Shown: positions 1 through 64,000 of the stretch, piece after piece
Position numbering within the stretch: position 1 is the stretch's first letter
How the letters are laid out: each line of letters starts with the position of its first letter
The notes under the pieces: generated by a model
What the model was told of the DNA's origin: nothing
The model's input: only the letters and a program-made list of their open reading frames with translations
Database searches by the model: none
Source of the DNA: Candidatus Omnitrophota bacterium
GTDB taxonomy: Bacteria; Omnitrophota; Gorgyraeia; 1-14-0-20-64-10
Assembly (NCBI GenBank): GCA_016201735.1
Contig: JACQCH010000017.1
Location: 7,910-71,909 of the forward strand
Direction of reading: 5' to 3'
Length of the DNA stretch: 64,000 nucleotides
Made by a program: the position numbers and the translations under genes

Positions 1-647
1 CGGATAACGACCGCCCGATCTCGAGGGACCATGACATCCCTCACCTTCAGATCCCCGAACTCAAAGATCCGGTGAAGCATTCCCCGCTCATGCTCCCCGA
101 GGACTCCTTCCTCCTTCCCCATCTCGATCATCAGCTTAAGCTCCTCCTCCGTCACCAATGGGGACCGGGATGGAGTGGAAATTCCGACGAGCCGGAAAGC
201 CCAGTTGGTCAGCCGAGTCACCCCGCGGGCAATCGGATGAAAGATTCGGACCAGCAGGCGCATCGGCGGGGAAACCCAGAGAGAAACCTCGTCCGCGTGC
301 CGGACCGCGTACACCTTCGGAAGGATGTCCACCAGGAACAGGATCGTGCTTCCGGCAATCAAGGTCGCCACCAGAACCCCCACCCTCTGCCCCAACGCCC
401 CGATGCAGGCGGCGGTGACCAGGCCGGTCAGCGCGGCATTGATGAAACTGCTCCAGACCAAGATCGTGGTGATCACCTGGTCCAGTTGAGAGACCAGGCC
501 CTGCGCCGTCTTCGCGCCCCGGACCCCCCGATCGGCCATGTGCCGAAGCCGGATCTTGGAAATTCCCACCAGGGCGATTTCGGACAGAGACAGAAAGGCC
601 GACGCCGTCACCAACAGGAAAATCAGGAAAAACTCCAGCGGGCTCAT
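1..647 (-). CDS. CNNM/CorC-HlyC family protein (DUF21 membrane domain + CBS), N-terminal part; gene continues past window start
   Basis: Third minus-strand frame missing from ORF track (no stop within window): ATG at 647..645 gives MSPLEFFLIFLLVTASAFLSLSEIALVGISKIRLRHMADRG...ILFLVDILPKVYA...EEELKLMIEMGKEEGVLGEHERGMLHRIFEFGDLKVRDVMVPR, typical DUF21+CBS transporter-associated architecture; 4-nt overlap with nadD stop. Preferred over the low-complexity ORFs 72..674(+) and 136..696(-). Confidence 0.6.
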   Translation of the reverse strand, partial: MSPLEFFLIFLLVTASAFLSLSEIALVGISKIRLRHMADRGVRGAKTAQGLVSQLDQVITTILVWSSFINAALTGLVTAACIGALGQRVGVLVATLIAGSTILFLVDILPKVYAVRHADEVSLWVSPPMRLLVRIFHPIARGVTRLTNWAFRLVGISTPSRSPLVTEEELKLMIEMGKEEGVLGEHERGMLHRIFEFGDLKVRDVMVPRDRAVVI

Positions 648-1264
648 CGGTACAAACGACGCTTCTCGATGTAGCGATAGACCGGCTCCGGAACAAGGGA
701 TTGAATCGGCTGGCCCTGTCGGATCAACTCCCGGATCTCCGAGGAGGAGATGTCCGGGGTCTTCACGGGAATCTCCCGGACCCCGGCAGGAAGCGGATCG
801 GAATTTTTTCCAGGACGAGGAATCGCGATCGGTTGAACCAACTGTTTCAGCCGATCGTATTCCCGCCAGGTCGGAAGCTCCCGCGCGGTGTCGGAACCAA
901 CCAGCAGAAACCATTCATTTTTTGAATCCTTGAACTGCTCCTGGATCTGCCGCACGGTGTCTATAGTATAGGAAGGGGGCGGCCTCTCCAATTCAACCCG
1001 GGAAAGTTGGAAGGATGGGTGATCCCGGATCGCCAGCTCCACCATCTCGGCCCGGTCCTCCGGGGAAACGCTTCGGCTCCGTTCGTCCTGAGCTTTGTCG
1101 AAGGACGAACAGGATTTGTCGGCTTCGGTCTTGTGCGGAGCGATGTGGGCGGGGATCCATAAGACCTGGTCGAGCTTGAGCAGTTTCTTGGCCCCTTCCG
1201 CCAAAAGCAGATGCCCGTTGTGAACCGGGTTAAAGGTCCCCCCCAACAGGCCGATCCGCTTTAT
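644..1264 (-). CDS. nadD: nicotinate-nucleotide adenylyltransferase NadD; start codon unresolved (ATA in ATAA overlap with proA stop); contains 36-bp in-frame repeat insertion
   Basis: Conserved N-terminal motif KRIGLLGGTFNPVHNGHL and WIPAHIAPHK in ORF 644..1591; no in-frame ATG/GTG/TTG within ~150 nt upstream of the conserved N-terminus; ~12 extra residues (SCSSFDKAQDER) relative to canonical NadD coincide with a palindromic repeat. Confidence 0.7.
   Translation of the reverse strand: MKRIGLLGGTFNPVHNGHLLLAEGAKKLLKLDQVLWIPAHIAPHKTEADKSCSSFDKAQDERSRSVSPEDRAEMVELAIRDHPSFQLSRVELERPPPSYTIDTVRQIQEQFKDSKNEWFLLVGSDTARELPTWREYDRLKQLVQPIAIPRPGKNSDPLPAGVREIPVKTPDISSSEIRELIRQGQPIQSLVPEPVYRYIEKRRLYR
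1078..1110. repeat. REP-like palindromic unit GTTCGTCCTGAGCTTTGTCGAAGGACGAAC inserted in frame in nadD
   Basis: Perfect 11-bp stem palindrome; same unit family as 35721..35790 and 52932..53009 (CCGTTCGTCCTGAGCYTGTSGAAGGACGAAC). Confidence 0.6.
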
Positions 1265-2523
1265 CGTCTCACCTGGCCGTGGCCCATCACCACGTACTTG
1301 TAAGTCGTCAGCTCCTCCAACCCCATGGGACCCCGGGCATGCAGTTTGTCTGTCGAGACCCCGATCTCCGCGCCGAGCCCGAATTGGCCCCCGTCGGTGA
1401 ACCGGGTGGAGGCGTTCACATAGACGCAGGCGGAATCCACGCCCCGCAAAAATTCCTCCGCGTTTGGCTTGGAGCGGGTCACGATCGCGTCGGAGTGGCC
1501 GGAACCGTACCGCCGGATGTGCTGGACCGCCTCCTTCAAGGAATCGACCACCTTCACGGAGAGGATGAGCCCCAAATATTCGGTGGCCCAATCGGTCTCC
1601 GTCGCCGGCCGGACCGAAAAACCTTTCAGGATCCGGCGAGTTTCCGCGTCGCCCCGCAGCTCCACCCCGGCCACTTGATACGCCTTGGCCATAGCTGGCA
1701 GAAAAACGGGAGCCGCCTTGCGATGGACGAGAAGGGTCTCCATCGCGTTGCAGACGCCGGGCCGCTGGACCTTGGCGTTGTAGCAGATTTCCTGCGCCAT
1801 CTTAAGATCGGCCCCCTGATCCACAAAGGTGTGGCAGATCCCCTTGTACTGCTTGATCACCGGCACCTTGGCCTTCGCCACGATCTGGCGGATCAACCCT
1901 TCCCCTCCACGGGGAATCACCAGGTCCACCCATCCGACTAGCCCCAGAAGATGATCCACCGCCCGCCGGTCGGTCGTCCAGACCAGATTCACCGCTCCTC
2001 GAGGGAGCCCAGTCCGAAGTGCCGCCTTCTCCAGCCGGCGGAAGATCGCCCGGTTCGAGTGAATCGCCTCGGATCCTCCCCGCAGGATCACGCTGTTGCC
2101 GGATTTCAAGCAGAGTCCCGCGCAGTCGGCGGTCACATTAGGGCGGGCTTCGTAAATAATCCCGATCACCCCGATCGGAACCCGAACCTTGGCGATCTTC
2201 AATCCGTTGGGCCGGCTCCACCGCTTGATCACCTCACCCACCGGGTCCCGGAGTTTGGCCACGTCCCGCAGACCCTGGGCCATCTCATCGATCCGCTTCC
2301 CATTCAACAAAAGCCGGTCGAGCAGAGCTCCGCTGATCCCTCGGGCCCGGGCGGCCCGGAGATCTTTCCCGTTGGCCGCCAAAATCTCCCGCCGGCCGGC
2401 CTCCAGCCCGGCCGCCATGGCAAGCAGGGCTTTATTCTTGACGCTCGTCGGCGTCCGGCCCAAAACCACCGATGCTTCCTTCGCCCCCCGCGCTAATTTT
2501 TTAATCTGCTCGCGCATCTTCAT
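1261..2523 (-). CDS. proA: gamma-glutamyl phosphate reductase
   Basis: 420 aa; ALDH-fold ProA hallmarks (VPIGVIGIIYEARPNV, NASTRFTDGGQFGLGAEIG); adjacent proline-pathway context. Confidence 0.9.
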   Translation of the reverse strand: MKMREQIKKLARGAKEASVVLGRTPTSVKNKALLAMAAGLEAGRREILAANGKDLRAARARGISGALLDRLLLNGKRIDEMAQGLRDVAKLRDPVGEVIKRWSRPNGLKIAKVRVPIGVIGIIYEARPNVTADCAGLCLKSGNSVILRGGSEAIHSNRAIFRRLEKAALRTGLPRGAVNLVWTTDRRAVDHLLGLVGWVDLVIPRGGEGLIRQIVAKAKVPVIKQYKGICHTFVDQGADLKMAQEICYNAKVQRPGVCNAMETLLVHRKAAPVFLPAMAKAYQVAGVELRGDAETRRILKGFSVRPATETDWATEYLGLILSVKVVDSLKEAVQHIRRYGSGHSDAIVTRSKPNAEEFLRGVDSACVYVNASTRFTDGGQFGLGAEIGVSTDKLHARGPMGLEELTTYKYVVMGHGQVRR

Positions 2524-2571
2524 CTGACAACCTTAAGTTTCAACGGGAAGTTTTCCCATTTGGTGATTCGT

Positions 2572-2922
2572 CTACCGCGGATGCTCTTCGTGTTCCTTCT
2601 GCTTCTCTTGCATGCGCTCATCCCAGCGCTTGTTCATCTCTTGTGTGTGCTGCTGATATCTATTTTCCATCTCCTGCATGCGCTTGTCATGCTCCGCCTT
2701 CATGGCGGCCTGCATCTCATTGTGTTCTTCTTGTTCGAGCGCCTGCATCTTCTGTTTGAATTCGTTATGCATCTGCTCTCTGCGCGCTTGGTATTTGTCC
2801 TTGATCGCTTTCACCGCCGCCGACATCTCTCCGCGATGTCCCTCCTCGCCTTCGTGCGCGACAACGACACCCGCGGTCCCCAGCACCCCGATCAGCGCTG
2901 CAATCATCCCCCACCGTGGCAT
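2572..2922 (-). CDS. small secreted His/Met/Glu/Gln-rich protein (possible periplasmic metal-binding or Spy/ZraP-like)
   Basis: Signal peptide MPRWGMIAALIGVLGTAGVVVA then charged repeat-like HEGEEGH...EMQAAMKAEHDKRMQEMENRYQQHTQEM...KEHEEH; antisense ORF 2560..2994 is low-complexity leucine run, so minus frame preferred. Confidence 0.4.
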   Translation of the reverse strand: MPRWGMIAALIGVLGTAGVVVAHEGEEGHRGEMSAAVKAIKDKYQARREQMHNEFKQKMQALEQEEHNEMQAAMKAEHDKRMQEMENRYQQHTQEMNKRWDERMQEKQKEHEEHPR

Positions 2923-3104
2923 AAACCCTCCTCCTTGCTGAGCAGTTTCTTATTTACCAGGGTTCGCATAAACCCTAACATCCGCGTGGAATAACGGCGC
3001 CATTTAACAACCGTATCTTTCAAGAAAAAGCTTCTTCAACGTGTCCCCCCCCGCGTACCTGGCACCAATTTATCATGGGAAACGATTCCACTCTGCTCAA
3101 ATTC

Positions 3105-3740
3105 CTATTTCTTGACCGCGAGGGTGAGCCCGTCGCGGAGTGTCAGCATCACCGCTTCGACCCGCTTATCGGCCGCGACACGCCGGTTGAAGGCGGCGAT
3201 CGCCCTGTCACTGCTGTCCTGCGGGCGCAGTACCCTGCCGCCCCAGAGCGTGTTGTCCGCGAGCAGGATGCCCCCTTTGCGGATCTTCGGCACGCACAGC
3301 TCCCAATAACGGATGTAGTTTTCCTTGTCGGCATCGATGAACACGGCGTCGAAAGGACCTTTCAACCGCTGGATTGTCTGAGCCGCGTGACCGAGCCGGA
3401 GCTGGATCTTTTTCCCGTGGGGGCTTTTCGCCCAATAGGCCTTGGCGATTTTTGTGGTGTCGGGATTGATGTCGCAGGTGATGAGCCGGCCGCCCGTCGG
3501 GAGCCCTTCGGCCATCGCCAGCGCACTGTAGCCGGTGAACGTCCCGATCTCCAGCACCCGCTTCGCCCTCGCGATCCTCATCAGGAGCCGCAGGAAACTC
3601 CCTTCGAGATGCCCGACCTGCATCTGGGGGAGGTCCGTCGCAGCCCAGGTGGTACGCGCGAGATTCTTGAACAGGGCCGGTTCCGGGCTGGTGTGCTTTG
3701 CCGCGTAGGACTCAATCTCAGGATTTACGATCGGATTCAT
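3105..3740 (-). CDS. class I SAM-dependent O-methyltransferase (family 3, caffeoyl-CoA OMT-like)
   Basis: 211 aa; VLEIGTFTGYSALAMAEGLP...GRLITCDINP...AVFIDADKENY motifs of COG4122 O-methyltransferases. Confidence 0.75.
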   Translation of the reverse strand: MNPIVNPEIESYAAKHTSPEPALFKNLARTTWAATDLPQMQVGHLEGSFLRLLMRIARAKRVLEIGTFTGYSALAMAEGLPTGGRLITCDINPDTTKIAKAYWAKSPHGKKIQLRLGHAAQTIQRLKGPFDAVFIDADKENYIRYWELCVPKIRKGGILLADNTLWGGRVLRPQDSSDRAIAAFNRRVAADKRVEAVMLTLRDGLTLAVKK

Positions 3741-3762
3741 TAGAGAAACTCACCTCCGATCC

Positions 3763-4881
3763 TCAGCTCTTGAGGATCACCATCGAGTCCCGGTGGATCA
3801 CCTCTTGAGCTTTGCGGCCCAGCGCCGACCGGATGGCGTCGCTCTTGAACCCTTTGATCTTCTCCAATTCGGCGTGGGAGTAGCCGACGATCCCCCGCGC
3901 GAATTCCTGGTCCTGGTTGATCTGTGCCACGGAAACCAGATCCCCTCGGCGGAAGTTCCCCTCAACCGCGTGGACCCCCGAAGCCAGCAGGGAAAGCCGC
4001 CGAGAAGCCAACGCTTCCCTCGCCCCGGAATCAACCAGGATCCGCCCCTTGGGCCTTCCCGTCAGGCCGAGCCACCGCTGTTTCCCCTTTAATCCGGATC
4101 CCTTTCTCGGAATAAACCATGTTCCAGAGAACTCCTTTTTCAGGAAGGCCTTCGTCAAACAATTCTCCTGCCGGCCGTTCATCAAAATCATTGGGATGCC
4201 GCTGGCCATCACGATCTTGGCTGCCTCTAATTTCGTCCGCATGCCGCCCGTGGAAACTGCTTTGGTCGTCCCCCCGGCCGCCCTTTCCAAATCCGGCGTG
4301 ATCTCTGTGACGAGGGCCTGAAAACCATCGGGACCTTTGAGCTGGTCCACATCGCTTAAAAGAACCAGCAGGTCCGCGTCCACCAGCGCCGCCACCTGAG
4401 CGGAGAGGATGTCGTTGTCTCCGTAGCGAATCTCCTCAACCGACACCGTGTCGTTCTCATTGATGATCGGAACCACCTGCGCCTTCAACAAAGTCAACAG
4501 GGTCGCTTTGGCATTTAGGTACCGCCGGTGATTTTCAAGATCGTCCCGGGTCAGAAGAATCTGCGCCGCGTGGAGGCCCTCTTTCTCGAAATGGGTCGTG
4601 TACCACTGCATGAGCCGGCCCTGCCCCGTCGCCGCGGCGGCCTGGAGCTTGGCCAACTCCTTGGGACGCTTCTTTAAATCCAAGATCCCCATTCCCACCC
4701 CGATGGCGCCGGAGGTCACAACGATCACCTCCATCTTTTGGCGCCAGAGGGCGGCCACCTCGGAAGCGATCGCCTCAACCCGGTGGCGGACCACTCCGGC
4801 ACGGTCAGGATCGGTCAAGACCGACGTACCCACCTTGACCACCAGCCGCTTAGCGGAGGAGAGAAATTCTGTGGGGTTCAT
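3763..4881 (-). CDS. proB: glutamate 5-kinase (with C-terminal PUA domain)
   Basis: 372 aa; LVVKVGTSVLTD..., kinase core and PUA-like C-terminus; ATGA overlap with obgE stop. Confidence 0.9.
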   Translation of the reverse strand: MNPTEFLSSAKRLVVKVGTSVLTDPDRAGVVRHRVEAIASEVAALWRQKMEVIVVTSGAIGVGMGILDLKKRPKELAKLQAAAATGQGRLMQWYTTHFEKEGLHAAQILLTRDDLENHRRYLNAKATLLTLLKAQVVPIINENDTVSVEEIRYGDNDILSAQVAALVDADLLVLLSDVDQLKGPDGFQALVTEITPDLERAAGGTTKAVSTGGMRTKLEAAKIVMASGIPMILMNGRQENCLTKAFLKKEFSGTWFIPRKGSGLKGKQRWLGLTGRPKGRILVDSGAREALASRRLSLLASGVHAVEGNFRRGDLVSVAQINQDQEFARGIVGYSHAELEKIKGFKSDAIRSALGRKAQEVIHRDSMVILKS

Positions 4882-5996
4882 ATTCCAATGTCATCCTCGC
4901 TAAAGCGAGGATCAGATTCCCGCTTTCGCGGGAATGACGGATCTCGAGATTGCTTCGGCTCTTCGAGCCTCGCAATGACCTCCCCTATCTTCTTCAACAG
5001 TTTCGGGACTCCCTCGCCAGTCTTGGCGGAGATCGGAAGTACCGTTCCCTTAATCTTCTTCTTGAACCGGGCCAGGTTTTTGGCGGCGGCCGGCTCGTCC
5101 ATTTTGTTGGCCGCCAGGATTTGCCGCTTGGCGGCGACCGCCGGATCGTACAGCTTCAATTCCCGGTTCAACGTCTCGTAATCCTCCACCGGGTCCCGGC
5201 CGTCCGCCCCAGCCATATCGATCAAGTGGACCAGGAGCGTGGTCCGTTCAATGTGCCTTAAGAACTCCAGCCCAAGCCCCTTTCCCCGGTGGGCCCCCTC
5301 GATCAAGCCGGGGACATCCACGGCGACGACGGAGTTCTTGGAGGGAAGCGTCACCGCCCCCAGCACCGGATGGATCGTCGTGAAAGGAAACGGAGCGATC
5401 TTGGGCCGGGCCTGCGAAATCTGCGCGATCAAGGTGGACTTGCCGGCATTGGGAAGTCCCACGATCCCGACGTCCGCGAGGAGTTTCAGTTCCAGCCGCA
5501 GACGTCTGCGTTCACCGGCCGCCCCGTCCAATTTGCCCGGCTCTAAGAGACGGATATCCCGGGAAGGAGCCCAGGAAGAAGTGGACCGGGACCTTTCCTT
5601 GGAGGCGTTGCCGACCCCGCCGGCCCCGCCCCGGGCGATCAGCATTTCATCACCGGGTTTGAGCAGTTCCTGGATCAGCTCGCCGGTGTCGGCGTCCCAA
5701 AGGAGTGTTCCCAAGGGGACGTTGATCCGGCAGTCGGTCCCTTGAGCGCCGTGCTGTTTCTTGGAAGAGGCGTTGCCGCCGTGCCCGGCCCGGAAATGCC
5801 GTTTGGCTTGGAAATCGAGGAGAGTGGTTAGCTGCGGGTTGGCGCGAACCAGGACATGGCCGCCCCGGCCCCCGTCCCCGCCGTCAGGGATTGCATGCCG
5901 GGTCCAGCGATCCTGGTAAAACGAACGGCACCCCTTGCCGCCCCGGCCGGCTTCCGCGAGGATGGATGCTTGGTCGACGAAACGGGTCGTTCTCAC
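4878..5996 (-). CDS. obgE: GTPase Obg/CgtA
   Basis: 372 aa; Obg fold N-terminus ([21 protein letters not shown], glycine-rich), G domain [10 protein letters not shown]; conserved rplU-rpmA-obg context. Confidence 0.9.
4895..4990. repeat. cluster of three tandem REP-like hairpins (GTCATCCTCGCTAAAGCGAGGATC; ATTCCCGCTTTCGCGGGAATGAC; GATTGC...GCAATGAC) lying inside the 3' end of obgE coding sequence
   Basis: Seen directly; translated in-frame as obg C-terminal tail ...[25 protein letters not shown]; third hairpin resembles unit inside aroA insertion (32216..32250). Confidence 0.6.
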
Positions 5997-6235
5997 TGAG
6001 CATGGACAGCAACCAGTCGCGGCTTTGGGAAAACCACAATCCCATCCCGGAGAGCAAAGAGGGTGTCGTCCCCGCCGCGTCCGACGTTCAGACCCGGCTT
6101 GAAGCGGGTTCCCCGCTGGCGGATGATGATCGATCCGGTCGTGACAAACTCGCCGCCGTAGGCCTTGACTCCCAGCCGCTTGGAATGGGAGTCCCGCCCG
6201 TTTTTAGTCGATCCCTGTCCTTTAGTGTGCGCCAT
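5993..6235 (-). CDS. rpmA: 50S ribosomal protein L27
   Basis: [31 protein letters not shown]...[17 protein letters not shown] matches L27. Confidence 0.9.
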
Positions 6236-6551
6236 TGAAAGAAATCTCCGTCACTTTAAGGCGCGTCAATTCCTGGCGGTGCCCCACCTTCCGGTGGTAT
6301 CCCTTGCGCCTCTTGTACTTGAAGTTGATCACCTTCGGTCCTCGAAGATGCTTCACCACCTGCGCGACCACAGCAGCTCCTTTGACCAGGGGCCGCCCGA
6401 CCTGGAACTGATCCTGCGCCCGGACCGCCAAGACCTGCTCCAAACGGACAGAGGCCCCCACTTCCGCCTTCAGCAGCTCCACATCCAGCAGAGCGCCGGC
6501 GCTTACCTTATATTGCTTTCCACCCGTTTCCAAAACAGCGTAATCGGACAT
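6222..6551 (-). CDS. rplU: 50S ribosomal protein L21
   Basis: [27 protein letters not shown]... 109 aa, L21 family; overlaps rpmA start. Confidence 0.9.
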
Positions 6552-6623
6552 TTCCCCCTCGGTATCTCAAACGTTAAAAATACCACGGATCGCTCGATAA
6601 GACAACCGGATTCCACGAGATGG

Positions 6624-7616
6624 TCACTGGCGATTAAGCCAGGAGAGCCATTCCTTTTCGAGGGCAACGGGGGCTTCCTTATATTGGGCGCGGAGGGCGT
6701 CGACGATCGGGTACCCCTGCCCCAGGAGTTTGAGAAGACCTACCAGGTCGGGCCAACTGAAACGCTTGACCAGGTACTGCGTGATCAGATACCCCTGGGC
6801 ATAGTGGAGCTCCAGATCCCCTTGGTCGTATTCCTCCTTCCATAACTGCTCCCAGGGAATCGGCTTCCCCTTATCGAGGATCCCCCTGGCCAAACGGAGG
6901 TCGATCGGGCGGACACGGGCTTCCTGGAGGGTCGCGATTCCTTCATTGAGCCAAACCGGACATCGCCCTTTGGCCAGGTCATGGACGAGCGCGTGGGTGT
7001 ATTCGTGCCAAAGAATTGCTTTTAATGCGTCGCCCGGTCCGGATTGAACCGGCCCGCCGGATTGAATCGGCAACCGGATCTTTCCATCGTACAGGCCGGC
7101 GACCCGGTGGCTGATTCCCTTGACCTGTTCAAAACTGGAGGCCGGATAGAGAATCACGGTGATTGGATAATCCGGGAAATATTGAAAGGATTGGCCGACC
7201 TGCCGGTAGGTCTCTTGAAGGATCGGTCTAAGATCCTCCCGCTCCGGCCCGATCTGGTCCTGGGCAAACCGGACGACAAACGGGGCGGTGTCGTTTCGGG
7301 AGAGGCCCCGCTCCAACGGAGCTTCCTTCTGAAGTTTCTCCAAGCGCTCCCGGACGTCCCGCCTGGAAGGAGCCAGCTTTAAGGCCTGCTCCCAACTCTC
7401 CCGGGCCTTCTCCAAATCCTGGCGCAGGTAATACAGCTGCCCCAACAACAGATGCGCCTCGACGTGGCCCGGCTCCTCCCGGACGGCCTCCTCCGCATAG
7501 GAAAGCGCTTCATCTAACCGCCGGTCCTGGTACGCCGCTGCCGCCCGCGCGTACGGCGACGCCTCCTCCGCCCAGGAAATAGCCGAGGGCAAAAGGATGA
7601 TGAAATAAACGGTCAT
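6624..7616 (-). CDS. secreted TPR-repeat protein with HExxH(...NEG) zinc-metallopeptidase-like domain
   Basis: Likely start MTVYFIILLPSAISWA (signal-like) at 7616; TPR-like helical N-region; WHEYTHALVHD...WLNEGIATLQE gluzincin-type motif. The upstream 87 codons of ORF 6624..7877 are repeat-derived (CSHSPCQSIGRWPNPTGLSMESRSFQLGFPF recurs at two other loci). Confidence 0.55.
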   Translation of the reverse strand: MTVYFIILLPSAISWAEEASPYARAAAAYQDRRLDEALSYAEEAVREEPGHVEAHLLLGQLYYLRQDLEKARESWEQALKLAPSRRDVRERLEKLQKEAPLERGLSRNDTAPFVVRFAQDQIGPEREDLRPILQETYRQVGQSFQYFPDYPITVILYPASSFEQVKGISHRVAGLYDGKIRLPIQSGGPVQSGPGDALKAILWHEYTHALVHDLAKGRCPVWLNEGIATLQEARVRPIDLRLARGILDKGKPIPWEQLWKEEYDQGDLELHYAQGYLITQYLVKRFSWPDLVGLLKLLGQGYPIVDALRAQYKEAPVALEKEWLSWLNRQ

Positions 7617-7629
7617 TACGAGAGGGATG

Positions 7630-7876
7630 ATAATGCTTCGGAGAGCTTCGGGGTGTCGGGGGTGGGCTGGATCCCGCCAGCAGGGCCAACCATTGAGGAT
7701 CAAGCCCTGATGGAATGGAAACCCAAGCTGAAATGAACGACTTTCCATGGAGAGTCCTGTCGGGTTTGGCCACCTGCCGATGCTCTGACATGGTGAATGT
7801 GAACAATCCGTCCGAACAGGCCCGATGCCGGGAGCCGGCCCGCCCCCGACAGGACCCCGGGCGGTGGTCCGGAGCA
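7630..7876. mobile_element. MITE-like repeat, truncated copy A (3' two-thirds of the ~0.5 kb element)
   Basis: Core GGAAACCCAAGCTGAAATGAACGACTTTCCATGG...GCTCTGACATGGTGAATGTGAACAA...CCGAACAGGCCCGATGCCGGG shared with 18808..19287 and 25975..26469; fills rng/TPR-protease intergenic gap. Confidence 0.6.
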
Positions 7877-9382
7877 TCAGGCGACCGGCTCGACCTTCAC
7901 CATCTCCGGATGAAGTGTGGGATCCGGCTTCACAATCACCCGGCCCCGGTACTGAGATTCGATCGCCGTGATGGAGGACCGGTCCTCGTTAAAGAGGCGG
8001 GAGGCCAGGTCCGGGTGAACCGTGACTTCCACCGCCTGCTTCTTGGAAGTCTGGAAGGCCCTGCGGATCTGACGCAGGCACAGGATAGAAACCGTCATGA
8101 CCGATCGGATGGAACCCCGCCCCTGGCACATCGGGCATTCCTGGAAAGAGAGCGACTCCAGAGAGCGGCGGACCCTCTGCCGGGTCATCTGCACCAGGCC
8201 GAACTCCGACAGGAAGATCAGGTTGGTCTTGGCCCGGTCCTTGTGCATTGCGTTCTGCAGGATGTTGAACACCTTCTGCCGGTGGGACTGGGCGTTCATG
8301 TCGATGAAATCGATGATCAGGATCCCCCCTAAATCCCGGAGTCGGATCTGGCGGGGAATCTCCTTGGCCGCCTCCATGTTGGTGATGAAGGCGGTCTCCT
8401 CCAGGTTCCTCCGCCCGGTGAACTTGCCGCTGTTGACGTCGATGGCGACCAGGCTCTCCGTCTGCTCGATGATCACCGTTCCCCCGCTGGGGAGTTCCAC
8501 CTTTCGGTTGTAGATCCGTTCGATCTCTTTCTCCAAGCCCCGTTTTTCAAAGAGGGGGATCTCATGGCGATGCAACTCGACCCGGGAACGCATGTGGGGC
8601 TCCGTCTGGGCGAGAAACCGGTGGAGCTGCCGGAATTCCTCCTTGGAATCGACGATGATCTTGTTGACCTCTTCCGTCAGGTTGTCCCGGACAATCCTTA
8701 AGGGGAGGTTGTATTCCTCGTGGATCAGCGACGGGGCGGAGGCCCGGACCGAACGGGCCTTGATCCGCTTCCAGAGGGACCAGAGGAACCGCAGGTCACG
8801 GCCCAACTGTTTCCGGTTCGCTCCATCGGCGGCGGTCCGGACGATCAATCCGACCTCTTCTGGAGGACGCAGTTCCTTGACCAAACCGCGCAGCCGATCC
8901 CGCTCCTTGGGCTCGTCGACCCTTTTGGAAATCCCGAAGGTGGCATCCAGAGGCATCAGGACGATGAAGCGGCCCGGCAGGGTCAAGTGGGTGGTCAGCC
9001 GCGGCCCTTTCGTGCCGATCGGCTCCTTGATCACCTGGACCAGGATCTCCTGACCGATCCGGACCAGATCCTGGATCCGGGGCTGCTGACCACCGCTCAA
9101 AGGGGCCGCGGCCGGGCGCTCCCCCTCGATGTGGACCGTCTCCTCCATTTCCGAAGCCGGCCCCATGATGTCGGTCAGATACAGGAAGCCGTTCTTCCCC
9201 AGCCCCAAATCCACAAAGGCGGCCCGGATCCCAGGGACCACGGAGGTGACCTTTCCTTTATAGACGTTCCCGAGCAGGGGCGCAGGCGAAGAGCGCTCGA
9301 CGTAAAACTCCTCGAAGGCCCCCTCCTCGAGCACCGCCACGCGGGTCTCCATCGACTCGATGTTGATCAACAGTTCTTTCAT
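7877..9382 (-). CDS. rng: ribonuclease G/E family endoribonuclease (Rng/CafA-like)
   Basis: 501 aa; S1 domain N-terminus (LGNVYKGKVTSVVPGIRAAFVDLGLGKNGFLY), RNase E/G catalytic core motifs. Confidence 0.8.
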   Translation of the reverse strand: MKELLINIESMETRVAVLEEGAFEEFYVERSSPAPLLGNVYKGKVTSVVPGIRAAFVDLGLGKNGFLYLTDIMGPASEMEETVHIEGERPAAAPLSGGQQPRIQDLVRIGQEILVQVIKEPIGTKGPRLTTHLTLPGRFIVLMPLDATFGISKRVDEPKERDRLRGLVKELRPPEEVGLIVRTAADGANRKQLGRDLRFLWSLWKRIKARSVRASAPSLIHEEYNLPLRIVRDNLTEEVNKIIVDSKEEFRQLHRFLAQTEPHMRSRVELHRHEIPLFEKRGLEKEIERIYNRKVELPSGGTVIIEQTESLVAIDVNSGKFTGRRNLEETAFITNMEAAKEIPRQIRLRDLGGILIIDFIDMNAQSHRQKVFNILQNAMHKDRAKTNLIFLSEFGLVQMTRQRVRRSLESLSFQECPMCQGRGSIRSVMTVSILCLRQIRRAFQTSKKQAVEVTVHPDLASRLFNEDRSSITAIESQYRGRVIVKPDPTLHPEMVKVEPVA

Positions 9383-9675
9383 TGTTTCTTCTCGCGTTGT
9401 TGGAGCCCCGCTTTAATCTCCTGCAGTTCCTTCAAGATCCGGACCTGATCCTGATGAAGGGCCGTCAGGCCGCTGGCGATCAGTTCCTGCGTATCCCACT
9501 CCGCGTTCCCTTTCCGGAACCGCTTCAAATCCACCGCCTCACGAAAATCGTCACTCCCGGAAAAAACCTCCTCCCGGGAGACCGGCGGCGGCCGGTACTG
9601 GGCCTGAGCGACATCCCCAAAGGGAGCTAAGCTCAAACCGAAAATCATCATCCCCATCATCAAAGAACGCCTCAT
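9379..9675 (-). CDS. small secreted hypothetical protein
   Basis: 98 aa; signal peptide MRRSLMMGMMIFGLSLAPFGDVAQA; no recognisable domain. Confidence 0.35.
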   Translation of the reverse strand: MRRSLMMGMMIFGLSLAPFGDVAQAQYRPPPVSREEVFSGSDDFREAVDLKRFRKGNAEWDTQELIASGLTALHQDQVRILKELQEIKAGLQQREKKQ

Positions 9676-9842
9676 TAAAGTTCTCCTAAGGTTACAGGTT
9701 CACAGAGGAATCATTGTTGCCAGAGCCAAGTAAGTCGAAGTGCCGAAAGATGTAATCTCCTTCAAGACGCTCTTGAGGGTCGCCAGATCTTTTGCTTCGA
9801 GAAGCTGTTTCAGTTCCGGAAGGAAAAGAAAACAGGCCTTAG

Positions 9843-11516
9843 TCAACGCGGCTTCTGATGAGCCTGGCCTTTGTTGGACAGCTTTTCATGCAGGAACTCT
9901 CCATACTGCTGCTGAAGTTGATCCGTCTGCTCCGAAGAAAGAGTCCCTGGGTCGACGATCTTCGCGGTCAGGAAAATCAAGAGATCAATCTTCGCCAGAT
10001 CGGTTGTCGAACGGGAGAAGAGGGGCCCAACCAATGGGAGCTTCCCTAAGAAGGGCAGTCCCACCCGGGACTTGGACTTGACATCCTTCAAGAGCCCGCC
10101 GATCACCACCGTCTCCCCATGCTCCAGGACCACCTGGGTTTCCGCTTCCCGGACGTTCAAGATCGGATACTGGTTCGTGCCCACGACACTCCCCCGAGCG
10201 GAGATGACCGGATGGACGATCATGTCGATGTTGTGCTCGCCGCTGACCTGGGGAACCACGTACAGCTCAATGCCGATGTTTTGGTAATAATCCAGGCTTG
10301 TCGTCGTGGTGGTGGAGGAAGTGCCCGTCACCTGTGTGGAAAGAATCGGATACTTCTCTCCAATTAAGATCCTCGCCTCCTGGCCCGAGAGGGTCATCAC
10401 GTGAGGCGCCGAGAGGGTGTTGGTCCGCACATCCTCCTCCAAGGCCCTTAAGAGCAGTTCGAACTGCGTCCCGCGGAGCTGCCTTAGCACCAGCGACAGG
10501 CCCGTGTTGGCTGAAGTCAATCCGGAGGTCAGAGGAACGAAGCTGGCCGGGCTTAAAACTTGATTCAAGACAGATCCGCCGAATTTGGCCGTATCCGTTC
10601 CACCCACTCTTTTATCCAGAGATTGCAGGCCGAAGGGCCGGGAACTCGTGCTGGAAACGAATCCTTCGGACGAACTCGTGGTGGTGGAGCCGGGTCCTGT
10701 GCCCACCTCCAACCCAAGGTCCCTTAACAGATCGCGGCTGACCTCCATAACACGGGCCTCAATGAGGATCTGCTTCGGGAGAACGTCGATCATCGTTAGA
10801 ATCTTCTCCAGCCGGTCAATGGTGGTCGGGGTATCGGTGATCACTATCGCTTTGGAGCGGGCCTTCTCCCTCCCGGCCCGCTTCCGGTTCGCTTGTTCCT
10901 CCCCTCCTCCTCCCCCGGCCTTGGTCGTCCCAAAGGCCCACCCTTTCTGCCCCGTCATCTCCAACACCGAAATCTTCCCCTGGCCGGTCAGCTGCGGTTC
11001 CAGGAAGGTCTTGACGTCCCCGGCATCCAGAAATTTCAGCCGAATTACCTTGGTCGTCACCGGTTCAATCTCCACCAGCTGTTTCATGGCATCCCGCCTC
11101 GCCTTGAGATCTTCCAGGGTGGTGACGAGAATGACGTTGCCATCCTTCTCATAGCCGTACCCGTAGTTCTTGGCGATCACATCCAGGGCCTGCTCCCACG
11201 ACACCTCTTCCAGATGGATCGTCACCACCCCGGCGATCTCCTTGCCCGTGACGATGTTGACCTTGGCCTTCCGGGCCAAGGCCTGCAGGACCGTCTGAAT
11301 ATCCGCCTCCTTGAAATCGAGGGAAATCGATCCTCCGTCCGGAGGATTTGGAACCGGCGCCTGGGCGACCTGCACCGGTTTTTCTCCCGCTTCACCGGCC
11401 GCGCTCGGCCCCGGCTCTTCTTGAGAGAACAAGCCCGATCCCGTCGTTGTCAGAACCATTCCGATCGCCGTAAGCCAGATTGAAACCCGCTTCGGCAAGC
11501 CGTGGGTTCGTCTCAT
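9843..11516 (-). CDS. pilQ: type IV pilus secretin PilQ
   Basis: 557 aa; signal peptide, AMIN/N-domains, C-terminal secretin domain (GETVVIGGLLKD...RVGLPFLGKLPLVGPLF). Confidence 0.85.
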   Translation of the reverse strand: MRRTHGLPKRVSIWLTAIGMVLTTTGSGLFSQEEPGPSAAGEAGEKPVQVAQAPVPNPPDGGSISLDFKEADIQTVLQALARKAKVNIVTGKEIAGVVTIHLEEVSWEQALDVIAKNYGYGYEKDGNVILVTTLEDLKARRDAMKQLVEIEPVTTKVIRLKFLDAGDVKTFLEPQLTGQGKISVLEMTGQKGWAFGTTKAGGGGGEEQANRKRAGREKARSKAIVITDTPTTIDRLEKILTMIDVLPKQILIEARVMEVSRDLLRDLGLEVGTGPGSTTTSSSEGFVSSTSSRPFGLQSLDKRVGGTDTAKFGGSVLNQVLSPASFVPLTSGLTSANTGLSLVLRQLRGTQFELLLRALEEDVRTNTLSAPHVMTLSGQEARILIGEKYPILSTQVTGTSSTTTTTSLDYYQNIGIELYVVPQVSGEHNIDMIVHPVISARGSVVGTNQYPILNVREAETQVVLEHGETVVIGGLLKDVKSKSRVGLPFLGKLPLVGPLFSRSTTDLAKIDLLIFLTAKIVDPGTLSSEQTDQLQQQYGEFLHEKLSNKGQAHQKPR

Positions 11517-11905
11517 GGAGTTTCCTTCTCCTCTTTTGAGTGGATCAGAGTAAGACGATGGGATTGCCCTTCAACCCAGAGGACGACCGCGTCCGGCTCA
11601 ATCTTTAAAATCTTCATTCCATCAATCTCCTCTTTCTCCCTGACCACCTTTCCGTTGAGGACCGCGTAGGACTCCGCGTGAGGATCAAACACAATTCCCT
11701 GAAGGGTCAACCCTTCAATCCCCCCACCGACTTCCTCATCGAAACCGGGAGGATGCATCCGCTGGCCGTCTTCCGTCAGAAGGGCAACGAAAGGATCCCT
11801 CTTGCCCTTGGCCTGATACTCCGCCCAGACAGACGGCAATCCCAACCCACCGATGAAAGCGCAGAGAAGCCACGCGCAGGAAATCCCGGCGATGGTTCTG
11901 CTCAT
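11513..11905 (-). CDS. pilP: pilus assembly lipoprotein PilP-like
   Basis: Internal start MSRTIAGISCAWLLCAF... (130 aa) giving ATGA overlap with pilO stop; position between pilO and pilQ; upstream part of ORF 11513..12379 is antisense junk. Confidence 0.55.
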   Translation of the reverse strand: MSRTIAGISCAWLLCAFIGGLGLPSVWAEYQAKGKRDPFVALLTEDGQRMHPPGFDEEVGGGIEGLTLQGIVFDPHAESYAVLNGKVVREKEEIDGMKILKIEPDAVVLWVEGQSHRLTLIHSKEEKETP

Positions 11906-12480
11906 TTCTTTGAGTCCCCCGCGGCCGGCAGAAGATAGACCTGGAAGGTCAGGGTAGTCTGGTGGTTCCATACGTCCTTCGGGTTGGCCTGTATCTTCAA
12001 CTCCTGCAGCCGGATCAGACTTTCGGAACGCTCCAAGGCGTCGAGGAATTTCCCGATCGGATGATAGCCGCCCACGGCCTCCACCTGAATCGGCATCTCC
12101 AGAAACCCGGTGGGACTGGGACTCAGTTGACTGAGATTCTCTTTCGGCTTCACCAGAATCAACTTCACTTGAGAGGCGCGGGCCGCCTGGGCGATCATTT
12201 CCAGAAGCTCCGGCAGCTGCTCCTCGGGCGGGTGGGCAGCCGAGAAGATCTCCGCTTGGGCTTTCTGCTTCGCCAGTTCCTCCTCGGCGCCGGGCAATTG
12301 GGTCAATTCCTGACGGGCAAGACCAATCCTCTGTTTCATCGAGATGATACTGGAACGCCCTGCGGCCCACACCCTGCATTGCGGGATGAAAAAGAAACCT
12401 GCCCAGATAAAAAACCCAATCCCCGCTCCCACGGTGGAAAGAATCCTCCGCACACGGGGGTCGGAAAGAGTCAGGGCCAT
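11902..12480 (-). CDS. pilO: type IV pilus assembly protein PilO
   Basis: 192 aa, single N-terminal TM then coiled coil, canonical position in pilMNOPQ. Confidence 0.65.
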   Translation of the reverse strand: MALTLSDPRVRRILSTVGAGIGFFIWAGFFFIPQCRVWAAGRSSIISMKQRIGLARQELTQLPGAEEELAKQKAQAEIFSAAHPPEEQLPELLEMIAQAARASQVKLILVKPKENLSQLSPSPTGFLEMPIQVEAVGGYHPIGKFLDALERSESLIRLQELKIQANPKDVWNHQTTLTFQVYLLPAAGDSKK

Positions 12481-12483
12481 GGA

Positions 12484-13146
12484 TTACAGCCCCTCCGGGA
12501 AAAACAGCATCTCAAAATCGCTGACCTGTTCCTCATGGACCTGCCGCTGCTCTACCGACTTGAGCTCGACGGTACGAAACATCCGTTTAAAATCGGGCTG
12601 CTCCTTCAGGCGCTGGAGGTATCGACTGACAGGAGAACCAGCCCCTGTTTCCGTCACAAAGGCCGACCCCTTGAGGATCAGCATCGGGACAGCCGGCGGG
12701 GGCGGTGGATTCTTCGAAGCCGCGCCCTTTGGAGCGCCCGGTTTGGGTTTTTGCACAGGAGCAGTCGGGTTGGGATGGGCAACGGTTGTTTTAAATTCCA
12801 AGGAGGAAAACCACAGCTGTGAAACCAAGGCATTGGAAAGAAGATTCAGGCGAGGCGCCCACTGCGCCTCGGACGCTTTAAGAGTCTTTTGGAGCGTCGT
12901 TCGATTCTGCAGCGCCCGCAGGACCCCTTGGGTCCTTTGCAACCGGTTCCATTCCGGTTGAATACGGTTCCATTGAGCGGTCAGTCTTCCCAATGTCCAT
13001 GCGTGAAGCCCATTGGCCAGCAGCAAGAGGCAGGAGATGGAAACGACAACGGTGAGGGTCCTCCTCCCGATCAATTTCCAAGGCATCTGACCGAACTGCG
13101 GGATCGCCCGCCGGCCGATCGGAGGCAGCAGATTAATTCGGATCAC
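12484..13146 (-). CDS. pilN: type IV pilus assembly protein PilN (GTG start)
   Basis: VIRINLLPP N-terminus typical of PilN; GTG at 13146..13144 gives GTGA overlap with pilM stop; TM segment then coiled coil. Confidence 0.6.
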   Translation of the reverse strand: MIRINLLPPIGRRAIPQFGQMPWKLIGRRTLTVVVSISCLLLLANGLHAWTLGRLTAQWNRIQPEWNRLQRTQGVLRALQNRTTLQKTLKASEAQWAPRLNLLSNALVSQLWFSSLEFKTTVAHPNPTAPVQKPKPGAPKGAASKNPPPPPAVPMLILKGSAFVTETGAGSPVSRYLQRLKEQPDFKRMFRTVELKSVEQRQVHEEQVSDFEMLFFPEGL

Positions 13147-14219
13147 GACAGCTCCCGCACGGCCAGCCCAACTGCCACCCCGAGACTGTCCCGATTCTGT
13201 TCCATCTGGGCAGGATCTACCTCGGAAGCAAATCCCTCCAGCAGATTCCATTCCTCCATTGGAACTCCCAATCCCTCCTGGATCCATTCCTTGAAGCCGG
13301 CCAAGCGGGAAGATCCCCCGCTTAAGGCAACCCGCTGGATTCTCTGGCCGGATTGATCCTCATAAAAATCAAACGAAGCTCGGCATTGGGTCAGCCATTT
13401 CTCCCACAAAGGCTGCAGGACCGTTTGAACCTCAGCAGATCGCGTTTCCGGGCGACATTTTATCGCCTCCGCTTGAAGGGCGTCAAGCTGCAGGCTCTCC
13501 CCTATCACTTGAGTGAAGGAGCTTCCCCCAACGGAAACCTCACGGGTAAACTGCAGCAAGGAACCCAGAAGGAAAATCAAGATGGTGCCCCGAGCCCCCA
13601 CATGAATCAACGCCACCCCCTCGGAGCCCGGATTGGGGTGGCTCTTTCCCCAGGCATTGGCCAAGGCCAGCGCCTCCAGATCCACCGCATAGGGTGTTAC
13701 CCCGGCGGCCTCAAGCAGCGCCAGGTGAGACTGGATCAATTCCTGGCGGGCCGCCGCCAGCAGAACCTCCATCCGGCCCTCCGGCCGGTCCCCAACGATG
13801 GAAAAATCCAGAGTCGCTTCCTCCAATTTAAACGGGATGTATTTCTCCGCTTCAAAAGCAAGGGCCCCCTTTAATTCCTGGGGAGACATCTTCGGCAGGA
13901 GAACCGATCTTAAGACGGCGCTGGGTCCGGCAACGGCAGTCACCACCCGAACCTGACGGCCGTCCCGAAGTGACTCAACCACCTGCTGGACCGCTTGGGC
14001 CCGCTGGGGCAGCTCGGCCCCGGGGAGAATGGGGGCTGTGGCGAAGCGAACGAGTGGGGGACCTTGGGGGGCTGATTTAAGCAAGACCCCCTTGACCGAG
14101 GTAGATCCTATGTCAAGGCCAATGGAAGGAACGGAGCCTCTAAGGAGCCCCGTCAAGGTTTGCCTGAGACTTGACAGATCAGTGAGTTGGGATATTCGGA
14201 AGCCAGGCACGTTGGGCAA
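13143..14219 (-). CDS. pilM: type IV pilus assembly ATPase-like protein PilM
   Basis: 358 aa; actin-like fold motifs IGLDIGSTSVKGVLL. Confidence 0.85.
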   Translation of the reverse strand: MPNVPGFRISQLTDLSSLRQTLTGLLRGSVPSIGLDIGSTSVKGVLLKSAPQGPPLVRFATAPILPGAELPQRAQAVQQVVESLRDGRQVRVVTAVAGPSAVLRSVLLPKMSPQELKGALAFEAEKYIPFKLEEATLDFSIVGDRPEGRMEVLLAAARQELIQSHLALLEAAGVTPYAVDLEALALANAWGKSHPNPGSEGVALIHVGARGTILIFLLGSLLQFTREVSVGGSSFTQVIGESLQLDALQAEAIKCRPETRSAEVQTVLQPLWEKWLTQCRASFDFYEDQSGQRIQRVALSGGSSRLAGFKEWIQEGLGVPMEEWNLLEGFASEVDPAQMEQNRDSLGVAVGLAVRELS

Positions 14220-14273
14220 TTATACCGCTTTATGGCTTCCTGTCCAAGCTTGTCGGTGTTTAGGGGTTTGGGT

Positions 14274-14657
14274 TCAGTAGGACAGAACGCCCTTTTTCTC
14301 GAGTTCCTGGAGCTCTTCGGGCGTCGGAGTAATCGATCCTTCCTTCTTCTTCTCCTCCTGGAGAGGAGGGCTGATTTTTTGTTCCCGCCCAGGCGTCGCT
14401 CGAGAAGGGACCTCCGGAACGGATCGCTTCTCAAAAACCAATGGGTCGGGAGCCGGACCCGGGGCCCCTGGTGGCAGAACCGTTCCTAATTCCTCCGGCC
14501 GCGGCAATTGCAGGGGCTGTTTCCCCTTTAGCTCTTCCATAAAACCTCCGGAGGGAGACTCTGAAACCGACGGCTGTTTCCAGAATCCCAGAACAAAGGA
14601 GAAACCGACTGCCAGAATCCCCGCGAGCACCAAAATCAACTTTGTTTTATCATTCAT
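14274..14657 (-). CDS. hypothetical membrane-anchored Pro-rich protein
   Basis: 127 aa; TM LILVLAGILAVGFSFVLGF then Pro-rich region; inside pilus locus. Confidence 0.35.
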   Translation of the reverse strand: MNDKTKLILVLAGILAVGFSFVLGFWKQPSVSESPSGGFMEELKGKQPLQLPRPEELGTVLPPGAPGPAPDPLVFEKRSVPEVPSRATPGREQKISPPLQEEKKKEGSITPTPEELQELEKKGVLSY

Positions 14658-14674
14658 CGTGGTTTTCTCACATT

Positions 14675-15973
14675 TTATGTGTTGCTCTCATCGTTCCAGC
14701 TGAGGGTGCTGTAGCTGCCGGTCAACGGGAAGTACGGCGGAATCATGTTCTGCAAACGGGTGTCGTAGTGATAGTCCTTGGTGTACCCGGACAATTTGCT
14801 TCCGGTGCTCCCGCTGAATGTTCCCACAGGACCCCGGTTGGCCTGGTTGAGCCCTCCGTAGAGGGTCAGCGTCCCTTTCGGCGGCCCGATCCAATAGTTC
14901 GACACGGTGAACGACTTGTTCAGCGCCATCACCGACGCTTGAACCGTGATGTTCGTCGGGGCCGACGTGGAGATGATGGCGTTGCCGCCCGCTAAAACTC
15001 CCAAGAGATCGGTGGAATTGGGATTTGTTTGCGGGTTATCCGAATACGTGATCGAATCGACGAAATTAATATCTCCGCTGGCGGCAACGGTCATCTGTCC
15101 CTTCATCGTCCCCTGCAGGGTGAGGGTACCCCCGTTGACATAAACCACTCCGTTGGCGGGAGGGGGCAGCACGGCGTTGTTCAAGCCCGCGCTCGCATTC
15201 GTGACCTGGATGTTCCCGTTCGCCAAGAAGGTGAGCGTGGTGTTGCCGTTAAAGGTCTTGCCTGACGCGGAAGCGGCGGCGGTGATGAGAGCCGCGGGGA
15301 TGCTCGCCGGATACGGCTTGGCTGGAGCGTTCAACTGAAGCCCCCCGTTGAAATTCGGGGCATTCCCGCCGGGAGGAGGCGGGCTGTAGTAGTTGATGCT
15401 GGCGGAAACAGAGCTGACCAGACCGTCAAAGGTCGGCTTCCCATTCATGCTGAACTGGCTGTTCGTGTGCGTGGGCCCCTCGATGTGGTCCACCGTAATG
15501 AACCAAACCTTGGAACCGCTGGAAGATATCTCGCTGTTGGTCAAGTAGGCAAATTCCGCGAAGCTCTGCACCTGGACCACCATATCCGTCCGGCGGACAG
15601 CCGCTCCAGCCCCGGCGCTCGCCCATCCCTGGATGGAATATCGTTTGACGTAGGAGGTTGGATTTGCATCATCCGGGTCGATGGTCACGAGGAACTGCCC
15701 GTTCCCGAGATTCTGGACTCCTCCGTTGATGACGAACGGCGCCGATCCGCCGGGAGGACCCGCTTGACTCTGAAGCCAACGATACCCTTGATCAAGCGCC
15801 GCTTCCGTCAGATAGAAGGCCTGCGTGGATGCCTGCGACCGCTGAGCGGACCATCCCTCCGCGACCGCGTGCGTCATCATGGCTCCCACCAGAATCAGGA
15901 CGACCGCCAACACCATGTAGAAGGTGATCAGGACAAACCCCTCTTCTCCCTGCCGACCCCTGTTTGTTCTCAT
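14675..15973 (-). CDS. PilX-like large minor pilin / pilus-associated protein
   Basis: 432 aa; N-terminus RGRQGEEGFVLITFYMVLAVVLILVGAMMTHA resembles PilX-type pseudopilin anchor; Gly/Asn/Thr/Ser-rich beta region. Confidence 0.5.
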   Translation of the reverse strand: MRTNRGRQGEEGFVLITFYMVLAVVLILVGAMMTHAVAEGWSAQRSQASTQAFYLTEAALDQGYRWLQSQAGPPGGSAPFVINGGVQNLGNGQFLVTIDPDDANPTSYVKRYSIQGWASAGAGAAVRRTDMVVQVQSFAEFAYLTNSEISSSGSKVWFITVDHIEGPTHTNSQFSMNGKPTFDGLVSSVSASINYYSPPPPGGNAPNFNGGLQLNAPAKPYPASIPAALITAAASASGKTFNGNTTLTFLANGNIQVTNASAGLNNAVLPPPANGVVYVNGGTLTLQGTMKGQMTVAASGDINFVDSITYSDNPQTNPNSTDLLGVLAGGNAIISTSAPTNITVQASVMALNKSFTVSNYWIGPPKGTLTLYGGLNQANRGPVGTFSGSTGSKLSGYTKDYHYDTRLQNMIPPYFPLTGSYSTLSWNDESNT

Positions 15974-15985
15974 CGAGCGCCCTCC

Positions 15986-16540
15986 TTAGTTCCTGACCCG
16001 AACCCGGGTGCTTAAAGTCCCCGCGTTTGGAAAATCCCCCGAATTGGCTCCCCGCTGGACCGATACATTGATCTCGATCACCGATGGGGTGGCCGCCTGC
16101 CGGCGGAATTGGAGCGCCGTCACCCCGTTGGCCAAGACCTGATCCACGCCATTCTGGGACCTCAAGATCTGGTTGCCTCCGTTGCCCCCCAGGGAATAGG
16201 TGATCGGAGTCGACCATTCGATAAGACCCGTCGCGTCGTTCAACACGGTCGTCCCCGCATCCGGCCCGTCCTGGGGGATTCGAAAAATAAGGTTTCCTGA
16301 GTACCAGGCCGCACCCACTGGAATCTCAGTCAAATCAGCCAGTTGAGTTGAAATCAGCTCCCGAGACAGGGAATCGATGGCTCTTCGCAGCTCGGTGGAC
16401 GTCGTCATCCGGGCTTGCTCCACCTGCCATGTCCTCTGGCTCGAAGATAAAATCCCCACCACCACTCCGGAAATAATTGCGATGATCGCCATGGAGACCA
16501 GGATTTCAATAAAGGTAAACCCATCCCTTTTCCTCCTCAT
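15986..16540 (-). CDS. type IV pilin-like minor pilin (PilW/PilV-like)
   Basis: Prepilin class III signal RRKRDG|FTFIEILVSMAIIAIISGVVVG with Glu at +5. Confidence 0.6.
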   Translation of the reverse strand: MRRKRDGFTFIEILVSMAIIAIISGVVVGILSSSQRTWQVEQARMTTSTELRRAIDSLSRELISTQLADLTEIPVGAAWYSGNLIFRIPQDGPDAGTTVLNDATGLIEWSTPITYSLGGNGGNQILRSQNGVDQVLANGVTALQFRRQAATPSVIEINVSVQRGANSGDFPNAGTLSTRVRVRN

Positions 16541-16965
16541 CTCTGGGTCACCAATGTATTCACCGCCGCAAACCGGGCCCGGCCCCGCTCCGACCAGTTG
16601 ATCGTCACGGTGACATCCAGCGGATCCGCCGCGGGGTTGACATAGGCCACCGTCACTGCCTCATTATTCAGCGACGTCAGGTTGTTCGCCGTCGCCCACG
16701 CCGTCCAACCCGTCCCGGTCACGGCAGCCAATCCTCCTATCGAGACGTTCCGGATCTGCTCCAACACCGCCCGGGCGTCCGCCATCGCCCGCGTCATGTT
16801 CCGGCTCGATTCGTTCATCGCAGCGATACTCACATAAAATCCGACCAAAGCGGCCGTTGTGATCACGAAGATGCTCACCGTGACCAGGATCTCAATCAGG
16901 GTGAACCCATGCCGCTTCAAAAAACCGGGGCGGCAGCCCCGGAGGACCACCGCCCCTGAATTCAT
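16537..16965 (-). CDS. type IV pilin-like minor pilin
   Basis: Start at ATG 16965 (strong GGAGGAA SD) gives MNSGAVVLRGCRPGFLKRHG|FTLIEILVTVSIFVI prepilin motif. Confidence 0.55.
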   Translation of the reverse strand: MNSGAVVLRGCRPGFLKRHGFTLIEILVTVSIFVITTAALVGFYVSIAAMNESSRNMTRAMADARAVLEQIRNVSIGGLAAVTGTGWTAWATANNLTSLNNEAVTVAYVNPAADPLDVTVTINWSERGRARFAAVNTLVTQR

Positions 16966-16987
16966 TTCCTCCAGCCCTTTTAACTCA

Positions 16988-17458
16988 TTAATCAAGCGGC
17001 GGGCTGGCTGCACCCGCAGCACCCGCGGCCGCGACACGGATGACCCCCGTCTGATCCACAAAGAAACCTCTCGTACCGGTCACAGCGACCGTCACCGGAT
17101 CGGCGTTCAAGGTATACGTGTTGGCTGATCCAAACACATAGGTAAAGTTATACCCCTGCTTCGTCCCGCTGGACAACACAGTGTCAATGTAAGGCGGGTT
17201 TGCAGCCGACAAAACGAGCAAGTTCGCCGGATAGCTTAAAGGGGTCTGATTCGCCCTCCAGCTTTCCAACGACGAAACCAGCGTCCGACACGAGGCGATG
17301 GCCGCTGTCTCATCGGCATTGTGCCGCGCCCGAAGCATATTCGGGATAGCCACCGCTGCAATCAACGCGATAATGGCAACCACGATCATGATCTCAACCA
17401 GCGTGAAACCTTTTGCGTCATGAGAATGATATGCACGCATTTTTGTGTTCTCCTTCAT
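16988..17458 (-). CDS. pilA: type IVa major pilin PilA
   Basis: 156 aa; AKG|FTLVEIMIVVAIIALIAAVAIP prepilin leader and hydrophobic helix, conserved Cys pair absent/variable C-terminal. Confidence 0.7.
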   Translation of the reverse strand: MKENTKMRAYHSHDAKGFTLVEIMIVVAIIALIAAVAIPNMLRARHNADETAAIASCRTLVSSLESWRANQTPLSYPANLLVLSAANPPYIDTVLSSGTKQGYNFTYVFGSANTYTLNADPVTVAVTGTRGFFVDQTGVIRVAAAGAAGAASPPLD

Positions 17459-17581
17459 TTTTCAGTTAATCTAACCTACACACCACTCCATCGAAGGGCT
17501 CTTACGCGCCCTCCGTTACAGAGTATACCCGTTCCATCACTACGGCGACAAGGCGGGTTGGACAATGCACAAAAGCACATT

Positions 17582-18787
17582 TTATTTCCCCAGCACCTCG
17601 GTCAGCTTGAAGATCGGCAGCAGGATCGAGAAGACGATGGAACCGACCACTAACCCTAAGATGCCGATGATCATCGGCTCTAGCGCGCTGGTCAGCCCCC
17701 CGATCGCCACCTCCACCTGATCCTCATAGAATTCCGCAACCTTGGTCAACATCTCATCCAGCCGGCCGGTCTGCTCCCCGACTGAAATCATCCGAACCAC
17801 CAGGGGCGGAAACACCTTGCTAGCCGTCAATGGGCCCGCGATATTCTCTCCTTCCCGTATGGAAGCCCTGACCTTTAACACCGCATCCGCCACCACTCGG
17901 TTGCCCGCCGTGTCCGATACGATCTCCAGAGCCGAGAGGATGGGGACGCCGGTCTTGACCAGTGTGGAAAGGGTCCTGGCGAACTTGGCGATGGAGACCT
18001 TCCGGACCAGGGTCCCGATCACCCACAAACGAAGGAGCATCCGATCGAACCCCAGACGGCCCGATGGAGTCTTCAGCAGCCGACGCAGAAGGAACAGTCC
18101 GACGAATCCCGCCCCAATTCCAGGCAGGAAACTGTGCTGGGCAAATTCAGAAATCCCAATCAGGATGCGGGTGGGAAGAGGAAGGGAGACACCCAGCGTT
18201 ACAAAGATCTGCTTGAAGGTGGGGATCACCTTCAGCATCAGCACCCCGGTTATGAGGGCAGCCATGGAGATGACGATGACCGGGTAAATGCAGGCCGCCC
18301 GGATCTTCCGCTGAAGGGAGGCCGATTTCTCCAAGTAGGTGGAAAGCCGCTCCAGAATCTCAGCCAGATGGCCGCTGGCCTCTCCGGCCCGAATCATGCT
18401 GATAAAAAGGGGCGAAAAGACGGTGCTTTGTTTGGCGATGGCCGCCGTGAAATTCGCTCCCCCCTCCACGGCCGCCCGCACCTTGAGCACCACTCCCTGG
18501 AGGGTCCGATTCTCGATCTGCTCTGAAACGGCTTCCAATCCGGCCACAATCGGGATGCCCGCATCCACCAAGGTCGCCATCTGGCGGGTGAAAATCGCCA
18601 GGTCATCCATCCCCACTCTTTTGAGAAACAATTGGGAGGCCGCCGTGCCGCTGGCCTTTTTCAAGTTGATCACGATGAGCCCTTTTAAGTGCAGGGCTTC
18701 CAGAACCGCCGCCTGTGAGACCGCCTCCAGCGAGCCGGTAACTCTCCTGCCGTCCCCCAATTTAGCGACGTAAGAAAACTTAGGCAT
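17582..18787 (-). CDS. pilC: type IV pilus inner-membrane platform protein PilC (GspF family)
   Basis: 401 aa; two T2SS-F domains. Confidence 0.9.
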   Translation of the reverse strand: MPKFSYVAKLGDGRRVTGSLEAVSQAAVLEALHLKGLIVINLKKASGTAASQLFLKRVGMDDLAIFTRQMATLVDAGIPIVAGLEAVSEQIENRTLQGVVLKVRAAVEGGANFTAAIAKQSTVFSPLFISMIRAGEASGHLAEILERLSTYLEKSASLQRKIRAACIYPVIVISMAALITGVLMLKVIPTFKQIFVTLGVSLPLPTRILIGISEFAQHSFLPGIGAGFVGLFLLRRLLKTPSGRLGFDRMLLRLWVIGTLVRKVSIAKFARTLSTLVKTGVPILSALEIVSDTAGNRVVADAVLKVRASIREGENIAGPLTASKVFPPLVVRMISVGEQTGRLDEMLTKVAEFYEDQVEVAIGGLTSALEPMIIGILGLVVGSIVFSILLPIFKLTEVLGK

Positions 18788-18807
18788 CCCTGATTTCCTT
18801 ATTCATC

Positions 18808-19287
18808 CGAACAAGGCCCGATGCCGGGAGCGGACCGCTCCACGCCAGGCCCCGTCTCGTGGATGGGCTTCTCAGACCCGCTCGACGTCCCCAGCGAGGC
18901 CGTCTCGCTAAACGTCGGCCCTCGCTCTCTCCGCCGAACCCAAGCTCACCGGCGGAGAACCATGCCCGCTCGGGCCTCCGATTGTCTTCGAACCCCCTCC
19001 CCGAGCCGGAGCCATCGCATGAGACCTTCGGGGTGGCAGGGGGCAGGCCAGATTCCGCCAGCAGGGCCGACGTTTCAGGCCCATGCCCTGACCGAATGGG
19101 AACCCAAGCTGAAATGAACGACTTTCCATGGAACGTCCTGTTGGATTCGGCCATCTCCCGATGCTCTGACATGGTCAATGTGAACCATTCATCCGAACAA
19201 GGCCCGATGCCGGAACTGGCCTGCCCCCTGACAGGCCCCCGAAAGAAACAGGGGTGGTACCAGTCCAGCATCGCTGTGAACCATTCA
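18808..19287. mobile_element. MITE-like repeat, copy B, flanked by 9-bp direct repeat TTATTCATC (18799..18807 and 19288..19296)
   Basis: ~480 bp non-coding element filling entire pilB-pilC intergenic space; shares core and terminal sequences with copies at 7630..7876 and 25975..26469; ORF-track ORFs inside (18780..19295, 18859..19665) are repeat-derived. Confidence 0.65.
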
Positions 19288-21012
19288 TTATTCATCGCTG
19301 GTAACCCGCAGGACCTCTTCCACGCTGGTCCGCCCCAAGAGGCAGTGCTCCAGCCCTTCCTGCCGGAGGGTCCTCATTCCGTGCTCCACGGCATAGGCCT
19401 TGATCAAATCCGGAGGGCGTTTGGCGATGATCATCTCTCGGATCGGATCATCCACCAGCATCGCCTCCAAGATGGCGAAGCGGCCGTGGAAACCGGTCTG
19501 CTGACAGGAGAGACAACCCTGGCTCCGATACAGCTGCTTCCCCTGGGGGAGTACAAGGTTCAACTTCTTAAGAACCTCCGGTTTGACCGACTCTTCCTCC
19601 TTGCATTGAGGGCAGAGCTGGCGGCAGAGCCGCTGGGCCGCCACAAAGATAAGGCTCGAGCTTAACAGAAACGGGTCCACCCCCATATCGACGAGGCGCG
19701 TGATGGAGGTAGCGGCGTCGTTGGTGTGAAGGGTGGATAAAACGATCTGCCCCGTCAGAGAAGCCTTGACGGCAATGTCCGCCGTCTCTCCATCCCGGAT
19801 CTCTCCCACCAAGACCACGTCGGGGGCCTGGCGGAGGAAAGCCCTTAAGGCGTTGGAAAAGGTGAGCCCGATGCCGGGGTTGACCTGAACCTGGGTGATT
19901 CCGTCCAATTGATATTCCACCGGGTCCTCGACGGTGAGGATGTTCCTGCCCGGCTCGTTCATCTGGGCAAGCACGGAGTAGAGCGTCGTTGATTTCCCGC
20001 TGCCCGTCGGCCCTGTCACCAGGATCATTCCGAAAGGGCGCGAGACCGCCTTCTGGAAAGCCGCCAGAGAATCCGGAAGCAAGCCGATCTTTTCTAAGCC
20101 CACGGAAAGATTGCTTTTGTCCAGGGCCCGCATGACGATCTTGTTGCCGAATCCGATCGGCAAGCTCGAGACGCGGAAATCCACTTCCCGGTTTTCGACC
20201 CGGACCCGAAATCGCCCGTCTTGGGGAAGCCGGTTCTCCGTGATGTCCAACCGGGCCATGATCCTTAAGCGGGTCGTGATGGAGTTCTGGAGACGCTTTG
20301 GAAACCGAAAGGCCTCCAGAAGGTCCCCATCCACTCGATACCGGACCCGGACATCCTTTTCTTCGGGTTCCAGATGGATGTCGCTGGCCCGGGCCTTCAG
20401 GGCTTCCAGGATCATCGCGTCGACGATCTTGACCACCGGCGCCCGCTTGCCTACAATCCCAAAGGGGGTTAAATCCACAATCTCCTGCTGCTCTCCTCCA
20501 ACCGGTTCCTCTTCAGATTCAGACTTTTCTTCCTCCGAGGAAGATTCCGGTTGAGCCGTTTCCTGCAGAGGCCCGGCGTCGGACCGGTAAAGCTGCTGGA
20601 TCGCCGCGTTGACATCCTCTTCCGAAGCAATCACGGGAGTCACCTGGAGCGAAGTCAGGGTGGTCAGATCATCCAGGGCCAGTACGTTTAAGGGATCCGC
20701 CATCGCCACCGAGAGACAGTTGCTCATCTTGGAGACCGGGACCAGGCGATATTGGCGGGCCATCCGTTCCGGGACCAGTTTGGATAGGGCCGGATCGATC
20801 TGGTACCGGGCCAAGTTAATCGGAGGAATCTGCAGCCCTTTGGACAGCGTGGAAAGCAGGTCCTGCTGTCGGATCAGCCCCTGTTTCACCAACTGTCCCA
20901 GATTCCGGGGATCGCTCTTGGAGGATTTGAGGACTTCCTCCAGTTTCTTTCGGTCGATCCGCCGGTCTTCAACCAGAAGTTCTATGATCCTCTGCCTCAA
21001 GGATTCGGCCAT
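19288..21012 (-). CDS. pilB: type IV pilus assembly ATPase PilB (GspE family)
   Basis: 574 aa; N-terminal GSPII_E_N/MshEN-like repeats (NLGQLVKQGLIRQQDLLSTLSKGLQ), Walker A GPTGSGKST, C-terminal tetracysteine CRQLCPQC...CLSC. Confidence 0.9.
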   Translation of the reverse strand: MAESLRQRIIELLVEDRRIDRKKLEEVLKSSKSDPRNLGQLVKQGLIRQQDLLSTLSKGLQIPPINLARYQIDPALSKLVPERMARQYRLVPVSKMSNCLSVAMADPLNVLALDDLTTLTSLQVTPVIASEEDVNAAIQQLYRSDAGPLQETAQPESSSEEEKSESEEEPVGGEQQEIVDLTPFGIVGKRAPVVKIVDAMILEALKARASDIHLEPEEKDVRVRYRVDGDLLEAFRFPKRLQNSITTRLRIMARLDITENRLPQDGRFRVRVENREVDFRVSSLPIGFGNKIVMRALDKSNLSVGLEKIGLLPDSLAAFQKAVSRPFGMILVTGPTGSGKSTTLYSVLAQMNEPGRNILTVEDPVEYQLDGITQVQVNPGIGLTFSNALRAFLRQAPDVVLVGEIRDGETADIAVKASLTGQIVLSTLHTNDAATSITRLVDMGVDPFLLSSSLIFVAAQRLCRQLCPQCKEEESVKPEVLKKLNLVLPQGKQLYRSQGCLSCQQTGFHGRFAILEAMLVDDPIREMIIAKRPPDLIKAYAVEHGMRTLRQEGLEHCLLGRTSVEEVLRVTSDE

Positions 21013-21018
21013 CGGCTT

Positions 21019-22755
21019 CTACTCCAGGACTCCCACGGTGGTCCGGACGACCTCCTCGAGGGGGAGGATCCCTTCCGCCGCTTTGCCGATCGCATTCTCC
21101 CTCAAGAAAAGAAAACCGGCGGCGCGAGCCGCCTCCTGAAGCTTCACAGAGGAAGCCCCTTCCGCGACCAACCGGCGAAGCTGGGCCGTTAAAGGAATCG
21201 CTTCCAAAAGGCCGATCCGTCCGTCTAAACCTGTCCCTCGACATTCGGGACATCCCTTCCCCTTGCAGTAGTTCCCATTGGGTGGAAGGATCAGCCTTTC
21301 CATAAGCTGTTTGGAGGGATGGAAAATCTGCCGACAATGCGGGCAGACTCGGCGGGGCAGGCGCTGGGCTCCCACCAACAGAAGGGAAGAAGCGATCAGA
21401 TACGGTTCAATGCCCATATTCATCAAACGGGCGACCGCCCCGAGGGCCTCGTTGGTATGAAGCGTGGAAAGAACCAGGTGTCCCGTCAACGCCGCCTTGA
21501 TGGCGATGTCGGCCGTTTCCTCATCCCGGATCTCCCCCACCATGATGATGTTCGGGTCCTGTCGAAGAATCGAGCGCAAAGCGGCGGCGAAGGTCAGCCC
21601 GATCTCCGGGTGGATGGAAACTTGATTGATTCCGGCCAAGTCGTACTCCACCGGGTCCTCCACCGTGACCAGATTCCGCTTTGGGGTGTCGACCAGTTTC
21701 AAGAGACTGTACAGGGTGGTTGTTTTTCCGGATCCGGTCGGGCCGGTGATCAAGATCATCCCATGGGGATGCGTCGCGGCTTCTTTGAGCGCGTTCAGGG
21801 GAACCGGGTCGAATCCAAGCCGCTCCAGGTCCAGCGTCGCCTGATTCTTATCCAGAATCCGCAGACAGACCTTCTCCCCGAAATAAGAAGGGATCACCGA
21901 AACACGGAAGTCGACATCCCTCCCCCGGACGAAAAACTTGATTCTGCCGTCCTGCGGAAGCCGGTGCTCGGCGATATTGAGGGTGGACATCACCTTGATT
22001 CGGGAAACGATCCCTCCCTGCATGAGGGTGGGCAGGGACTTGCCTTCACGAAAGACCCCGTCCACCCGGTACCGGATCCGGAGCCGCTTTTCAAAAGGCT
22101 CGACCAAAATATCGCTGGCCTTCATCGAGACCCCCTCGGCAAGGATCGAATTGGTCAGCCGAACAATGGGGCCCTCTTGAGTCATCCGGATCAGGTCTTC
22201 CAGCTGCTCCGGCTCGGCCGTCTTGGTCTCCGAGACCAGCTCCAGGGTCGAGAGAGACCCCCCTTCTTCGGTAAGCTCCTTGAACGATTCCGACATGACG
22301 ATGCCGTACAATCGATTCAAGGCCTCCTGGATCTCCTCTTTCGTCGCCAGGAAAGGAACCAGGACCATTCCCGTCGTCTGGCTCAAATGATCCAGGGCCA
22401 GCACATTCATCGGGTCCACCATGGCAACCGTCAGTTGGTCGCCCAGGAACGAGACGGGAACGATTTGATAGTGAAAGGCCAGCTTCCGGGAGATCCTCTT
22501 GGTCAACTCCGGATCCATCTCCATCTTGGACAGACGGATGCTCGGAATCTGCAGGGTGTTGCTTAAGACGGCGATCAATTCCTTCGGCTCGACCAATCCC
22601 TGTTCCGTCAGGATCTGGCTCAAAGAGCCCCCCCGCTCCCGCTGCAGAGCCAGCGCCCGCTCCAGGTCTTCGGGCTTGAGGAGGCATTTCTCGACCAGCG
22701 CCTCTCCCAAGCGCTCCTTGACCGTTTTCCAATTCCTGGCACCCGCCTCAGGCAT
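21019..22755 (-). CDS. second PilB/GspE-family secretion ATPase paralog
   Basis: 578 aa; MshEN-like motifs RLGEALVEKCLLKPEDLERALALQ and LSQILTEQGLVEPKELIAVL, Walker A GPTGSGKTT, CPHC...CPEC zinc motif. Confidence 0.85.
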   Translation of the reverse strand: MPEAGARNWKTVKERLGEALVEKCLLKPEDLERALALQRERGGSLSQILTEQGLVEPKELIAVLSNTLQIPSIRLSKMEMDPELTKRISRKLAFHYQIVPVSFLGDQLTVAMVDPMNVLALDHLSQTTGMVLVPFLATKEEIQEALNRLYGIVMSESFKELTEEGGSLSTLELVSETKTAEPEQLEDLIRMTQEGPIVRLTNSILAEGVSMKASDILVEPFEKRLRIRYRVDGVFREGKSLPTLMQGGIVSRIKVMSTLNIAEHRLPQDGRIKFFVRGRDVDFRVSVIPSYFGEKVCLRILDKNQATLDLERLGFDPVPLNALKEAATHPHGMILITGPTGSGKTTTLYSLLKLVDTPKRNLVTVEDPVEYDLAGINQVSIHPEIGLTFAAALRSILRQDPNIIMVGEIRDEETADIAIKAALTGHLVLSTLHTNEALGAVARLMNMGIEPYLIASSLLLVGAQRLPRRVCPHCRQIFHPSKQLMERLILPPNGNYCKGKGCPECRGTGLDGRIGLLEAIPLTAQLRRLVAEGASSVKLQEAARAAGFLFLRENAIGKAAEGILPLEEVVRTTVGVLE

Positions 22756-23203
22756 GGTTGGTTCCGTAGCTGCGCTGGATCGCTTCCATCACATCGCTGA
22801 TCGTGGCCACAAAGACCTGCACCGTGCAGTGGCTGATCATCTCGATGTCTTCCACGGCCTTCATGTTCAGGGGATCGGCCATCGCGACGGTCACGGTGTC
22901 TCCAATCCGGTCCACCGGAACCAAGCAATATTGGCGGGCGACGTTCTCCGGAATCAGGCGCAGCAGATCCCCATCAATGGTGTACCGTTTCAAGGGCAGA
23001 TAAGGGAATCCGTACTGCAGGGTCAATGCCTGCGCCACCGCTTCCTCGCTGGCATATCCCAAATTCACCAGGATTTGGCCCAGCAGCCCTCCCCTCTTTT
23101 CCTGAAGCTTGAGGGCTTCCGCCACCTGATCGGGAGTGACCACTTTCCGCTCCACGAGCAGCTCGCCAATCAGCTTGGTAATGAGCTTCCGATGCGTTGG
23201 CAC
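22748..23203 (-). CDS. standalone GspE/PilB N-terminal (MshEN-like) domain protein
   Basis: 151 aa; KLIGELLVERKVVTPDQVAEALKLQ and LLGQILVNLGYASEEAVAQALTLQ tandem motifs resembling c-di-GMP-binding MshEN repeats; no ATPase domain. Confidence 0.55.
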   Translation of the reverse strand: MPTHRKLITKLIGELLVERKVVTPDQVAEALKLQEKRGGLLGQILVNLGYASEEAVAQALTLQYGFPYLPLKRYTIDGDLLRLIPENVARQYCLVPVDRIGDTVTVAMADPLNMKAVEDIEMISHCTVQVFVATISDVMEAIQRSYGTNHA

Positions 23204-23218
23204 CTTAAAAGACTCCCC

Positions 23219-24286
23219 TCATCCCCTTTGAGTTAACCGGGAGAATTCTTCCGGATCGTGGGAACGGGCAATGGCCTCTTCATGGTTGATGATCTTTCTC
23301 AGATACATCTCCGCCAAGGACTGGTTCATCGTCCGCATCCCTTCCCGCTGACTGGTCTGAAGCACGGAATAAAGCTGATGGGTCTTCGCCTCCCGGACCA
23401 GGGCCCGGACCGCCGAGTTGGCAATCATGATCTCCACCCCCAGAGCCCGGCCGGTCCCCGTCGCCTTTGGAATCAACTGCTGAGTCATCACCGCCAACAG
23501 GACAAAGGAAAGCTGGACCCGGACCTGCTGCTGCTGATGGGCCGGGAACACATCCACGATCCGGTTGACCGTCTGGACGGCGTCCGAGGTGTGCAGGGTG
23601 GCCAGCACCAAGTGCCCTGTCTCCGCGATGTTGAGCGCCGACTGGATCGTCTCCAAATCCCGCATCTCACCGATTAAGATCACGTTGGGATCCTCCCGCA
23701 GGACGTGCTTTAACGCGTTGGTGAAACTTAAGGTATCCGACCCAATCTCCCGCTGATCAACGATCGCTTTCTTATTCGTGTAGACATATTCAATCGGATC
23801 TTCCACGGTAATCACGTGACACTGTCTCTGGTTATTAATCCACTCCACCATCGAGGCCAAGGTGGTGGATTTCCCACTCCCTGTGGCACCCGTAATCAGG
23901 ACCAACCCCTTCTTTCTCCGGCACAACTCCTCTAGGATGGCCACGGGCAGACCGCACTCTCCGAAGTTCCGAATGGCGTGGGGAAGGAGCCGCACGGCGA
24001 CGCTCACCGAACCCCTCTGCAGGAAGACGTTGACGCGGAAGCGCCCCAGCCCTACCACGCCGAAGGACATGTCCAACTCCCTCTGCTTCTCAAAGTGAGC
24101 GATCTGTTCCGGGGAAAGAAGGCTGTAGGCCATCGCCTTGGTTTCAGCGGGCGTCAAGGGAGGATGCTCGGTCCGGATCAGCTCCTCATCCACCCGGAGA
24201 ACCGGCGGAGATCCGACGCACAGGTGCAGGTCGGAAGCGGTCCGCTCCACCATCTGCTTTAACAACTGATCCACAGGCATCGGCAT
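23219..24286 (-). CDS. pilT: twitching motility retraction ATPase PilT
   Basis: 355 aa; Walker A GATGSGKSTT, PilT-type AIRNLIRE-like region (ANSAVRALVREAKTHQL). Confidence 0.9.
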   Translation of the reverse strand: MPMPVDQLLKQMVERTASDLHLCVGSPPVLRVDEELIRTEHPPLTPAETKAMAYSLLSPEQIAHFEKQRELDMSFGVVGLGRFRVNVFLQRGSVSVAVRLLPHAIRNFGECGLPVAILEELCRRKKGLVLITGATGSGKSTTLASMVEWINNQRQCHVITVEDPIEYVYTNKKAIVDQREIGSDTLSFTNALKHVLREDPNVILIGEMRDLETIQSALNIAETGHLVLATLHTSDAVQTVNRIVDVFPAHQQQQVRVQLSFVLLAVMTQQLIPKATGTGRALGVEIMIANSAVRALVREAKTHQLYSVLQTSQREGMRTMNQSLAEMYLRKIINHEEAIARSHDPEEFSRLTQRG

Positions 24287-24299
24287 CGGGTCTTCTCCT

Positions 24300-25730
24300 T
24301 TAGCGCTTGGCGGACTGGATGGCTTCGGTCGCCTTTGCCAGCAGATGGGCTGCGGTGGATCCGTCCAACGGATTCTCGCTGACTCCCGCCGAGACCGACA
24401 GGGGGCAGGAAAGCAAACTGGATCCGGAGGTGAATGGCTGCCGCTCGATCTGCTGGCGGATGGCTTCCGCCAGTTCGATGGCCTCCCGCTTATTCCTCTC
24501 CGGCAGGATGAGGGTAAATTCTTCCGGCCCGGTCCGCCCCACCCGGTCCACTTCCGTCAGATTCTTCTTGAACAATCCGGCCACTTGTTTCAACACTTCA
24601 TCGGCTGCCGAAGATCCATCCACATCTCGGATCCGATCCAGGCTGCCCAGACGGAAGACCGCAAGGGAACAGGAGTGGTGGAAACGGATGGCCCGCTGGA
24701 TTTCCTCCTCCAGCCGGTTCCTCATGTGCTTGGCATTGTACAGACCGGTCAGCTCATCGGTAATCTCCAGCAGGGCGGCCCGTTTCGTCAGAGTGTCGTT
24801 CTCGATCGCGATCCCCATCTGCCGAGCGAAAACCCTTAACAGATTCATCGCGTCTTCCTCGAAAGTGAACCCCTGCTTCTGGTTCGCGGAAATCAGAAGC
24901 GAAACCGCTTTTCCCACCGAGACCAGCGGCTGACAGGCAGCGTTGCGCATGCCAAACAGGCTTTCAAGAAAATCCTTCTCCACCGAAGAACCTGTGCTGT
25001 CGTCAATCACGAGGAGGCGGCGCTCATGGAGGGCGCGGGCAAGCCACGGGGCCATCACCTTCTTATGGAGGAGCAGCTCCACCTGCGTCCGATCCACTCC
25101 CGCGGCGGCGTCAACCAAAAAGACTCCCTCCTCCCCTTCCACAGGCACCATAAGACAGTTGAGCTCCGCTTCCTCCAGGTGGGACAGCTTCTCCAGGATA
25201 AACCCCCGGATCTCCTCCAGACTGGCCGACTGGGTGATGAGGTTGCTCGCATGCAGCAGGTCGGAGAAAGCGAGGATGTGGCGATTGATCTCCAGATTCA
25301 GGAACTTCGTCTGCTCCCCATAAACCTGGAGCTGCCTCATATTGTCCCGCACCCGCTGAGTCATCTGATTCAGAGCCATCCCCAGATTTCCCAGTTCGCC
25401 CGGCTCGTCCGCATCCACCTCTGTGTCAAGATTCCCTTCAACAATCGCCTTCGCCTCCGAAGACATCCGGATCACCGGAAAGACCAGGCCCCTGGCAACC
25501 AAGAAACCCAAAACAGCCAGAACAATGGCCAGGCCGGCAATCACGGAAATCTGTCCGGGGGATTTTGTATGAGGAAAAACTTCACTCCAAAGCACGTAAC
25601 TCAACACCAGAAGCGGCAGGATCGACATCAGGGAGAAAGCAACCATCAGTTTCTCCCGGAGCCCCTGCGGCATGATGGAAAATTTCATGGATTCTGTAGA
25701 TCCTTGCTCTGACACCGCTCTCTTATCCAT
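24300..25730 (-). CDS. HAMP-GAF-GGDEF signalling protein with degenerate active site (GPEEF) and lost I-site; alternative start at 25688
   Basis: TM + HAMP (AKAIVEGNLDTEVDADEPGELGNLGMALNQMTQRV), GAF-like middle, GGDEF domain (ITDELTGLYNAKHMRNRL ... RVGRTGPEEFTLILP); M15 start at 25688 gives ATGA overlap with upstream HTH gene. Confidence 0.8.
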   Translation of the reverse strand: MDKRAVSEQGSTESMKFSIMPQGLREKLMVAFSLMSILPLLVLSYVLWSEVFPHTKSPGQISVIAGLAIVLAVLGFLVARGLVFPVIRMSSEAKAIVEGNLDTEVDADEPGELGNLGMALNQMTQRVRDNMRQLQVYGEQTKFLNLEINRHILAFSDLLHASNLITQSASLEEIRGFILEKLSHLEEAELNCLMVPVEGEEGVFLVDAAAGVDRTQVELLLHKKVMAPWLARALHERRLLVIDDSTGSSVEKDFLESLFGMRNAACQPLVSVGKAVSLLISANQKQGFTFEEDAMNLLRVFARQMGIAIENDTLTKRAALLEITDELTGLYNAKHMRNRLEEEIQRAIRFHHSCSLAVFRLGSLDRIRDVDGSSAADEVLKQVAGLFKKNLTEVDRVGRTGPEEFTLILPERNKREAIELAEAIRQQIERQPFTSGSSLLSCPLSVSAGVSENPLDGSTAAHLLAKATEAIQSAKR

Positions 25731-25873
25731 TGATCAATCTCCTCCTTCTGGAATCTCCACTGCCGGCCGATCTTGGTGGCAGGGATGGTATGGCCCTTGG
25801 CAAGCCGATAAATCGTGAACCGGCTGACCTGCATGTAAGCAGCAACATCTTCAATGGTCATTAATGCATTCAT
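25685..25873 (-). CDS. small helix-turn-helix DNA-binding protein (excisionase/AlpA-Xis family-like)
   Basis: MNALMTIEDVAAYMQVSRFTIYRLAKGHTIPATKIGRQWRFQKEEIDQWIRE; N-terminal extension of ORF 25685..26005 is repeat-derived. Confidence 0.45.
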   Translation of the reverse strand: MNALMTIEDVAAYMQVSRFTIYRLAKGHTIPATKIGRQWRFQKEEIDQWIRERCQSKDLQNP

Positions 25874-25974
25874 AGGCGTACCCATTGGCGAGTATGGCTG
25901 ATTGTTGCTTATCTGTGCAAGACTCTGGCAAATCCACGCAATGTGTACATTGCACAATTGGTACCGCTTCCGGG

Positions 25975-26469
25975 GTCCTGGCGTGGAGCAGTCCGTTCCC
26001 GGCATCGGGCCTGTGTTGGAACTACGAGAGGACCCCGTCTCGGGGGATGGGCTTCTCAGGCCCGCTCGTCGACCCCAGCGACTCAGAGCTTACAAGTGGT
26101 GCGGCCTCCTCTAGCCGCAGCCACGTGGTCGACTTCGCTAATCGAAAATCCCTCGCTCGTCCCCGGAATTTCAGAGCGCGGGGGACACCATGCCCGCTTG
26201 GGATTTTCATTGCCTTCGAACCCCATCCCCCGAGCCGGGGTCCTCGCAGATTCGTCGATCCTCGGGGTGGCGGGGAGCGGTCCGATTCCCGCCAGCAGTG
26301 CCGACGTTTGAGGCCGAGCTCTGTTGAATGGAAACCCATGCTGAAATGTACGACTTTCCATGGAACGTCCTGTTGGGTTTGGCCACCTGCCCATGCTCTG
26401 ACATGGTGAATGTGAACAACCCATCCGAACAAGGCCCGATGCCGGGAACGGACCGCTCCACGCCAGGAC
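25975..26469. mobile_element. MITE-like repeat, full-length copy C with ~45-bp terminal inverted repeats
   Basis: Left end GTCCTGGCGTGGAGCAGTCCGTTCCCGGCATCGGGCCTGTGTTGG vs right end CCGAACAAGGCCCGATGCCGGGAACGGACCGCTCCACGCCAGGAC (about 41/45 complementary); no credible ORF; contains sub-repeat module (26078..26130) that also occurs inside aroA and an alpha/beta hydrolase gene. Confidence 0.7.
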
Positions 26470-26510
26470 CCCGAAGGAACTAGGAGAGGATTAAATTTCT
26501 GGGAGGTGGA

Positions 26511-27611
26511 TTAGAAAACGGGACGGCGGACGCCGACGGAGAGGATCATCCCGACGGCGCCCAGGCAGGTGAGGAGCCAGGATCCTCCATAGCTTAAGAA
26601 CGGCAGGGGAAGCCCGACCACCGGCATCAGGCCCATCGTCATCCCAATGTTGACGACCAGGTGAGACGCCAATAGGGCCACCAACCCGACGATGAGCAGG
26701 CGGCCGAAGGGATCCCGGGTCTGGGTGGCGATCAGAATCGATCGATAGAAGAAAAAGGCGAATAACCCCAACAAGAGACTGGATCCTAAAAATCCCCATT
26801 CTTCGCCCACCACGGAGAAAATAAAATCGGTATGGCGCTCGGGCAGAAAGTTCAATTGGTTCTGTGTCCCGGCCAACCACCCTTTCCCTAACAAGCCGCC
26901 GGAGCCGATGGCGATCCGGGATTGGACCACCGTGTAGCCGGCACCGAGCGGATCCATGTTGGGATTCAAGAAAACCAGGAGCCGGGAACGCTGGTAATCG
27001 GCCAGACCCATCCATCCCAAAGGAACCAACGCGGCCCCCGCCGCGAGAAGGAGACCCAACACCTTAAGCCGGATTCCCCAAACCAGAAGCATGGCCAGCG
27101 CCATCGGGAGAAAGACGGAGGCGGTCCCCAGATTCGGCTCCCGCAGAATCAGAAACATCGGAACCGCAGCGAACAGGCCCGCGAAAATGAGAGCTCTCCA
27201 GCTTTGCTTGACCATCTCTCTTCTGGATCCGAGATACCGGGCCAAGGCCAGAACGGTCGTCACCTTGGCGAACTCGGACGGCTGAATGGTGAATCCCGCC
27301 AACGTCAGCCAGCGCTGGGCCCCGCCCCGCACGACCCCCATCTCCAACACCAACAACAGCAGGAGCAGATTCAGGCCGTAAAGCAGATAGGCCCATTCCA
27401 ACCAACGATGGTAATCCACCACCACCAGCAGGAGGGCCAGCAGCCCCCCCATGGCGGCCCAGCTCATCTGCCGGGTAAAGAAAGAGACTCCCGTCGCCTG
27501 GGCCTTCTGAAAGGATGCGCTGTAGAGGGTCAGAAACCCGACGGCCAAAAGAAGCAAGGCCGCCACCAGCAAAGGGCGATCGATTCCTCGGAGTTCCCGC
27601 CGCGTCAACAT
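26511..27611 (-). CDS. rodA: SEDS-family peptidoglycan glycosyltransferase RodA
   Basis: 366 aa from MLTRRELRGIDRPLL (start 27611, 1-nt overlap with mrdA stop); 10 TM; the upstream 224 codons of ORF 26511..28283 are antisense junk. Confidence 0.85.
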   Translation of the reverse strand: MLTRRELRGIDRPLLVAALLLLAVGFLTLYSASFQKAQATGVSFFTRQMSWAAMGGLLALLLVVVDYHRWLEWAYLLYGLNLLLLLLVLEMGVVRGGAQRWLTLAGFTIQPSEFAKVTTVLALARYLGSRREMVKQSWRALIFAGLFAAVPMFLILREPNLGTASVFLPMALAMLLVWGIRLKVLGLLLAAGAALVPLGWMGLADYQRSRLLVFLNPNMDPLGAGYTVVQSRIAIGSGGLLGKGWLAGTQNQLNFLPERHTDFIFSVVGEEWGFLGSSLLLGLFAFFFYRSILIATQTRDPFGRLLIVGLVALLASHLVVNIGMTMGLMPVVGLPLPFLSYGGSWLLTCLGAVGMILSVGVRRPVF

Positions 27612-29311
27612 TACAGGTACTCCAACTCCTTGAGATAGGCGAACAAATCCCTGGCCACCATCGCCGCGGACACCCCCCCCCTGCCTCCATGCTCCAAAAA
27701 CACCACGAGGCTCACCTTCGGATGTTCCACGGGAGCGTAACCCAGAAACCAGGCATGTGGAAGCCCTCTGGGATTCTGGGCTGTTCCGGTCTTTCCTGCC
27801 GCGTGGACTCCGGACACCTGCGCTAAACGCCCCGTTCCGGTCGGTGAGTTTACCACCCGCTCCAGCCCGATCTTCACCACCGACAAGGGTTCCGGTTCCA
27901 GGGAAAGCCGGGCCGGCTGAGGATGAGATTTCCCCTTCTCTCCCTCTACATCGGTGACGAGATGCGGCTGGGGAACCTTGCCGTCCTCCGCGATCACCGA
28001 CATCAAAACCAGCATCTGCAAAGGGGTCACTTGAAGCGGGCCCTGGCCGATGGCAAAGGAAATCGTATCCCCTTCCTGCCAGGAGGTGGGATGGTCGGGG
28101 ACAAACCCTTTGGATTCTTTTGGCAGGTCGATCCCGGTGGGAGACCCCAGCCCAAACAGATGCGCCGCCTGGGCGATCCCTTCCCTCCCCAAGCGGTGTC
28201 CCGTCTGATAAAAGAAAACGTTGCAGGAATGCTCGAGGGCATCCGTCACGGTCTGGGGGCCATGGCCCTCTTCCCTCCAACAATGGAAGAGCCCCCGGCC
28301 CAACTCAAAATAACCGGGGCAGACAAAGATCGTGTCGGGTCGAATCTTTCCGGCTTTCAGGGCCGCATAGGCGACGACCGGCTTAAAGATGGAACCGGGC
28401 GCCACGGCGGACCGAACCGCCCGGTTGAACATCGGCCGCTCCACCCCATGAAGGCTCGCGCGCACTTCCCGTTCACGGGCCGGATCAACGAAAGCATTCG
28501 GATCGAAGGAGGGAGTGGAGACGAGCGCCAGGATCTCTCCGGTGTCCGGATTCATGACCACGACGGCGCCCGAGATCCCTTTCAATAAATGATGGCAAAA
28601 GGCCTGCACCCGGCCATCCAGGGAGGTGGTCACCGCCCGTCCCCGTTGAGGTACGAGAAACCCAATCTGCCGAACCAGTCTTCCCCGGTTGTCCACCTCC
28701 ACTTGGAGTCCGCCGTCGCGCCCCCGCAGGACGGAGTCGTACTCCTGTTCCAGCCCCTCTTTGCCCACGAAATCACGGAAGGTGTAGCCGTACGATTGAA
28801 GGTGGGTCAGCTCTTCCGGCGCGATCAGTCCCACGTAGCCGGCCACCGATCCCAATGCCGGGCCGTCGCGGTAGGTCCGCCGAGGAACCGGCCGCACAAA
28901 AACGCCCGGAAGCTGAGCTCGTCTCTCTTCTAAGAGAAAGGCGGTTTCCGATGGAACGCTCCGAACCAATGGAACGGGAGCGAAGGGACCCTGATATCCT
29001 TTCCGATACCGGCTTGAAAGCTCCTTGGCGGAAATTCTCACCAACGATTCAAGGCGGGTCCAGGTCTGCCCAGGATCCTTCAGATCCTGAGGAAAGATGG
29101 TGAGTTCGAAGCTTAAGCGGTCCTCAGCAAGGGGAACTCCGTTCCGGTCAAGGATGGCCCCGCGGGCGGCGGGCAGATGAATCAGCCGGATCCGGTTTTT
29201 CTCCGCCTGCTGCTGGAATCTCCCCCCCTGGGGGATCTGCAGGGTAAAAAGCCCTGCCCAGATTAAGATCAACCCGCCGGCAATCAATCGCTGCAGGATC
29301 AGAAGCCGCAT
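27611..29311 (-). CDS. mrdA: penicillin-binding protein 2 (elongasome transpeptidase)
   Basis: 566 aa; PBP dimerisation + transpeptidase domains (SIFKP, SCN, KTGTA motifs: GSIFKPVVAYAAL, HSCNVFFY, AGKTGTAQ). Confidence 0.9.
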   Translation of the reverse strand: MRLLILQRLIAGGLILIWAGLFTLQIPQGGRFQQQAEKNRIRLIHLPAARGAILDRNGVPLAEDRLSFELTIFPQDLKDPGQTWTRLESLVRISAKELSSRYRKGYQGPFAPVPLVRSVPSETAFLLEERRAQLPGVFVRPVPRRTYRDGPALGSVAGYVGLIAPEELTHLQSYGYTFRDFVGKEGLEQEYDSVLRGRDGGLQVEVDNRGRLVRQIGFLVPQRGRAVTTSLDGRVQAFCHHLLKGISGAVVVMNPDTGEILALVSTPSFDPNAFVDPAREREVRASLHGVERPMFNRAVRSAVAPGSIFKPVVAYAALKAGKIRPDTIFVCPGYFELGRGLFHCWREEGHGPQTVTDALEHSCNVFFYQTGHRLGREGIAQAAHLFGLGSPTGIDLPKESKGFVPDHPTSWQEGDTISFAIGQGPLQVTPLQMLVLMSVIAEDGKVPQPHLVTDVEGEKGKSHPQPARLSLEPEPLSVVKIGLERVVNSPTGTGRLAQVSGVHAAGKTGTAQNPRGLPHAWFLGYAPVEHPKVSLVVFLEHGGRGGVSAAMVARDLFAYLKELEYL

Positions 29312-29797
29312 TTAACGAAGGATTCGTTGGAGTCTCGGAAACCCCCAGGCCGCGCAGATCCCGTTGACCCCCATGGCGACCGGGAGAGTCCAGAGAACCC
29401 ACCGGTTCCACGCAACTGCCGGGTCCGCCAGGGTAAGGAGACCTCCAAACAGAATCCCGCTGGCTCCGCTTAAGATTCCCGCCACAATCCCTTGGACCAG
29501 CGGGTCCTCCCGTTCCACCAGATGCCGGGTCGAGTTTAAGATCCAGCCGATCAGCCCAAAGGTGCAGGCGAAACCCCCCAAGAGGGAACCGGTCCCTAAA
29601 TCCCGAAGGAACCCTAATCCCATTCCGATCGCCCAAAGAAACCTGCCGGAAGGAAGACGGAATCCAAGGAAGATCAACAACAGCAGGAGCGGATCCACCA
29701 CCCAGCGCAGAAGCGGAACCCGGGAAAGAAACAGAAGGTCAACCCCCCAGAAAAGGAAGATCCAAAAGGGGAGGGAATGGGTGATCCGTTCACTCAC
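29312..29797 (-). CDS. mreD: rod shape-determining protein MreD
   Basis: 161 aa polytopic membrane protein immediately downstream of mreC. Confidence 0.65.
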   Translation of the reverse strand: MSERITHSLPFWIFLFWGVDLLFLSRVPLLRWVVDPLLLLLIFLGFRLPSGRFLWAIGMGLGFLRDLGTGSLLGGFACTFGLIGWILNSTRHLVEREDPLVQGIVAGILSGASGILFGGLLTLADPAVAWNRWVLWTLPVAMGVNGICAAWGFPRLQRILR

Positions 29798-30497
29798 TGT
29801 CGTTCTGCCGGACGATCAGGATCTCCTCCAAAGAGCCGGCCTGGACGGCCGGCCGGATCCTGGAGATAAGGAACATGTTCGAGGCATCGATGCGGGCTTT
29901 TCCGGCCGAACCGATCAGGACCCCATCCGGGCAGAAGCTTCTTCCACCGCTGGTGAGTACCTTCTCCCCTTCCTTGATTTCAGCGTTGAGAGGAAGATAG
30001 GTGAGAAGGCACTCCCCGGAAGAGGTCCCGGTTGCCAGCCCCGAGATCCTGGAAGGAGAAAGGGTCGCCGCCACCCTGAAATGGGAGTCGGTCGTCAGAA
30101 TCACCCGGCTGGCCGAAGGCCCCACTTCGCTCACCCGCCCCACCAGCCCCACCTCGGTGATCACCGCCATTCCACTCTTTAGGCCGTCCCGCGCCCCTTT
30201 GTCCACCAAGAGAGTGCGGGACCAAAGATTCAGCTCATGACCGATCACTTCCGCCGGGATCAAAACCCAGGGGGATCTTTTCCTGAAACCGATCAGGGCC
30301 CGCAGGCGTTCATTCTCCTGAGAAAGCTGCCGGTGGGTTTCCTCGTGCGCGGCGGCGGCGGCGAGCTGATTCCGAAGGCGGCGGTCCTCCTCGAGCAGGA
30401 AAGGTCCTTTCAAGAATCCAAAGAGGAGCCGTTGAAAACCGATCCGGCCCGCCTGGAACCCTTCAAAAACCGGCTTCAACCCCTCCACGACGTTCAT
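29790..30497 (-). CDS. mreC: rod shape-determining protein MreC
   Basis: 235 aa; N-terminal TM, coiled coil, beta domains; between mreB and mreD. Confidence 0.8.
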   Translation of the reverse strand: MNVVEGLKPVFEGFQAGRIGFQRLLFGFLKGPFLLEEDRRLRNQLAAAAAHEETHRQLSQENERLRALIGFRKRSPWVLIPAEVIGHELNLWSRTLLVDKGARDGLKSGMAVITEVGLVGRVSEVGPSASRVILTTDSHFRVAATLSPSRISGLATGTSSGECLLTYLPLNAEIKEGEKVLTSGGRSFCPDGVLIGSAGKARIDASNMFLISRIRPAVQAGSLEEILIVRQNDSE

Positions 30498-30600
30498 CCG
30501 CAGAGAGGAAGCTCCAGGACGAGACTGCAGGACGGGAAGCCAAAAAGGAGAGGCGACGAGAACTACCAGGACGGCAAACCGTTCAAGCTTGGGTCGCGTG

Positions 30601-31644
30601 TTAAGATTCGCTCCAGGTGGAGGTTGAAGTGCTGGTGATCTTGCGAAGAGTTTTCAAATCGGAAAGATACTTGCCGGTGCCTAAGGCCACCGCGGTGATC
30701 GGATCATCGGCCAGATGAAACGGCAGGCCGGTCTCTTCCGACAGGAGCCGATCAACTCCTCTCAACAGAGACCCCCCGCCGGCCAACACCACCCCCCGCT
30801 CGATCAAGTCCGCGGACAACTCCGGCGGAGTCCGTTCCAAGGTCAACCGGACCGCCTCCAGGATCTGCGCCAGCGGTTCCGCCAAGGCCTCCCGGATCTC
30901 TTCCGAAGAGACCGTCACCATCTTGGGTAACCCGGCCACCAGGTCACGCCCCCGAACCTCCATGGTGACTTCCTGCTCCAGAGGATAGGCGGACCCGATC
31001 TTCAATTTGATTTCCTCGGCCGTCCGCTCCCCGATCATCAAGTTGTAGGTTTTCTTCAAATGCTGGATGATCGCCTCATCCAGCTCATCCCCGCCGACCC
31101 GGATCGACTTGGAGAAAACGATGTCCGAAAGAGAGATCACCGCGATCTCCGTCGTGCCGCCGCCGATGTCAACGATCATGTTCCCGGCCGGCTCATGGAT
31201 CGGCAGGCCCACCCCGATCGCCGCCGCCACCGGCTCCGGAACCAGATGGACCTCCCGAGCCCCCGCGTGAAGGGCCGAATCCCGCACCGCCCGTTTTTCC
31301 ACCTCGGTGATTCCGGAGGGGATGGCGATGACCATCCGGGGACGAACCAAAACCCGGTGATTGTGGACCTTCTTGATGAAGTAACGCAGCATCGCCTCGG
31401 TCACTTCGAAATCGGCGATCACTCCGTCTTTCATCGGGCGGATGGCGAGGATGGAACCGGGGGTCCGGCCCAGCATTCGCTTGGCCTCTTCTCCGACGGC
31501 CAACACCCCGTTCCCGTTGCGTTGGATGGCGACCACGGACGGCTCGCACAGGACGATCCCCTGCCCTTTGACGAAGACCAGGGTCGTCGCAGTCCCCAGG
31601 TCGATCCCCATATCATTGGAGAACATCCCCAGGAGACTGCTCAT
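30601..31644 (-). CDS. mreB: rod shape-determining actin homolog MreB
   Basis: Start at ATG 31644 gives [32 protein letters not shown], matching canonical MreB N-terminus; ORF-track start 31713 is a TTG extension. Confidence 0.9.
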
Positions 31645-31728
31645 CGCATCACCGCGCCACTCATGATTGTTTTCAGGCATCGGAAGGTGGGTATCCAGTT
31701 TCCATTGTAGCAATGGGGGCGAGGGGTG

Positions 31729-33111
31729 TCAACGGCGAATCGACTCTAAGATCTCGACGAATTCGGGGAAGGAGATATCGATCCACTCCGCCCCCTCGAT
31801 CGTGGTCTGCCCTTTCGCCGCCAACCCGGCCACGGCCAGCGCCATGGCGGTCCGATGATCGTTGAAACTTTTGACCCGGGCCCCTTTCAAGGGAACGGGC
31901 CCTTCAATCCGGATCTCATCTCCCTCGGCCTGAATCTTGGCTCCCATCGCCGTCAGACCCGTCGCCATCGAAACAATCCGATCGGCCTCCTTGACCCGGA
32001 GCTCCCCCGCTCCTTGAATCAGGGTGATCCCTTGGGCTTGAGTCGCGGCCACCATCAGGATCGGAAGCTCATCAATCAGCCCTGGAATCGCCGCCGGGCC
32101 GACCCGAATCCCTTTGAGCGGCGCATGGCTCACCGTCACATCCCCGACCGGCTCCCAGGAGTCCACGTCATGGCTGCGGTTAGAGGAGACCGCACCATTT
32201 CTAAGCTCTAGGTCATTGCGAGCGACCAACGGGAGTGAAGCAATCTCGCTTTTAACATTCGCCCCCATTTGCTTCAACATCTCCAAGAAGCCGGTCCGGG
32301 TCGGATTCAGGCCGACTTGACGGACCGTCACGGAGGATCCGGGAACGATCGCCGCGGCCGCGAGGAAGAAGGCGGCGCTGGAAATATCCCCGGGGATGGT
32401 GAGATCTTTCCCCTTCAGTTCCGGGCCGGGAACCAGGGTGATCTCCGGGCCTTCCCTTTTAATCTGCGCTCCGAAATGCTCAAGCATCCGCTCGGTATGG
32501 TCCCGGGTGGGGATCGGCTCGACGACCGTCGTGGGTTCCTTCGCGTAGAGAGCTGCCAGCAGGAGAGCCGATTTGACCTGTGCCGAGGGAACCGGAAGCG
32601 TGTAGAGGATCCCATGCAGACCTCCGCCCCGGACCGTGAGCGGCAGATGATCCGCCCCATCCGGCCCTTGGATATCCGCCCCCATCTTCCCGAGAGGTTC
32701 GGTAACGCGGCGCATCGGCCGCTGGGAGAGAGAAGCATCCCCGCTTAAAGTCGCAGAGAAAGATTGCCCGGCCAGCAGTCCCAAGAGGAGCCGTGTCGTC
32801 GTCCCGGAATTGCCCATCTCCAGGGGGGAGGAGGGAGTTTTAAAACCGTAGAGCCCGCGGCCCTCGATAACGACCCTCTCGGCTTCCTCTTGGATCCGGA
32901 TCCCGAGAGCCCGGAGGGCCCGCCGCGTCGATTCATTGTCTTCCGATTCCAGGCAATGATCGATCCGTGTTGTCCCTTGGCTGACCGCGCCCAAGAGCAG
33001 GGCCCGGTGAGAAATCGATTTGTCTCCCGGAAGGGACAGTTCCCCTCGGAGAGAATGAGCCGGAGAGATCGTCAGGTGTGCCATGTGGATGAGGGAACCA
33101 ATTCCGTTCAC
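31729..33111 (-). CDS. aroA: 3-phosphoshikimate 1-carboxyvinyltransferase (EPSP synthase) carrying ~90-bp in-frame repeat insertion
   Basis: 460 aa; LPGDKSISHRALLLGA, EPSPS fold motifs; extra segment SLPLVARNDLELRNGAVSSNRSHDVDSW coincides with repeat at 32161..32250. Confidence 0.85.
   Translation of the reverse strand: MNGIGSLIHMAHLTISPAHSLRGELSLPGDKSISHRALLLGAVSQGTTRIDHCLESEDNESTRRALRALGIRIQEEAERVVIEGRGLYGFKTPSSPLEMGNSGTTTRLLLGLLAGQSFSATLSGDASLSQRPMRRVTEPLGKMGADIQGPDGADHLPLTVRGGGLHGILYTLPVPSAQVKSALLLAALYAKEPTTVVEPIPTRDHTERMLEHFGAQIKREGPEITLVPGPELKGKDLTIPGDISSAAFFLAAAAIVPGSSVTVRQVGLNPTRTGFLEMLKQMGANVKSEIASLPLVARNDLELRNGAVSSNRSHDVDSWEPVGDVTVSHAPLKGIRVGPAAIPGLIDELPILMVAATQAQGITLIQGAGELRVKEADRIVSMATGLTAMGAKIQAEGDEIRIEGPVPLKGARVKSFNDHRTAMALAVAGLAAKGQTTIEGAEWIDISFPEFVEILESIRR
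32161..32250. repeat. composite REP-like insertion inside aroA (sub-repeat of MITE family + GGTCATTGCGAG...GAAGCAATC hairpin)
   Basis: ~85% identity over ~54 bp to reverse complement of 26078..26130; second half resembles hairpin in obg tail (4955..4990). Confidence 0.55.
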
Positions 33112-33165
33112 CCTGAGTCCCCGATCGAGTCGGGGGCAAGCTTTGTCGAAGGGTGAATGGATATG

Positions 33166-33969
33166 CTACGAAGTCAGGCGGACGAGGTCTCCCTCTTTGA
33201 CCTGACCCTTTTTCTCCTCGGTCAGGAGAGTCGCGGCGGACATCGTTTCGTAAAGCTTCTCGACCTGGGCCTTGCCGATCGCCTTACCTCCCCGCCACAA
33301 AGAGAGCTGATCGCCGATCTTCAGTCCCTCTTTGGAGCCCAGATTGACCACGACAAAATTAAAATCCCGGTTGACCACCAACACTTTTCCTTCCAAGGGG
33401 CTTGAGGATTGAGAAGGAGCGGGGATTAAGTCTGTGTTAGTCGAACGGGTGGGCTTGACGACGATCTTCTCCGCTTCCTGGGCCTGGAGGGAGAGCATCT
33501 CCTTCACCCGCCGCTCCAGCGCCTCCTTTGCCTGGCGCAGGGTAGTCAGCTCATTGCTCAAGGCCTGGTAGCTTTGCTTGGCCTTGGCCAGATCCTCGGT
33601 TAAGTTCTCCTTCTCCTTCTCTGTGTTGCTGACCTGCTCGTTCCGATCGGTCAAATCCCGGCGGGTCTGAGCCAATTCCGTGGTGAGGGACTCCCGGGCC
33701 TTCTTCTCCTGGGCGAACTGCTGGGCCAGATCCTTGGCCTGGGACATGGTGTCCTTCAACTGCCCCTCGAGCGATTCCTTGGTCTTGACCAGCTCGTCCC
33801 GTTCCTCCTGCAGAGCGTCCCGGGCCTTGGTGATCTTGTCCAACTGCCCCTCCAGCCAGATCCGCTTGGTCCGCTCGGCGTTGCGGCCCAGCGCAAAATT
33901 CACCGCGGACAAGGTGGATAGGATCAGCGCCACGAACAAAACGATTGTTCCAACCGATGGCTTCTTCAT
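33166..33969 (-). CDS. hypothetical secreted/anchored coiled-coil protein
   Basis: 267 aa; N-terminal hydrophobic segment, long coiled coil, C-terminal beta-rich domain (LVVNRDFNFVVVNLGSKEGLKIGDQL). Confidence 0.35.
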   Translation of the reverse strand: MKKPSVGTIVLFVALILSTLSAVNFALGRNAERTKRIWLEGQLDKITKARDALQEERDELVKTKESLEGQLKDTMSQAKDLAQQFAQEKKARESLTTELAQTRRDLTDRNEQVSNTEKEKENLTEDLAKAKQSYQALSNELTTLRQAKEALERRVKEMLSLQAQEAEKIVVKPTRSTNTDLIPAPSQSSSPLEGKVLVVNRDFNFVVVNLGSKEGLKIGDQLSLWRGGKAIGKAQVEKLYETMSAATLLTEEKKGQVKEGDLVRLTS

Positions 33970-34006
33970 GAGTATGGTCGGAATTTATCACACGCCGATT
34001 CGATTA

Positions 34007-34921
34007 TCAAGGGAAAAGAGCCGCAGCTTGGGCCAGGTCCTCCGGCCAGGGAGATTGGAATTCGACCCAGCGGCCGGAATGGGGATGATTGAATCCGAGC
34101 CGATGGGCGTGGAGGGCCTGCCGGGGAAATCCTGCCCTGAGCCCAGTCGAAGGGCCGGCCTGAACCCCGTACCGGGTATCCCCCAGGATCGGGTGCCCCA
34201 AGTGGGCCAGGTGAACCCGGAGCTGATGAGTCCGGCCGGTCTGCGGGGTCAGCTCCAGGAAAGTGGCGGTGGAGAATCTTTTTAGGACCCGGTAGCGGGT
34301 CACGGCGTCCCGGGTCGCGTCGTACCGGACCGCCATCCGCTGGCGCTTCACTGGATGCCGCCCGATGGGAGCGTCAATCACCCCCTCCTGCCGCCGCACC
34401 AAACCCTGAACCAGCGCCAAGTAAACCCGATGGACTTTCCGGGAGGCGAACTGCTCGCTCAAATGCCGGTGCGTGGCGTCGTCCTTCGCCACCAGAAGCA
34501 GGCCGGAGGTGTCCTTGTCCAGCCGATGAACGATTCCCGGCTTGAACGGCCCCGCCACCGACGAGAGGCGGCCGCCGTGAGCCAGCAGGGCGTTGACCAG
34601 GGTGCCGGAAGGATTCCCTGCCGCCGGGTGAACCACCAGCCCCGCCGGCTTGTTGACGACGAGAAGATATTTGTCCTCGTAGACGATCTTTAACGGGATC
34701 GGCTCCGGCTTTAGGTTCATCGGAGCCGGCGGAGGAATTTCGATGGACAGTTTCTTCCCCGGAATGATCCGGTGAGACGGCTTGACCGATTTGCCGTCGA
34801 CCTGGATGTGCCCCCCGGAAATAAGTTTCTGGATCTGGGCCCGGGAAGAGTCGGGGAGGATCACCGTCAGGTACCGGTCGAGACGCTGAGGAATCGCGTC
34901 CGGGGGGATGGTAAGGGTCAT
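34007..34921 (-). CDS. rluD: 23S rRNA pseudouridine synthase, RluA/RluD family
   Basis: 304 aa; S4 domain N-terminus, catalytic LLVVNKPAGLVVHP and HRLDKDTSGLLL motifs. Confidence 0.85.
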   Translation of the reverse strand: MTLTIPPDAIPQRLDRYLTVILPDSSRAQIQKLISGGHIQVDGKSVKPSHRIIPGKKLSIEIPPPAPMNLKPEPIPLKIVYEDKYLLVVNKPAGLVVHPAAGNPSGTLVNALLAHGGRLSSVAGPFKPGIVHRLDKDTSGLLLVAKDDATHRHLSEQFASRKVHRVYLALVQGLVRRQEGVIDAPIGRHPVKRQRMAVRYDATRDAVTRYRVLKRFSTATFLELTPQTGRTHQLRVHLAHLGHPILGDTRYGVQAGPSTGLRAGFPRQALHAHRLGFNHPHSGRWVEFQSPWPEDLAQAAALFP

Positions 34922-35709
34922 TTCGACGAGCGAAGCGAGGAGAAATCTCGATTTTTAGAGCGGGATTTCTCGGCCTGGCGGCCTCGAAATGACTTAAAGA
35001 GTAGCCACCCGCATGTGAGCGCTAAAGGAATGCTCGCCCATTGGAACGCGGTCAAACCGCAGGCCGCCGCCGGATTGTCTCCCCGGAGGAACTCGATGAA
35101 GAATCGCCAGATTCCGTAAGAGAATCCGTAGATCAAGAAGACGGTTCCTGGCCTGGGACGCCGGCGCTCCACGGCTTTCAGCAGAAAGAATAGAAGAATC
35201 AGCGCTCCCGATTCATAAAGCTGGGTCGGATGACGCGGGACGGTTTCCGGTGGGAAAACTACCGCCCAAGGAACCGAGGACGGTTTCCCGTAGCAGCAGC
35301 CATTAAGGAAGCAGCCGATCCGGCCGATCGCGTGGGCCAGCACGAGCGGCGGCACCATCAGATCCACGGTGATCCAGAGAGGGAGTTGGGCCTTCCTTAC
35401 AGTCCAGATTCCAGTGAGGATCCCCCCTGCCAATCCGCCGTAGAAGACGAGCCCTCCATGATCCAGCCGAATGATTTCCAGAAGGTTGGAGCGAAACGCC
35501 GCCCAATTCAGCGCCACGTAAGCGGCCCGGGCTCCCGCGATCCCACCGAGAAGGACAACGACTCCCAGCGTCTGGATCTGGGTGGGATTCAAGCCCAGAC
35601 GCAGGGCCCGCCGGGCCGCGAGACGGATCGCCCCCAGGAACCCCAAAGCCAGCATTAGGCCGTAGCTGTAGAAGGTGAACGGCCCCCAACGAAATAGGAT
35701 TGGGTGCAT
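34918..35709 (-). CDS. lgt: prolipoprotein diacylglyceryl transferase
   Basis: Start MHPILFRWGPFTFYSYGLMLALGF (ATG 35709); Lgt signature HPTQLYES; upstream part of ORF-track ORF overlaps palindromic repeat. Confidence 0.85.
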   Translation of the reverse strand: MHPILFRWGPFTFYSYGLMLALGFLGAIRLAARRALRLGLNPTQIQTLGVVVLLGGIAGARAAYVALNWAAFRSNLLEIIRLDHGGLVFYGGLAGGILTGIWTVRKAQLPLWITVDLMVPPLVLAHAIGRIGCFLNGCCYGKPSSVPWAVVFPPETVPRHPTQLYESGALILLFFLLKAVERRRPRPGTVFLIYGFSYGIWRFFIEFLRGDNPAAACGLTAFQWASIPLALTCGWLLFKSFRGRQAEKSRSKNRDFSSLRSSK

Positions 35710-35720
35710 CGGACAATCCC

Positions 35721-35790
35721 CCGTTCGTGCTGAGCCTGTCGAAGCACGAACCTCCATTAGTTCACCCTTCGACAAGCTCAGGGTGAACGG
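35721..35790. repeat. 70-bp nested-palindrome REP-like element occupying the lspA-lgt intercistronic gap
   Basis: CCGTTCGTGCTGAGCCTGTCGAAGCACGAAC ... TTCACCCTTCGACAAGCTCAGGGTGAACGG; two hairpins that are also mutually complementary; same family as 1078..1110 and 52932..53009. Confidence 0.6.
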
Positions 35791-35797
35791 TTCTATT

Positions 35798-36232
35798 CTA
35801 TCTCCGTCGCAAAAGATTCCAGGCGATCAGTACCGCTCCGATCGTGATGCAGCTGTCGGCCACGTTAAAAACGGGCCAGATCCGGAAATCCAGGAAGTCG
35901 ATCACCCCTCCGACCCGGACCCGGTCGATCAGGTTCCCGACCGCCCCTCCGAAGATCAACCCCAGCGCAAGGTTGTTCCATCGGCTGCTTCCCTGCCCCC
36001 GGACGGCGGAAAAGAGCAGTCCCACGACCACCGCCGTCGTCGCCAGGGCGATCGGGAAACTGTAGCCGCTGAACAATCCGAAGGCGACCCCGGGATTGCG
36101 CAAATAGGTCAGATGAAAAACACCCGGAAGAATCGGAACCGAAGGAGAACCGGAAAGGGTTCGGACCACCAGGAACTTGGTGCCCTGATCCAGGAGGATG
36201 ATCCCGAGAGACAAAAGAAGGATTTGGGTCAA
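35798..36232 (-). CDS. lspA: lipoprotein signal peptidase II
   Basis: 144 aa; four TM, conserved NxGxAFG-like (NPGVAFGLF) and FNVAD motifs. Confidence 0.85.
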   Translation of the reverse strand: MTQILLLSLGIILLDQGTKFLVVRTLSGSPSVPILPGVFHLTYLRNPGVAFGLFSGYSFPIALATTAVVVGLLFSAVRGQGSSRWNNLALGLIFGGAVGNLIDRVRVGGVIDFLDFRIWPVFNVADSCITIGAVLIAWNLLRRR

Positions 36233-36246
36233 CCTTTGAAGCGTTC

Positions 36247-36666
36247 TTAGCCGCGATCTTCCGGCGGCAGCCCGGAGGAGGGAGCGACCCCGCGGCGCTT
36301 GGTCTCCTCCTTCGACTGGCAGGCGATGCAGAGACTGGCGTACGGGATCGCCGTCAGGCGCCTCCGGTTGATTGGCTTGCCGCAGGTCAAGCAGTCGCCG
36401 AACCGCTTCTCCTGCACTCGCTTCAACGCCTCATCAATTTCGTACAGGATGGACTGGGCGTTGGTGGCCAGACCGAGGGAGAATTCCCGGTCGTAGCTGT
36501 CGGTGGCGATGTCGGCCATGTGCAGGGTGTAGCCGGACAGATCCCCGGAGGCATCCCGCTGGGACTTGCTCAGGGTATCCTTCTCGATGTGCTTCATCGC
36601 CTGAAGGACCTCCTCTTTCTTCTTGAGGAGCAGTTTTTTGTATCGGTCCAGATCTTTCTTGGTCAC
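36247..36666 (-). CDS. DksA/TraR-family C4 zinc-finger transcription factor (GTG start)
   Basis: 139 aa; coiled-coil N-region, CLTCGKPI...CIACQ zinc finger; GTG start embedded in GGAGGGGCGGGGTGA motif. Confidence 0.7.
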   Translation of the reverse strand: MTKKDLDRYKKLLLKKKEEVLQAMKHIEKDTLSKSQRDASGDLSGYTLHMADIATDSYDREFSLGLATNAQSILYEIDEALKRVQEKRFGDCLTCGKPINRRRLTAIPYASLCIACQSKEETKRRGVAPSSGLPPEDRG

Positions 36667-36826
36667 CCCGCCCCTCCATGGATCGGGACGCCAAAACTGC
36701 GCTCAGGAGCACTGTGGGCGTCCCGAAAAGCTCCATGAGCTTTTATTCTCTGGGGCAACCCGGAAATTACCCTCATGCTCATCCTCCCTCCATGGCCCCA
36801 GAGAAATCCATGGAGGGGCGGGGTCA
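36663..36826 (-). promoter_or_regulatory. structured GC-rich inverted-repeat element between ileS stop and dksA start; outer arms TGACCCCGCCCCTCC / GGAGGGGCGGGGTGA pair and would sequester dksA SD + GTG
   Basis: On minus strand: ileS stop TGA is first 3 nt of 5' arm; inner stems UCUCUGGGGC/GCCCCAGAGA and GGGACGCC/GGCGUCCC; homologous element upstream of ADH at 42458..42691. Confidence 0.5.
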
Positions 36827-39694
36827 TCGTAAACCGAGAGTATACCACATGTTCACCGTTTCCACGCACCGATGGCACAGGGCCGGATGCTCCGAAGAAG
36901 CCCCTACCGAAGGCAGCCGCATCCAGCAGCGCTGGCACTTGGACCCGGCTGCCGGGCGGACATTCATCTGAAGTGCCGGGCCGGGCCCGGATCCCGGGAC
37001 AATCTCCAGTTTCGAAACGATGCAGGCCAGCTCCAACTCCGACCGGCGCTTCGTCAGAAAGTCCAACGATTCCTTATCCTGGACCAGGATCTCCAACTCC
37101 GCTTCCAGAGAATCTCCGATCTGGCCTCCCTCTCGCGCCTTCTCCAACGCCTTCATCGCCTGGTCTCTGAACTGAATCAGGCGGGCCCAGTCCGCTTCCA
37201 GCGATCGGTCCGGCGGCAGACCCGGAGAGATGGGCCAATCCTGCAGGTGCACGCTCCGGCTGCGGTTGGAGGAAACCGCACCAGGCGCCTCGGCGCTCCC
37301 GCCGCTGGGGAGCCCGAAGGCGGTCCAGGCCTCTTCCGCCGTCAGCGGAAGGATCGGGGCGATCAGGCGGATCATTGCGTCGGTCAGGATTGCCAGAACG
37401 GTTTGAATCTCCCGCCGCTGGGGATCCTTGGGGTAAAAAGTGTACAGCCGATCCTTGATCACATCGAGATAAAAGTTGGAGAGGATGCCCGTGCAGAATT
37501 CATGGATCTTCTTGACCGCCCGGTGAAACGCATATTGCTCGTAGGCATCGGTCACCTCCCGCACAAGGGCACCAAACTGCAGAAGTATCCAGCGGTTGAG
37601 CCCCTGCATCTTCTCCAGCGGGACCCGGACTTCCGAGGCCTGGAAATCGGACAGGTTGGCCAGCATGAACCGGAGGGTGTTCCGGATCTTCCGGTACACC
37701 TCGGCGGTCTGCGACAGGATCTCCGGTGAGATCCGAACATCTTCCCGATAGTCGGAGGCGGCCACCCAGAGCCGCAGGAGATCAGCCCCCAGCGAGGAGA
37801 CCACCTCCTGCGGAGCGGTGACGTTCCCCAGCGACTTCGACATCTTCCGCCCTTGGCCGTCCACGACGAACCCGTGGGTCAGCACCGCCCGGTAAGGGGC
37901 CTTCCCCTCCAGCGCCACCCCGGTGATCAGCGAAACCTGGAACCAGCCCCGGTGCTGGTCCGATCCTTCCAGGTACATGTCGGCTGGGACTGCGTGATCT
38001 TCGCGGCGCTTCAAGACGGCTTGATGACTGACCCCGGAATCAAACCAGACATCCAGGATGTCGGTTCCCGGTTTGAAATCGGATTTGCCGCATTTGCATT
38101 TCAATCCGGCGGGGAGCCACCGGCTGACCGGCTCGCTGAACCACCGGTCGCTCCCCTCCGGGTCCTTCTCGATCTCTTTCGCGAACCGGTCGATCACCCG
38201 GGAGTCCAGAATTCCTTCTCCGCAGCCAGAGCAGATCACCGCCGGGATCGGGATCCCCCAGAGCCGCTGGCGGGAGAGGCACCAGTCCGGCCGGGTCTTG
38301 ATCATGCCGGCCATCCGCTCCTTTCCCTCCGGCGGGATCCATTGAACCTGTTTCTCGACGGCGTCGAGCAGTTTCCGGCGGAGATCCTCATGCTCGACGT
38401 TCAAGAACCATTGGTCGGTCGCCCGGAAGATGATCGGGTTGTGACACCGCCAGCAGTGTGGATACTGATGTTCCTCTTCGCCGGCTTTCACGAGAGCTCC
38501 CCGTTGTTTGAGCAGTTCGATGACGGCGGGATTGGCTGTCTGAACCTGCTGGCCGTTAAATTGTGCGACTTCTTTGGGCAAGCCGACGAACTGTCCCCGT
38601 GAATCGACCGGCGCCAATACCTCCAGCCCGTATTTCTTTCCGATCGCGTAATCCTCAGCTCCGAACCCGGGCGCCGTGTGAACCAGCCCCGTCCCGTCCT
38701 CCGAGGAAACGTAATCAGCCAGAATGACTTTCCCTTCCCGCAATCCAAACGGATGCTGATAACGAAGTCCGTCAAGATCGCGACCGCGAAATCGATGAAA
38801 GATGGAGCTGGGATCTTCGGACAAACCGAGATCTTTTTGGGCCACTTCTGGCAAACGGGCCAGCGTCACCCAGATTTCATCCGGGTTAGTTCCTTTTCGC
38901 GCGACGTATTCATAATCCGGATGAATCGCCACGCCGACATTGCCCATCAATGTCCAGGGAGTGGTTGTCCAAATCACTAAATAGGCCTTCCGTGGCTGGA
39001 TTCCAAGAGGATTCATCCTAAGAGCGGCGTTCTTTTCCAATTCAAACTTCATGTAGATCGAGGGAGAGCGGTGCATCTCGTACTCCACCTCGGCCTCGGC
39101 CAGGGCGGTCTCGCAGGACCAGCACCAGTTGACCGGCTTCCGGGCCCGATACACGAAACCTTTCCCGACGAGCGTGCTCAAGACCTGCAGGGCCGCCGAC
39201 ACGTACCCCGGCTCCAGCGTCAGGTACGGATGCTCCCAATCCCCCTGAACCGCCAGCCGTTTGAACTGATCCCGCTGGATCCCGACGTATTTCATGGCGT
39301 AGGCCCGGGCCTTGCGGCGGAACTCCAGCGTGTCCACCTGATGCTTGGTAACCTTCAGCTCCTTCATCAGGGCGTACTCGATCGGCAGACCGTGGCAGTC
39401 CCAGCCGGGAATGTACGGGGCCTTCCTCCCCCGCATCCCTTTGTACCGGACGATGAAATCCTTGAGCACCTTGTTCAAGGCATGCCCGATGTGAATGTCC
39501 CCGTTGGCGTACGGCGGCCCGTCGTGGAGGACAAAGGCCGGCGCCCCCTTCCGGTGTTCCAGGAACTGGGAATAAAGTCCTTCCCGTTCCCATTGGTCCA
39601 GGATCTTCGGCTCGCTCTGAGGGAGATTTCCCTTCATCGGGAAAGAGGTCTTCGGCAGGTTCAGGGTCGATTTGTAATCGGTCACCGGATTCAC
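36824..39694 (-). CDS. ileS: isoleucyl-tRNA synthetase
   Basis: 956 aa; HIGH (PYANGDIHIGH), KMSKS, C-terminal zinc-binding Cys cluster. Confidence 0.95.
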   Translation of the reverse strand: MNPVTDYKSTLNLPKTSFPMKGNLPQSEPKILDQWEREGLYSQFLEHRKGAPAFVLHDGPPYANGDIHIGHALNKVLKDFIVRYKGMRGRKAPYIPGWDCHGLPIEYALMKELKVTKHQVDTLEFRRKARAYAMKYVGIQRDQFKRLAVQGDWEHPYLTLEPGYVSAALQVLSTLVGKGFVYRARKPVNWCWSCETALAEAEVEYEMHRSPSIYMKFELEKNAALRMNPLGIQPRKAYLVIWTTTPWTLMGNVGVAIHPDYEYVARKGTNPDEIWVTLARLPEVAQKDLGLSEDPSSIFHRFRGRDLDGLRYQHPFGLREGKVILADYVSSEDGTGLVHTAPGFGAEDYAIGKKYGLEVLAPVDSRGQFVGLPKEVAQFNGQQVQTANPAVIELLKQRGALVKAGEEEHQYPHCWRCHNPIIFRATDQWFLNVEHEDLRRKLLDAVEKQVQWIPPEGKERMAGMIKTRPDWCLSRQRLWGIPIPAVICSGCGEGILDSRVIDRFAKEIEKDPEGSDRWFSEPVSRWLPAGLKCKCGKSDFKPGTDILDVWFDSGVSHQAVLKRREDHAVPADMYLEGSDQHRGWFQVSLITGVALEGKAPYRAVLTHGFVVDGQGRKMSKSLGNVTAPQEVVSSLGADLLRLWVAASDYREDVRISPEILSQTAEVYRKIRNTLRFMLANLSDFQASEVRVPLEKMQGLNRWILLQFGALVREVTDAYEQYAFHRAVKKIHEFCTGILSNFYLDVIKDRLYTFYPKDPQRREIQTVLAILTDAMIRLIAPILPLTAEEAWTAFGLPSGGSAEAPGAVSSNRSRSVHLQDWPISPGLPPDRSLEADWARLIQFRDQAMKALEKAREGGQIGDSLEAELEILVQDKESLDFLTKRRSELELACIVSKLEIVPGSGPGPALQMNVRPAAGSKCQRCWMRLPSVGASSEHPALCHRCVETVNMWYTLGLR

Positions 39695-40509
39695 AGCTGC
39701 TCGATCAGTTGACTCACCAGATGGGTCAAGCGGGGCTTGGCCTCTTTGGCCACTCGAAGAATTTCCTCCAGCAGGGCCGGCTTCAAGGTTTCCGGGATGC
39801 AGACGTCGGTGATGCAGCTGACCCCGAAGACCCGCATCCCGCCGTGGACCGCCGTCAGCACCTCCGGCACCGTCGACATTCCGACCGCATCGGCCCCGAT
39901 CCCCCGGAGGAACCGATACTCCGCCCGGGTTTCCAGGTTCGGCCCGGTCACCGCCGCGTAAACTCCCCGGTGCAGGCGGATCCCGGCCGCCTTGGCGATC
40001 CGCTCGGCCAACCCGATCAGTTTCTGGTCGTACGGGGCAGACATATCCGGGAACCGGATCCCCAGCCGGTCGTCGTTGGGACCGGTCAACGGATTGACTC
40101 CCATCAAGTTGATCTGGTCGGCAATCACCATCAGGTCCCCGGCGGTAAATTTCGGATTCATCCCGCCGGCGGCGTTGGAGACGATCAGAACCTCCGCCCC
40201 TAGGGCCCGCATCACCCGAACCGGATAGGTCACCTGCGCCAGGGAATATCCTTCGTAGAAATGGAACCGCCCCTCCATGACGACCACCGGTTTTGCTCCG
40301 ATCCGGCCGAAGACCAGCTGCCCCTTGTGCCCTTCCACCGTCGAGCGGGGGAAATGGGGGATCTCCTCGTAGGAGATGGGGTGAGCGTCATCAATCTTTT
40401 CTCCCAACCCCCCCAAACCGGTCCCCAAGATCACCCCGATCCGGGGCGTATCGGAAACCTTCGCCTGGATGAACCGAATTGTCTCTTGAAGCTGATCCCA
40501 AATCGGCAT
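39691..40509 (-). CDS. purine nucleoside phosphorylase / MTA phosphorylase family (PNP/MTAP family)
   Basis: 272 aa; PNP-UDP family motifs (GVILGTGLGG, VGMSTVPEV). Confidence 0.75.
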   Translation of the reverse strand: MPIWDQLQETIRFIQAKVSDTPRIGVILGTGLGGLGEKIDDAHPISYEEIPHFPRSTVEGHKGQLVFGRIGAKPVVVMEGRFHFYEGYSLAQVTYPVRVMRALGAEVLIVSNAAGGMNPKFTAGDLMVIADQINLMGVNPLTGPNDDRLGIRFPDMSAPYDQKLIGLAERIAKAAGIRLHRGVYAAVTGPNLETRAEYRFLRGIGADAVGMSTVPEVLTAVHGGMRVFGVSCITDVCIPETLKPALLEEILRVAKEAKPRLTHLVSQLIEQL

Positions 40510-40513
40510 CGGA

Positions 40514-40816
40514 TTATCGCAGCCGCAGACTCAAATCCACCAGGGTCCGCACCAGGAAATGCTGGATCGCCTGCAGAAGAAGCAGGGCCACGATCGGCGT
40601 GATGTCGAGGAACCCGATCGACGGGATCAGGCGCCGGAGGGGCTCCAAAACCGGGTCCGTCGCCCGCTGCAGGAATTGAACCACCGGGTTAAACGGGTCG
40701 GGGCTGACCCAACTGATCAGCACCCGGATGATGAGGACCCAAGTGTAGATGGTAAGCGTGGCGTTCACCAACTGCGCCAACGCAGAGACGAGATTCCCGA
40801 TCACAAACATCCTCAC
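40514..40816 (-). CDS. yggT: YggT family membrane protein
   Basis: 100 aa; two TM, conserved position after proC in yggS-proC-yggT operon. Confidence 0.7.
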   Translation of the reverse strand: MRMFVIGNLVSALAQLVNATLTIYTWVLIIRVLISWVSPDPFNPVVQFLQRATDPVLEPLRRLIPSIGFLDITPIVALLLLQAIQHFLVRTLVDLSLRLR

Positions 40817-41631
40817 CTCCCTAGCTTCTTACTTCTTTGAGCGGCTGCCTGAATTCCGGCCCGAATTATTTTCCCCAGCCCGGCCCGAGCATACACCTTA
40901 AACGCCGCTTCCGTGGTTCCCCCCTTGGAGGTCACCCGGGCCCGCAGAAGTTTCGGCTCCTCGCCGGATTTCGCCAGCTTGGCGGCTCCTTCGGCGGTGG
41001 CCAGAACTAACTGCCGCGCCGCCTGTTTCGACAGCCCCAAGTGGACTCCCGCCTCAATCATCTGCTCCATCAGAAAAAAGAAATAGGCCGGCCCGGAGCC
41101 GCTGACCGCCGTGACCCCGTTCATCCAGCTTTCCGGAACCTCCAGCACCTCCCCCACTCCTTGAAAGATCCGTTTCACTATCTTGACCATCGAGGGGATC
41201 GCCGCCCGGCCGGGGGCGATCGCCGTCACACCGGCCCCCACCAACGCCGGGGTGTTCGGCATCACCCGGACCACCGGGACGGCCTTGCCGGTTGAACCAG
41301 CGCGGCCGATCCGTTTCTCGATCCAACGGGTTGAAATCCCTGCCGCAATCGAAATTAGAAGCGGCCGTTTGCTAAGATGCAGACGGATCTCCTCGAGAAC
41401 CCCCTACATCTGCTGGGGCTTGACCGCCAAGAGGATGAGTTGTGATTTCTCGGCCAGATCGGAATTGGACCGGGCTCGCCGAATTCCAAAGACCCGGCTC
41501 AATTTCTTAAGCTTCTCCGAATCCGAATCCCAGACAAGGATCCGGCCCGGCGCAACGAACCGGCTCGCCAGCATCCCCCGGATCAGGGCGGACCCCATGT
41601 TCCCGCATCCGATCACCCCGATCGTTTTCAT
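40813..41631 (-). pseudogene. proC: pyrroline-5-carboxylate reductase ProC interrupted by a single in-frame TAG (41404..41406)
   Basis: N-fragment ORF 41404..41631 (MKTIGVIGCGNMGSAL...AVKPQQM*) and C-fragment 40813..41274 are in the same frame; the 129 nt between read through as GVLEEIRLHLSKRPLLISIAAGISTRWIEKRIGRAGSTGKAVP without further stops. Confidence 0.7.
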
Positions 41632-42320
41632 TGAAAGATCGCCGTCCCGATCCGCACCATCGTCGCTCCTTCCTCCACCGCCACCTCCAAGTCCTGGCTC
41701 ATCCCCATGGACAAATCCAGCGAGGGGTCGATCCCATCCCGAAGCCGGCGCAATTGCCGGAAAACCGGTCGGGCCGATTCCGGATCGTCGGCAAATGGGG
41801 CCATCGTCATGAAGCCCGACAATTTCAGATTCTTCGATTTCAAGATCGCCGCCGCCAGCACCCTTGCTTCGTCCGGCTTACAGCCATGCTTGGCCGCCTC
41901 TCCCGACACATTCACCTGAACCAGCAGCTCCAACCCCCGCTCGGGCTGAGCCGGTCGAAGCCCGACGGCCCGACCCAGCGCCTCGACCAGCTCCAGCGAG
42001 TCGACCGAGTGAACCACGTCGAACAGCTCCACCGCGGCCCTCACCTTGTTCCGCTGAAGGTGCCCGATCAGGTGCCAGCGGACTTCGCGCCCGATCGCCG
42101 GCTGTTTCTGCTGGGCTTCCTGGACCCGGTTCTCGCCGATCTCCCGCACCCCGCAGGCAATCGCCTCCCGGATCCTCTCGACCGGAACTCCTTTGGTCAC
42201 ACCGATGAGACGCACGCCGGCAGGGTCTCGGCCTTTAGACCGGGCCGCTGCCGCAATCCGTTGCCGGATCTGCTCCAGGTTCGCGTCGATCACCCCGCCC
42301 CTCCGGAGTTCCGCTTCCAT
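41628..42320 (-). CDS. yggS: PLP homeostasis protein YggS (alanine racemase N-terminal fold)
   Basis: 230 aa; LIGVTKGVP...IGHLQRNK motifs; ATGA overlap with proC start. Confidence 0.85.
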   Translation of the reverse strand: MEAELRRGGVIDANLEQIRQRIAAAARSKGRDPAGVRLIGVTKGVPVERIREAIACGVREIGENRVQEAQQKQPAIGREVRWHLIGHLQRNKVRAAVELFDVVHSVDSLELVEALGRAVGLRPAQPERGLELLVQVNVSGEAAKHGCKPDEARVLAAAILKSKNLKLSGFMTMAPFADDPESARPVFRQLRRLRDGIDPSLDLSMGMSQDLEVAVEEGATMVRIGTAIFQ

Positions 42321-42457
42321 CCCTGCAGGGATGGAAGCGCTGTGCCGAAGGCACAGATGCCCTCGGCTGTCTCTCGCTTTAAACGATCCCTCTTTTCATG
42401 AACCTGTGCATCTCCTCAGACCCTGAAGAATCCACCCCCCTGCCGAGGGCATACTCC

Positions 42458-42691
42458 GGAGGGGCGGGGTCATGAAATTGCTATTACAGCACCCCGCTTC
42501 CACCTTGTCAACCGACGGAACGGCGTGATAAATTAGACGGCGTGACCCCGCCCCTCCTTTGGGCTCTCTGGCACAGTTGGAGGGTGGTCAACCGGGAGGG
42601 GTCAGCGAGTCACCTGTGCCAGAGAGAGAAATCTTACGAAAGATTTCTGGGACGCCTGAAAGGCGTCCCTACCAAAGGAGGGGCGGGGTGA
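42458..42691 (+). promoter_or_regulatory. three-arm GC-rich inverted-repeat leader (GGAGGGGCGGGGTCA / TGACCCCGCCCCTCC / GGAGGGGCGGGGTGA) with 18-codon uORF (42472..42528), preceding ADH GTG start
   Basis: Arm 1 42458..42472 carries SD+ATG of uORF MKLLLQHPASTLSTDGTA; arm 2 42543..42557 is perfectly complementary to arm 1 and 14/15 to arm 3 (42677..42691) which contains SD and GTG of the ADH; inner stems CTCTCTGGCACAG/CTGTGCCAGAGAG and GGGACGCC/GGCGTCCC. Confidence 0.5.
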
Positions 42692-43752
42692 AGGCAGCCA
42701 TCTATCGGGGGCCGAATGATGTCCGGGTGGAAGAGGTGCCGGTGCCGCCGGTGGGACCCGGCGAGGTACTGCTTCAGGTACAGGCTTGCGGCGTCTGTGG
42801 GACGGATCTAAAGAAGATCGCGCAGGGGGATCTGCCGGCTCCCCGCATCTTCGGCCACGAGGTGGCCGGCCGGGTGGTGGCCGTCGGATCGGGCGTCGGG
42901 CAATGGCGTAGCGATGACCGGGTCGTCTTCTTCCACCACATCCCCTGCCGATCCTGCGATCTCTGCCGCGTTCAGGCCTATGCCCAGTGCCCGCAGTACC
43001 TTCGGGTGGGGACCACTGCCGGCTTTGAGCCGGCCGGCGGCGGATTCGCCGAGTACGTCAAGGTGATGGATTGGATCGCGCGTGACGGTCTAGTCAAGAT
43101 CCCCAACGGGGTCACGGACGAAGAGGCGATTTTCGTGGAACCGGTCAACACCTGCTTGAAAGGAATTCAAAAGGCTGAGATCATTCCCGGTCGGCCGGTG
43201 CTGATCCTCGGCTCCGGACCGGTGGGGCTGATCTTGCTTCAGCTGGCCCGGTTGGCCGGCGGGGTGGTCTACGTCGCCGATCCCATTCCGGAACGCCTGG
43301 AGGCGGCCCGCCGGCTGGGGGCGGCCGATACGCACGACATCTCGGGACATTCCCTCCTGGATTGGGTCCGCCGGCGAATTGATCCGCGCGGGGCAGAGGT
43401 CGCCCTCGTCGCCGCGGCATCGGTGCAGGCCATTTCCTCCGCGCTGGAGGCGGTGCGGCCAGCCGGTCGAGTGGTCCTCTTCGCGCAAACTCGACTCGGC
43501 GAGACGGCCGCGCTGGACGTCGGGCAGATCGGCAAACTGGAGAAGGAACTGGTGGGGAGTTACAGCGCATCGATTGATCTGCAGGAGGAGGCGGCCCGGC
43601 TGGTCTTTACTCGAGAGATTCAAGTCGCTCCGCTCATCTCTCATCGGTTCGGGCTGAATCAGATCCGCGAGGCCCTCGGTGTAGCGATGCGGCCCTCCGC
43701 CCAATCTCTGAAGGTCATCGTCCAGCCAGGGTTGAACGGATCCACGCCATGA
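42688..43752 (+). CDS. zinc-dependent alcohol dehydrogenase (MDR superfamily, sorbitol/threonine DH-like), GTG start
   Basis: VKAAIYRGPNDVRVEEVPVPPVGPGEVLLQV..., GHE motif, structural zinc cysteines, GxGxxG; upstream 43 codons of ORF 42559..43752 are leader, not coding. Confidence 0.8.
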   Translation: MKAAIYRGPNDVRVEEVPVPPVGPGEVLLQVQACGVCGTDLKKIAQGDLPAPRIFGHEVAGRVVAVGSGVGQWRSDDRVVFFHHIPCRSCDLCRVQAYAQCPQYLRVGTTAGFEPAGGGFAEYVKVMDWIARDGLVKIPNGVTDEEAIFVEPVNTCLKGIQKAEIIPGRPVLILGSGPVGLILLQLARLAGGVVYVADPIPERLEAARRLGAADTHDISGHSLLDWVRRRIDPRGAEVALVAAASVQAISSALEAVRPAGRVVLFAQTRLGETAALDVGQIGKLEKELVGSYSASIDLQEEAARLVFTREIQVAPLISHRFGLNQIREALGVAMRPSAQSLKVIVQPGLNGSTP

Positions 43753-44780
43753 AGGCCGCGGTCCTGCACGGAAAAGAGGATGTCCGGTTAGAGGAAGTGC
43801 CCCTGCCCGCCCCCGGCCCCGGTGAGATCTTGATCAAGGTCCGCTCGGCCCTGACCTGCGGCACGGACCTGAAGGTGTTCCGCAACGGATCGCATGCCCG
43901 GATGATCAAACCGCCGGCCCTGTTCGGCCACGAATTCGCCGGAACCATCGAGAAGATCGGCTCCGGCGTGACCGGCTGGCGGCAGGGTCAGCGGGTCGTC
44001 GCCGCCAATTCTGCCCCGTGCCGCTCTTGCTTCTACTGCCGGCGGCATCAGCCGAACCTGTGCGAGGATCTGCTGTTCGTCAACGGCGCCTATGCGGAGT
44101 ATCTCTTGCTCCCCGCGCGAATTGTGCGAGAGAATCTGCTGGAGATCCCAGAGCGTCTTGGCTTTCAGGCCGCGGCACTCACGGAACCGCTGGCCAGCAC
44201 CTTACGCGGATTCCAGGCGGTGCATCCCGGCCCGGAAGAAACCGTGGTGATCCTCGGAGCCGGCCCGGTGGGCCTGATGTTCGCGCAGTTGGCCCGCCGA
44301 GCGGGCTGCCGGATCATCCTGCTCGGTAAAGGAAGCCGCCGGCTGGAAGCTGCCCAGCAATGCGGCGCGGATCGGGCGCTCGACCTTGGCCAACTCAGCG
44401 ACCCAATTCAGGCGATCCGGCAGGTCACTCCCGAAGGGAAAGGAGCCGATGTCGTCATCGAGGCGGTGGGGCGGCCGCAGGCCTGGAGCCAGGCCCTCTC
44501 GATGGTCCGGCCGGGAGGCCGGGTGCTTTTCTTTGGAGGCTGCCCCCCCGGCACAGAAATCCCCCTGGATACCGGCCGGATGCATTACGAGGAGCTCACC
44601 CTCCTGTCGGTCTTCCATCACACGCCCGAGGCGATCCGCCAAGCCCTGGGCCTTCTGGCCGACGGATCCATCCGGGCCGATCTGCTGATCACCGGCGATG
44701 CGCCCCTGGGCGAGCTGCCCGCGATCCTTCGGCGGATGTTAACCGACCAGGACGCCGTCAAGACGGCGATCCTTCCATGA
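43749..44780 (+). CDS. zinc-dependent alcohol dehydrogenase paralog
   Basis: 343 aa; MKAAVLHGKEDVRLEEVPLPAPGPGEILIKV; ATGA overlap with upstream ADH. Confidence 0.8.
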   Translation: MKAAVLHGKEDVRLEEVPLPAPGPGEILIKVRSALTCGTDLKVFRNGSHARMIKPPALFGHEFAGTIEKIGSGVTGWRQGQRVVAANSAPCRSCFYCRRHQPNLCEDLLFVNGAYAEYLLLPARIVRENLLEIPERLGFQAAALTEPLASTLRGFQAVHPGPEETVVILGAGPVGLMFAQLARRAGCRIILLGKGSRRLEAAQQCGADRALDLGQLSDPIQAIRQVTPEGKGADVVIEAVGRPQAWSQALSMVRPGGRVLFFGGCPPGTEIPLDTGRMHYEELTLLSVFHHTPEAIRQALGLLADGSIRADLLITGDAPLGELPAILRRMLTDQDAVKTAILP

Positions 44781-44784
44781 GGAG

Positions 44785-45705
44785 TTGAAGATGCGGATCT
44801 GCTCCCTCCTCCCCACCGCCACCGAGATGCTGTACGCCCTGGGGCTAAGCCGTTCCGTCGTCGCCCGAAGCCAGCACTGCAGTTATCCACCCCAGGTCCG
44901 GGCGAAGCCCGTCGTCGTGACGAGCCGCGTCAAGAAGATCGCCAAGCAGGACAGTTTCGCCATTCACCAGGCGGTCCTCAAACTCCAGCAGGAGGGAGTC
45001 CACCAATTCCAGATCGATCTGCCCGCCTTAAAGCGTCTCAAGCCGGACTTGGTGATCACCCAGAATCTCTGCTCCGTCTGCGCCGCTCCTCATCCGGAGG
45101 TTTCCGCCGTTCTGCAGCATCTCTCCCCTCGCCCCCGGCTGATCTCCATCAACTCCCAGCGGCTCGATGAGATCTTTACCGAGATCCGGAAGCTTGGAGA
45201 AATGACCCATCGGGAAAAAGCAGCAATCCGCTTGACGCACCAGCTTCAACAGCGGATCGACCGGGTCCGGCAATTGGTCTCTCGAACCTCCTACCGGCCC
45301 CGTGCCTGGGTCTGCGAGTGGCTGGAACCGCTGATGGCGGCCGGCCATTGGATCCCGGAGATGGTGGAGGTGGCCGGCGGCGTCGATGGGCTGGGGGTGA
45401 AAGGAAAGGATTCCATCTGGCTGAATTGGGAGCAGGTGCGCCGCTACGATCCGGAGGTGATCGTGGTGATGCCCTGCAGTTACTCAATCTCCCAAACCCT
45501 GCGGGAGAAGAAGCGGCTCACCCAGCGCCCCGGCTGGAAATCTTTATCCGCGGTGAAGCAAGGAAGGGTGTTTGCCCTGGAAGGAAGCTTCTTCCATCAC
45601 GCCGGGCCTCGCCTCGTCGACGGGATCGAGCTCCTGGCCCACCTGTTCCACCCGACCCAAGTCCCCGGAAATTCCCTCTGCCGTCATTACCGCGCATTGA
45701 CCTAA
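44785..45705 (+). CDS. class III periplasmic-binding-protein-fold protein (BtuF/FecB-like ABC substrate-binding domain)
   Basis: 306 aa; PDLVITQNLCSVC and EVIVVMPC motifs typical of cobalamin/siderophore binding proteins; no obvious signal peptide. Confidence 0.55.
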   Translation: MKMRICSLLPTATEMLYALGLSRSVVARSQHCSYPPQVRAKPVVVTSRVKKIAKQDSFAIHQAVLKLQQEGVHQFQIDLPALKRLKPDLVITQNLCSVCAAPHPEVSAVLQHLSPRPRLISINSQRLDEIFTEIRKLGEMTHREKAAIRLTHQLQQRIDRVRQLVSRTSYRPRAWVCEWLEPLMAAGHWIPEMVEVAGGVDGLGVKGKDSIWLNWEQVRRYDPEVIVVMPCSYSISQTLREKKRLTQRPGWKSLSAVKQGRVFALEGSFFHHAGPRLVDGIELLAHLFHPTQVPGNSLCRHYRALT

Positions 45706-46373
45706 TTGGGCTCCAATCCCTTGGCAAGCGTTTCACGCCACTCGTTGAAAAACCCCTGCAGCTCCTGGAAAGGAATCGGTTCCAAGAGCCACAGCATTTC
45801 GGGCATTTCCTCTTTGAAGGTTTTGATCCGCTCCAACGCTACCGCAAGCCAATAAGAATCAAAACCGGGATCCTTTCTTTTGGCATTCTCCATCAGCTCG
45901 TTTGGCTGAAAGCCCCCCTTCTTGACCAAAACATAGAGGTCGATGAAATCTCTCAAGGCCGCTCGGCCAAACAAAGCCAACAGTTTATTGGAAGCGATGT
46001 CCACCAGACTGTCCACTTTCAGGCGCGGATATTCCGGAAACTCCTTGACCGGCTCAAACCGAAAAGGGGCGTCCTGGGCCAGTTGGATCAACGTGGACTC
46101 GCCGGATCGCTCAACGAATAGTTCGACGAACGAATGGAGACCCCTCTGGCGCTCAACGGAAATCCCTTTGGCTCTAAGCACTCCCTCTAGTCGACGACTG
46201 AACGGCTCAACCAGCTCCTCCGTCACCGTGAAAAAGTCCAGATCCTGACTCTTCCGATGGTGAAGGTAAAACTGCGCCAAGGCGGTCCCACCCGTCAGAT
46301 AAAATTGTTCGCTTTCCTGGATGGATGGGAAATTTCGAAGGATAAAATCTTGAATCTTACTGATGACCTGCAA
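45702..46373 (-). CDS. nucleotidyltransferase AbiEii/AbiGii-family toxin (type IV TA / abortive infection, DUF1814)
   Basis: 223 aa; FYLTGGTALAQFYLHHRKSQDLDFF hallmark; lower GC than flanking chromosome. Confidence 0.75.
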   Translation of the reverse strand: MQVISKIQDFILRNFPSIQESEQFYLTGGTALAQFYLHHRKSQDLDFFTVTEELVEPFSRRLEGVLRAKGISVERQRGLHSFVELFVERSGESTLIQLAQDAPFRFEPVKEFPEYPRLKVDSLVDIASNKLLALFGRAALRDFIDLYVLVKKGGFQPNELMENAKRKDPGFDSYWLAVALERIKTFKEEMPEMLWLLEPIPFQELQGFFNEWRETLAKGLEPN

Positions 46374-46623
46374 GGAAATCTTCCCAAAACATCCGCACCT
46401 CCGTTGGAAGGAAGGGGTTCACTCTTCGAATCGACTCGCGCAGCCGATTCCACGGAAGCGTCTTGAGCAAATCCCGGACATCTCCCAGCCGGCCCCGAGT
46501 CAAGACCTGCTGGACGAGAAGATCCGCCTGGGGCGGATCGTCGAGATCGATCCGCGCTCCTTCCCGAAGGAACCAGAAGAGGCGTTTGTGCGGCTGATAA
46601 TCCCGTGGCATCTTAAAGTTCAC
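46357..46623 (-). CDS. putative cognate partner/antitoxin of AbiEii (short, unclassified)
   Basis: 88 aa, overlaps AbiEii start by 17 nt, co-directional; no recognisable wHTH so assignment weak; antisense ORF 46363..46713 is an alternative. Confidence 0.3.
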   Translation of the reverse strand: MNFKMPRDYQPHKRLFWFLREGARIDLDDPPQADLLVQQVLTRGRLGDVRDLLKTLPWNRLRESIRRVNPFLPTEVRMFWEDFLAGHQ

Positions 46624-46669
46624 ACTCCCATGTCGGAGTGTATCACATTCGAGGAAAGACAGGAAGGCG

Positions 46670-49600
46670 TTACGCGAAGATCAGGAGGGCCTCGCCGAAG
46701 TCCCCCCCCTTGAAGAGGCGATGGAGCACCACGATCGAGCCCGGCTCCAACAGCCCCTGCTTCTGTAAATATTGAAGCAGCCCCGCAGTTACTTTAGAAG
46801 CGGTCTGATCATTGACTTGAATCAGCACTTGATCCCGCCGAATTGAAACATTATCGCCCCCAATCACAATCGCCGCTTCCTCCAGAGTCTTCGCCCATCT
46901 AATCAACTTCTTGTCAATCGCATCGTGAAGCCCCGGGGTCACCTGGCCCAACCACCCTTGCTGCACATAGACCGGAACCTCCGTGCCAACGAATGCCTCT
47001 TCAAGCACTGCCGGCGGAACCATCCGGGCGAGGCCCTCCCGATATCCAGCATTTTCTGCCAGCTTCGAAAGGCCGTCGAATTTATCCGCGACATCCACCA
47101 CCCGTTGCGGATCGATCAGATATAGCAGGGTATCGGCAATGACCCGCCGGGCTATGAATTCGTTCAACATATCCCGGGCCTCCTCCGCCGTCGGCGGCGC
47201 CGCCAGCGCCGGCACCGGCGCTTCGGTCTTCTTCACCTCCTCCATCCCGGCGCGCAAGCCAAACTCCCTTGCCACGTCTGGAGCAAACCTTAGTACCTCC
47301 TCTTCAGAGAGCCGAGTAAGACTCCCATTTCTCATAATACGGGCATATTCGGGTAAGAAGCTATTCTGCGGATTGAGATATTTAACGTAGACATCGCCCC
47401 TTACCGTGAATGCGCTCACATTGTCCAGAGAAATGTGCCGCCCCAAATCCAAGAAGTGGACTTCCAAATACCCATCGTCCCCCGGTTTAGGTTTACCAAG
47501 TCGGAATTCCATGCCGGGGCGATTTTCAGGTGCGTCCATGTATGCAGTCTTGAGATGGGATTCCATCGCCGCACGCTTCATGATGCCCAACTCCTGCCTC
47601 ATCTGAGCATCAAGAGATTCCTCGGCAACTTCGGTTATGCCTTTCCTTGTAATACGCAAATAGACGGGAGTATAAGCTCGTTTGGGATCAAGACGTCGCA
47701 CATAAACGTCTCCGCCAAACGACGTAAAACCCGTCACTTTCGTCAACCTGTTTTCCTTCCCAATATCCTTTTGGTGCACATAAAGAAGCTCTGCGGATTC
47801 TACCAAACTAAATGCGATTCCAAGACGGGTGTCCGGATGAACTCTATTTATCTGACGATCCAATTCGTTATAAGACATGCGAGTGCCCAATGGGGCGATG
47901 ACATCCCCACGCAGAAGGCCTACCGTCGGCGTTACTTCTGCCACGTCATCACTATCAACGAGATACTCCCTACTCTCAACCCTAAGTAAAACCTTCCTGC
48001 CGTCGGAACTCAGGCCTCGAACCACATCCCCATTGACAAGAAATCCTTTCGGCACACGCTCTTTGAATCCGATATCTCCCCGGCTGTTTGGATGTATCCA
48101 CTCGATGACATTGACATATCGACCCTTAGGATCTACTACATCAACCATCTTTGTCCCACCATCTCTTAATCTATGTGCCCTCAATCCGTACAAAGGATGC
48201 CCCTTGAGCTCTTGCTTGAGGCCACTGAACAGGTCAAATGCGGAACAGAGCACGTCAGCAGCATCGCGGGCCTGTTCGTCTGTCACGACAGGTTTGAACC
48301 CATCAAACGAAATAGGCACTGGAGTGAGAACCTGAGGAGGAACCCTGGCTGGTTCCGGGGTATGTGGCTGTGGAGTAGGCGTTGTTAACGCATCGTAACC
48401 GATCTTTCCAACTACCCCAGCAGCAGTCCCTAATACTGCCCCCACTGTCCCCACCAGAAGGTCCCGCCTCGTTAAGCCTCTTCCCTTTTTTCCCTCCTCC
48501 AGCCCGGCGGCGGGAGAAGGTGGTTCTTGCTCCCATTTAATCTCCGCTTCCTTAAAATCCATTTTGGCGACAAGCTGCGCTAAAACTGCTTTAAGGACCT
48601 TTTGAATATCTGGGGCAGCTTCCCATCGAGCGAGCCCCCATTCCTCCTTTGAGAAATCGTTGAGGATTGGATTGAATTCCTCGCCCAGCTCGCGACGGTG
48701 GTCAGGTGTAATCTTAAATTGATCCCAATTCATACCGATAAAAAGCCCCAGATCAAATGCGGATATGCCTTTCTCTTGAAATTTCTTTAACAATTTTTTC
48801 TCTGGCTCCTCCAGCCCGGCGGAAGTCTTCTTCTCAAATGGACCCGAAAGGAGTTTGATTTCAAGCTCTAGCTCATCCGGAAACGCGGGGGGAAGTTCAT
48901 TGACTTGAAATTGATAATCGGACAACCCGTCAGCGAGCAGGCGTTCCCTTACGCCATCCAGAACTGTGGGAACATTGGACCACCCCTGAATCGCCACAGG
49001 AACTTTAACCGCATCTCCCCTCTCCAAATCCAAAGCCCTCTTCGGAAAACCGACCAGATTGATGGTTGCCGCTTTACTCACGCTCTTAAGAATTCCTTCA
49101 GCCTTCTGCCATGCCTGTTGTGGAGACAGCCCCCCCTCCAACTCGGCGGCGCCCGGTAGTCGATCGTTGTAGAGAATCATGGCCAGAGCAAGGGCATCTT
49201 GCCTCACGTCAACAATTCCACGGAGATCCAGTTCCAATCCTCTCCGTGTGAAAGCATACGACAGCGTTACTGAATCGCCCTTGATATCCTCCGTGGGTTT
49301 CTTGATGTCTAGATAGAGTAATGCGCCATCCGGACCTACGGATCCGTGGAGAGGTATTGTGTCTGACATCGTTATTAGATCCGCCATCTCTCCTATTCCC
49401 CTAAAAACGGCTTCAATCCTCTTTATGTTGCCCTTGACAACGGGGTCGTCAGCGCGCGTGGGATCTGAAGCTAGTTGAGCTCTAAGGACCTCAAGCCGGG
49501 ACGCAGCCTGAGTGATTGCCAAAGCCGTTCTTTCCAGCCCGTTGAGCTGGCGATTCATGAACTCGTAGGAGCGGTGATTGACTTGCGGGGAAAGTCTCTC

Positions 49601-52600
49601 CCTCTCTTTGCTAAGTGCAGTTTTATCCGATTCCTCCCGAATTGACCGGATCGTTTTCTCCAGCTCATTGAGCCGTCCGTTCAATCGCCCTGCAAGATTT
49701 GTGCGTAATCTTTCCATGTCGGCTAGAAGATTCCGCCCTTCTTGAAGTAAACGTCCAGCATCCTCATGGGTCATATTCTCTCCGGACAAATCCTGCCACA
49801 AGGCATTCGCCCTCGGAGACAACTTCTTGGCTTCGTCCGCCCCCGTTATGATCTCATTCGACGAATGGATCTGTGCCATGAGAATTTGAAGGAATTCCCG
49901 CAGGTCCGGATTAACAGGACGAGGCAGATCAGAAACTTGGCGAAGTTCCTCTATTTCGCGCCGAGGAAGGAAAACCCGTGCCCCAGATCGGCCCTCTTCT
50001 CGTATCAACAATCCTTTCTCAGGAATAGATTGGAATGCAACGTGCTTTCTCGAGATATGTTGAGGAGCTTCAACTCCCAGGAGTCCCGGTTTACTGCTCT
50101 CGCCTCTTCCAAAACCAAACTTCCCTTCAGAATCAAAAGGGATCATCCCTTCCCCTATTTTTCTCGGATCTGCGAACCAGAAGCCGCCCTTTCCATCCCA
50201 GGCGAGAATTCCCTGGATTAAACCGTTCGGTTCAATAGGGTTTTTATCTATACGATCTGTTACGACATAGACCGTGATTGCCCCAGGTTCTCTCAAGGCG
50301 TTCGGGGAAATAAGAATTCCTCCACCCGGAACTCCAAGAAGCTTCCTCTCTTCAACCCGATTTTTGTAATCGAACATGAGTGAGCTTCCCGTCACTCTAG
50401 ATTCCACTTTCTCGACCTTTCGATAGGTCTTCTGGACCAAACCGTCCAAGTCCAAGTCGGCAAGCTCCCTGGTCTCTTCCAGCCCAGCGAGATTGTTCTG
50501 GACAAACCAGACGTCCGATTCCACCTCCGCCGTGGTGATCTGCGTCCCATCCAGGAACCTCACCTCCGTCTCGCCTCCCTCCATCGGGACTGAATAGCTG
50601 ACAATCCGGACCGCGTCGTCGGGTCCCCTCACCCGATCCCCGCCGCGCAAATTCCTCAGATCTGGCCCCGTCAGCGCCTTCCACTGCTCTAACTCCTCCA
50701 TCCCGGCGGCGGTACGAGTACCCCAGGACCGCAACCCTTCCCGGACAGCGTAGAGGAACGTAAGGAATTCTGATGATTTCCGAGAAGGCAGGTTCTGTCT
50801 TTCTTTACCTATCTCCCGCAGGATTAATCCGTTGATCTTTAAGAGAACCGGATCGGTACTGAGATCTACGACTTGGCGATCGATATAATGTTTAAAAAGG
50901 AGGTCGCCTACTTCCCTCGCCAGATCCTCCCTTGCAGAATCCTGGACGAGACCTCCGAGAGAACGAGACGCTACCAACCGGTCTACAACATGATTCCGGA
51001 GTGCCTCTCGATCGGAGGTCCATTGCAATCCTCTCCGGAGTGACTCCATTTGGTTATCATCAAGAAAAACATCACCGCGAATGGGCTGCAGGCGGATTGC
51101 ATCTCCATCCTGCGTGATCTTCATTACCTTTGTCTTCTTAACTGTAAGAGTGCTTCCACTCTCCTTAAAAGGTTGGCGTTCCTCCTCTCCGGATTCATTT
51201 GTGGATACAAGATCAAAGCCGCTGCCGTTCCACTGAAGGGTAACCATCTGCATGCCCGGTATCTCGATCATCAGACCCCTCGTCAACTGGGCCGCAGCAA
51301 CTCCGGCAACTGGGATTCGCAGTCCACCCTTAGGAACCTGCGCCTGCTTAACAACAGTCCCATACTGCAACACGGTTTTCTTCGAAGCCGTCCGGAACCA
51401 TGCCGCGAATTCCTCTCCAGCGGCACCAAACAACTTCCGCTCAGGAGCAGTCCCTTCTGCTTGAATCCCAATTTCTTCAATCTGTGATTGAATCGCCTTA
51501 GGGGTACTGAGGATAAGAACGGGTTTCCCACTTTCTCCATCGGGCTCATGCCTAACCATGAATAATCTGGGTATCTTATAATCCCTACCACTATTCAGGC
51601 TCCTTTTCTTGCCCTTGGAATTTGAAAGCACAACCTTTCTATCTTTACCCTCGGCAAGTTTAAAGCGCGCCTCCTTCCCGGGCTGGCGCGCGGCAAGATT
51701 CAAGGGCCCTGACAGAACGACGGGCATCCTTACCTCTTCTCCCGACTTGAATCGAAATAGGATGCGCTCGCCAGGTTGCAGGCGGATGGGCCCCTCAACA
51801 ACGCCAAACGAACTTTGGTCGGTTATCTTTCCAGAAAGGATGAGCTCTAACAACTTATAGCGGCTCACCACGAACCGCACCTGCCCGTTCTCTCCCGGAA
51901 CCTTCATCTCCGCCAGTTGCCCAGGGTTAACACGGTGTAAAGCCGCAAGGTATAAATCGGCGGTCTTGTCTCGATAAACGGCCCCGTCAACCGGTTTCCT
52001 TTTTTTACGAAGTTTTTGGATATCCGCGATAACTTGCTCCGCCACCTTGCGCATATCACCGTTGCCCAGGCCGGACTTCGCAAGGCGGTCCAACGCCTTC
52101 TGCACATCTCCGCTCTCAGCTTTACCCAGCAAGGTCTTAACCACCGCCGCGCCAGCGAGTTCGGCAGCCAGTTCTTGAGTCATTATCCCTCCAGATCCGC
52201 CAATACGTGAATCGGCCCACTCTCTGGAGAAATTCTTTGCCGCTGCAAAAGGATGATGTCGATTCGACAAAGCAATAATCAAGGCGACTTTTTGCCATGA
52301 AAGCTGGCTCATGATCTGCGAATAAGCTCTTTCCACTCGTGCCTTTTCTTCTGGAGTCACTCGAGTGCCCGTCGTGAGTTTGAATTGAAGGACCTGGTAA
52401 GCTCCAATAACAGCCATCTCTCTTTTTAACCTCCCCCACGCTGCCTCGAGCTCCGCATCGGTTGGCTGCACGAATCTTCTGAGAACTTTCAAGGAGGGGG
52501 CCTTAAATGTTCCCCCTTCCATGCCGGCGGCGGGGGCGGAGTTCGGGGCGGCGCCGAGGGCTTTTTCGAGTGCTTCGAGACCGGCTTCCTGCTGTTTGAT

Positions 52601-52720
52601 TTCATTGGGACGCAGGGCGAGGGCGGAATTAGGCAAGGCAAGGCATAGACTTAGGAAAAGGGCCAAAATTCTGGGATAAAAAAATAGTTTCTGACTCATG
52701 AAATTTCCTTTGTACCTCAA
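46670..52720 (-). CDS. giant (2016 aa) orphan secreted protein with internal Tat-like/TM segment; no recognisable catalytic domain
   Basis: Sec signal MSQKLFFYPRILALFLSLCLALPNSALA|LRP; long mixed alpha/beta region; coiled coil ~aa 1100-1210; GRGLTRRDLLVGTVGAVLGTAAGVVGKIG then Pro-rich linker (~aa 1520-1570); C-terminal ~450 aa with internal duplications (GDVYVRRLDPKRAYTPVYLRITRKG / GDVYVKYLNPQNSFLPEYARIMRNG); DNA ~50% GC vs ~65% surroundings. Confidence 0.7.
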   Translation of the reverse strand: MRYKGNFMSQKLFFYPRILALFLSLCLALPNSALALRPNEIKQQEAGLEALEKALGAAPNSAPAAGMEGGTFKAPSLKVLRRFVQPTDAELEAAWGRLKREMAVIGAYQVLQFKLTTGTRVTPEEKARVERAYSQIMSQLSWQKVALIIALSNRHHPFAAAKNFSREWADSRIGGSGGIMTQELAAELAGAAVVKTLLGKAESGDVQKALDRLAKSGLGNGDMRKVAEQVIADIQKLRKKRKPVDGAVYRDKTADLYLAALHRVNPGQLAEMKVPGENGQVRFVVSRYKLLELILSGKITDQSSFGVVEGPIRLQPGERILFRFKSGEEVRMPVVLSGPLNLAARQPGKEARFKLAEGKDRKVVLSNSKGKKRSLNSGRDYKIPRLFMVRHEPDGESGKPVLILSTPKAIQSQIEEIGIQAEGTAPERKLFGAAGEEFAAWFRTASKKTVLQYGTVVKQAQVPKGGLRIPVAGVAAAQLTRGLMIEIPGMQMVTLQWNGSGFDLVSTNESGEEERQPFKESGSTLTVKKTKVMKITQDGDAIRLQPIRGDVFLDDNQMESLRRGLQWTSDREALRNHVVDRLVASRSLGGLVQDSAREDLAREVGDLLFKHYIDRQVVDLSTDPVLLKINGLILREIGKERQNLPSRKSSEFLTFLYAVREGLRSWGTRTAAGMEELEQWKALTGPDLRNLRGGDRVRGPDDAVRIVSYSVPMEGGETEVRFLDGTQITTAEVESDVWFVQNNLAGLEETRELADLDLDGLVQKTYRKVEKVESRVTGSSLMFDYKNRVEERKLLGVPGGGILISPNALREPGAITVYVVTDRIDKNPIEPNGLIQGILAWDGKGGFWFADPRKIGEGMIPFDSEGKFGFGRGESSKPGLLGVEAPQHISRKHVAFQSIPEKGLLIREEGRSGARVFLPRREIEELRQVSDLPRPVNPDLREFLQILMAQIHSSNEIITGADEAKKLSPRANALWQDLSGENMTHEDAGRLLQEGRNLLADMERLRTNLAGRLNGRLNELEKTIRSIREESDKTALSKERERLSPQVNHRSYEFMNRQLNGLERTALAITQAASRLEVLRAQLASDPTRADDPVVKGNIKRIEAVFRGIGEMADLITMSDTIPLHGSVGPDGALLYLDIKKPTEDIKGDSVTLSYAFTRRGLELDLRGIVDVRQDALALAMILYNDRLPGAAELEGGLSPQQAWQKAEGILKSVSKAATINLVGFPKRALDLERGDAVKVPVAIQGWSNVPTVLDGVRERLLADGLSDYQFQVNELPPAFPDELELEIKLLSGPFEKKTSAGLEEPEKKLLKKFQEKGISAFDLGLFIGMNWDQFKITPDHRRELGEEFNPILNDFSKEEWGLARWEAAPDIQKVLKAVLAQLVAKMDFKEAEIKWEQEPPSPAAGLEEGKKGRGLTRRDLLVGTVGAVLGTAAGVVGKIGYDALTTPTPQPHTPEPARVPPQVLTPVPISFDGFKPVVTDEQARDAADVLCSAFDLFSGLKQELKGHPLYGLRAHRLRDGGTKMVDVVDPKGRYVNVIEWIHPNSRGDIGFKERVPKGFLVNGDVVRGLSSDGRKVLLRVESREYLVDSDDVAEVTPTVGLLRGDVIAPLGTRMSYNELDRQINRVHPDTRLGIAFSLVESAELLYVHQKDIGKENRLTKVTGFTSFGGDVYVRRLDPKRAYTPVYLRITRKGITEVAEESLDAQMRQELGIMKRAAMESHLKTAYMDAPENRPGMEFRLGKPKPGDDGYLEVHFLDLGRHISLDNVSAFTVRGDVYVKYLNPQNSFLPEYARIMRNGSLTRLSEEEVLRFAPDVAREFGLRAGMEEVKKTEAPVPALAAPPTAEEARDMLNEFIARRVIADTLLYLIDPQRVVDVADKFDGLSKLAENAGYREGLARMVPPAVLEEAFVGTEVPVYVQQGWLGQVTPGLHDAIDKKLIRWAKTLEEAAIVIGGDNVSIRRDQVLIQVNDQTASKVTAGLLQYLQKQGLLEPGSIVVLHRLFKGGDFGEALLIFA

Positions 52721-52931
52721 GTATATCCTCCCGATGGGGCCGTGTCAATATCCTGAGAAAAGTCCTCTGTAACTCCTTTGTTCGCAGGGGGTTGTTTAAA
52801 CAAGATATGCGTTACCGCTAACTAAAAGCCAATTTCACGCCTAGTTCCGTAACTCCGCAGAAACGCTGTAACGTATTGATAGACAGAGGATAGAAATACG
52901 GTGAATGAGGCACCCGTTTTCTTGAGCGTCT

Positions 52932-53009
52932 CCGTTCGTCCTGAGCTTGTGGAAGGACGAACATTTGTACTCGGTTCCGTTCATGGTTCGACAAGCTCAC
53001 CATAAACGG
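52932..53009. repeat. nested-palindrome REP-like element upstream of giant gene
   Basis: CCGTTCGTCCTGAGCTTGTGGAAGGACGAAC ... CCGTTCATGGTTCGACAAGCTCACCATAAACGG; family shared with 1078..1110 and 35721..35790. Confidence 0.55.
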
Positions 53010-53045
53010 TTTGCGGAGCTAAGGAAGCAGGCGTGAGCCAATTTT

Positions 53046-54272
53046 TCATGGCAACAAAGAGAAAAAACGGTCGGCTCCCATCACATAAAGGTCCTTTGCT
53101 TTCTGCACGCAGAGTCCTTTTTGGTTGACGATCTGGAGTGCCAAGTCGGCTTGCGTCTTCTCTTGAAGAAAAGAGAGACTCTTCGACAGGGAGGTTTCCG
53201 CCTCCTTGGTCTCAACAAGAAGCAGGACTTTATTTCGGTTGGTTACTGCGAAGTCTACCTCCTGACCATCCTTCGTCCTCAAATAATGGAGCTTAAAAGG
53301 ACCTTTCCCTGTCTCATTCCAATGCGCCACGGCGCGCTGTAATTGAACCGCAACGAAATTCTCGAAACGGGCTCCCCGAGAGGTCGCCATCCCCCAATCC
53401 CAAAAATACACCTTCTCCTCTTTAAGAACAGACCGAGAAAGACGTGAAGTCCAGGGAGAGACCGAAAAGATGAGATAGACCATCTTCAACGCCTCCAGCC
53501 ATGACCGGATCGAACCGTGGGCGGATTCCAACGGCTGGCGCAGCGCATTGAGGCTTAGCGGGGAACCCACCCTTTCCGGAAGCAGATAGAGCAGGGTTTC
53601 GAGTTTTCTGACATGGACGATCTTTGTGAGGTCCCTTAGATCCTCCTGCAGGATAAGAGAGATGTAGTTGTCCCGCCACCGGTTGCAAAAAACCTGCGTT
53701 CCGACGGCGAACGGTTCCGGATAGCCCGTCAGGTTAAGCAGACTCTTCAATACTTCATGGACTTGAGAACCGGCGGTTGGAACCGACTTGATTTTCTCTT
53801 CCGGGTTCCATCCATCGGACTTTGGGATGTTGGGAAGAACCTCCCGGATCCCGAGCGGCAGCATCTTAAAAAGGAAGTAACGGCCCACAAGGCTGTCGCC
53901 CGATTTTCGAAAAAGATCTAGGCGAGCGCTGCCCGTAACGATAAACCGGATTTTCTCCCGCCACTCATCATAATACCCTTTGATGAGATTCTTCCATTCG
54001 GGATACTTGTGGATTTCGTCTAAAGCGACCCAGGGCCTGGGAAGCTCCGGCGGGATATCCTCGATGAAAAAATCCGGCTTCGCGGCAAATCGCCTCTTGA
54101 CCGTTGGGGTATCCCAGTTGTAGTAAAGATGGCGCTGCCCTTGCTCGCTCAAAAACCGCTGAACCGCTGTGGTCTTCCCGATCTGTCGAGGCCCAGAAAT
54201 GAACGACATCCGTCCCTGCAAGGCCGCTTCGGAAAGGGCGGTGTGAATCACCTGGCGGCTGAAATATCTCAC
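53046..54272 (-). CDS. AAA+ ATPase, AAA_14 + DUF4143 family (COG1373)
   Basis: 408 aa; Walker A ISGPRQIGKTT, Walker B ...VALDEIHKYPEW; low-GC DNA. Confidence 0.75.
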   Translation of the reverse strand: MRYFSRQVIHTALSEAALQGRMSFISGPRQIGKTTAVQRFLSEQGQRHLYYNWDTPTVKRRFAAKPDFFIEDIPPELPRPWVALDEIHKYPEWKNLIKGYYDEWREKIRFIVTGSARLDLFRKSGDSLVGRYFLFKMLPLGIREVLPNIPKSDGWNPEEKIKSVPTAGSQVHEVLKSLLNLTGYPEPFAVGTQVFCNRWRDNYISLILQEDLRDLTKIVHVRKLETLLYLLPERVGSPLSLNALRQPLESAHGSIRSWLEALKMVYLIFSVSPWTSRLSRSVLKEEKVYFWDWGMATSRGARFENFVAVQLQRAVAHWNETGKGPFKLHYLRTKDGQEVDFAVTNRNKVLLLVETKEAETSLSKSLSFLQEKTQADLALQIVNQKGLCVQKAKDLYVMGADRFFSLLP

Positions 54273-54330
54273 ATGTCTATTTTATACATCAATCGAAATT
54301 AGTCAAGTCTATTTTACATACCTATGAAAA
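54273..54330. repeat. AT-rich imperfect direct repeat (TCTATTTTATACATC / TCTATTTTACATACC) at right edge of low-GC island
   Basis: Seen directly immediately upstream of the AAA ATPase gene at the composition boundary. Confidence 0.3.
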
Positions 54331-54343
54331 ACAGCCATACCTC

Positions 54344-54715
54344 CTACTGATCTTCCAGTGCCCCTTCGAGGCGGCCGACCAGAAGGTCCACCCGGAGGCC
54401 GTGGGCCGAGCGCAGATGGATCTCGAAATCGGTACCGGAGGGCTCCACTCCCAACAATCCACCCAAAGGAGGCTTGGCATCGTACTCCTCCCAGATCGAT
54501 ATCCCCTTCACATGGGAAATGGTCAGCCGGCACGGGACCCAGTCCTGCCGGGTTTTCCGGAAAAGGCCGGCTCCTTTGAGCGAGTCGGCGGGCGGCCGGG
54601 CGGTTTCCAGAATAAAAACCGGGCCCGGCTCCCAACAGCAATTGGCCCGGTCAAAATCAGATTCCGCAAGAATTTCTCCGACCTTCTTTAATTGTTCAAG
54701 ATTTTGGAATTCCAT
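54344..54715 (-). CDS. hypothetical protein
   Basis: 123 aa, high GC, no recognisable motif. Confidence 0.3.
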   Translation of the reverse strand: MEFQNLEQLKKVGEILAESDFDRANCCWEPGPVFILETARPPADSLKGAGLFRKTRQDWVPCRLTISHVKGISIWEEYDAKPPLGGLLGVEPSGTDFEIHLRSAHGLRVDLLVGRLEGALEDQ

Positions 54716-54732
54716 GGAGCGCTCCTCTTCCT

Positions 54733-55686
54733 CTATTCACCCAGGTCCAACAACATGCACTTGACCGCCCCGCCTCCCTTTTCCAGAAACTCCGACACAT
54801 CGACCGGACACGGGACGACGCCCAAGGAACGGACCTTCTCGTACAGCGCCTCGGTGAGGCCGTCGGGCATCAGAAGGAGACGGGTTGTCTCGCCGTGATA
54901 CCGGGTCGAGATCTGGAAACTGTTGGCGGCAAAGTTCCGGCCGTCCGGATCGCTTAAAGGGACCAGGCGGCTGCCGAAGCGGCGGCGCAGGACGGCCTGG
55001 GAATCTTTAGACAGGGCGTTTAAGTAAACCAGAAGATGCTCCCGGTGAGGGCCGAAGGAATACAAGACGGTGTCCCCGTGGTAATGGGCCTCGTTGACCA
55101 GATCCAGCGGCAGGACCTCTCGCGGCTGGACGATCGATTCCAGGAGCGGCAAGGTCCGCCGATCCGACCGGAATCCGTAGACCCGCCGGTACGGGGGAAT
55201 CCCGAACCGGAAGGCCCATTTCTGCCGCTCGACCGGCCCGCAGGTAAACAGATAAACCGTCTTGGCCGGGTCGCCGGAAGGATCTCCCACTGGAATGAAA
55301 TCGGCCTCCCCCTCGAAGGGCAGCGGCCTCTCGAAGGGATCCGGCGAGGGAATGTCCCGAATCGAAAATCCCAATGAATCTAAAATTTCACGGTAATATT
55401 CCCGTTCCCCGGCCCGGCCGGGATTCAGGTTGCTTAGATAGAAGGCGTCCCCATGTCGGAAACCGGCGTTGGCCGGGAAAACAAGCCCTGGCAGTCCTGG
55501 ATCCGGAGGGACAACATGAATCCGGACCCCATGACTTTCCAGCACCGATTTTAACTGGAGCCATTGGGCGACCGCCTTTGGAAGATCCACCTTCTTGCGG
55601 CGGCCCCAGGAATCCCGGGTGTGGGGGTTGGCGCCGGAGCGGATCCGGAAATGAGTCGGGTCTCCGAGAAGAACCTGCTGCGCCAT
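54733..55686 (-). CDS. amidinotransferase-superfamily hydrolase (DDAH/CtlX-like, C-terminal catalytic Cys)
   Basis: 317 aa; C-terminal EKGGGAVKCMLLDLG resembles DDAH/arginine deiminase superfamily catalytic Cys loop. Confidence 0.5.
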   Translation of the reverse strand: MAQQVLLGDPTHFRIRSGANPHTRDSWGRRKKVDLPKAVAQWLQLKSVLESHGVRIHVVPPDPGLPGLVFPANAGFRHGDAFYLSNLNPGRAGEREYYREILDSLGFSIRDIPSPDPFERPLPFEGEADFIPVGDPSGDPAKTVYLFTCGPVERQKWAFRFGIPPYRRVYGFRSDRRTLPLLESIVQPREVLPLDLVNEAHYHGDTVLYSFGPHREHLLVYLNALSKDSQAVLRRRFGSRLVPLSDPDGRNFAANSFQISTRYHGETTRLLLMPDGLTEALYEKVRSLGVVPCPVDVSEFLEKGGGAVKCMLLDLGE

Positions 55687-55702
55687 CAGAACCGGCAGGC
55701 CA

Positions 55703-57193
55703 CTAAAAGGGAAGCGCCCGTTTGTTGAGTGGCCGGGTATCCTTCAAGACCGCCACCGGAACCGTGCAGTAGTAAGGGGAGAAGAGCCCAGCCGGTTTGA
55801 AGGAGCCGCTGGCCTTGGTGCCGCCGAAGGGAAGTTTTCCCGACGAGAAGATCGTTCCCCGGTTCCAGTTCACCATCCCGGTATCAATTCCCGGCAGGAG
55901 GCGTTCAAAAGTTTTTCGGTTCCGGGTGAAGACGGCGGTGATCAGCCCGTAGGGAACCTCGTTGTTGATCGACACGGCTTCATCGTTTCCTTTCGCCAGA
56001 TAGACGGCCGCGTCCGGCCCGAAGATCTCCTCCCGACGGTAATGGACGGACCGGTTCTTCGCCGGCCGCTCGCACAAATGGACGCTGGGGCTCACATAAT
56101 AGCCGCGCCGCTTGCCCCAACTGCCCAGCGCTTTCCCGACCCGGAGGGTCTCGTATCCTTCTTCCTCAGCCAGCTTCATGTACTTCTGGAACTTGGCCAC
56201 CGCGTCATGACTGACCAGCGGGCCCATCAAGACCCCTTCCTCCAATGGATAGCCCACCTTGACCTGGTTCGCCACCTTAAGGAAAATCTCCAGGAACCTC
56301 TTGGCGACCCGCCGGTCGACGACGACGCGGCTGGTCGCGTTGCACCGCTGTCCCGCCATGGAGAACGCGGCGACCGCGATTTCCCGGGCGGCCAGTTCCA
56401 GATCGGCGTCCGCTAAAACGAGGGCGGCGTTCTTCCCTCCCATCTCGAGGGCAAGGCATTTCTGCGGCTCCTTCAACGTCACCGCCTTGATCGCCTGCCC
56501 CGTTGCGGTGGAACCGGTAAAGAGGACCCCGGCCACCTTCGGATGGCCGACCAACCGGGTTCCCACTCCGCCGTCCCCCTGAACCAGATTGAAGACGCCC
56601 GGCGGGAAACCGGCCTCATCCAGAATCTCGGCAATCCGCTGGCCGACGAACGGGGTGTGCTCGGAGGGTTTGAAGACGATCGTGTTGCCGGTCAACAGCC
56701 CCGGGATGATGTGGCTGCCCGGCGTGTGGGCCGGAAAATTGAACGGCCCGATCACCGCCAAAACTCCCAGGGGCCGGTACCGGCACTCTCCCTTCACTCC
56801 GGGCGCCGTTTCGATGGAAAAGGGGCGGATGAGCTTTAGCCCCAAGTTCACCATCTCATCCACTTTGCCGATCAGCCGTTCCACTTCCCGGCGGGATTCC
56901 GTCAGCGGCTTGCCCGCTTCTTTGGCAATCAGACGGGTGAATTCCTCCTGACGCCCGGCTAGGATCCGCTGAAAAGATCGGAGCAGGCCGATCCGCTTAG
57001 AAAGGGACTGGCCCATCCATTTCGGAAACGCTTGTCCCGCCGCCGCCACCGCTTGATCGACCGGATCCGTTGAGAAAACAAGAGAACCGACCGGATCCAG
57101 AAGATCCCCGGGGTCCTCGCTGATCAGATCGGCCCCCTTCGAGGTCCGGACGAACCGCCCGGCGATGTAGTTACCTCGATAAAGGACAGACAT
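55703..57193 (-). CDS. NAD-dependent aldehyde dehydrogenase (succinylglutamate-semialdehyde / P5C dehydrogenase-like)
   Basis: Start MSVLYRGNYIAGRFV at 57193 with GGAGAAGG SD; ALDH motifs FTGSTATG, catalytic LEMGGKN / Cys region AGQRCNA. Confidence 0.8.
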   Translation of the reverse strand: MSVLYRGNYIAGRFVRTSKGADLISEDPGDLLDPVGSLVFSTDPVDQAVAAAGQAFPKWMGQSLSKRIGLLRSFQRILAGRQEEFTRLIAKEAGKPLTESRREVERLIGKVDEMVNLGLKLIRPFSIETAPGVKGECRYRPLGVLAVIGPFNFPAHTPGSHIIPGLLTGNTIVFKPSEHTPFVGQRIAEILDEAGFPPGVFNLVQGDGGVGTRLVGHPKVAGVLFTGSTATGQAIKAVTLKEPQKCLALEMGGKNAALVLADADLELAAREIAVAAFSMAGQRCNATSRVVVDRRVAKRFLEIFLKVANQVKVGYPLEEGVLMGPLVSHDAVAKFQKYMKLAEEEGYETLRVGKALGSWGKRRGYYVSPSVHLCERPAKNRSVHYRREEIFGPDAAVYLAKGNDEAVSINNEVPYGLITAVFTRNRKTFERLLPGIDTGMVNWNRGTIFSSGKLPFGGTKASGSFKPAGLFSPYYCTVPVAVLKDTRPLNKRALPF

Positions 57194-58199
57194 AGACCTT
57201 CTCCCCCACTTTAAGTTTGAGAAGCCGCAACGCCTCTCTGCTGACGAAACAGCGGCCCCGATCCACCTGGGCCCGAATCCGGACCGCTCGGAAGAAACCG
57301 CCCGCATCGGTCCCAACCAGAAAAGCAGGAGATTGCTTCGCCCTTCCAGGGCTCGCAATGACGGCGGCCTTCAGCCGGCGCATCTGGCGGATGAGCCGCA
57401 CCCGCCGGCGATCAGCACTGTAATAAGGCCCCCCGTCGAACGGCTCGATCTGCGCAAGCGCACGAAACCCAATTCCCCTTAAAAGTCCCGCGGCCCGCCG
57501 GGCGGCCGGATGAATGGCCCCGATCGCTTCCTGGACCGATTCCGGCAGGAGGGCGCAGTAGATCGGCTCCCGGGGAAAAAGATTCAGGATGAACTCCTTG
57601 TTCGTGACCGAGAGCCGGTCCGCCTTCTGATAAGGGAGCCCGGTGAAAACCCGGCCGACCGCCTCCCAGAAGGGACTCTTGTTCCCGGCTCCCATCGCCC
57701 CCCGGTATTCCACCAGGATTTTCCTCTCAAAGCGGTCTGGGTGGATTCCCATATAGAGGAAGCGGACATAAGAGATCTGGAGGCCGCAGACCTCCGGATG
57801 CTTCCGGTAGCCGGGGAGGACCACCAGCCCCCCCACCTCGGTCGGCCCATTGACCGTGTATCCCAACCGGAGGACCTGATGCGACCGTCGAATGCCCAAG
57901 GTGCGGCTCTGCTTCCTTATCTTTTCCAGCCCCAGCCAAAGATGCGGGCGCCCCGGTGTGCCATGTTTTCCGATGATCAGGGAACAGCCGACTAAGGTAC
58001 CGGGTACCGTTTTCCCCTCCAGAACGAAAAGATACTTCGCCTTCGCCTTGGGCAGCTTTCCGGCAAACGAGGCCTCGGAATCCCGGAGGAGCTGCCGGAT
58101 GTATCCCCGATCCGCCGGCAGATTGTAGGAATCCAGCAGTCTGGCCAGCTGGAAGAGGCCGGAGAAATCGGATGGACCCGCCTGCCGGATCAGGAACAT
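57171..58199 (-). CDS. astA: arginine/ornithine N-succinyltransferase (AstA/AruF family)
   Basis: 342 aa; family-level similarity (LFVLEGKT...GCSLIIGKHG, GNKSPFWEAVGRVF). Confidence 0.6.
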   Translation of the reverse strand: MFLIRQAGPSDFSGLFQLARLLDSYNLPADRGYIRQLLRDSEASFAGKLPKAKAKYLFVLEGKTVPGTLVGCSLIIGKHGTPGRPHLWLGLEKIRKQSRTLGIRRSHQVLRLGYTVNGPTEVGGLVVLPGYRKHPEVCGLQISYVRFLYMGIHPDRFERKILVEYRGAMGAGNKSPFWEAVGRVFTGLPYQKADRLSVTNKEFILNLFPREPIYCALLPESVQEAIGAIHPAARRAAGLLRGIGFRALAQIEPFDGGPYYSADRRRVRLIRQMRRLKAAVIASPGRAKQSPAFLVGTDAGGFFRAVRIRAQVDRGRCFVSREALRLLKLKVGEKVYVCPLSR

Positions 58200-59608
58200 A
58201 TTTTCTTTAAGAACGCCTCGTAGAACCGGACGGCCGCCCTCAGTTGGCGGAGCGAAACCGATTCATTGGGTTGATGGATGTTTCCCTTGGAGCGGCCCGG
58301 GCCGATCACGACAGAGGGAATCCCCACCTTGGCGTACAGCCCGGCCTCGGAACAGCCGGACTTGGCGGTGATTTTCACCGGCAGCCGGGCCGCCCGCAGC
58401 GCGGAAACCGCCTGCCGGACGACCGGCGCATCCCGCTTCACCTCCAAAGCCGGATTTTCCCTCTCCAGATGGAACTGCCAGTCGGAACCCGGATGCCCGA
58501 ACCGTTTCCACAGTTTCCCTTCAAAGGCCTTGATCGTCCGCTCCACTCTCTGCCCGGGGAGCGAACGGATGTCCATCGCCATGCTCCATCCCTCCTTGGT
58601 TTCCCGGAGAAGGGTCGCGTTCCAGGTGAGATGGGGCGGCTGGAAATCCCGGTCCCGCGGTTTCTCCAGCGGTTCTAAGAGGGTCCCCAGGGTATCGAGG
58701 GACCAGACGGCGTCCGCCCAGGGCAGCGTCGGGTACCAGCCCGGTTCAAGCCGCTTGGACCGCACCTGACAATCCCGCGTGGACCGGAAATTCATCTTCG
58801 GGGAATCTCCCAATGAGAAGCGGACCACCGCTTGAGCCGGGATGATGTTATGGCCCGTCCCGCCGGTCCAAGAGAGGACCTGACACTTTTTCACCTTCGG
58901 CTGGAGTTTCCGCAAGAATTCGATTGAGGTACCGATGGCATTGACTCCCAGATCCGGCGTGCTGGAATGGGCCGGGCGCCCCGTGCAGGTCAACTCGTAG
59001 ACCCACTCGGCGGCCGACGGGCGATGAAGGCCCCGCGATTTAAAGAGAAGTTCAACCACCGCGAACCCTTTGTGGCGCGTGACCAGGGAAAGTTCCGACG
59101 GTTCCCCCACCAGAGCCATCTCCGGTCTGGGGAATTCCCCCTGACAAAACCGGGCGGCCCCCCGCAGCCCGGATTCCTCCCCGAAGGTTCCCAGCAGAAT
59201 CACCGGCCGCTTCAAGGAGTCGGGTTTAAACTGACCGACGGCGAGCAGTTTGCATAAGAAATCCAGTTTTGTGTCGGCCGCCCCCAGACCGTACAGGGTG
59301 TCTCCCCGAACCGTCAGTTTCCACGGATCTGCGCCGGTCTTCGTCCAGAACCGGGGATTGCCGGAATCCACCGTGTCCAGGTGAGTGGTGAGAAGAAGGG
59401 GCGCCCCTTTGCCTTTTCCGACGAGGCCGGCCACATTCATGAACAGGACTCCATCCTCCGAGCGGCTGTCTTGATAGGAAATTTGGGCGCCAAGTTTACG
59501 CAGGAGGGAACCGACGTAGACGGCGCAGTCGGCGTTGCTGTTCCAGGTGACGGTATTAAACCGGATGAGGCGCTTGGCCTCGTCGATCAGATGGAAGGGG
59601 GCGGCCAT
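58190..59608 (-). CDS. M20-family metallopeptidase / deacylase (ArgE-DapE-like)
   Basis: Start MAAPFHLIDEAKRLIRFNTV at 59608; HLDTVD, GAADTK, GEESG-like (GTFGEESG) metal-binding motifs. Confidence 0.7.
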   Translation of the reverse strand: MAAPFHLIDEAKRLIRFNTVTWNSNADCAVYVGSLLRKLGAQISYQDSRSEDGVLFMNVAGLVGKGKGAPLLLTTHLDTVDSGNPRFWTKTGADPWKLTVRGDTLYGLGAADTKLDFLCKLLAVGQFKPDSLKRPVILLGTFGEESGLRGAARFCQGEFPRPEMALVGEPSELSLVTRHKGFAVVELLFKSRGLHRPSAAEWVYELTCTGRPAHSSTPDLGVNAIGTSIEFLRKLQPKVKKCQVLSWTGGTGHNIIPAQAVVRFSLGDSPKMNFRSTRDCQVRSKRLEPGWYPTLPWADAVWSLDTLGTLLEPLEKPRDRDFQPPHLTWNATLLRETKEGWSMAMDIRSLPGQRVERTIKAFEGKLWKRFGHPGSDWQFHLERENPALEVKRDAPVVRQAVSALRAARLPVKITAKSGCSEAGLYAKVGIPSVVIGPGRSKGNIHQPNESVSLRQLRAAVRFYEAFLKKICS

Positions 59609-60255
59609 AGCTCGCACATCACTCCATCCACTCCCAGCGCGGAAAACCGCTTTAACTGCGTGGGGGTTCGGACGGTCCAGACATAACATCTTAAGCCGGC
59701 TTCGTGGACCCGACGCAGAGATCCCTTCGTGATCCAGCCCCGGTAAACGAGCAGGCCCGTCAGTTTCAACCGCCGGGCTTGACCGACTCGGCTTCGAGTC
59801 ACACGGGCTCGGAAACCGGTCACCCAGAAAAGCGGCCTCTTCCCGAGCAGCCGCCGCCATCGCTTGAGACTGGCCTTCGTTCCTGCTCCCACCACCGTCT
59901 GATGGAGCCAACCGGACTGCTTCAAGACCTTAAAAAGTTCCCCTTCTCCTTGGGTGACCTTCACATCCAGGACCACCCGCACATGACGGCGGCGGCACAG
60001 ATCCAGAACCTGAGTGATCCGGGGAATTCCCAGCGGACGCAGCGCCGTCCAGGGAGTGCGGGCGAGAATCCCCCTGCGGCCGGTGGTCCGCCGAAGGGTC
60101 AGATCATGGAAAGCAACCCACACCCCGTCGGAGGATCGGCGGACATCCGTCTCCACTGCCTTGGCCCCCTTGGCGATAGCGGACCGGAACGAAGCCAGGG
60201 TATTCTCCGGGGCGTGGACCGGATCCCCCCGATGCGCGATCAGCAAAGGGTGCAT
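59587..60255 (-). CDS. glycerophosphodiester phosphodiesterase family protein
   Basis: Start MHPLLIAHRGD at ATG 60255 (AGGA SD); GDPD motifs HRGD...ENTL, ETDV. Confidence 0.7.
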   Translation of the reverse strand: MHPLLIAHRGDPVHAPENTLASFRSAIAKGAKAVETDVRRSSDGVWVAFHDLTLRRTTGRRGILARTPWTALRPLGIPRITQVLDLCRRRHVRVVLDVKVTQGEGELFKVLKQSGWLHQTVVGAGTKASLKRWRRLLGKRPLFWVTGFRARVTRSRVGQARRLKLTGLLVYRGWITKGSLRRVHEAGLRCYVWTVRTPTQLKRFSALGVDGVMCELWPPPSI

Positions 60256-60380
60256 GAATCCTATGATATCATAACCGCCATGCACGTCGTCTCGGTTGGA
60301 CAACTGTTTGTATGTTCAACATTTTTCTTGAGCCTTTCGGCGTTGGAGAAGTGGTCAACAGCATGAGTTGTCCAACCGAT

Positions 60381-60650
60381 TCTGAGGGGAAAACCATTGC
60401 GTGGTTTTCCCCTCAGGACTCCCCAATCCAGCAAAAGCAATCGGTCTCGTTGGGGGAGATCTCCCATCTCCCCCAACATCCCCCTCTTCCAGAGGAAGGC
60501 CCCGGCTCGGTGGATGAGTTCGAAGACCCTCGGAGGCCCGAGCGGGCATGGTTCTCCGCCTGTGAGCTTAATTATGGCGGAGAGAGCGAGGGCCGGAGTA
60601 GGAGCGAGGCGGACACGCTGGGTCCGCCGAGCGTGTCTGAGAACTCGCCA
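60381..60650. mobile_element. two strong hairpins (60381..60416, 60450..60476) plus inverted partial MITE-like copy E (60478..60650) in divergent GDPD/hydrolase intergenic region
   Basis: 60478..60650 is reverse complement of the left half of copy B (e.g. GGAGGCCCGAGCGGGCATGGTTCTCCGCC); hairpins CTGAGGGGAAAACCA/TGGTTTTCCCCTCAG and TTGGGGGAGAT/ATCTCCCCCAA. Confidence 0.5.
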
Positions 60651-60665
60651 CCGAGCCGGGGCCGG

Positions 60666-61655
60666 ATGGCCATGGCTGGGTTGCTGATCGTAACGCTGAG
60701 TGGATGTGCGTCGGTTCCGATGACGGGTCAAAGTACTGATCATCCTCCTCTGTCCGAAAAATTAATTTCTTATTATGCATATCCGCGGCAATCCTTAGAA
60801 GCGACCGTGGAATCGATTCAGGAGAAGTCCGGGTATCGGATCCGGCACCTGCATCTGGCCGCACCGAACGATTCCGCCTTCCGCCCGATCCGGATTGATT
60901 TCTACCAATCCAATCGGCCGGGGCGGCTGCGGCTAGAGGGAGCCGCACCACTTGTAAGCTCTGAGTCGCGCCTGCCGGTGGTTCTGATGTCCCCGATCCT
61001 GGCGGGGAATGATCTGTACATCCGGGAGTTCGCTCAGTATTACGCGGCGCGGGGCCTGCATTCCGTAATCGTCTACCGGCCGAAGGAGGTTTTCTCCGCG
61101 GACCGGGACTTGAAAGACATTGAAACCCATTTCCAGGAATCGATCATCCAGCTGCGGCGGACGATCGATTGGCTGGAGACACTGGACTCGGTCGACCCCC
61201 GGCGGATCGGATCCTTCGCCATCAGTCTCGGAGCCATCCTCACCATTCCCCTGGCGGCGGTGGAACCCCGAGTGAAAGCTCATGTTTTTGGAATGCCCGC
61301 GGGACACCTCGCCCAGGTGATCATGACCTCCAAGGACAGAACGATCCGAAAACGACGCAGGGCCTATCTGGAAAAGCACGGGTGGAGTCAGGAAGAGGGA
61401 CTGCGCCAGCTAAAAGCGGTGATCGTTTCGGAGCCGATGGAATTCGCCTCAGGGATCGATCCTGAAAGAGTCCTGGTGATCGCGGGACTTTTTGATCGGG
61501 TCCTGGGAGTCCGGCGGTCGCTTGATCTCTGGCAGGCGATGGGCCGGCCGAAACTGATCGTGCTTCCGACCGGGCATTACTCGGCTTACCTGGCCACCCC
61601 GTACCTGAAGATCGTCACCTACTCGTTCTTCCGCCGCCAACTAAAGCTTAAATAG
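60666..61655 (+). CDS. lipoprotein alpha/beta hydrolase (dienelactone-hydrolase-like) with ~40-bp in-frame repeat insertion
   Basis: Start MAMAGLLIVTLSGCAS (lipobox LSGC); AISLG nucleophile-elbow variant; segment LRLEGAAPLVSSESR encoded by repeat at 60935..60975; upstream 118 codons of ORF 60312..61655 are repeat-derived. Confidence 0.55.
   Translation: MAMAGLLIVTLSGCASVPMTGQSTDHPPLSEKLISYYAYPRQSLEATVESIQEKSGYRIRHLHLAAPNDSAFRPIRIDFYQSNRPGRLRLEGAAPLVSSESRLPVVLMSPILAGNDLYIREFAQYYAARGLHSVIVYRPKEVFSADRDLKDIETHFQESIIQLRRTIDWLETLDSVDPRRIGSFAISLGAILTIPLAAVEPRVKAHVFGMPAGHLAQVIMTSKDRTIRKRRRAYLEKHGWSQEEGLRQLKAVIVSEPMEFASGIDPERVLVIAGLFDRVLGVRRSLDLWQAMGRPKLIVLPTGHYSAYLATPYLKIVTYSFFRRQLKLK
60935..60975. 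repeat. sub-repeat module (GAGCCGCACCACTTGTAAGCTCTGAGTCGCG) inserted in frame in hydrolase gene
   Basis: Reverse complement matches 26080..26110 in MITE copy C and 32165..32215 in aroA. Confidence 0.5.
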
Positions 61656-62870
61656 ATCCTCCATGTCCACCCGGTGGTACGTTCCCATCGCGGCCGGCTG
61701 CCGATCCTTCGGGTTGGCAATCCAGAGTTCCGGAGCGGCATAGATAATGCTCTGAATGTTGCTCGAAGGAGCCACCGCCCGGGCGATCGCCATGGCAACC
61801 TCCGGATCGATCTTTCCATGGAAGGTTTGAAGCAGAGTTCCCATCCCGCAGTAGCGGACATCGTACGCGGTCGAACCGACCGGGGATTCCAGCCCGGCTT
61901 GAGAAGGATTCCCTCGGGAAGCGGTCTGCAGATCCCGGACCGCCGGGTCAAGCGCCCAATCGGAACGGAAGATCGCATTGGGGACGTATAGGGCGAAAGG
62001 AACCTTCGGTTCCTGGTCCGCCCAGAAGACCGCCGCCTGGCTTCGGGTCGTCTCCAACGCAACGGCCCGCCGCCCGGTTGAGTTGGCGAACAGGTAATTG
62101 TAGCCGCCGGTCCTGGGAGAGGTTCTTATGATCGAGACCGCCTCCTCCAGATCAAGCGCCTGCTCCAGAACCCGCCGGAGCAGAAACGGCATCGGGGTCC
62201 CTTTCAAGCGGGCGTCCTTCGTCTTGGCCCCGATCTCCGCCACGGAGATTCCCCGCTGGTTGATCCCGGAAATGACCCCGATGAATCCGAGCCACCCGAT
62301 GCTGATAAACGGCTCCCTCCCTGCCGGGTGGTAAACGAACAGGGCCGAATACCGCTGCACGTTCGACTGGATCGCCCAGTCCAGATTCCGGGCCTGGATC
62401 ATCCGTCCTTCCCTTGTCGCCTGGCCGAACGCGGCGAAACTGGAGCAGCTGGACGACATCAATTCCGGCAGGGCGTGAACCCTCTGCAGATCCCGCAGGG
62501 AAACCCCGGCCCCGTCGGCAAGCCCCTGGAGTTCCTGCTGGATCTCGAGCGGCACGAATGGAGCCATCTGGTTCCAGGCCCGGTCCAGGGCCCGTCGGGC
62601 GAACCACCGGCCCGCCAGAGGAACCTTGATTTGGCCGTCCACAAAGGCCATCGCGTTGTCCACCGAGGCGTGGACTTCCTCCTGCAGGAGAGCCCCGTGC
62701 TGATATCCCATCTCGTACGGGGAGCCGTGGAGAATCAGGACCGGAATCCCCGCCACCCACGCGAGCCGGCCCGAGGGAACCGTGTAGATCGGCCCCAGCC
62801 GCTGCGCGGGGGCGCAACCGGCTAGCAAAGTTGAGAGCCCGATTGTCATTGCGAGAAGCACAGCGCCCAT
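61641..62870 (-). CDS. predicted lipoprotein, possible Ntn-hydrolase (peptidase C45/acyltransferase-like)
   Basis: 409 aa; lipobox LLAGCA; internal SSSCSSFAAFG candidate autoproteolytic Gly/Ser-Cys site; functional call tentative. Confidence 0.45.
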   Translation of the reverse strand: MGAVLLAMTIGLSTLLAGCAPAQRLGPIYTVPSGRLAWVAGIPVLILHGSPYEMGYQHGALLQEEVHASVDNAMAFVDGQIKVPLAGRWFARRALDRAWNQMAPFVPLEIQQELQGLADGAGVSLRDLQRVHALPELMSSSCSSFAAFGQATREGRMIQARNLDWAIQSNVQRYSALFVYHPAGREPFISIGWLGFIGVISGINQRGISVAEIGAKTKDARLKGTPMPFLLRRVLEQALDLEEAVSIIRTSPRTGGYNYLFANSTGRRAVALETTRSQAAVFWADQEPKVPFALYVPNAIFRSDWALDPAVRDLQTASRGNPSQAGLESPVGSTAYDVRYCGMGTLLQTFHGKIDPEVAMAIARAVAPSSNIQSIIYAAPELWIANPKDRQPAAMGTYHRVDMEDLFKL

Positions 62871-64000
62871 TACTTTCGCTTCTCTTTGTACAACCCGGCA
62901 AGCTCCTGCACCCGATCCACCAGGTACAGGCCGAAGCTCGGCCCGTACCAGGTCATCCAGGCTTCATAACTCCGGCGGCTCCATTGCTCCGGCGTGACCG
63001 CGTAACCGAGATAGCCGTTGGCGTATTCCACCAGGATCGGGGACAATCCTTGGGCTTCCAGTTTTTGTCTTAAATCCTGGCCGAGCCCGGTGGTCATCTC
63101 ACCGGACAACGGCACAAAGAGGACTTGATCCAGAGCAAGAAGATTCAAATCCGAAGAGGTGGGCCGAATGAACCGCCCGATTTGAGAAGGGATGGGAATA
63201 GGACCCAAATGCAACTGGGGAGGAGGCAGTGGAATCTCCCATCCCCAGGCGGCCAGATCCCCGTTGGACTTTACGCTGATTTGGTTCACCAATCCGGTGA
63301 CTCCTTCCGCCAACGCCCGCCCAAACCGGCCGATCCGTTCCTCCGGGGACGATCCGATCTCCCCCTTGGGCCTCAAGTCCCCGGCCGCCCCGTTGACAAA
63401 CAGACAGGTCGCCCCAGGATAGGTCTCCTCGATCAGGCGGCAGAATTCGCCGGGGTAGTCGGCGCTGAACCGGAACGCCTTTGAATCCATCAAGGTAGGA
63501 TGCGCCGAGGCATTAGCCAAAATCGCCAAGGGCCTTCCTTCCATCGAGTCAAACAGCAGGACCGTCACCGCCGGGTCAACTCCTCCCAAGGGATCCATCC
63601 GGTTCTCAATCAGCCCCCTCAAAAGCAGATTCCCCTTTCCCACCCCCCATCGGGCCGGCTGTTGATGATCGAACGCCTGCCGGACGGCCCAGATCACGCG
63701 GCCTTTGAGCCCCTCGACGATCTGGGACTGGTAGGACCCAAAGACCATCTGATAGAGAAATCCATCCGCGATCGAGCCGAGCCCGGAATGGGTATGGGTG
63801 CCGGCAAGAACAATGGCCCGCTTGGGAATCTTTAACTGTTCCGATACCTCATCCAAAATCTCCTCCGCCAGGGGCGGCGGAAACAGCAAGATGTCCGCGG
63901 AGACCAGAACCAGAATATCTTCCCCATCGTTTAAGACCAGCGCCCGGACGTAGAGAGGATCCCGGATTCCCACGGAGGGCTTGCCGCGCCGTTTGGAATA
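62870..64000 (-). CDS. neutral/alkaline ceramidase-like hydrolase, C-terminal ~370 aa; N-terminus lies beyond window end
   Basis: DPLYVRALVLNDGEDILVLVSAD and LAGTHTHSGLGS match neutral ceramidase N-domain motifs, which normally sit ~50-150 aa from the true start, so gene is 5'-truncated by the window. Confidence 0.6.
   Translation of the reverse strand, partial: YSKRRGKPSVGIRDPLYVRALVLNDGEDILVLVSADILLFPPPLAEEILDEVSEQLKIPKRAIVLAGTHTHSGLGSIADGFLYQMVFGSYQSQIVEGLKGRVIWAVRQAFDHQQPARWGVGKGNLLLRGLIENRMDPLGGVDPAVTVLLFDSMEGRPLAILANASAHPTLMDSKAFRFSADYPGEFCRLIEETYPGATCLFVNGAAGDLRPKGEIGSSPEERIGRFGRALAEGVTGLVNQISVKSNGDLAAWGWEIPLPPPQLHLGPIPIPSQIGRFIRPTSSDLNLLALDQVLFVPLSGEMTTGLGQDLRQKLEAQGLSPILVEYANGYLGYAVTPEQWSRRSYEAWMTWYGPSFGLYLVDRVQELAGLYKEKRK

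Follow-up and report, generated by a model that had tools for sequence, protein, structure and literature searches.

The nadD gene of the Omnitrophica genome studied here, which encodes the essential enzyme nicotinate-nucleotide adenylyltransferase, contains a short palindrome that is translated together with the rest of the protein. This raises the question of what kind of repeat the palindrome represents, when and by what means it entered the gene, and whether it does anything there. An initial annotation of the locus had described it as a REP-like palindrome of 33-36 bp, inserted in frame. In what follows, the window is the whole 64-kb stretch of DNA that was analysed, and all positions are counted from its first letter.

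Before evaluating the palindrome itself, we consider the gene that carries it. nadD occupies 644..~1258 on the minus strand, from the conserved part RIGLLGGTFNPVHNGH to the stop codon in the list of open reading frames, with two candidate starts, namely, a GTG at 1297, which overlaps the end of proA, and the database call at 1246. Upstream of it, on the same strand, lie proA, proB and obg. The encoded protein is 100% identical to the NadD of a Candidatus Omnitrophica metagenome-assembled genome (MAG), matches PF01467, and aligns with the Bacillus subtilis NadD of known structure (1kam) with E=1.5e-34. Both catalytic motifs, GGTFNPVHNGH and ISSSEIR, are intact in the alignment.

The palindrome, read on the plus strand, spans 1081-1110 as GTTCGTCCT-GAGCTTTGTCGA-AGGACGAAC (30 nt in all, GTTCGTCCTGAGCTTTGTCGAAGGACGAAC), with a perfect 9-bp stem and a 12-nt loop, a pattern that was matched in none of 100 dinucleotide-preserving shuffles. 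It is predicted to fold both as single-stranded DNA (-10.4 kcal/mol, z -3.0) and as RNA (-16.8 kcal/mol, z -3.2). A profile hidden Markov model (HMM) built from 104 units, all of them from other genomes, matched 1079-1110 with E=1e-8 in nhmmer, over the whole 33-nt consensus and including both halves of the loop and both arms. The feature was accordingly annotated as a solo hairpin unit at 1079..1112 of the plus strand, with arms at 1081-1089 and 1102-1110, belonging to the family CCGTTCG..CTGAGC..GTCGAAG..CGAACGG. The open reading frame runs through it on the coding strand as CSSFDKAQDER, which bears out the proposal that the palindrome lies in frame within nadD. Its size can be given more narrowly than the range first proposed, since the family unit measures 33 nt with two bases in the loop centre, and the nadD copy 34 nt with three. 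The stem of the nadD unit may be counted as 9-11 bp, and the unit fits the description of a 20-50 nt hairpin-forming inverted repeat.

To define the extent of the insertion, the window protein was aligned with 29 NadD orthologs of 49-75% identity. The alignment places 14 extra residues between the PPHK motif and the helix RAEMVELAI, a segment that is absent from 28 of the 29. The single exception is the closest relative (P0002, 75% identity), in which the segment reads RSSFDSAQDERSRG; the second-closest (P0003, 72%) shows a clean gap, and the solved structures 1kam and 8aih leave a gap of 14-15 residues at the same position. At the DNA level, the locus of P0003 (L121) shows a gap of exactly 42 nt against the filled locus of P0002 (L120), both loci being from the same sample. 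Protein and codon-level DNA alignments together define a 14-codon, 42-nt in-frame insertion in the window at about 1070..1111 of the minus strand, coding for CSSFDKAQDERSRS, whose ends depend on the alignment and could move by a few bases.

These comparisons revise the initial description in part. An extra segment is indeed present, but it comprises 14 residues rather than about 12; and although the unit lies inside it, the segment is not encoded exactly by the palindrome, as the repeat leaves 8 of the 42 inserted bases unaccounted for. The initial annotation had reasoned that the same segment in orthologs from unrelated lineages would make it ancestral; among the 29 only P0002 is filled, and the alignments show an insertion rather than an ancestral feature of NadD. 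No target-site duplication is visible when filled and empty DNA are aligned. A GCTTCGG direct repeat near the insert was considered as such a duplication and discarded, its spacing being incompatible with 42 nt.

The surroundings of the insert also agree with what had been anticipated, namely, that it would map to a surface loop. In the alignments with 1kam and 8aih it falls in a gap located after the PPHK motif and before the next helix, and an AlphaFold model computed from the alignment, with a mean pLDDT of 89.2, drops to about 51-53 at residues 41-60, a stretch that covers most of the insert (residues 50-63). The model thus predicts that the inserted residues form part of a flexible loop outside the conserved core, and for NadD itself the consequence of this 14-residue loop is probably small.

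The filled relative also provides an indication of age. The window and L120 have in common the length of the insert, its rare three-base loop centre and the eight bases that do not belong to the unit, so that a single ancestral insertion is the economical reading. The three-base centre is found in 16 of 171 units from the loci collected without bias towards the repeat (see below), and as an existing minority variant it means that the additional base in nadD need not be a later repair of the frame. Window and L120 nadD have since diverged to 75% identity in protein and 56% at third codon positions. On this comparison, the insertion is old and predates the split of the window lineage from its closest sampled relative. 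The only difference between the two stems is a compensatory change from G-C to A-T (GTTCGTCCT/AGGACGAAC in the window and GTTCATCCT/AGGATGAAC in L120), the L120 hairpin is stable as well (-11.4 kcal/mol, z -3.6), and 11 of the 14 residues of the insert peptide are conserved between the window protein and P0002. Identity at the first, second and third codon positions is 79, 93 and 64% within the insert and 78, 86 and 56% in the remainder of nadD, values that are indistinguishable with 14 insert codons; selection on the hairpin beyond the background of the gene was considered on this basis, and it cannot be claimed.

Elsewhere in the window the family is mostly intergenic, as the initial annotation had recognized for two sites, both of which were recovered by nhmmer with E-values of 6e-11 to 8e-7. 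The one at 35721..35790 (plus strand), between lspA and lgt as identified by Pfam, is an inverted doublet composed of a plus unit at 35721-35751 (E 6e-11), an 8-nt spacer and a minus unit at 35760-35790 (E 5e-10), and can fold as one long hairpin (single-stranded DNA, -21.6 kcal/mol, z -6.8). The other, at 52932..53009 (plus strand), between the start of a 2016-aa open reading frame and an AAA_14/DUF4143 gene, as judged from the open reading frames and Pfam, consists of a plus unit at 52932-52962 (E 1e-8), a 14-nt spacer and a minus unit at 52977-53009 (E 8e-7). The nadD copy is a solo unit; these intergenic copies are inverted doublets. A further, split unit lies in the intergenic region upstream of aroA at 33104..33160 (plus strand), its loop interrupted by a small nested hairpin, CCCCGATCGAGTCGGGG, and it was detected as two nhmmer half-matches. 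About one in seven units of the window falls within a gene, in a window that is about nine-tenths coding, and this scarcity of coding units fits strong purging of most coding insertions.

Other identities for these units were explored without success. No Rfam model matched the window at gathering thresholds, and at permissive E-values the doublets matched only hairpin models resembling miRNA precursors, which we regard as noise. An origin from tRNA or tmRNA was dismissed, the window containing neither, and readings as hammerhead ribozymes, attC sites or CRISPR repeats were set aside on inspection of the sequence by eye, as neither the conserved positions nor the arrangement fit.

The initial annotation had further proposed that such palindromes repeatedly land in frame within genes of this genome, citing aroA, obgE and a hydrolase. 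[quoted passage not shown] The third could not be identified, and what was recovered is a degenerate plus-strand unit at 41937..41965, of doubtful status, in a YggS-like PLP-homeostasis gene. This unit reads GLRPAQPER, scores E=1.6e-3 in nhmmer and adds about four residues relative to the structures 6kzw and 7ygf; it may be due to chance and was rejected as a copy of the family. The family is also found in frame in other phyla, as doublets within a molybdenum hydroxylase from a Binatia MAG (L046) and within a ModC-like ABC ATPase from a Methylococcaceae MAG (L038), and in both cases homologs lack them. In-frame insertion of the units is not peculiar to this genome. Several long open reading frames that cross units in other loci represent upstream read-through (GatB, Asd) or lack Pfam support, and were not counted.

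The distribution of the family is much broader than the window. Scanning one genome per species with TTCGNNCTGAGCTTGTCGAAGNNCGAA returned at least 119 loci from many phyla, with a near-identical loop, and the hosts among the matches listed include Dehalococcoidia, Binatia, Sphingomonadales, Gallionella, Crenothrix, Methylococcaceae, Omnitrophota, Fibrobacteres, Planctomycetia and Myxococcales, among others. The Dehalococcoidia chromosome OZ244716.1 and Sphingobium rhizovicinum are examples of closed genomes in which the unit is abundant. The consensus of the family is CCGTTCG-NN-CTGAGC-(N2-3; TT or NNN)-GTCGAAG-NN-CGAACGG, and its two variable stem pairs covary, being paired in 91-92% of the units as opposed to 49-62% after shuffling, with four pair types at each. 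Five of the six reading frames of the 33-nt unit are free of stop codons, and its translations include PFVLSLSKDE, VRPELVEGRT, PFVLRQAQDER, RSSFDKLRTN and VRPSTSSGRT, which explains many spurious or chimeric open reading frames that carry these motifs. Searches of the full-text literature with the peptide and DNA strings of the unit returned nothing relevant, and neither did searches combining GIY-YIG with repetitive extragenic palindromic sequences or those using UPF0213, COG2827 and YhbQ. As far as could be found, this very widespread class of hairpins is undescribed.

To identify a gene that may accompany the units, we clustered, all against all, the open reading frames from 116 unit-bearing loci. 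Only three clusters reached five or more loci. Two of them represent common families, the inspected members being histidine kinases and ABC ATPases, and the third is made up of small GIY-YIG open reading frames. This third cluster comprises open reading frames of about 95 aa from five loci, four of which have units within 100 nt on both sides of the gene, and they correspond to the GIY-YIG catalytic domain (PF01541, E about 1e-18).

As an unbiased test of this association, metagenome contigs were searched by protein alignment alone, and the best 80 loci were kept. Units were present in 76 of these 80 loci. Within 150 nt of the GIY-YIG gene, a unit was located upstream in 62 of 80 loci and downstream in 64 of 78, and 53 of 78 loci had one on each side; the median gaps were 31 nt upstream and 28 nt downstream. 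The nearest unit is predominantly in plus orientation upstream (50:12) and in minus orientation downstream (52:13). Up to 150 nt from the gene, units reach a density of 6.65 per kb, as compared with 0.07-0.09 per kb beyond 500 nt, a difference of about 80-fold. The association of the hairpin family with the GIY-YIG gene, with flanking units in inverted orientation, is therefore established in metagenome loci.

From this arrangement, the complete element would be a cassette of about 0.4 kb consisting of a plus hairpin, a GIY-YIG gene of about 95 aa and a minus hairpin. The intergenic doublets of the window keep the same order, plus and then minus, with their units 8-14 nt apart, and they look as gene-less derivatives of such a cassette might be expected to look. 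With tblastn, no GIY-YIG gene was detected across the 64-kb window, where the best E was 0.23, nor across the adjoining 7.7 kb. On the evidence of gene neighbourhoods, a GIY-YIG nuclease is the likely partner enzyme of the hairpin family.

Such an arrangement has a close precedent in the Ssn system (Chenal et al., Nat Commun 2025, PMC11893778). In Neisseria, a gene with hairpins named NTS (CGTCATTCCCGCGMAVGCGGGAATCYRG) on both sides encodes SsnA, a GIY-YIG protein of 94 aa with a single domain, which binds this hairpin exclusively in single-stranded DNA and cleaves on its upstream side (PMC11893778). Ssn homologs number in the thousands across phyla and are flanked by Ssn-related motifs (SRM), and the authors noted a likeness to insertion sequences and to REP/RAYT systems, leaving the mechanism of repeat expansion open (PMC11893778). 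The family described here resembles this system in having inverted hairpins of 20-50 nt around a GIY-YIG gene of about 94 aa, and in the dispersal of the hairpins as many extra genomic copies across phyla. At the protein level, the partner shares 39% identity (E 2e-13) with the product of the N. gonorrhoeae gene, whose NTS hairpins on both sides we confirmed; its scores against the UPF0213 proteins 1zg2 and 1ywl equal or exceed that against the Neisseria gene, so that it may belong to the Ssn clade proper (CDD cd10448) or be UPF0213-like, and no NCBIfam model matches it.

The two differ in the sequence of the repeat and in what is known of the enzyme. In place of the NTS stem (GTCATTCCCGCG...GCGGGAATC) the present unit has the stem CCGTTCG...CGAACGG and the loop CTGAGC-N2-3-GTCGAAG, and whereas strand-specific cleavage of single-stranded DNA is known for the Neisseria enzyme, the present pair is known from sequence. 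The degenerate search pattern published for SRM, HGTCWYN(0-2)YYVSBRHN(0-5)WNVSBRGN(0-2)RNCYNB, is a heuristic derived from 29 genomes (PMC11893778). Applied as a regular expression to three stem variants of our unit on both strands, it did not match, whereas the NTS control did; the pattern being heuristic, this failure marks a different sequence class and not a different kind of element. The published census would accordingly have missed this class of hairpins. A near-perfect NTS, with one mismatch, is contained in the obgE tail of the window. Inside genes, NTS copies are rare (2%), and in-frame coding copies are not discussed in that work (PMC11893778).

With regard to insertion into coding sequences, close counterparts are the Rickettsia palindromic elements (RPEs; Ogata et al. 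2000, 2002, as cited in PMC3184786 and PMC5896051), which are in-frame palindromes found in conserved functional genes and translated as surface segments. The nadD unit is like them in lying in frame in a conserved gene, in adding no stop codon and in having empty orthologs; unlike RPEs, which measure some 105-146 bp and have been described in Rickettsia, our unit measures 33-34 nt and occurs in many phyla. Rickettsia is listed among the SRM-rich genera, and RPEs are never mentioned there (PMC11893778). MITEs (Correia, BOX, Nezha and QMITE, PMC3184786; those of Coxiella, PMC5896051) likewise fall occasionally in frame or extend the termini of genes, but they are longer (100-400 bp) and possess terminal inverted repeats as well as target-site duplications, unlike a single 33-nt hairpin without a visible duplication. 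The initial annotation had regarded tolerance of palindromes within genes as unusual. The pattern is not unprecedented, since in-frame palindromes are already known from the RPEs and from several MITEs (PMC3184786, PMC5896051).

The likeness to REP sequences, also proposed initially, holds for form but not for the enzyme. REP, BIME and REPIN elements are short GC-rich palindromes that occur as solo units and inverted doublets, and REP/RAYT systems have a single-gene enzyme that is itself flanked by the repeats and whose likely substrate is hairpins in single-stranded DNA (PMC2817692, PMC3333891). A GC-rich imperfect palindrome of about 33 nt, found alone and in inverted doublets that can fold as long hairpins, would thus be a reasonable candidate for a classical REP or REPIN moved by a RAYT, an HUH-Y1 transposase. 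However, the gene recurrently flanked by units in the 116 loci encodes a small GIY-YIG nuclease and not a Y1 transposase, and the 5' GTAG/GGAG head that is conserved in REPs is missing from the 104 units, which have a CCGTTCG foot with nothing conserved outside it. Moreover, REPIN-RAYT systems are lineage-specific and vertically inherited, whereas the present family crosses many phyla with its loop nearly unchanged. A RAYT-driven origin is for these reasons very unlikely. Two trivial explanations deserve even less weight. Lineage-specific expansions of NadD do exist, as the orthologs P0075, P0065 and P0007 carry insertions of their own at other positions, and the likeness of our segment to a repeat could in principle be a coincidence; yet the HMM match over the full consensus, the shuffling result and the presence of the same hairpin family in frame in unrelated proteins make such a coincidence scarcely credible. 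Likewise, chimeric joins are classically caused by repeats, and the sequence stems from a metagenome-assembled genome, so that a repeat collapsed into nadD by the assembler had to be considered. The nadD region is nevertheless 100% identical in two independent Logan assemblies that derive from different runs, which indicates that the insertion is not an assembly artefact; the same insertion occurs in a diverged relative from another project, and the reading frame is preserved across it, leaving this explanation a practically negligible probability.

More substantial is the suggestion that the hairpin has been kept in nadD for a role at the level of nucleic acids, either as the target of an Ssn-like nuclease on single-stranded DNA or as a structure in the mRNA. 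The former might, for instance, curb the replacement of nadD by transforming DNA, as the NTS-gene-NTS arrangement does in Neisseria, and the latter might slow ribosomes or affect decay. Published work on Ssn assigns such hairpins a function in single-stranded DNA (PMC11893778), and the nadD hairpin has survived the divergence of the gene at third codon positions with a single, compensatory change in its stem and with its changes concentrated in the loop centre, as they are across the family. Against this, conservation of the insert is statistically the same as that of the rest of the gene, given its 14 codons; nadD holds one hairpin and no flanking pair; no GIY-YIG gene was found in the window and the adjacent 7.7 kb; and the conserved peptide alone could have preserved the stem. 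A functional role for the hairpin is possible, but we judge it improbable, and it is not supported by the present data.

These comparisons show that the palindrome in nadD is a solo unit of the GIY-YIG-associated hairpin family, inserted once and long kept in a flexible loop of an otherwise intact enzyme. Under the interpretation that we consider probable, nadD would have gained one unit together with about eight extra bases a single time, in an ancestor shared by this Omnitrophica lineage and its closest sampled relative, through whatever process spreads such hairpins, which plausibly involves nuclease-dependent events on single-stranded DNA; the units may be spread by the nuclease or by the cassette. 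The insert would have survived and become fixed because its length of 42 nt, the open frames of the unit and its position in a flexible loop that lies after the PPHK motif and before the next helix made it nearly harmless. It would be translated as 14 extra residues, and would now evolve about as the rest of NadD does, retaining the ability to form a hairpin. The nadD copy would thus be a neutral passenger.

A bolder possibility, which we regard as unlikely, is that Ssn-like hairpin cassettes are genuine mobile elements, whose solo hairpins constitute a general, cross-phylum source of in-frame peptides within housekeeping proteins and, once embedded in genes, may remain live targets of the nuclease. 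Examples that such a peptide source would encompass are nadD, aroA, obg, ileS and lgt in this genome, and the molybdenum hydroxylase and the ABC ATPase in other phyla.

The nadD insertion is an old and tolerated case of a kind of repeat that has already been described, rather than a new system; what is new here is the identification of a likely partner enzyme for a widespread class of hairpins. Since this class lies outside the SRM pattern, published counts of Ssn-related repeats are probably underestimates. The litter of units in genomes and MAGs yields spurious 'proteins', recognizable by motifs such as PFVLSLSKDE, FDKLRANG and RQAQGER, and the filled and empty loci provide clean examples of essential enzymes that have taken up hairpins as insertions in loops. 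Such observations may be of use in genome annotation, in studies of the tolerance of proteins to insertions, and in the choice of new hairpin and nuclease pairs as tools for single-stranded DNA. If mobile cassettes were indeed to prove a source of peptides, the puzzle that coding palindromes, perhaps the RPEs among them, have posed for 25 years would be tied to a defined enzyme family.

Insertion of CCGTTCG-family repeats into reading frames extends to genes of other bacteria, where we found inverted doublets of the hairpin unit, of which nadD carries a solo copy, within two coding sequences. In a Mo-hydroxylase of a Binatia genome (locus L046, 5446-5538), an in-frame doublet accounts for about 60 extra residues, which are located between two MoCoBD domains. 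In a ModC-like ATPase from Methylococcaceae (locus L038, approximately 5601-5630), an in-frame doublet adds some 35-40 residues inside the ABC_tran domain itself. These doublet insertions are absent from homologs of both proteins. A metagenome-assembled genome of Salinisphaeraceae (locus L023) is a hot spot of the family, with around 30 whole and partial units within 8 kb, often accompanied by tandem GAAGG(G/A)AGCCTGTC sub-repeats.

Other repeats also occur within genes of the window. AroA, encoded on the minus strand (31729..33081), has about 25 extra residues (amino acids 280-304) when compared with solved EPSP synthases, and in the DNA of this insertion (32160-32248) a repeat belonging to a second family comes first and a GTCATTGCGAG...GAAGCAATC hairpin next. 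Further copies of this second family are present at 26056-26134, 37247-37283 and 60914-60969, and that at 37247-37283 falls in ileS (36824..39694, minus strand), in the region encoding the anticodon-binding part of IleRS. Since this region exceeds the Pfam profile by some 20 residues, the ileS copy is possibly another in-frame insertion.

Hairpins are also encountered at the 3' ends of two minus-strand genes. In obg (4878..5996), three hairpins in a row (4884-4979) encode the final 30 or so residues of the protein, outside its Pfam domains; one of them, CGTCATTCCCGCGAAAGCGGGAATCTGA (4912-4939), is a single base away from the consensus of NTS, the Neisseria repeat that flanks the nuclease gene ssnA, and another (4945-4979) is of the GTCATTGCGAG...GAAGCAATC type. 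In lgt (34918..35709), the hairpin GTCATTTCGAGGCCGCCAGGCCGAGAAATC (34950-34993) lies within the C-terminal tail, past the LGT domain. A larger repeat family, with no sequence relation to the nadD hairpin, is scattered across the window in both orientations (7658-7847, 18804-19239, 25970-26473 and 60495-60969), as pieces of 40-190 nt sharing 67-98% identity.

As for NTS itself, the ssnA-like gene that it flanks in one N. gonorrhoeae record (L203, 601-873) seems to be broken close to its 5' end, where a stop follows MHGLYFSKPT. Although labelled as a plasmid, this record is chromosome-sized (2.17 Mb), and it is nearly unannotated.

In the locus of the closest relative (L120), the proA-nadD spacer holds an NTS-like hairpin of the GTCATTCCCGCG...GCGGGAATC type (379-402); in the window, proA and nadD abut or overlap, and no hairpin of this kind separates them. 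Three Omnitrophica-like NadD orthologs in our protein alignment (P0075, P0065 and P0007) have insertions of their own at differing positions, for instance FGKRRPRGLAPFSPPLVKKCLTPF in P0075. These separate insertions suggest recurrent insertion of repeat-derived segments into loops in the Omnitrophica-like clade.

Follow-up and report, generated by a model that had tools for sequence, protein, structure and literature searches.

The window, a stretch of 64,000 nucleotides from a Candidatus Omnitrophota bacterium, carries a type IV pilus cluster on its minus strand (Table 1). The genes run from an HTH_17 protein through a HAMP-GAF protein with a degenerate GGDEF domain, PilT, a free-standing MshEN protein and the twin ATPases PilB1 and PilB2 to PilC, followed by the pilins and PilMNOPQ. 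The open reading frames listed in the first-pass annotation are all present at their coordinates on this strand. Its placement of the GGDEF gene directly 5' of the small MshEN gene overlooked the complete PilT gene (23219-24286) that lies between the two. PilT scores above the TIGR01420 cutoff, and T2SSE is its sole specific Pfam domain, with no N1/MshEN region.

Table 1. Features of the pilus locus, with positions counted from the first letter of the window.
Feature	Coordinates	Strand	Evidence
HTH_17 (MerR/excisionase-type) small DNA-binding protein gene	25685..26005	-	PF12728 E=1.9e-17, residues 48-97
HAMP-GAF-degenerate GGDEF protein, membrane-anchored, 476 aa	24300..25730	-	Pfam HAMP, GAF_2, GGDEF
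PilT-type retraction ATPase, 355 aa	23219..24286	-	TIGR01420 474 bits (cutoff 319.1); T2SSE
Stand-alone MshEN protein, 151 aa, without ATPase	22748..23203	-	PF05157, NF053729, AF2 and Foldseek
53-residue c-di-GMP motif (predicted site) of free MshEN	23015..23173	-	translation read directly
PilB1 extension-type ATPase, 578 aa	21019..22755	-	MshEN and T2SSE; TIGR02538 610 bits; NF053729 48 bits
PilB2 extension-type ATPase, 574 aa	19288..21012	-	MshEN and T2SSE
Non-coding repeat element in ~500-nt PilB2/PilC gap	18804..19239	.	repeat families D1, D3, D4, I1, I4, I6
PilC/GspF platform protein, 401 aa	17582..18787	-	T2SSF x2; GspF and PilC NCBIfam models
Pilin block, whole	14675..17458	-	N_methyl matches, DUF4900, terminator scan
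Major pilin	16988-17458	-	N_methyl match
Two more N_methyl prepilins	~16537-17061 and 15986-16540	-	N_methyl matches
DUF4900 protein, 432 aa	14675-15973	-	DUF4900 Pfam match
Alignment and secretin subcomplex, whole	9843..14219	-	profile matches
PilM	13143-14219	-	profile match
PilN-like	12484-13287	-	profile match
PilO	11902-12480	-	profile match
PilP-like	C-terminal part of ORF 11513-12379	-	profile match
PilQ secretin	9843-11516	-	profile match

The HTH_17 gene runs into the 5' end of the GGDEF gene, and its true start is likely an internal Met near 25885; homologs are found directly 5' of the GGDEF gene in the closest clade only (10/55 loci). The gap between PilB2 and PilC measures ~4 nt in relatives compared with ~500 nt here, where it houses a repeat element that belongs to repeat families of the window; four copies were aligned. 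An ORF at 18780-19295 has no Pfam match and is probably spurious. A strong terminator-like hairpin, located by the terminator scan at 16927-16956, lies 3' of the major pilin.

PilB1 and PilB2 share 41% identity, and each consists of one N-terminal MshEN domain (E=1e-19 and 1e-21, respectively) and a T2SSE domain (E=4e-132 and 1e-133). The Walker A motif, the Walker B motif with its catalytic Glu, the Asp box, the His box and the Cys4 zinc site are intact in PilB1, the catalytic motifs of the window PilB2 are likewise intact, and the motifs, Arg fingers included, are conserved at 90-100% among 77 PilB1 and 67 PilB2 orthologs. The first His of the PilB2 His box is Gln in the window copy and in 78% of orthologs. 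Judged by these motifs, both proteins look catalytically competent. Their scores fall below the equivalog cutoffs of TIGR02538 (type IV-A PilB; 610.3 and 608.1 bits, cutoff 675.65) and of GspE (569.5 and 580.3 bits, cutoff 630.25), and best match together with gene context makes them PilB-like but divergent.

The comparison of the small ORF with PF05157 that the first-pass annotation had proposed returns a strong match (79 bits against a cutoff of 23.1; E=2.6e-22). The Pfam model itself covers residues 64-149, which form the C-terminal T2SSE_N1-like subdomain, and NF053729 'c-di-GMP_motif' covers residues 12-63 (60.4 bits, cutoff 38). The protein had been described as two motifs without an ATPase; it does lack an ATPase, but it also contains this complete C-terminal subdomain, and hence has the two-subdomain MshEN fold of an N-terminal four-helix bundle and an alpha/beta T2SSE_N1-like part. 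It aligns over its full length with Geobacter PilB N-domains (residues 11-147), with residues 19-157 of 5ZFR, and with 5HTL, 6EJF and 8PDK. An AF2 model, moderately confident overall (pLDDT 64) with low confidence in the C-subdomain, contains four helices at 12-64 (pLDDT 75-92). The top Foldseek match to the model is 5HTL (TM 0.71-0.76), Vibrio cholerae MshE with c-di-GMP bound, and the PilF GSPII domains also rank at the top.

The arrangement is retained across the phylum. Species-level Omnitrophota genomes with the free MshEN number at least 80, at 42-87% identity overall. Its homologs form >120 protein clusters of ~150 aa (68-87% identity) and were located at 82 distinct genome loci (42-75% identity), and its length is constant at about 145-160 aa. 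PilB1 is the next gene in 81/82 loci. The first-pass annotation had asked whether relatives keep the three genes together; the order MshEN-PilB1-PilB2(-PilC) is found in every related locus whose contig is long enough to display it. PilT lies directly 5' of the free MshEN in 42/75 informative loci, and the degenerate GGDEF gene is the 5' neighbor in 24/75. These frequencies lend some weight to the idea that c-di-GMP (or cGAMP) acts through the free MshEN on something other than the extension ATPases, such as PilT, which has no N1 domain, or the GGDEF protein, or else that the free MshEN is a general nucleotide buffer; MshEN can also bind cGAMP, as stated in PMC5013675. Such a role is distinctly improbable, given that many lineages have no PilT in this neighborhood, many have no GGDEF gene there, and the sole invariant partners are PilB1 and PilB2 (81/82).

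The gene has its own ribosome-binding site (GGGGAG, 9 nt 5' of the GTG start), and its stop overlaps the ATG of PilB1 (ATGCCTGA; overlap of 8 nt). At 34-38% identity, the protein is a paralog of the N-terminal regions of PilB1 and PilB2, and so arose by duplication, either of a pilB 5' region or of an entire gene. The same paralogy is the one point in keeping with a decayed third ATPase gene of which this fragment is left, or with a mis-called PilB1 start, a reading that the other evidence makes extremely improbable. The ORF is intact, constant in length and equipped with its own translation signal; PilB1 has a complete MshEN domain of its own; and because the two genes overlap, there is no ATPase-like sequence between them. 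The free MshEN averages 56% identity to the window copy across the 82 species-level genomes. The corresponding means are 45% in the N-domain of PilB1, 42% in that of PilB2 and 59-60% in the ATPase domains, and by this measure the free domain is under stronger constraint than the tethered ones. The pseudogene reading is thus refuted by conservation, and the pseudogene fragments that the first-pass annotation named as a refutation left no trace. Its central observation, a genuine free-standing MshEN domain at 22748..23203 beside two paralogous motors, is borne out at the level of sequence.

The extended MshEN consensus is (R/K/L)LGxxhhxxGhhxxxxLxxxLxxQ (PMC11731258). In the free MshEN, half-motifs of 24 residues occupy residues 11-34 (LIGELLVERKVVTPDQVAEALKLQ) and 40-63 (LLGQILVNLGYASEEAVAQALTLQ) and are separated by a five-residue spacer, EKRGG, at residues 35-39. 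The key positions read L-I-G...V...L..Q in the first half and L-L-G...V...L..Q in the second, and the sole deviation is G10→K in half 1, a position occupied in the family by Gly (51) or Lys (23). Both halves of the window copy begin with Leu (L11/L40). Leu at position 1 of half 2 is found in 78/82 family members, and position 1 of half 1 is variable (Q39, K10, R9, T7 and others).

The ten core contact positions, defined as Gly-3, Gln-24 and hydrophobic residues at 2, 17 and 21 counted in both half-motifs, separate the free from the tethered domains. All ten are retained in 77/82 free MshEN proteins and in 7/7 second free copies, compared with 0/77 PilB1 and 0/67 PilB2 orthologs; Gly-3 is present in both halves of 1/77 PilB1 and 0/67 PilB2. 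The window PilB1 has a good first half (RLG...Q) and a second half with R1→S, G3→S and Q24→T, so that positions 3 and 24 read G/S and Q/T across the two halves. The corresponding readings in PilB2 are I/G and S/G, with G3→I and Q24→S in half 1 and a one-residue deletion and Q24→G in half 2. The MshEN motifs that the first-pass annotation assigned to both ATPases are therefore real as domains and profile matches and fail at the residue level; its premise that they are functional does not hold, as the key Gly and Gln residues are lost phylum-wide and kept by the free domain alone.

Profile scores do not distinguish the three paralogs, since at E<=1e-3 NF053729 matches 78/78 PilB1 and 61/68 PilB2, and it scores the window PilB1 (48-50 bits) above its curated cutoff. 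The argument is accordingly built on individual residues, with benchmarks carried over from proteins of Vibrio and Thermus. Binding by MshE becomes undetectable with G11L, falls 72-fold with G40I and falls ~10-fold with either Q32A or Q61A. In Thermus PilF, the domain GSPII-A pairs a good half-motif with a degenerate one and fails to bind c-di-GMP. PilF GSPII-B, with Leu at position 1 of half 2, binds with a Kd of 6 nM, and its K167L variant (Leu/Leu) binds at 2 nM. By these benchmarks, the c-di-GMP sites of PilB1 and PilB2 are decayed across the phylum, with the domain present and the site degenerate, and the free protein is predicted to be the sole c-di-GMP-competent MshEN of the module, with a site of the high-affinity type. 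Half 1 of the window PilB1 retains Gly-3, a state seen in just 3/77 PilB1 proteins in all, and this protein may for that reason still bind c-di-GMP weakly.

Conservation of the motif could also reflect fold stability in a ligand-independent structural subunit that bridges PilB1 and PilB2 or supplies a third N1 domain, much as the three MshEN domains per locus resemble the three cis domains of PilF. Lack of c-di-GMP binding is common among MshEN domains (XpsE, Pseudomonas aeruginosa PilB, PilF GSPII-A), and there is no nearby cyclase in the window. This explanation is nonetheless improbable. Gly-3 and Gln-24 are ligand contacts that the fold does not need: they are lost in PilB1 and PilB2, which retain the fold core (positions 6, 7, 11 and 12 are still hydrophobic in PilB1 and less uniformly so in PilB2), and kept in ~94% of free MshEN species, the pattern predicted by selection for ligand binding.

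The membrane-anchored GGDEF protein shows the signature GPEEF and, at the I-site position five residues ahead of it, TEVD in place of RxxD, in line with the first-pass reading of GPEEF and a lost I-site. The metal-binding DxD is replaced by R-L-G and the 'ND' pair by R-D, leaving only the N-terminal DxLTGLxN, so that 24300-25730 lacks the signature, metal Asp, guanine pair and I-site of an active diguanylate cyclase. Among orthologs, a canonical GGDEF is found in 1/53 and an I-site Arg in 10/53, and DxD begins mostly with N, K or R in place of Asp. On these residues the protein is catalytically degenerate across the phylum (52/53 orthologs). The suggested non-catalytic sensor or receptor thus stands as regards the missing catalysis, in the window and in its orthologs; without an I-site, nothing supports a role as c-di-GMP receptor. 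No PilZ or EAL domain was detected by Pfam in any module gene. The 64-kb window and ~1.2 Mb of related loci encode no active diguanylate cyclase, with one exception: in Ca. Gygaella loci, the gene between PilB2 and a second free MshEN encodes a protein of 1387 aa whose GGDEF domain is near-canonical (DxD, RxxD, AGDEF), which ties c-di-GMP to the module in other lineages. PilZ and GGDEF domains have been reported elsewhere in Omnitrophota genomes.

The free MshEN may be a trans-acting c-di-GMP receptor subunit, a separately encoded N1/MshEN, of a twin-ATPase extension motor, a proposal to which we give even chances. An ancestral Omnitrophota pilB would have given rise to three genes, two full ATPases and a third copy without an ATPase. 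The tethered MshEN domains would have lost the Gly and Gln residues that contact c-di-GMP, and the third copy would have lost its ATPase and kept a complete arginine-less site of the high-affinity, nanomolar type known from Thermus PilF. Co-transcribed with PilB1, the free MshEN would bind monomeric c-di-GMP between its two half-motifs and, once liganded, join the PilB1/PilB2 motor, whose ATPases may cooperate or form a mixed hexamer, or the docking site of the motor on the PilM/PilC platform. Pilus extension would thereby be coupled to the c-di-GMP level, with activation expected at high c-di-GMP by analogy with MshE, Myxococcus xanthus PilB and PilF GSPII-B. The HAMP-GAF-GGDEF protein would serve as a non-catalytic sensor or scaffold of the module and not as its signal source. 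More tentatively, the extension motor is possibly split into three co-evolving parts, two catalytically active PilB proteins working as one, perhaps hetero-hexameric, motor and a diffusible MshEN that binds c-di-GMP at nanomolar levels and docks in trans. If true, this would be the first PilB-family ATPase whose regulatory N-domain works as a free subunit, and a natural system in which to study the long-unclear role of the N-domain apart from catalysis.

The free MshEN could instead act as a c-di-GMP-regulated brake, inhibiting extension by competing with the tethered N-domains for docking on PilM/PilC or by forming dead-end heterodimers. Its C-subdomain shares conserved PilB N1 motifs (..IPENVARQY.., ..VAMADPLN..) with the ATPases and could thus occupy the same docking site; according to a review (PMC11656802), N1 domains probably touch the stator, and the small PilB inhibitors CpiA, Tip and Aqs1 are known. 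An inhibitory role is rather unlikely, as c-di-GMP binding favors pilus assembly in all characterized MshEN systems, and a subunit explains better than an antagonist why the free MshEN is tightly coupled to PilB1 and occurs universally with the motors. Since only the free domain keeps the Gly and Gln residues, the logic shifts from a competitor of c-di-GMP-binding motors to the sole c-di-GMP-competent MshEN of the module.

The closest relatives in domain and fold are the cis MshEN domains of V. cholerae MshE (5HTL), M. xanthus PilB and Clostridium perfringens PilB2, which share the paired 24-residue half-motifs, the five-residue spacer and the setting in a type IV pilus cluster. In these systems the domain is the N-terminus of an ATPase and the half-motifs begin with Arg, whereas here it is a separate polypeptide, both half-motifs begin with Leu, and the neighboring ATPases carry degenerate MshEN domains of their own. 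Thermus thermophilus PilF offers a second parallel, with three consecutive GSPII/MshEN domains of which A is non-binding, B binds at 6 nM and C at ~0.5 uM. Both motors comprise three MshEN domains of which only some are of the binding type, as predicted from sequence here, and the free MshEN motif (EKRGG-LLGQILV...) is of the arginine-less GSPII-B type, its Leu/Leu pair equaling the 2 nM K167L variant. PilF carries its three domains in cis on a single ATPase, whereas in the window they are distributed over three genes, one free and predicted to be of the binding type and two tethered and of the non-binding type.

In the FimX-PilZ-PilB system of Xanthomonas and Pseudomonas, a non-binding PilB N-domain receives c-di-GMP input from a separate docked protein, and a similar mode of working is proposed here; P. 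aeruginosa PA4526 does not bind c-di-GMP. The resemblance is functional only, as that system uses a degenerate EAL sensor and a PilZ adaptor, neither of which is present here, where the sensor would itself be paralogous to the N-domain of PilB. Acinetobacter baylyi likewise has two extension ATPases per pilus, PilB and TfpB, and a small motor-acting protein, CpiA; unlike PilB1 and PilB2, the ATPases are not adjacent tandem paralogs, and CpiA is an unrelated inhibitor with no c-di-GMP link. P. aeruginosa PA3740 (MshEN_N and a divergent T2SSE_N1, no ATPase) is another small ATPase-less protein of the MshEN type and appears in a list of likely c-di-GMP binders, with an effect on surface motility. 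None of the sources consulted puts it in a pilB cluster, and its C-subdomain is highly divergent, in contrast with the canonical and highly conserved C-subdomain of the free MshEN.

The window, from a metagenome-assembled Candidatus Omnitrophota genome, encodes a complete type IVa pilus cluster on the minus strand, in which a 151-aa stand-alone MshEN protein (free MshEN) precedes two paralogous extension ATPases, PilB1 and PilB2. ORF listing and profile searches bear out the coordinates and domain calls of the first-pass annotation; the gene for the membrane HAMP-GAF-degenerate GGDEF protein (GGDEF protein), which it placed directly beside the small ORF, is separated from it by an overlooked PilT gene. 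The genes for RodA, PBP2 and MreDCB lie upstream of the pilus cluster, in a run with AroA that directly precedes the pilus module. PBP2 and RodA, the sole cell-shape references used, recur upstream of the module in most related loci, and the elongasome-pilus gene linkage is conserved across the phylum. The order mreBCD, PBP2, RodA, degenerate GGDEF gene, MshEN, PilB1, PilB2, PilC provides a phylum-wide synteny marker.

Features of the pilus cluster and its surroundings, in window positions
Feature	Position	Strand	Source or remark
AroA, MreB, MreC, MreD, PBP2, RodA	26511-33111	-	directly upstream of pilus module
HTH_17	25685-26005	-	ORF listing and profile searches
HAMP-GAF-GGDEF	24300-25730	-	ORF listing and profile searches
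PilT	23219-24286	-	ORF listing and profile searches
MshEN-only protein, 151 aa	22748-23203	-	ORF listing and profile searches
PilB1	21019-22755	-	ORF listing and profile searches
PilB2	19288-21012	-	ORF listing and profile searches
Non-coding gap, ~500 nt	between PilB2 and PilC
PilC	17582-18787	-	ORF listing and profile searches
Three prepilins and DUF4900 protein	14675-17458	-	ORF listing and profile searches
PilM, PilN, PilO, PilP-like, PilQ	9843-14219	-	ORF listing and profile searches
Terminator-like hairpin	16927-16956	-	13 pairs, 10 G-C, T-run after
Repeat copy	7658-7857
Repeat copy	18804-19239
Repeat copy	25971-26473		42-nt terminal inverted repeats, 98% complementary
Repeat copy	about 60495-60969		reverse
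Spurious ORF	18780-19295		inside repeat element
Spurious ORF	18859-19665		inside repeat element
2016-aa ORF	46670-52720	-	no Pfam match
AAA_14/DUF4143 ATPase	53046-54272		after 2016-aa ORF

Several features accompany the module in the window. A non-coding repeat element of ~430-500 nt, present in at least four intergenic copies, each with a 40-50-nt terminal motif (CATCCGAACAAGGCCCGATGCCGGGA...), looks MITE-like and has no Rfam match. Two copies bracket the motor module, one of them occupying the PilB2-PilC gap, which is ~4 nt in relatives. An Rfam scan of the whole window returned zero matches, hence no c-di-GMP riboswitch or other known RNA. A promoter and terminator scan of the module was informative only for a strong hairpin resembling an intrinsic terminator directly past the major pilin gene; since the ORF of the following prepilin, at its annotated length, includes this hairpin, the real start of that gene is probably further downstream. 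The HTH_17 gene, which runs into the beginning of the degenerate GGDEF gene, may encode a local transcriptional regulator of the pilus module; it was considered as a universal module member and rejected, since only the closest clade has it (10 of 55 loci). The 2016-aa ORF lies in a region of markedly lower G+C (0.51-0.54 versus ~0.60) and may be an acquired island or a large ORF typical of Omnitrophota.

The core of the module is constant among related genome loci. PilB1 is the next gene after free MshEN in 81 of 82 distinct loci, and on every contig that extends far enough PilB2 (then PilC) comes next, which makes MshEN-PilB1-PilB2 a phylum-level invariant and answers positively the earlier question of whether relatives keep the three-gene arrangement. 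Upstream of free MshEN, 42 loci have PilT, 24 have the degenerate GGDEF gene and nine have RodA, with a contig edge in the remaining seven. A second free MshEN stands between PilB2 and PilC in seven loci (L066, L068, L071, L073, L074, L078 and L080). At a further locus, L085 (110-1037), a second copy is a tandem duplicate ahead of PilB1. All second copies have an intact motif, with an aromatic residue or Leu at position 1 of the second half-motif.

A reading of the small ORF as a pseudogene or the remnant of a third ATPase, which the first-pass annotation had named as what would refute its proposal, is ruled out by its synteny, conservation and constant length, by its own ribosome-binding site (GGGGAG, 9 nt ahead of a GTG start) and by the overlap of its stop with the PilB1 start codon (ATGCCTGA). 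The same overlap indicates that free MshEN and PilB1 are probably translationally coupled. The protein is 100% identical to the NCBI entry 'Candidatus Omnitrophica bacterium HY211_03185', and it has homologs at 68-87% identity in more than 120 clusters of ~150-aa proteins. Scanning a single genome for each species gave more than 570 matches, the best 80 of which all belong to Omnitrophota or to 'Planctomycetia'-labelled PVC bins; Ca. Velamenicoccus archaeovorus, whose genome is complete, is among these 80.

Free MshEN is also more than the pair of motifs first described. Residues 8-147 align with N-domains of known structure from PilB of Geobacter and Myxococcus, PilF of Thermus and MshE of Vibrio (single-domain E-values as low as 1e-25), and the Pfam MshEN model covers residues 64-149, the whole C-terminal subdomain. 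An AlphaFold2 model built on a 46-sequence alignment reached a pLDDT of 64, with a confident four-helix bundle (residues 12-64) and a poor C-subdomain. Its best Foldseek match is 5HTL, MshE with c-di-GMP (TM 0.71-0.76), followed by PilF GSPII domains and the Xanthomonas PilB N-domain.

The c-di-GMP site of MshEN domains consists of two 24-residue half-motifs, RLGxxhhxxGhhxxxxLxxxLxxQ, joined by a five-residue linker, in which the backbone of Gly-3 hydrogen-bonds to guanine, Gln-24 contacts the ribose-phosphate, and Leu-2, Leu-17 and Leu-21 form hydrophobic platforms (Wang et al., PMC5013675). In that study, G11L abolished detectable binding, G40I caused a 72-fold loss, and Q32A and Q61A each cost ~10-fold. 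Position 1 was later widened to R/K/L (Neissner et al., PMC11731258): PilF GSPII-B, with Lys/Leu at this position, binds c-di-GMP at 6 nM and its Leu/Leu variant K167L at 2 nM, while GSPII-A, in which one half-motif is good and the other degenerate, is non-binding. The motif of the window protein, LIGELLVERKVVTPDQVAEALKLQ-EKRGG-LLGQILVNLGYASEEAVAQALTLQ, has Leu/Leu at position 1 and retains Gly-3, hydrophobic residues at 2, 17 and 21, and Gln-24 in both halves; the sole deviation is Gly-10 to Lys in the first half.

Scoring of a ten-position core (Gly-3, hydrophobic 2/17/21 and Gln-24 in both half-motifs) across orthologs separates the free from the tethered domains, the latter being the N-terminal domains of the ATPases. 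The full core is present in 77/82 free MshEN orthologs and 7/7 second copies, and in 0/77 PilB1 and 0/67 PilB2 orthologs. PilB1 replaces first-half Gly-3 with Thr, Val, Gln, Ile, Ser, Asn or Lys in 74 of 77 orthologs, the window copy being among the three exceptions; in its second half Gly-3 is mostly Ser and position 24 is never Gln. Position 3 of the first half is never Gly in the 67 PilB2 orthologs. Fold-core positions are still hydrophobic in PilB1, and less uniformly so in PilB2, so that loss in the tethered domains is concentrated at ligand-contact residues. Mean identity to the window copy is 56% for free MshEN, near the 59-60% of the ATPase cores, and 45% and 42% for the tethered N-domains.

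The NCBIfam 'c-di-GMP_motif' profile was dropped as a discriminator of the paralogs in favor of key-residue counts, as it matches nearly all members of the three classes (free MshEN 82/83, PilB1 78/78, PilB2 61/68), with the window PilB1 above its cutoff. The first-pass claim that both ATPases carry MshEN-type motifs stands at the level of profile matches and fails at the decisive positions. For annotation, such matches cannot tell binding from non-binding MshEN domains, and residue-level checks are needed.

The two ATPases are 41% identical, and across the phylum both keep Walker A, the Asp box, Walker B with its catalytic Glu, the arginine fingers, the His box and the Cys4 zinc site; neither looks like a dead subunit. 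Each scores best against the type IV-A PilB model, yet under its equivalog cutoff. In the His box, which reads TGHLVLSTLHT in the window PilB1, the first His is replaced by Gln in the window PilB2 (residues 420-431) and in 78% of its orthologs, a consistent predicted catalytic-site difference between the paralogs.

The GGDEF protein contains two transmembrane helices separated by a very short loop, followed by HAMP, GAF and GGDEF domains. Its signature is GPEEF, the metal-binding DxD is R-L-G, and the I-site Arg is missing. Of 53 orthologs, only one has 'GGDEF' and 10 have the I-site Arg, while Asn, Lys or Arg mostly takes the place of the first Asp; the degeneration of signature, metal site and I-site identifies a conserved non-catalytic GGDEF protein, whose context suggests a sensor or scaffold role. 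A family HMM search for an active diguanylate cyclase, covering every ORF in the window and in 84 loci, recovered only the cluster's own degenerate orthologs. A canonical cyclase is absent from the window and ~1.2 Mb of related loci, save for a 1387-aa protein of Ca. Gygaella obscura and a relative (L071, 13894-18530, and L073), encoded between PilB2 and the second free MshEN. In this protein an N-terminal near-canonical GGDEF domain (DxD, RxxD I-site, AGDEF) is followed by an AAA_16 ATPase of the STAND type and by HEAT repeats; it may serve locally as a source of c-di-GMP or as its receptor. Elsewhere in Omnitrophota genomes, the giant-gene preprint reports GGDEF domains and PilZ genes. The c-di-GMP source is the weakest link in the argument for free MshEN as a sensor.

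The most economical reading is that ancestral pilB functions were divided domain by domain among three gene copies: the c-di-GMP-sensing N1 domain would be retained as a separate subunit whose site is of the high-affinity type, and the PilB1 and PilB2 motors would carry ligand-blind N-domains. Free MshEN as the c-di-GMP subunit of PilB is a testable and well-supported hypothesis rather than a demonstrated mechanism; the protein may act as activator or brake, and may dock on the PilB N-domains, the ATPase ring, the PilM stator or PilC. In the ATPases of type IV pili and type II secretion, the N1/MshEN domain is flexible, rarely resolved structurally and poorly understood, and how it couples c-di-GMP to motor output is unclear (PMC11656802). 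A separate, highly conserved N-domain predicted to bind the ligand, beside motor copies predicted to be ligand-blind, would amount to a natural split of sensing from catalysis. The module supplies clean reagents for binding and docking experiments and a concrete case of gene duplicates dividing functions by domain. Omnitrophota are uncultured, mostly ultra-small and probably host-dependent, with type IVa pili proposed for attachment (PMC10066038); the module would be their main predicted piliation control point.

Sequence space is rich in stand-alone and multi-copy MshEN proteins: a cutoff of E<=1e-3 gives 21,923 representative clusters, many of them 145-160 aa long. Two more such proteins were likewise located in pilus clusters, so the domain class is already known. 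The plain stand-alone architecture is absent from Supplementary Table 4 of the founding MshEN paper (Wang et al. 2016, PMC5013675). No description of the MshEN-PilB1-PilB2 arrangement was found in the literature on Omnitrophota pili, PilB and c-di-GMP, including the Omnitrophota survey (PMC10066038) and the giant-gene preprint, nor of free MshEN as a PilB cofactor in the searched literature, including the 2024 PilB-cofactor review (PMC11656802). PilB and TfpB of Acinetobacter baylyi are a precedent for two extension ATPases on one pilus. The module resembles the FimX-PilZ-PilB system, in which trans delivery of c-di-GMP input to a PilB whose own N-domain is non-binding is established; it differs in having two motors and in using a paralog of MshEN as the proposed trans factor.

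What the first reader, a model, noticed from the sequence alone, without database searches (positions are those of the whole stretch)
25975..26469. MITE-like ~0.5 kb non-coding element with ~45-bp terminal inverted repeats, present in at least four copies in 64 kb
Copy C is bounded by GTCCTGGCGTGGAGCAGTCCGTTCCCGGCATCGGGCCTGTGTTGG and its near reverse complement. Related copies:
- 18808..19287 (full length);
- 7630..7876 (3' part);
- 60478..60650 (5' part, inverted).

All copies lie in intergenic gaps abutting start or stop codons and contain no credible ORF. The recurring pseudo-peptides in the ORF track (MESRSFQLGFPF, FTFTMSEHRQVAKP) are artefacts of the repeat.

The elements are modular. Copy C carries an extra ~50-bp module (26078..26130) that is absent from copy B and that is also found alone inside genes. 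Such an element could mobilise with an IS elsewhere in the genome, or act as an sRNA or processing site.
Basis: seen in the sequence. Interest (0 to 1): 0.55.

Follow-up and report, generated by a model that had tools for sequence, protein, structure and literature searches.

The report
Mosaic of structured intergenic repeat modules
The 0.5-kb "MITE" is a patchwork of several independent, hairpin-closed non-coding repeat modules inserted between housekeeping genes of an uncultured Omnitrophota bacterium; this is a new family of a known kind of bacterial junk or regulatory DNA, and one mini-module has inserted in frame into two protein genes.

Summary
The repeats are real: they are far above chance and the copies differ by 16-20%, so this is not assembly collapse. 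The 0.5-kb unit, however, is not one element. It is a mosaic of four parts. R is about 230 nt (7633-7862, 19018-19246, 26248-26478). L is about 170-230 nt (18845-19016, 26022-26245, 60486-60673). There are two extra 45-55-nt copies of R's 5' arm. M is a 45-nt palindromic mini-insert. The 42-bp "TIR" exists only in copy C, where the extra arm is inverted; in copy B the arm is direct.

R and L each close with a long outer stem kept by compensatory changes, while their cores are the conserved part. This is the reverse of a classical MITE. I found no clear target-site duplication, no transposase in the window, and no Rfam, phage or plasmid match.

Copy B is a true insertion: a syntenic relative has only 4 nt between pilB and pilC. 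M is an exact 15-codon in-frame insertion in a hydrolase gene and also lies inside aroA. R is extremely rare in public data (about ten copies). The L core recurs in distant Omnitrophota with strong covariation.

Best reading: ERIC/BIME/REPIN-like structured interspersed repeats, co-transcribed with their neighbours. Their function is untested.

The parts
26248..26478 (-). R module, copy C. It begins about 30 nt after the rodA stop. It has a 27-31-bp outer stem and a conserved core that includes the 16-bp palindrome ACGTTCCATGGAAAGT.
26022..26245 (-). L module, copy C. The covariance-model core is 26058-26215. It has a 34-bp outer stem (26028-26061 / 26212-26245).
   Evidence: (I7)
26078..26122 (.). 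M, a 45-nt palindromic mini-insert sitting in the loop of hairpin 2 of L copy C.
   Evidence: (I2)
25971..26017 (+). Extra inverted copy of R-C's 5' arm. Paired with 26432-26473 it makes the 42-nt, 98% complementary 'TIR' of copy C.
   Evidence: (I3)
19018..19246 (-). R module, copy B.
19247..19287 (-). Leader segment between the pilB stop and R-B (TGAATGGTTCACAGCGATGCTGGACTGGTACCACCCCTGTTTCTTT). It is conserved upstream of R in L090 and L093. Its first 13-14 nt continue the R consensus exactly where the solo arm stops.
18845..19016 (-). L module, copy B. The covariance-model core is 18874-18987.
18797..18853 (-). Solo copy of the C-type R 5' arm (96% identical to copy C's arm). It is in direct orientation relative to R-B's arm and ends 17 nt before the pilC start.
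   Evidence: (D3, I4)
7633..7862 (-). R module, copy A, standing alone. It starts 15 nt after the RNase G stop and ends 14 nt before the start of the TPR-peptidase gene.
60486..60673 (+). L module, copy D, standing alone. The covariance-model core is 60524-60638. It lies in a divergent gap and is co-oriented with the downstream lipoprotein hydrolase gene.
60925..60969 (.). M copy. It is an exact 45-nt (15-codon) in-frame insertion (RLRLEGAAPLVSSES) in the alpha/beta-hydrolase gene 60669-61655.
   Evidence: (I2)
32154..32226 (.). M-like copy inside aroA (31729-33111, minus strand). It lies next to a GAGATTGCTTC...CGCAATGAC palindromic element, and together they form the in-frame insert of about 22-27 aa.

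Best explanation
The region is a cluster of separate, non-autonomous, hairpin-closed non-coding repeat modules (R, L, solo R arms, M). They belong to lineage-specific families of a small Omnitrophota clade and resemble ERIC, BIME, REPIN and RPE elements more than a TIR/TSD transposon.

Shown:
- The modules occur alone and in different combinations and orientations.
- They sit in spacers that are almost absent in a syntenic relative.
- Other palindromic elements nest inside their hairpin loops.
- Each R and L copy can fold into a long rod closed by a 27-34-bp stem whose pairing is preserved by two-sided substitutions, while the central cores are conserved in sequence.

Inferred:
- They spread, mostly in the past, at the DNA level by a mechanism that needs or tolerates a folded single strand.
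- Arms and cores were reshuffled by recombination. This produced copy C's 'TIR', copy B's direct arm, chimeric arms and an internally deleted derivative.
- They persist because they are transcribed as part of the neighbouring mRNAs in one tolerated orientation.
- There they form very stable stem-loops that most likely act as 3'-UTR or intercistronic stabiliser or processing structures, not as promoters or terminators.
- M is a 45-nt hairpin unit whose length, a multiple of three, lets it survive inside coding sequences.
For: - Modularity: R occurs alone (copy A), L occurs alone (copy D), and R+L occur together in B and C. The arm is direct in B and inverted in C.
- Insertion: the pilB-pilC spacer is 4 nt in the syntenic MAG locus L006, against about 500 nt here.
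- R outer stem: each copy has 27-31 pairs. Of 32 consensus pairs, 89.6% of cells are paired against at most 57% when the partners are slid. There are 20 doubly changed cells, and 0 of 500 shuffles match this. RNAalifold found 13 compensated pairs among five copies.
- L core: four helices, with 22 of 26 pairs showing changes on both sides. 86.6% of cells are paired, against 57% when shuffled and at most 48% when slid. This holds with an independently found copy.
- Folding z-scores are -2.9 (R-A), -6.1 (L-D) and -12.5 (whole copy C).
- The sense strand folds better than the antisense strand in 7 of 8 R copies and 3 of 3 L copies. Tandem 5'-GA/5'-GA mismatches in L helices lie on the sense strand.
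- In all six loci where both neighbours point the same way, R is co-oriented with them: A, B, C, L001, L002 and L095.
- Nesting, chimeras and deletions: a P element sits in R's loop in L090 and L093; L090 has a C-type 5' arm and a B-type 3' arm; the two ends of insertion B join to give an uninterrupted R sequence.
- M is in frame in two genes.
- No promoter or terminator consensus was found.
- Literature: compensatory changes on both sides of a hairpin are reported for REPINs (PMC3116915). Clusters of nested MITEs, RNase III or RNase E processing of Correia and ERIC transcripts, and in-frame RPEs are all known (PMC10969869).
Against: - There are no expression data, so transcription and any RNA-level effect are inferred.
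- G-U versus A-C counts in R's outer stem are symmetric (12 versus 13). This fits a DNA-level hairpin as well as an RNA one, and the sense-strand folding advantage could simply reflect G-rich coding-strand composition.
- R's inner helices show little covariation.
- R's invariant centre is a 16-bp DNA palindrome (ACGTTCCATGGAAAGT). That looks more like a site for a dimeric DNA-binding protein than an RNA motif.
- One copy (L092) is antisense to the only visible neighbouring gene.
- No mobilising enzyme has been identified.
- The junctions of insertion B carry a 9-nt direct repeat (GATGAATAA) that could be a real target duplication.
Confidence: 0.5

Rival explanations
1. Classical MITE: a non-autonomous deletion derivative of an insertion sequence. 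A transposase encoded elsewhere in the genome binds the about 45-bp terminal inverted repeats and mobilises it, leaving target-site duplications.
For: - Copy C has 42-nt arms that are 98% complementary.
- The element has no ORF, is under 600 bp, is multicopy and lies in intergenic DNA.
- Copy B is an insertion relative to L006 and is flanked by the 9-nt direct repeat GATGAATAA.
- The nearly identical 'C-type' arm occurs four times, once in another metagenome. This suggests a recently active subfamily.
Against: - The TIR is specific to copy C. Copy B has direct ends, and A and D are single modules.
- The arms vary and co-vary between copies instead of being conserved.
- The 9-nt repeat overlaps R's own GGATGAAT motif, and no repeat flanks A, C or D.
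- No transposase was found in 40 window genes.
- No related IS was found in the plasmid or phage collections.
- The co-resident P family shows what a true MITE looks like in this genome.
Confidence: 0.15
2. R and/or L are genes or cis-elements for functional structured RNAs, such as a regulatory sRNA, a protein-sponge RNA, a ribozyme, or a guide or bridge-type RNA for an unlinked enzyme. On this view multicopy status is secondary.
For: - The L core has four covarying helices and invariant single-stranded motifs: CGAGCGGGCAUGG, AGAGCGAG, AGCGAG, the loop (A/U)CGCUGG, and CGAGCGG. These are conserved between this genome and distant, lower-GC Omnitrophota (L012, L014, L016).
- R has a 40-nt core that is invariant across at least four metagenomes, while its stems drift.
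- Extra hairpins are tolerated at fixed points (L002, L090).
- There is an orientation bias and a sense-strand folding advantage.
Against: - There is no Rfam match, even at E<=10.
- No promoter or terminator signals were found.
- The neighbours have unrelated functions, so the element is not a riboswitch or leader.
- L occurs as adjacent inverted pairs in L012 and L016.
- Solo arms, chimeras and deletion derivatives look like decaying selfish DNA.
- No associated protein gene was seen.
Confidence: 0.2
3. DNA-level protein-binding or recombination sites. A nucleoid protein, regulator or recombinase would recognise the palindromic core (ACGTTCCATGGAAAGT in R) or the four GAGCGRG repeats in L, by analogy with the IHF and gyrase sites in BIMEs.
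For: - The 16-bp near-perfect palindrome is invariant in 11 of 12 R copies.
- The GAGCGRG motif is repeated in L.
- Wobble counts in R's stem are symmetric between the strands.
- In L012 a TTGACT-17-TATGCT promoter-like site lies downstream of L, which would place L outside that transcript.
Against: - Compensatory maintenance of 30-bp stems is not needed for double-stranded binding sites.
- No candidate protein is known.
- Orientation relative to genes would not matter for a palindromic site.
Confidence: 0.1
4. The repeats encode small paralogous peptides, for example MESRSFQLGFPF... or M(N/Y)DFPWNVLL....
For: Several frames stay open across R, and gene callers have called ORFs on it in public data.
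Against: - The 1-nt indels and a 35-nt insertion shift every frame.
- Start codons are not conserved (L001, L002, L091b).
- Variable sites show no third-position excess (12/13/6).
- There is no Pfam match.
Confidence: 0.02
5. Assembly artefact: collapse or chimeric joining of a single locus.
For: Short-read assemblies break inside the repeat. The Logan contigs end at window position 19232.
Against: - The copies differ by 16-20% and have different unique flanks.
- Two independent assemblies reproduce the pilB-R junction exactly.
- Related copies occur in four other metagenomes.
Confidence: 0.01

Closest known systems
ERIC / IRU elements of enterobacteria
   Same: Both are large imperfect palindromes with a conserved central core. 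Both lie in short, transcribed intergenic regions next to gene ends. Both fold into long RNA hairpins. In both, copy number and position differ between relatives, and no transposase is known.
   Different: There is no sequence similarity. R and L are longer (170-300 nt, against 127 nt). They are restricted to an Omnitrophota clade, have modular arms, and their effects on mRNA are untested.
BIMEs (mosaics of REP units) and REPIN/RAYT systems
   Same: Shared features are the mosaic clustering of palindromic units in alternating or direct orientation at gene ends, the presence of singlets as well as doublets, and hairpins kept by compensatory changes (PMC3116915).
   Different: REPs are 20-40 nt units with a conserved tetranucleotide tag, and the REP itself is the conserved part. 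Here the units are 5-10 times larger, the stems drift and the cores are conserved. No RAYT gene was seen, and the whole genome is not available.
Classical bacterial MITEs (for example Correia/NEMIS, Nezha, Chunjie)
   Same: Small size, no ORF, multicopy, intergenic location, nested clusters, and possible RNase III substrates.
   Different: There are no family-wide conserved TIRs, no consistent TSD and no parent IS. The co-resident P family (TIR CCCCGCCCCTCC, TSD TCA) meets these criteria, whereas R and L do not.
Rickettsia palindromic elements (RPEs)
   Same: Module M, like RPEs, is a palindromic unit inserted in frame into unrelated housekeeping genes (aroA and a hydrolase), adding a peptide loop without breaking the ORF.
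   Different: M is only 45 nt, against about 100-150 nt for RPEs. It comes from an unrelated phylum, shares no sequence with RPEs, and is also found inside another repeat (L).

Membership tests
MITE | Terminal inverted repeats shared by the copies of the family | tested here: not met
   The 42-nt TIR occurs only in copy C. Copy B has the same 50-mer as a direct repeat, and A and D are single modules. The stems of R and L differ in sequence between copies.
MITE | Target-site duplication of fixed length flanking each copy | tested here: inconclusive
   Copy B is flanked by GATGAATAA, but this overlaps the element's own GGATGAAT motif. No flanking repeat was seen at A, C or D. Empty-site DNA is available only for B.
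MITE | Small, non-coding and multicopy | tested here: met
   The modules are 170-500 nt. There are three R and three L copies in 64 kb. No coding signal was found.
MITE | A parent IS or transposase with matching ends | tested here: inconclusive
   None was found among 40 window genes or in the plasmid and phage collections. The rest of the genome could not be searched.
REP / REPIN-RAYT | 20-40-nt palindromic units, highly conserved in sequence, arranged as inverted doublets that form a hairpin | tested here: not met
   The units are 170-300 nt. The paired arms are the variable part and the core is the conserved part.
REP / REPIN-RAYT | A single-copy RAYT (Y1 transposase) gene flanked by the repeats | not testable with these tools
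   Only 64 kb of the genome is held. No Y1 transposase was found in it.
ERIC-like imperfect palindromes | A long imperfect palindrome with a conserved central core, located in transcribed intergenic regions | tested here: inconclusive
   The palindrome, the conserved core and the position at gene ends are all met. Transcription was not testable, and there is no sequence homology to ERIC (Rfam).
RPE-like in-frame palindromic inserts (module M) | A palindromic repeat inserted in frame in protein genes and absent from orthologues | tested here: met
   A 15-aa insert is absent from 12 of 12 homologues. AroA carries an insert of about 22 aa that is absent from 9 of 10 homologues. The hairpin is TGCGGC-N8-GCCGCA.
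Any Rfam RNA family | Covariance-model score at or above the gathering threshold | tested here: not met
   There were no hits at the gathering threshold in the window or in 7 loci. At E<=10 there was only chance-level noise.

The most novel reading that the evidence does not exclude
R and L could be previously undescribed structured RNAs (or single-stranded DNA structures) that are themselves mobile. L in particular has a four-helix core flanked by four GAGCGRG motifs and conserved across distant Omnitrophota. Such molecules might act as guide, bridge or scaffold RNAs for an unlinked recombinase or RNA-binding protein. That would explain at once the covarying stems, the invariant cores, the orientation rule and the spread to new sites.
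Probability: 0.12. Interest if true: 0.75.

Novelty: new member of a known kind. Interest (0 to 1): 0.42.

Why it matters
Omnitrophota are uncultured, often ultra-small bacteria whose genomes are known only from metagenomes, and their repeat content has not been described.

- Annotation: these modules break short-read assemblies. They also create spurious ORFs that are already present in public protein databases, extend or interrupt real genes (aroA, obg, a hydrolase), and separate genes of tight operons such as pilB-pilC.
- A test case: within one window there is a contrast between structure-conserved repeats (R, L) and a textbook TIR/TSD MITE (P).
- A candidate motif: the covarying L core is a concrete candidate for a new structured nucleic-acid motif, and it can be tested with metatranscriptomes.

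Tried and rejected
- **Rfam:** I searched at the gathering threshold and in E-value mode on the window, on copies C and D, and on seven loci. Nothing credible came back.
- **Exact-pattern scans:**
  - GTDB species genomes gave 0 hits.
  - JGI metagenomes gave 2 hits.
  - IMG/VR gave 5 chance hits with no R homology.
- **R profile on related genomes:** nhmmer with the R profile over 1.2 Mb of related Omnitrophota loci found no copies.
- **Pseudo-peptide searches:** I used six-frame translations of R as protein queries.
  - The 5.8-billion-protein search found 2 proteins.
  - The exhaustive HMMER search of 1.84 billion representatives found 7.
  - R is therefore genuinely rare.
- **Coding hypothesis:** rejected on the basis of indels, non-conserved starts and the codon-phase test.
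- **Promoter and terminator scans:** no hits.
- **Choosing the strand from G-U versus A-C counts in R's outer stem:** not decisive, at 12 versus 13.
- **R's inner secondary structure:** I proposed helices by hand (P1b, Q, S, d, b), but they show too little covariation, and the divergent copy L091a does not keep them.
- **A corrected rule:** my early statement that 'R always follows a stop codon in sense orientation (8/8)' had to be weakened.
  - In L090 and L093, R lies in a divergent gap upstream of tRNA-Leu.
  - The copy in L092 is antisense to its visible neighbour.
  - The sequence I first read as a ybeY stop is part of an extended outer arm of R.
  - What remains is 6 of 6 loci with tandem neighbours.
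- **Source contig:** I could not fetch the rest of it (P0003, a 90.6-kb NCBI MAG contig).

Full report
**Context**

The window is ordinary chromosomal DNA with about 60% GC. Almost all genes lie on the minus strand: proB, obg, rng, a type IV pilus cluster (pilQ/M/pilins/pilC/pilB/pilB/pilT), a GGDEF protein, an HTH gene, rodA, pbp2, mreDCB, aroA, rluD, lgt, lspA, dksA, ileS and others. RodA is 72-77% identical to proteins of uncultured Omnitrophota MAGs. One window protein is 100% identical to an NCBI entry from a 'Candidatus Omnitrophica bacterium' MAG with locus tags HY211_. No tRNA and no Rfam family is present in the window.

Yes, as far as repetition goes.
- The repeat finder and a self-BLAST link 7637-7860, 19021-19241 and 26251-26473 at about 84% identity (E=1e-61).
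- They link 18848-19016 to 60495-60663 (inverted, 80%, E=1e-37) and to 26028-26245.
- A 50-mer occurs at 18804-18853, 19190-19239, 26422-26471 and 7808-7857.
- The inverse of that 50-mer lies at 25971-26012, giving the 42-nt, 98% complementary arms of copy C.
- The copies differ by 16-20% and have unique flanks. Two independent Logan assemblies reproduce the pilB junction exactly and then break inside the repeat at window position 19232. Assembly collapse is therefore excluded.

**Anatomy: one 0.5-kb element or several modules?**

The 0.5-kb unit dissolves into independent modules. I orient them by the strand of the flanking genes and call that strand 'sense'.
- R is about 230 nt and occurs alone at A (7633-7862) and at the upstream end of B and C.
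- L is about 170 nt, or 224 nt in C. It occurs alone at D (60486-60673, on the plus strand, co-oriented with the plus-strand gene that follows it), and downstream of R in B and C.
- B and C each end with an extra copy of R's 5' arm. In B the arm is direct (18797-18853). In C it is inverted (25971-26017). Only the inverted arrangement produces a 'TIR'.
- That arm subtype (GGGGTCCTGGCGTGGAGCGGTCCGTTCCCGGCATCGGGCCT) is nearly identical in four places. One of them is an R copy from a different metagenome (L090), where it is mismatched with a B-type 3' arm, making a chimera.
- L of copy C also carries M, a 45-nt hairpin unit (26078-26122), in the loop of one of its hairpins.

**More copies from public data**

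- An exact-pattern scan of one genome per GTDB species found nothing. The JGI metagenome scan found two copies, L001 and L002.
- Gene callers often call ORFs on GC-rich repeats, so I used translations of R as protein queries. The 5.8-billion-protein search returned two proteins. An exhaustive HMMER pass over 1.84 billion representatives returned seven.
- Their contigs (L090-L095) raise the total to 12 R copies, drawn from at least five samples. R is thus confined to a very small clade.
- None of 80 RodA-centred loci from other Omnitrophota and neighbouring phyla (1.2 Mb) contains R.

**Are they insertions?**

In the syntenic contig L006 the order rodA-HTH-GGDEF-...-pilB-pilB-pilC is conserved. 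There the pilB stop and the pilC start are 4 nt apart. In the window about 500 nt of R+L+arm lie between them, so copy B is an insertion.

Its junctions carry the 9-nt direct repeat GATGAATAA. This overlaps R's own motif GGATGAAT. When the two ends of the insert are joined, they give an uninterrupted R sequence, CTTGTTCGGATGAATGGTTCACA. That pattern fits either a 7-9-nt target duplication or integration or recombination through microhomology. I cannot decide between the two. No flanking repeat is visible at A, C or D.

**Structure**

- Every R copy folds into a rod closed by 27-31 base pairs.
- On a seven-copy alignment, 32 consensus outer-stem pairs are 89.6% paired, against at most 57% when the 3' partners are slid. 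There are 20 doubly substituted cells, and none of 500 shuffles reaches this.
- For R the arms drift while the core stays fixed. About 40 nt, AACAGGACGTTCCATGGAAAGTCGT.CATTTC, are invariant in 11 of 12 copies. This stretch contains the 16-bp near-palindrome ACGTTCCATGGAAAGT.
- Extra hairpins or whole nested elements are tolerated at two fixed points (L002; L090 and L093).
- One copy (L091a) keeps the arms and the sub-terminal motifs but has a very different core. Another (L095) keeps the core but has unrelated arms. Arms and cores are therefore exchangeable.
- The inner helices I proposed for R have too little covariation to be trusted.

L gave a clearer picture.
- Weak nhmmer hits led to L-like elements just downstream of aroA in three distant, lower-GC Omnitrophota genomes: L012 (two inverted copies), L014 and L016.
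- A hand-derived four-helix core has changes on both sides in 22 of 26 pairs. It is 86.6% paired, against 57% in shuffles and at most 48% when slid.
- A covariance model built from it found one further copy that was not in the seed (L016 5386-5493, E=2e-7), and the statistics hold when that copy is included.
- Between the helices lie invariant motifs: CGAGCGGGCAUGG, AGAGCGAG, AGCGAG, the loop (A/U)CGCUGG, and CGAGCGG. Several helices contain tandem 5'-GA/5'-GA mismatches on the sense strand.
- A caveat: I drew the structure from these same sequences, so some circularity remains.

**Which strand, and RNA or DNA?**

- The sense strand folds more stably than the antisense strand in 7 of 8 R copies and 3 of 3 L copies.
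- In the six loci where both neighbours point the same way, R is co-oriented with them: A, B, C, L001, L002 and L095.
- Against this, wobble pairs in R's outer stem are symmetric between the strands (12 versus 13). L092 is antisense to its visible neighbour. L090 and L093 sit in a divergent gap upstream of tRNA-Leu.
- I therefore regard sense-strand RNA structure as favoured but not shown.

**Other tests**

- No sigma-70-like promoter or intrinsic terminator is detectable in B, C or D.
- Coding is rejected. Frames are shifted by 1-nt indels and by a 35-nt insertion, start codons are not conserved, and variable sites split 12/13/6 by codon phase.

**Module M inside genes**

- The copy at 60925-60969 is an exact 45-nt, 15-codon insertion (RLRLEGAAPLVSSES) between ...RPG and RLPVV... 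of an alpha/beta-hydrolase lipoprotein. It is absent from all 12 aligned homologues of 55-71% identity.
- The copy at 32154-32226 lies in aroA next to another palindromic element (GAGATTGCTTC...CGCAATGAC). Together they add about 22-27 residues that nine of ten homologues lack.
- The tenth homologue (L010) carries a different palindrome at the same site. This behaviour resembles that of Rickettsia palindromic elements (PMC10969869).

**Comparison with known kinds**

A MITE needs family-wide TIRs, a TSD and, ideally, a parent IS. Here the TIR is peculiar to one copy, the arms co-vary instead of being conserved, the TSD is ambiguous, and no transposase or related IS was found.

The same window contains a family that does meet the criteria. 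The P elements at 36663-36826, 42290-42472 and 42543-42691 have identical CCCCGCCCCTCC termini and a flanking TCA (or TGA) duplication. One P element sits inside R in L090 and L093, where it duplicates the TCA of R's CATTTCA.

R and L are closer to ERIC/IRU elements, BIME mosaics and REPINs. For REPINs, compensatory changes across the hairpin have been reported and attributed to a single-stranded intermediate (PMC3116915).

I file R, L and M as new, lineage-specific families of this known kind of bacterial interspersed structured repeat. The L core is a candidate new structured motif that deserves a proper covariation test.

**Verdict**

- My confidence in the 'mosaic of structured, co-transcribed, formerly mobile repeat modules' reading is about 0.5.
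- The rivals are: functional RNA 0.2, classical MITE 0.15, DNA-binding site 0.1, coding 0.02 and assembly artefact 0.01.

Noticed in passing
window 36663-36826, 42290-42472, 42543-42691; L090 333-510; L093 505-685; L001 ~920-1130: A third repeat family, 'P'. It has identical termini, (T)CACCCCGCCCCTCC...GGAGGGGCGGGGTG(A), modular inner hairpins, and a 3-nt direct repeat (TCA, or TGA when inverted) at both ends. This is a textbook MITE with a TNA-type target duplication. One copy is nested in the hairpin loop of R in another organism.
   Followed up: partly
window 4946-4979 (inside obg, 4878-5996 minus strand), 57329-57362, 32226-32261 (inside aroA); L010 ~5170-5245: A fourth palindromic family, GAGATTGCTTCG-hairpin-CTCGCAATGAC. 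The C-terminal tail of Obg (...[22 protein letters not shown]...) appears to be built from such repeats. The aroA gene of L010 carries a larger relative at the same codon position as the insert in the window.
   Followed up: partly
L012 5394-5530 (-) and 5599-5714 (+); L016 5386-5493 (-) and 5591-5694 (+); L014 680-781 (+): L-like elements sit just downstream of aroA in three distant Omnitrophota genomes, twice as adjacent inverted pairs. In L012 a TTGACT-17-TATGCT promoter-like site follows the second copy.
   Followed up: partly
L001 ~612-640 and ~885-915; L091 ~725-760; L092 ~17-50; L094 ~1120-1150 and ~1400-1430: In related organisms R has an additional outer layer of inverted repeat, TAATACAAACG(6 nt)..TGTGACAC. 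In L001 this outer arm supplies the last codons and the stop codon of ybeY.
   Followed up: partly
window 26353-26368, 19121-19136, 7740-7755 (plus strand): The invariant centre of R is a 16-bp near-perfect DNA palindrome, ACTTTCCATGGAACGT, centred on CCATGG. It could be a site for a dimeric DNA-binding protein.
   Followed up: no
window 45702-54272: A low-GC island (0.51-0.54, against about 0.60 elsewhere). It holds a 2016-aa ORF (46670-52720, minus strand), an AbiEii-type toxin gene (45702-46373) and an AAA_14/DUF4143 ATPase (53046-54272). It may be horizontally acquired.
   Followed up: no
L001 47-110, 1517-1615; L002 398-460: Another hairpin repeat, CCCACCACCTG...CAGGTGGTGGG, flanks genes in the Ga0105164 organism. 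I did not look for it in the window.
   Followed up: no
L095 60-110 and 376-425: In one copy the R core is flanked by direct repeats of an unrelated module of about 50 nt (CCGCCA...GGCGGATCCGC...GGCGGAGGCTGC) instead of the usual arms. This is further evidence that cores and arms recombine.
   Followed up: no
window 26089-26151 (-): A sub-threshold Rfam hit of module M and its flank to the nuoG RNA motif (20.6 bits, against a gathering score of 33; E=0.06). It is probably a chance resemblance between hairpins.
   Followed up: no
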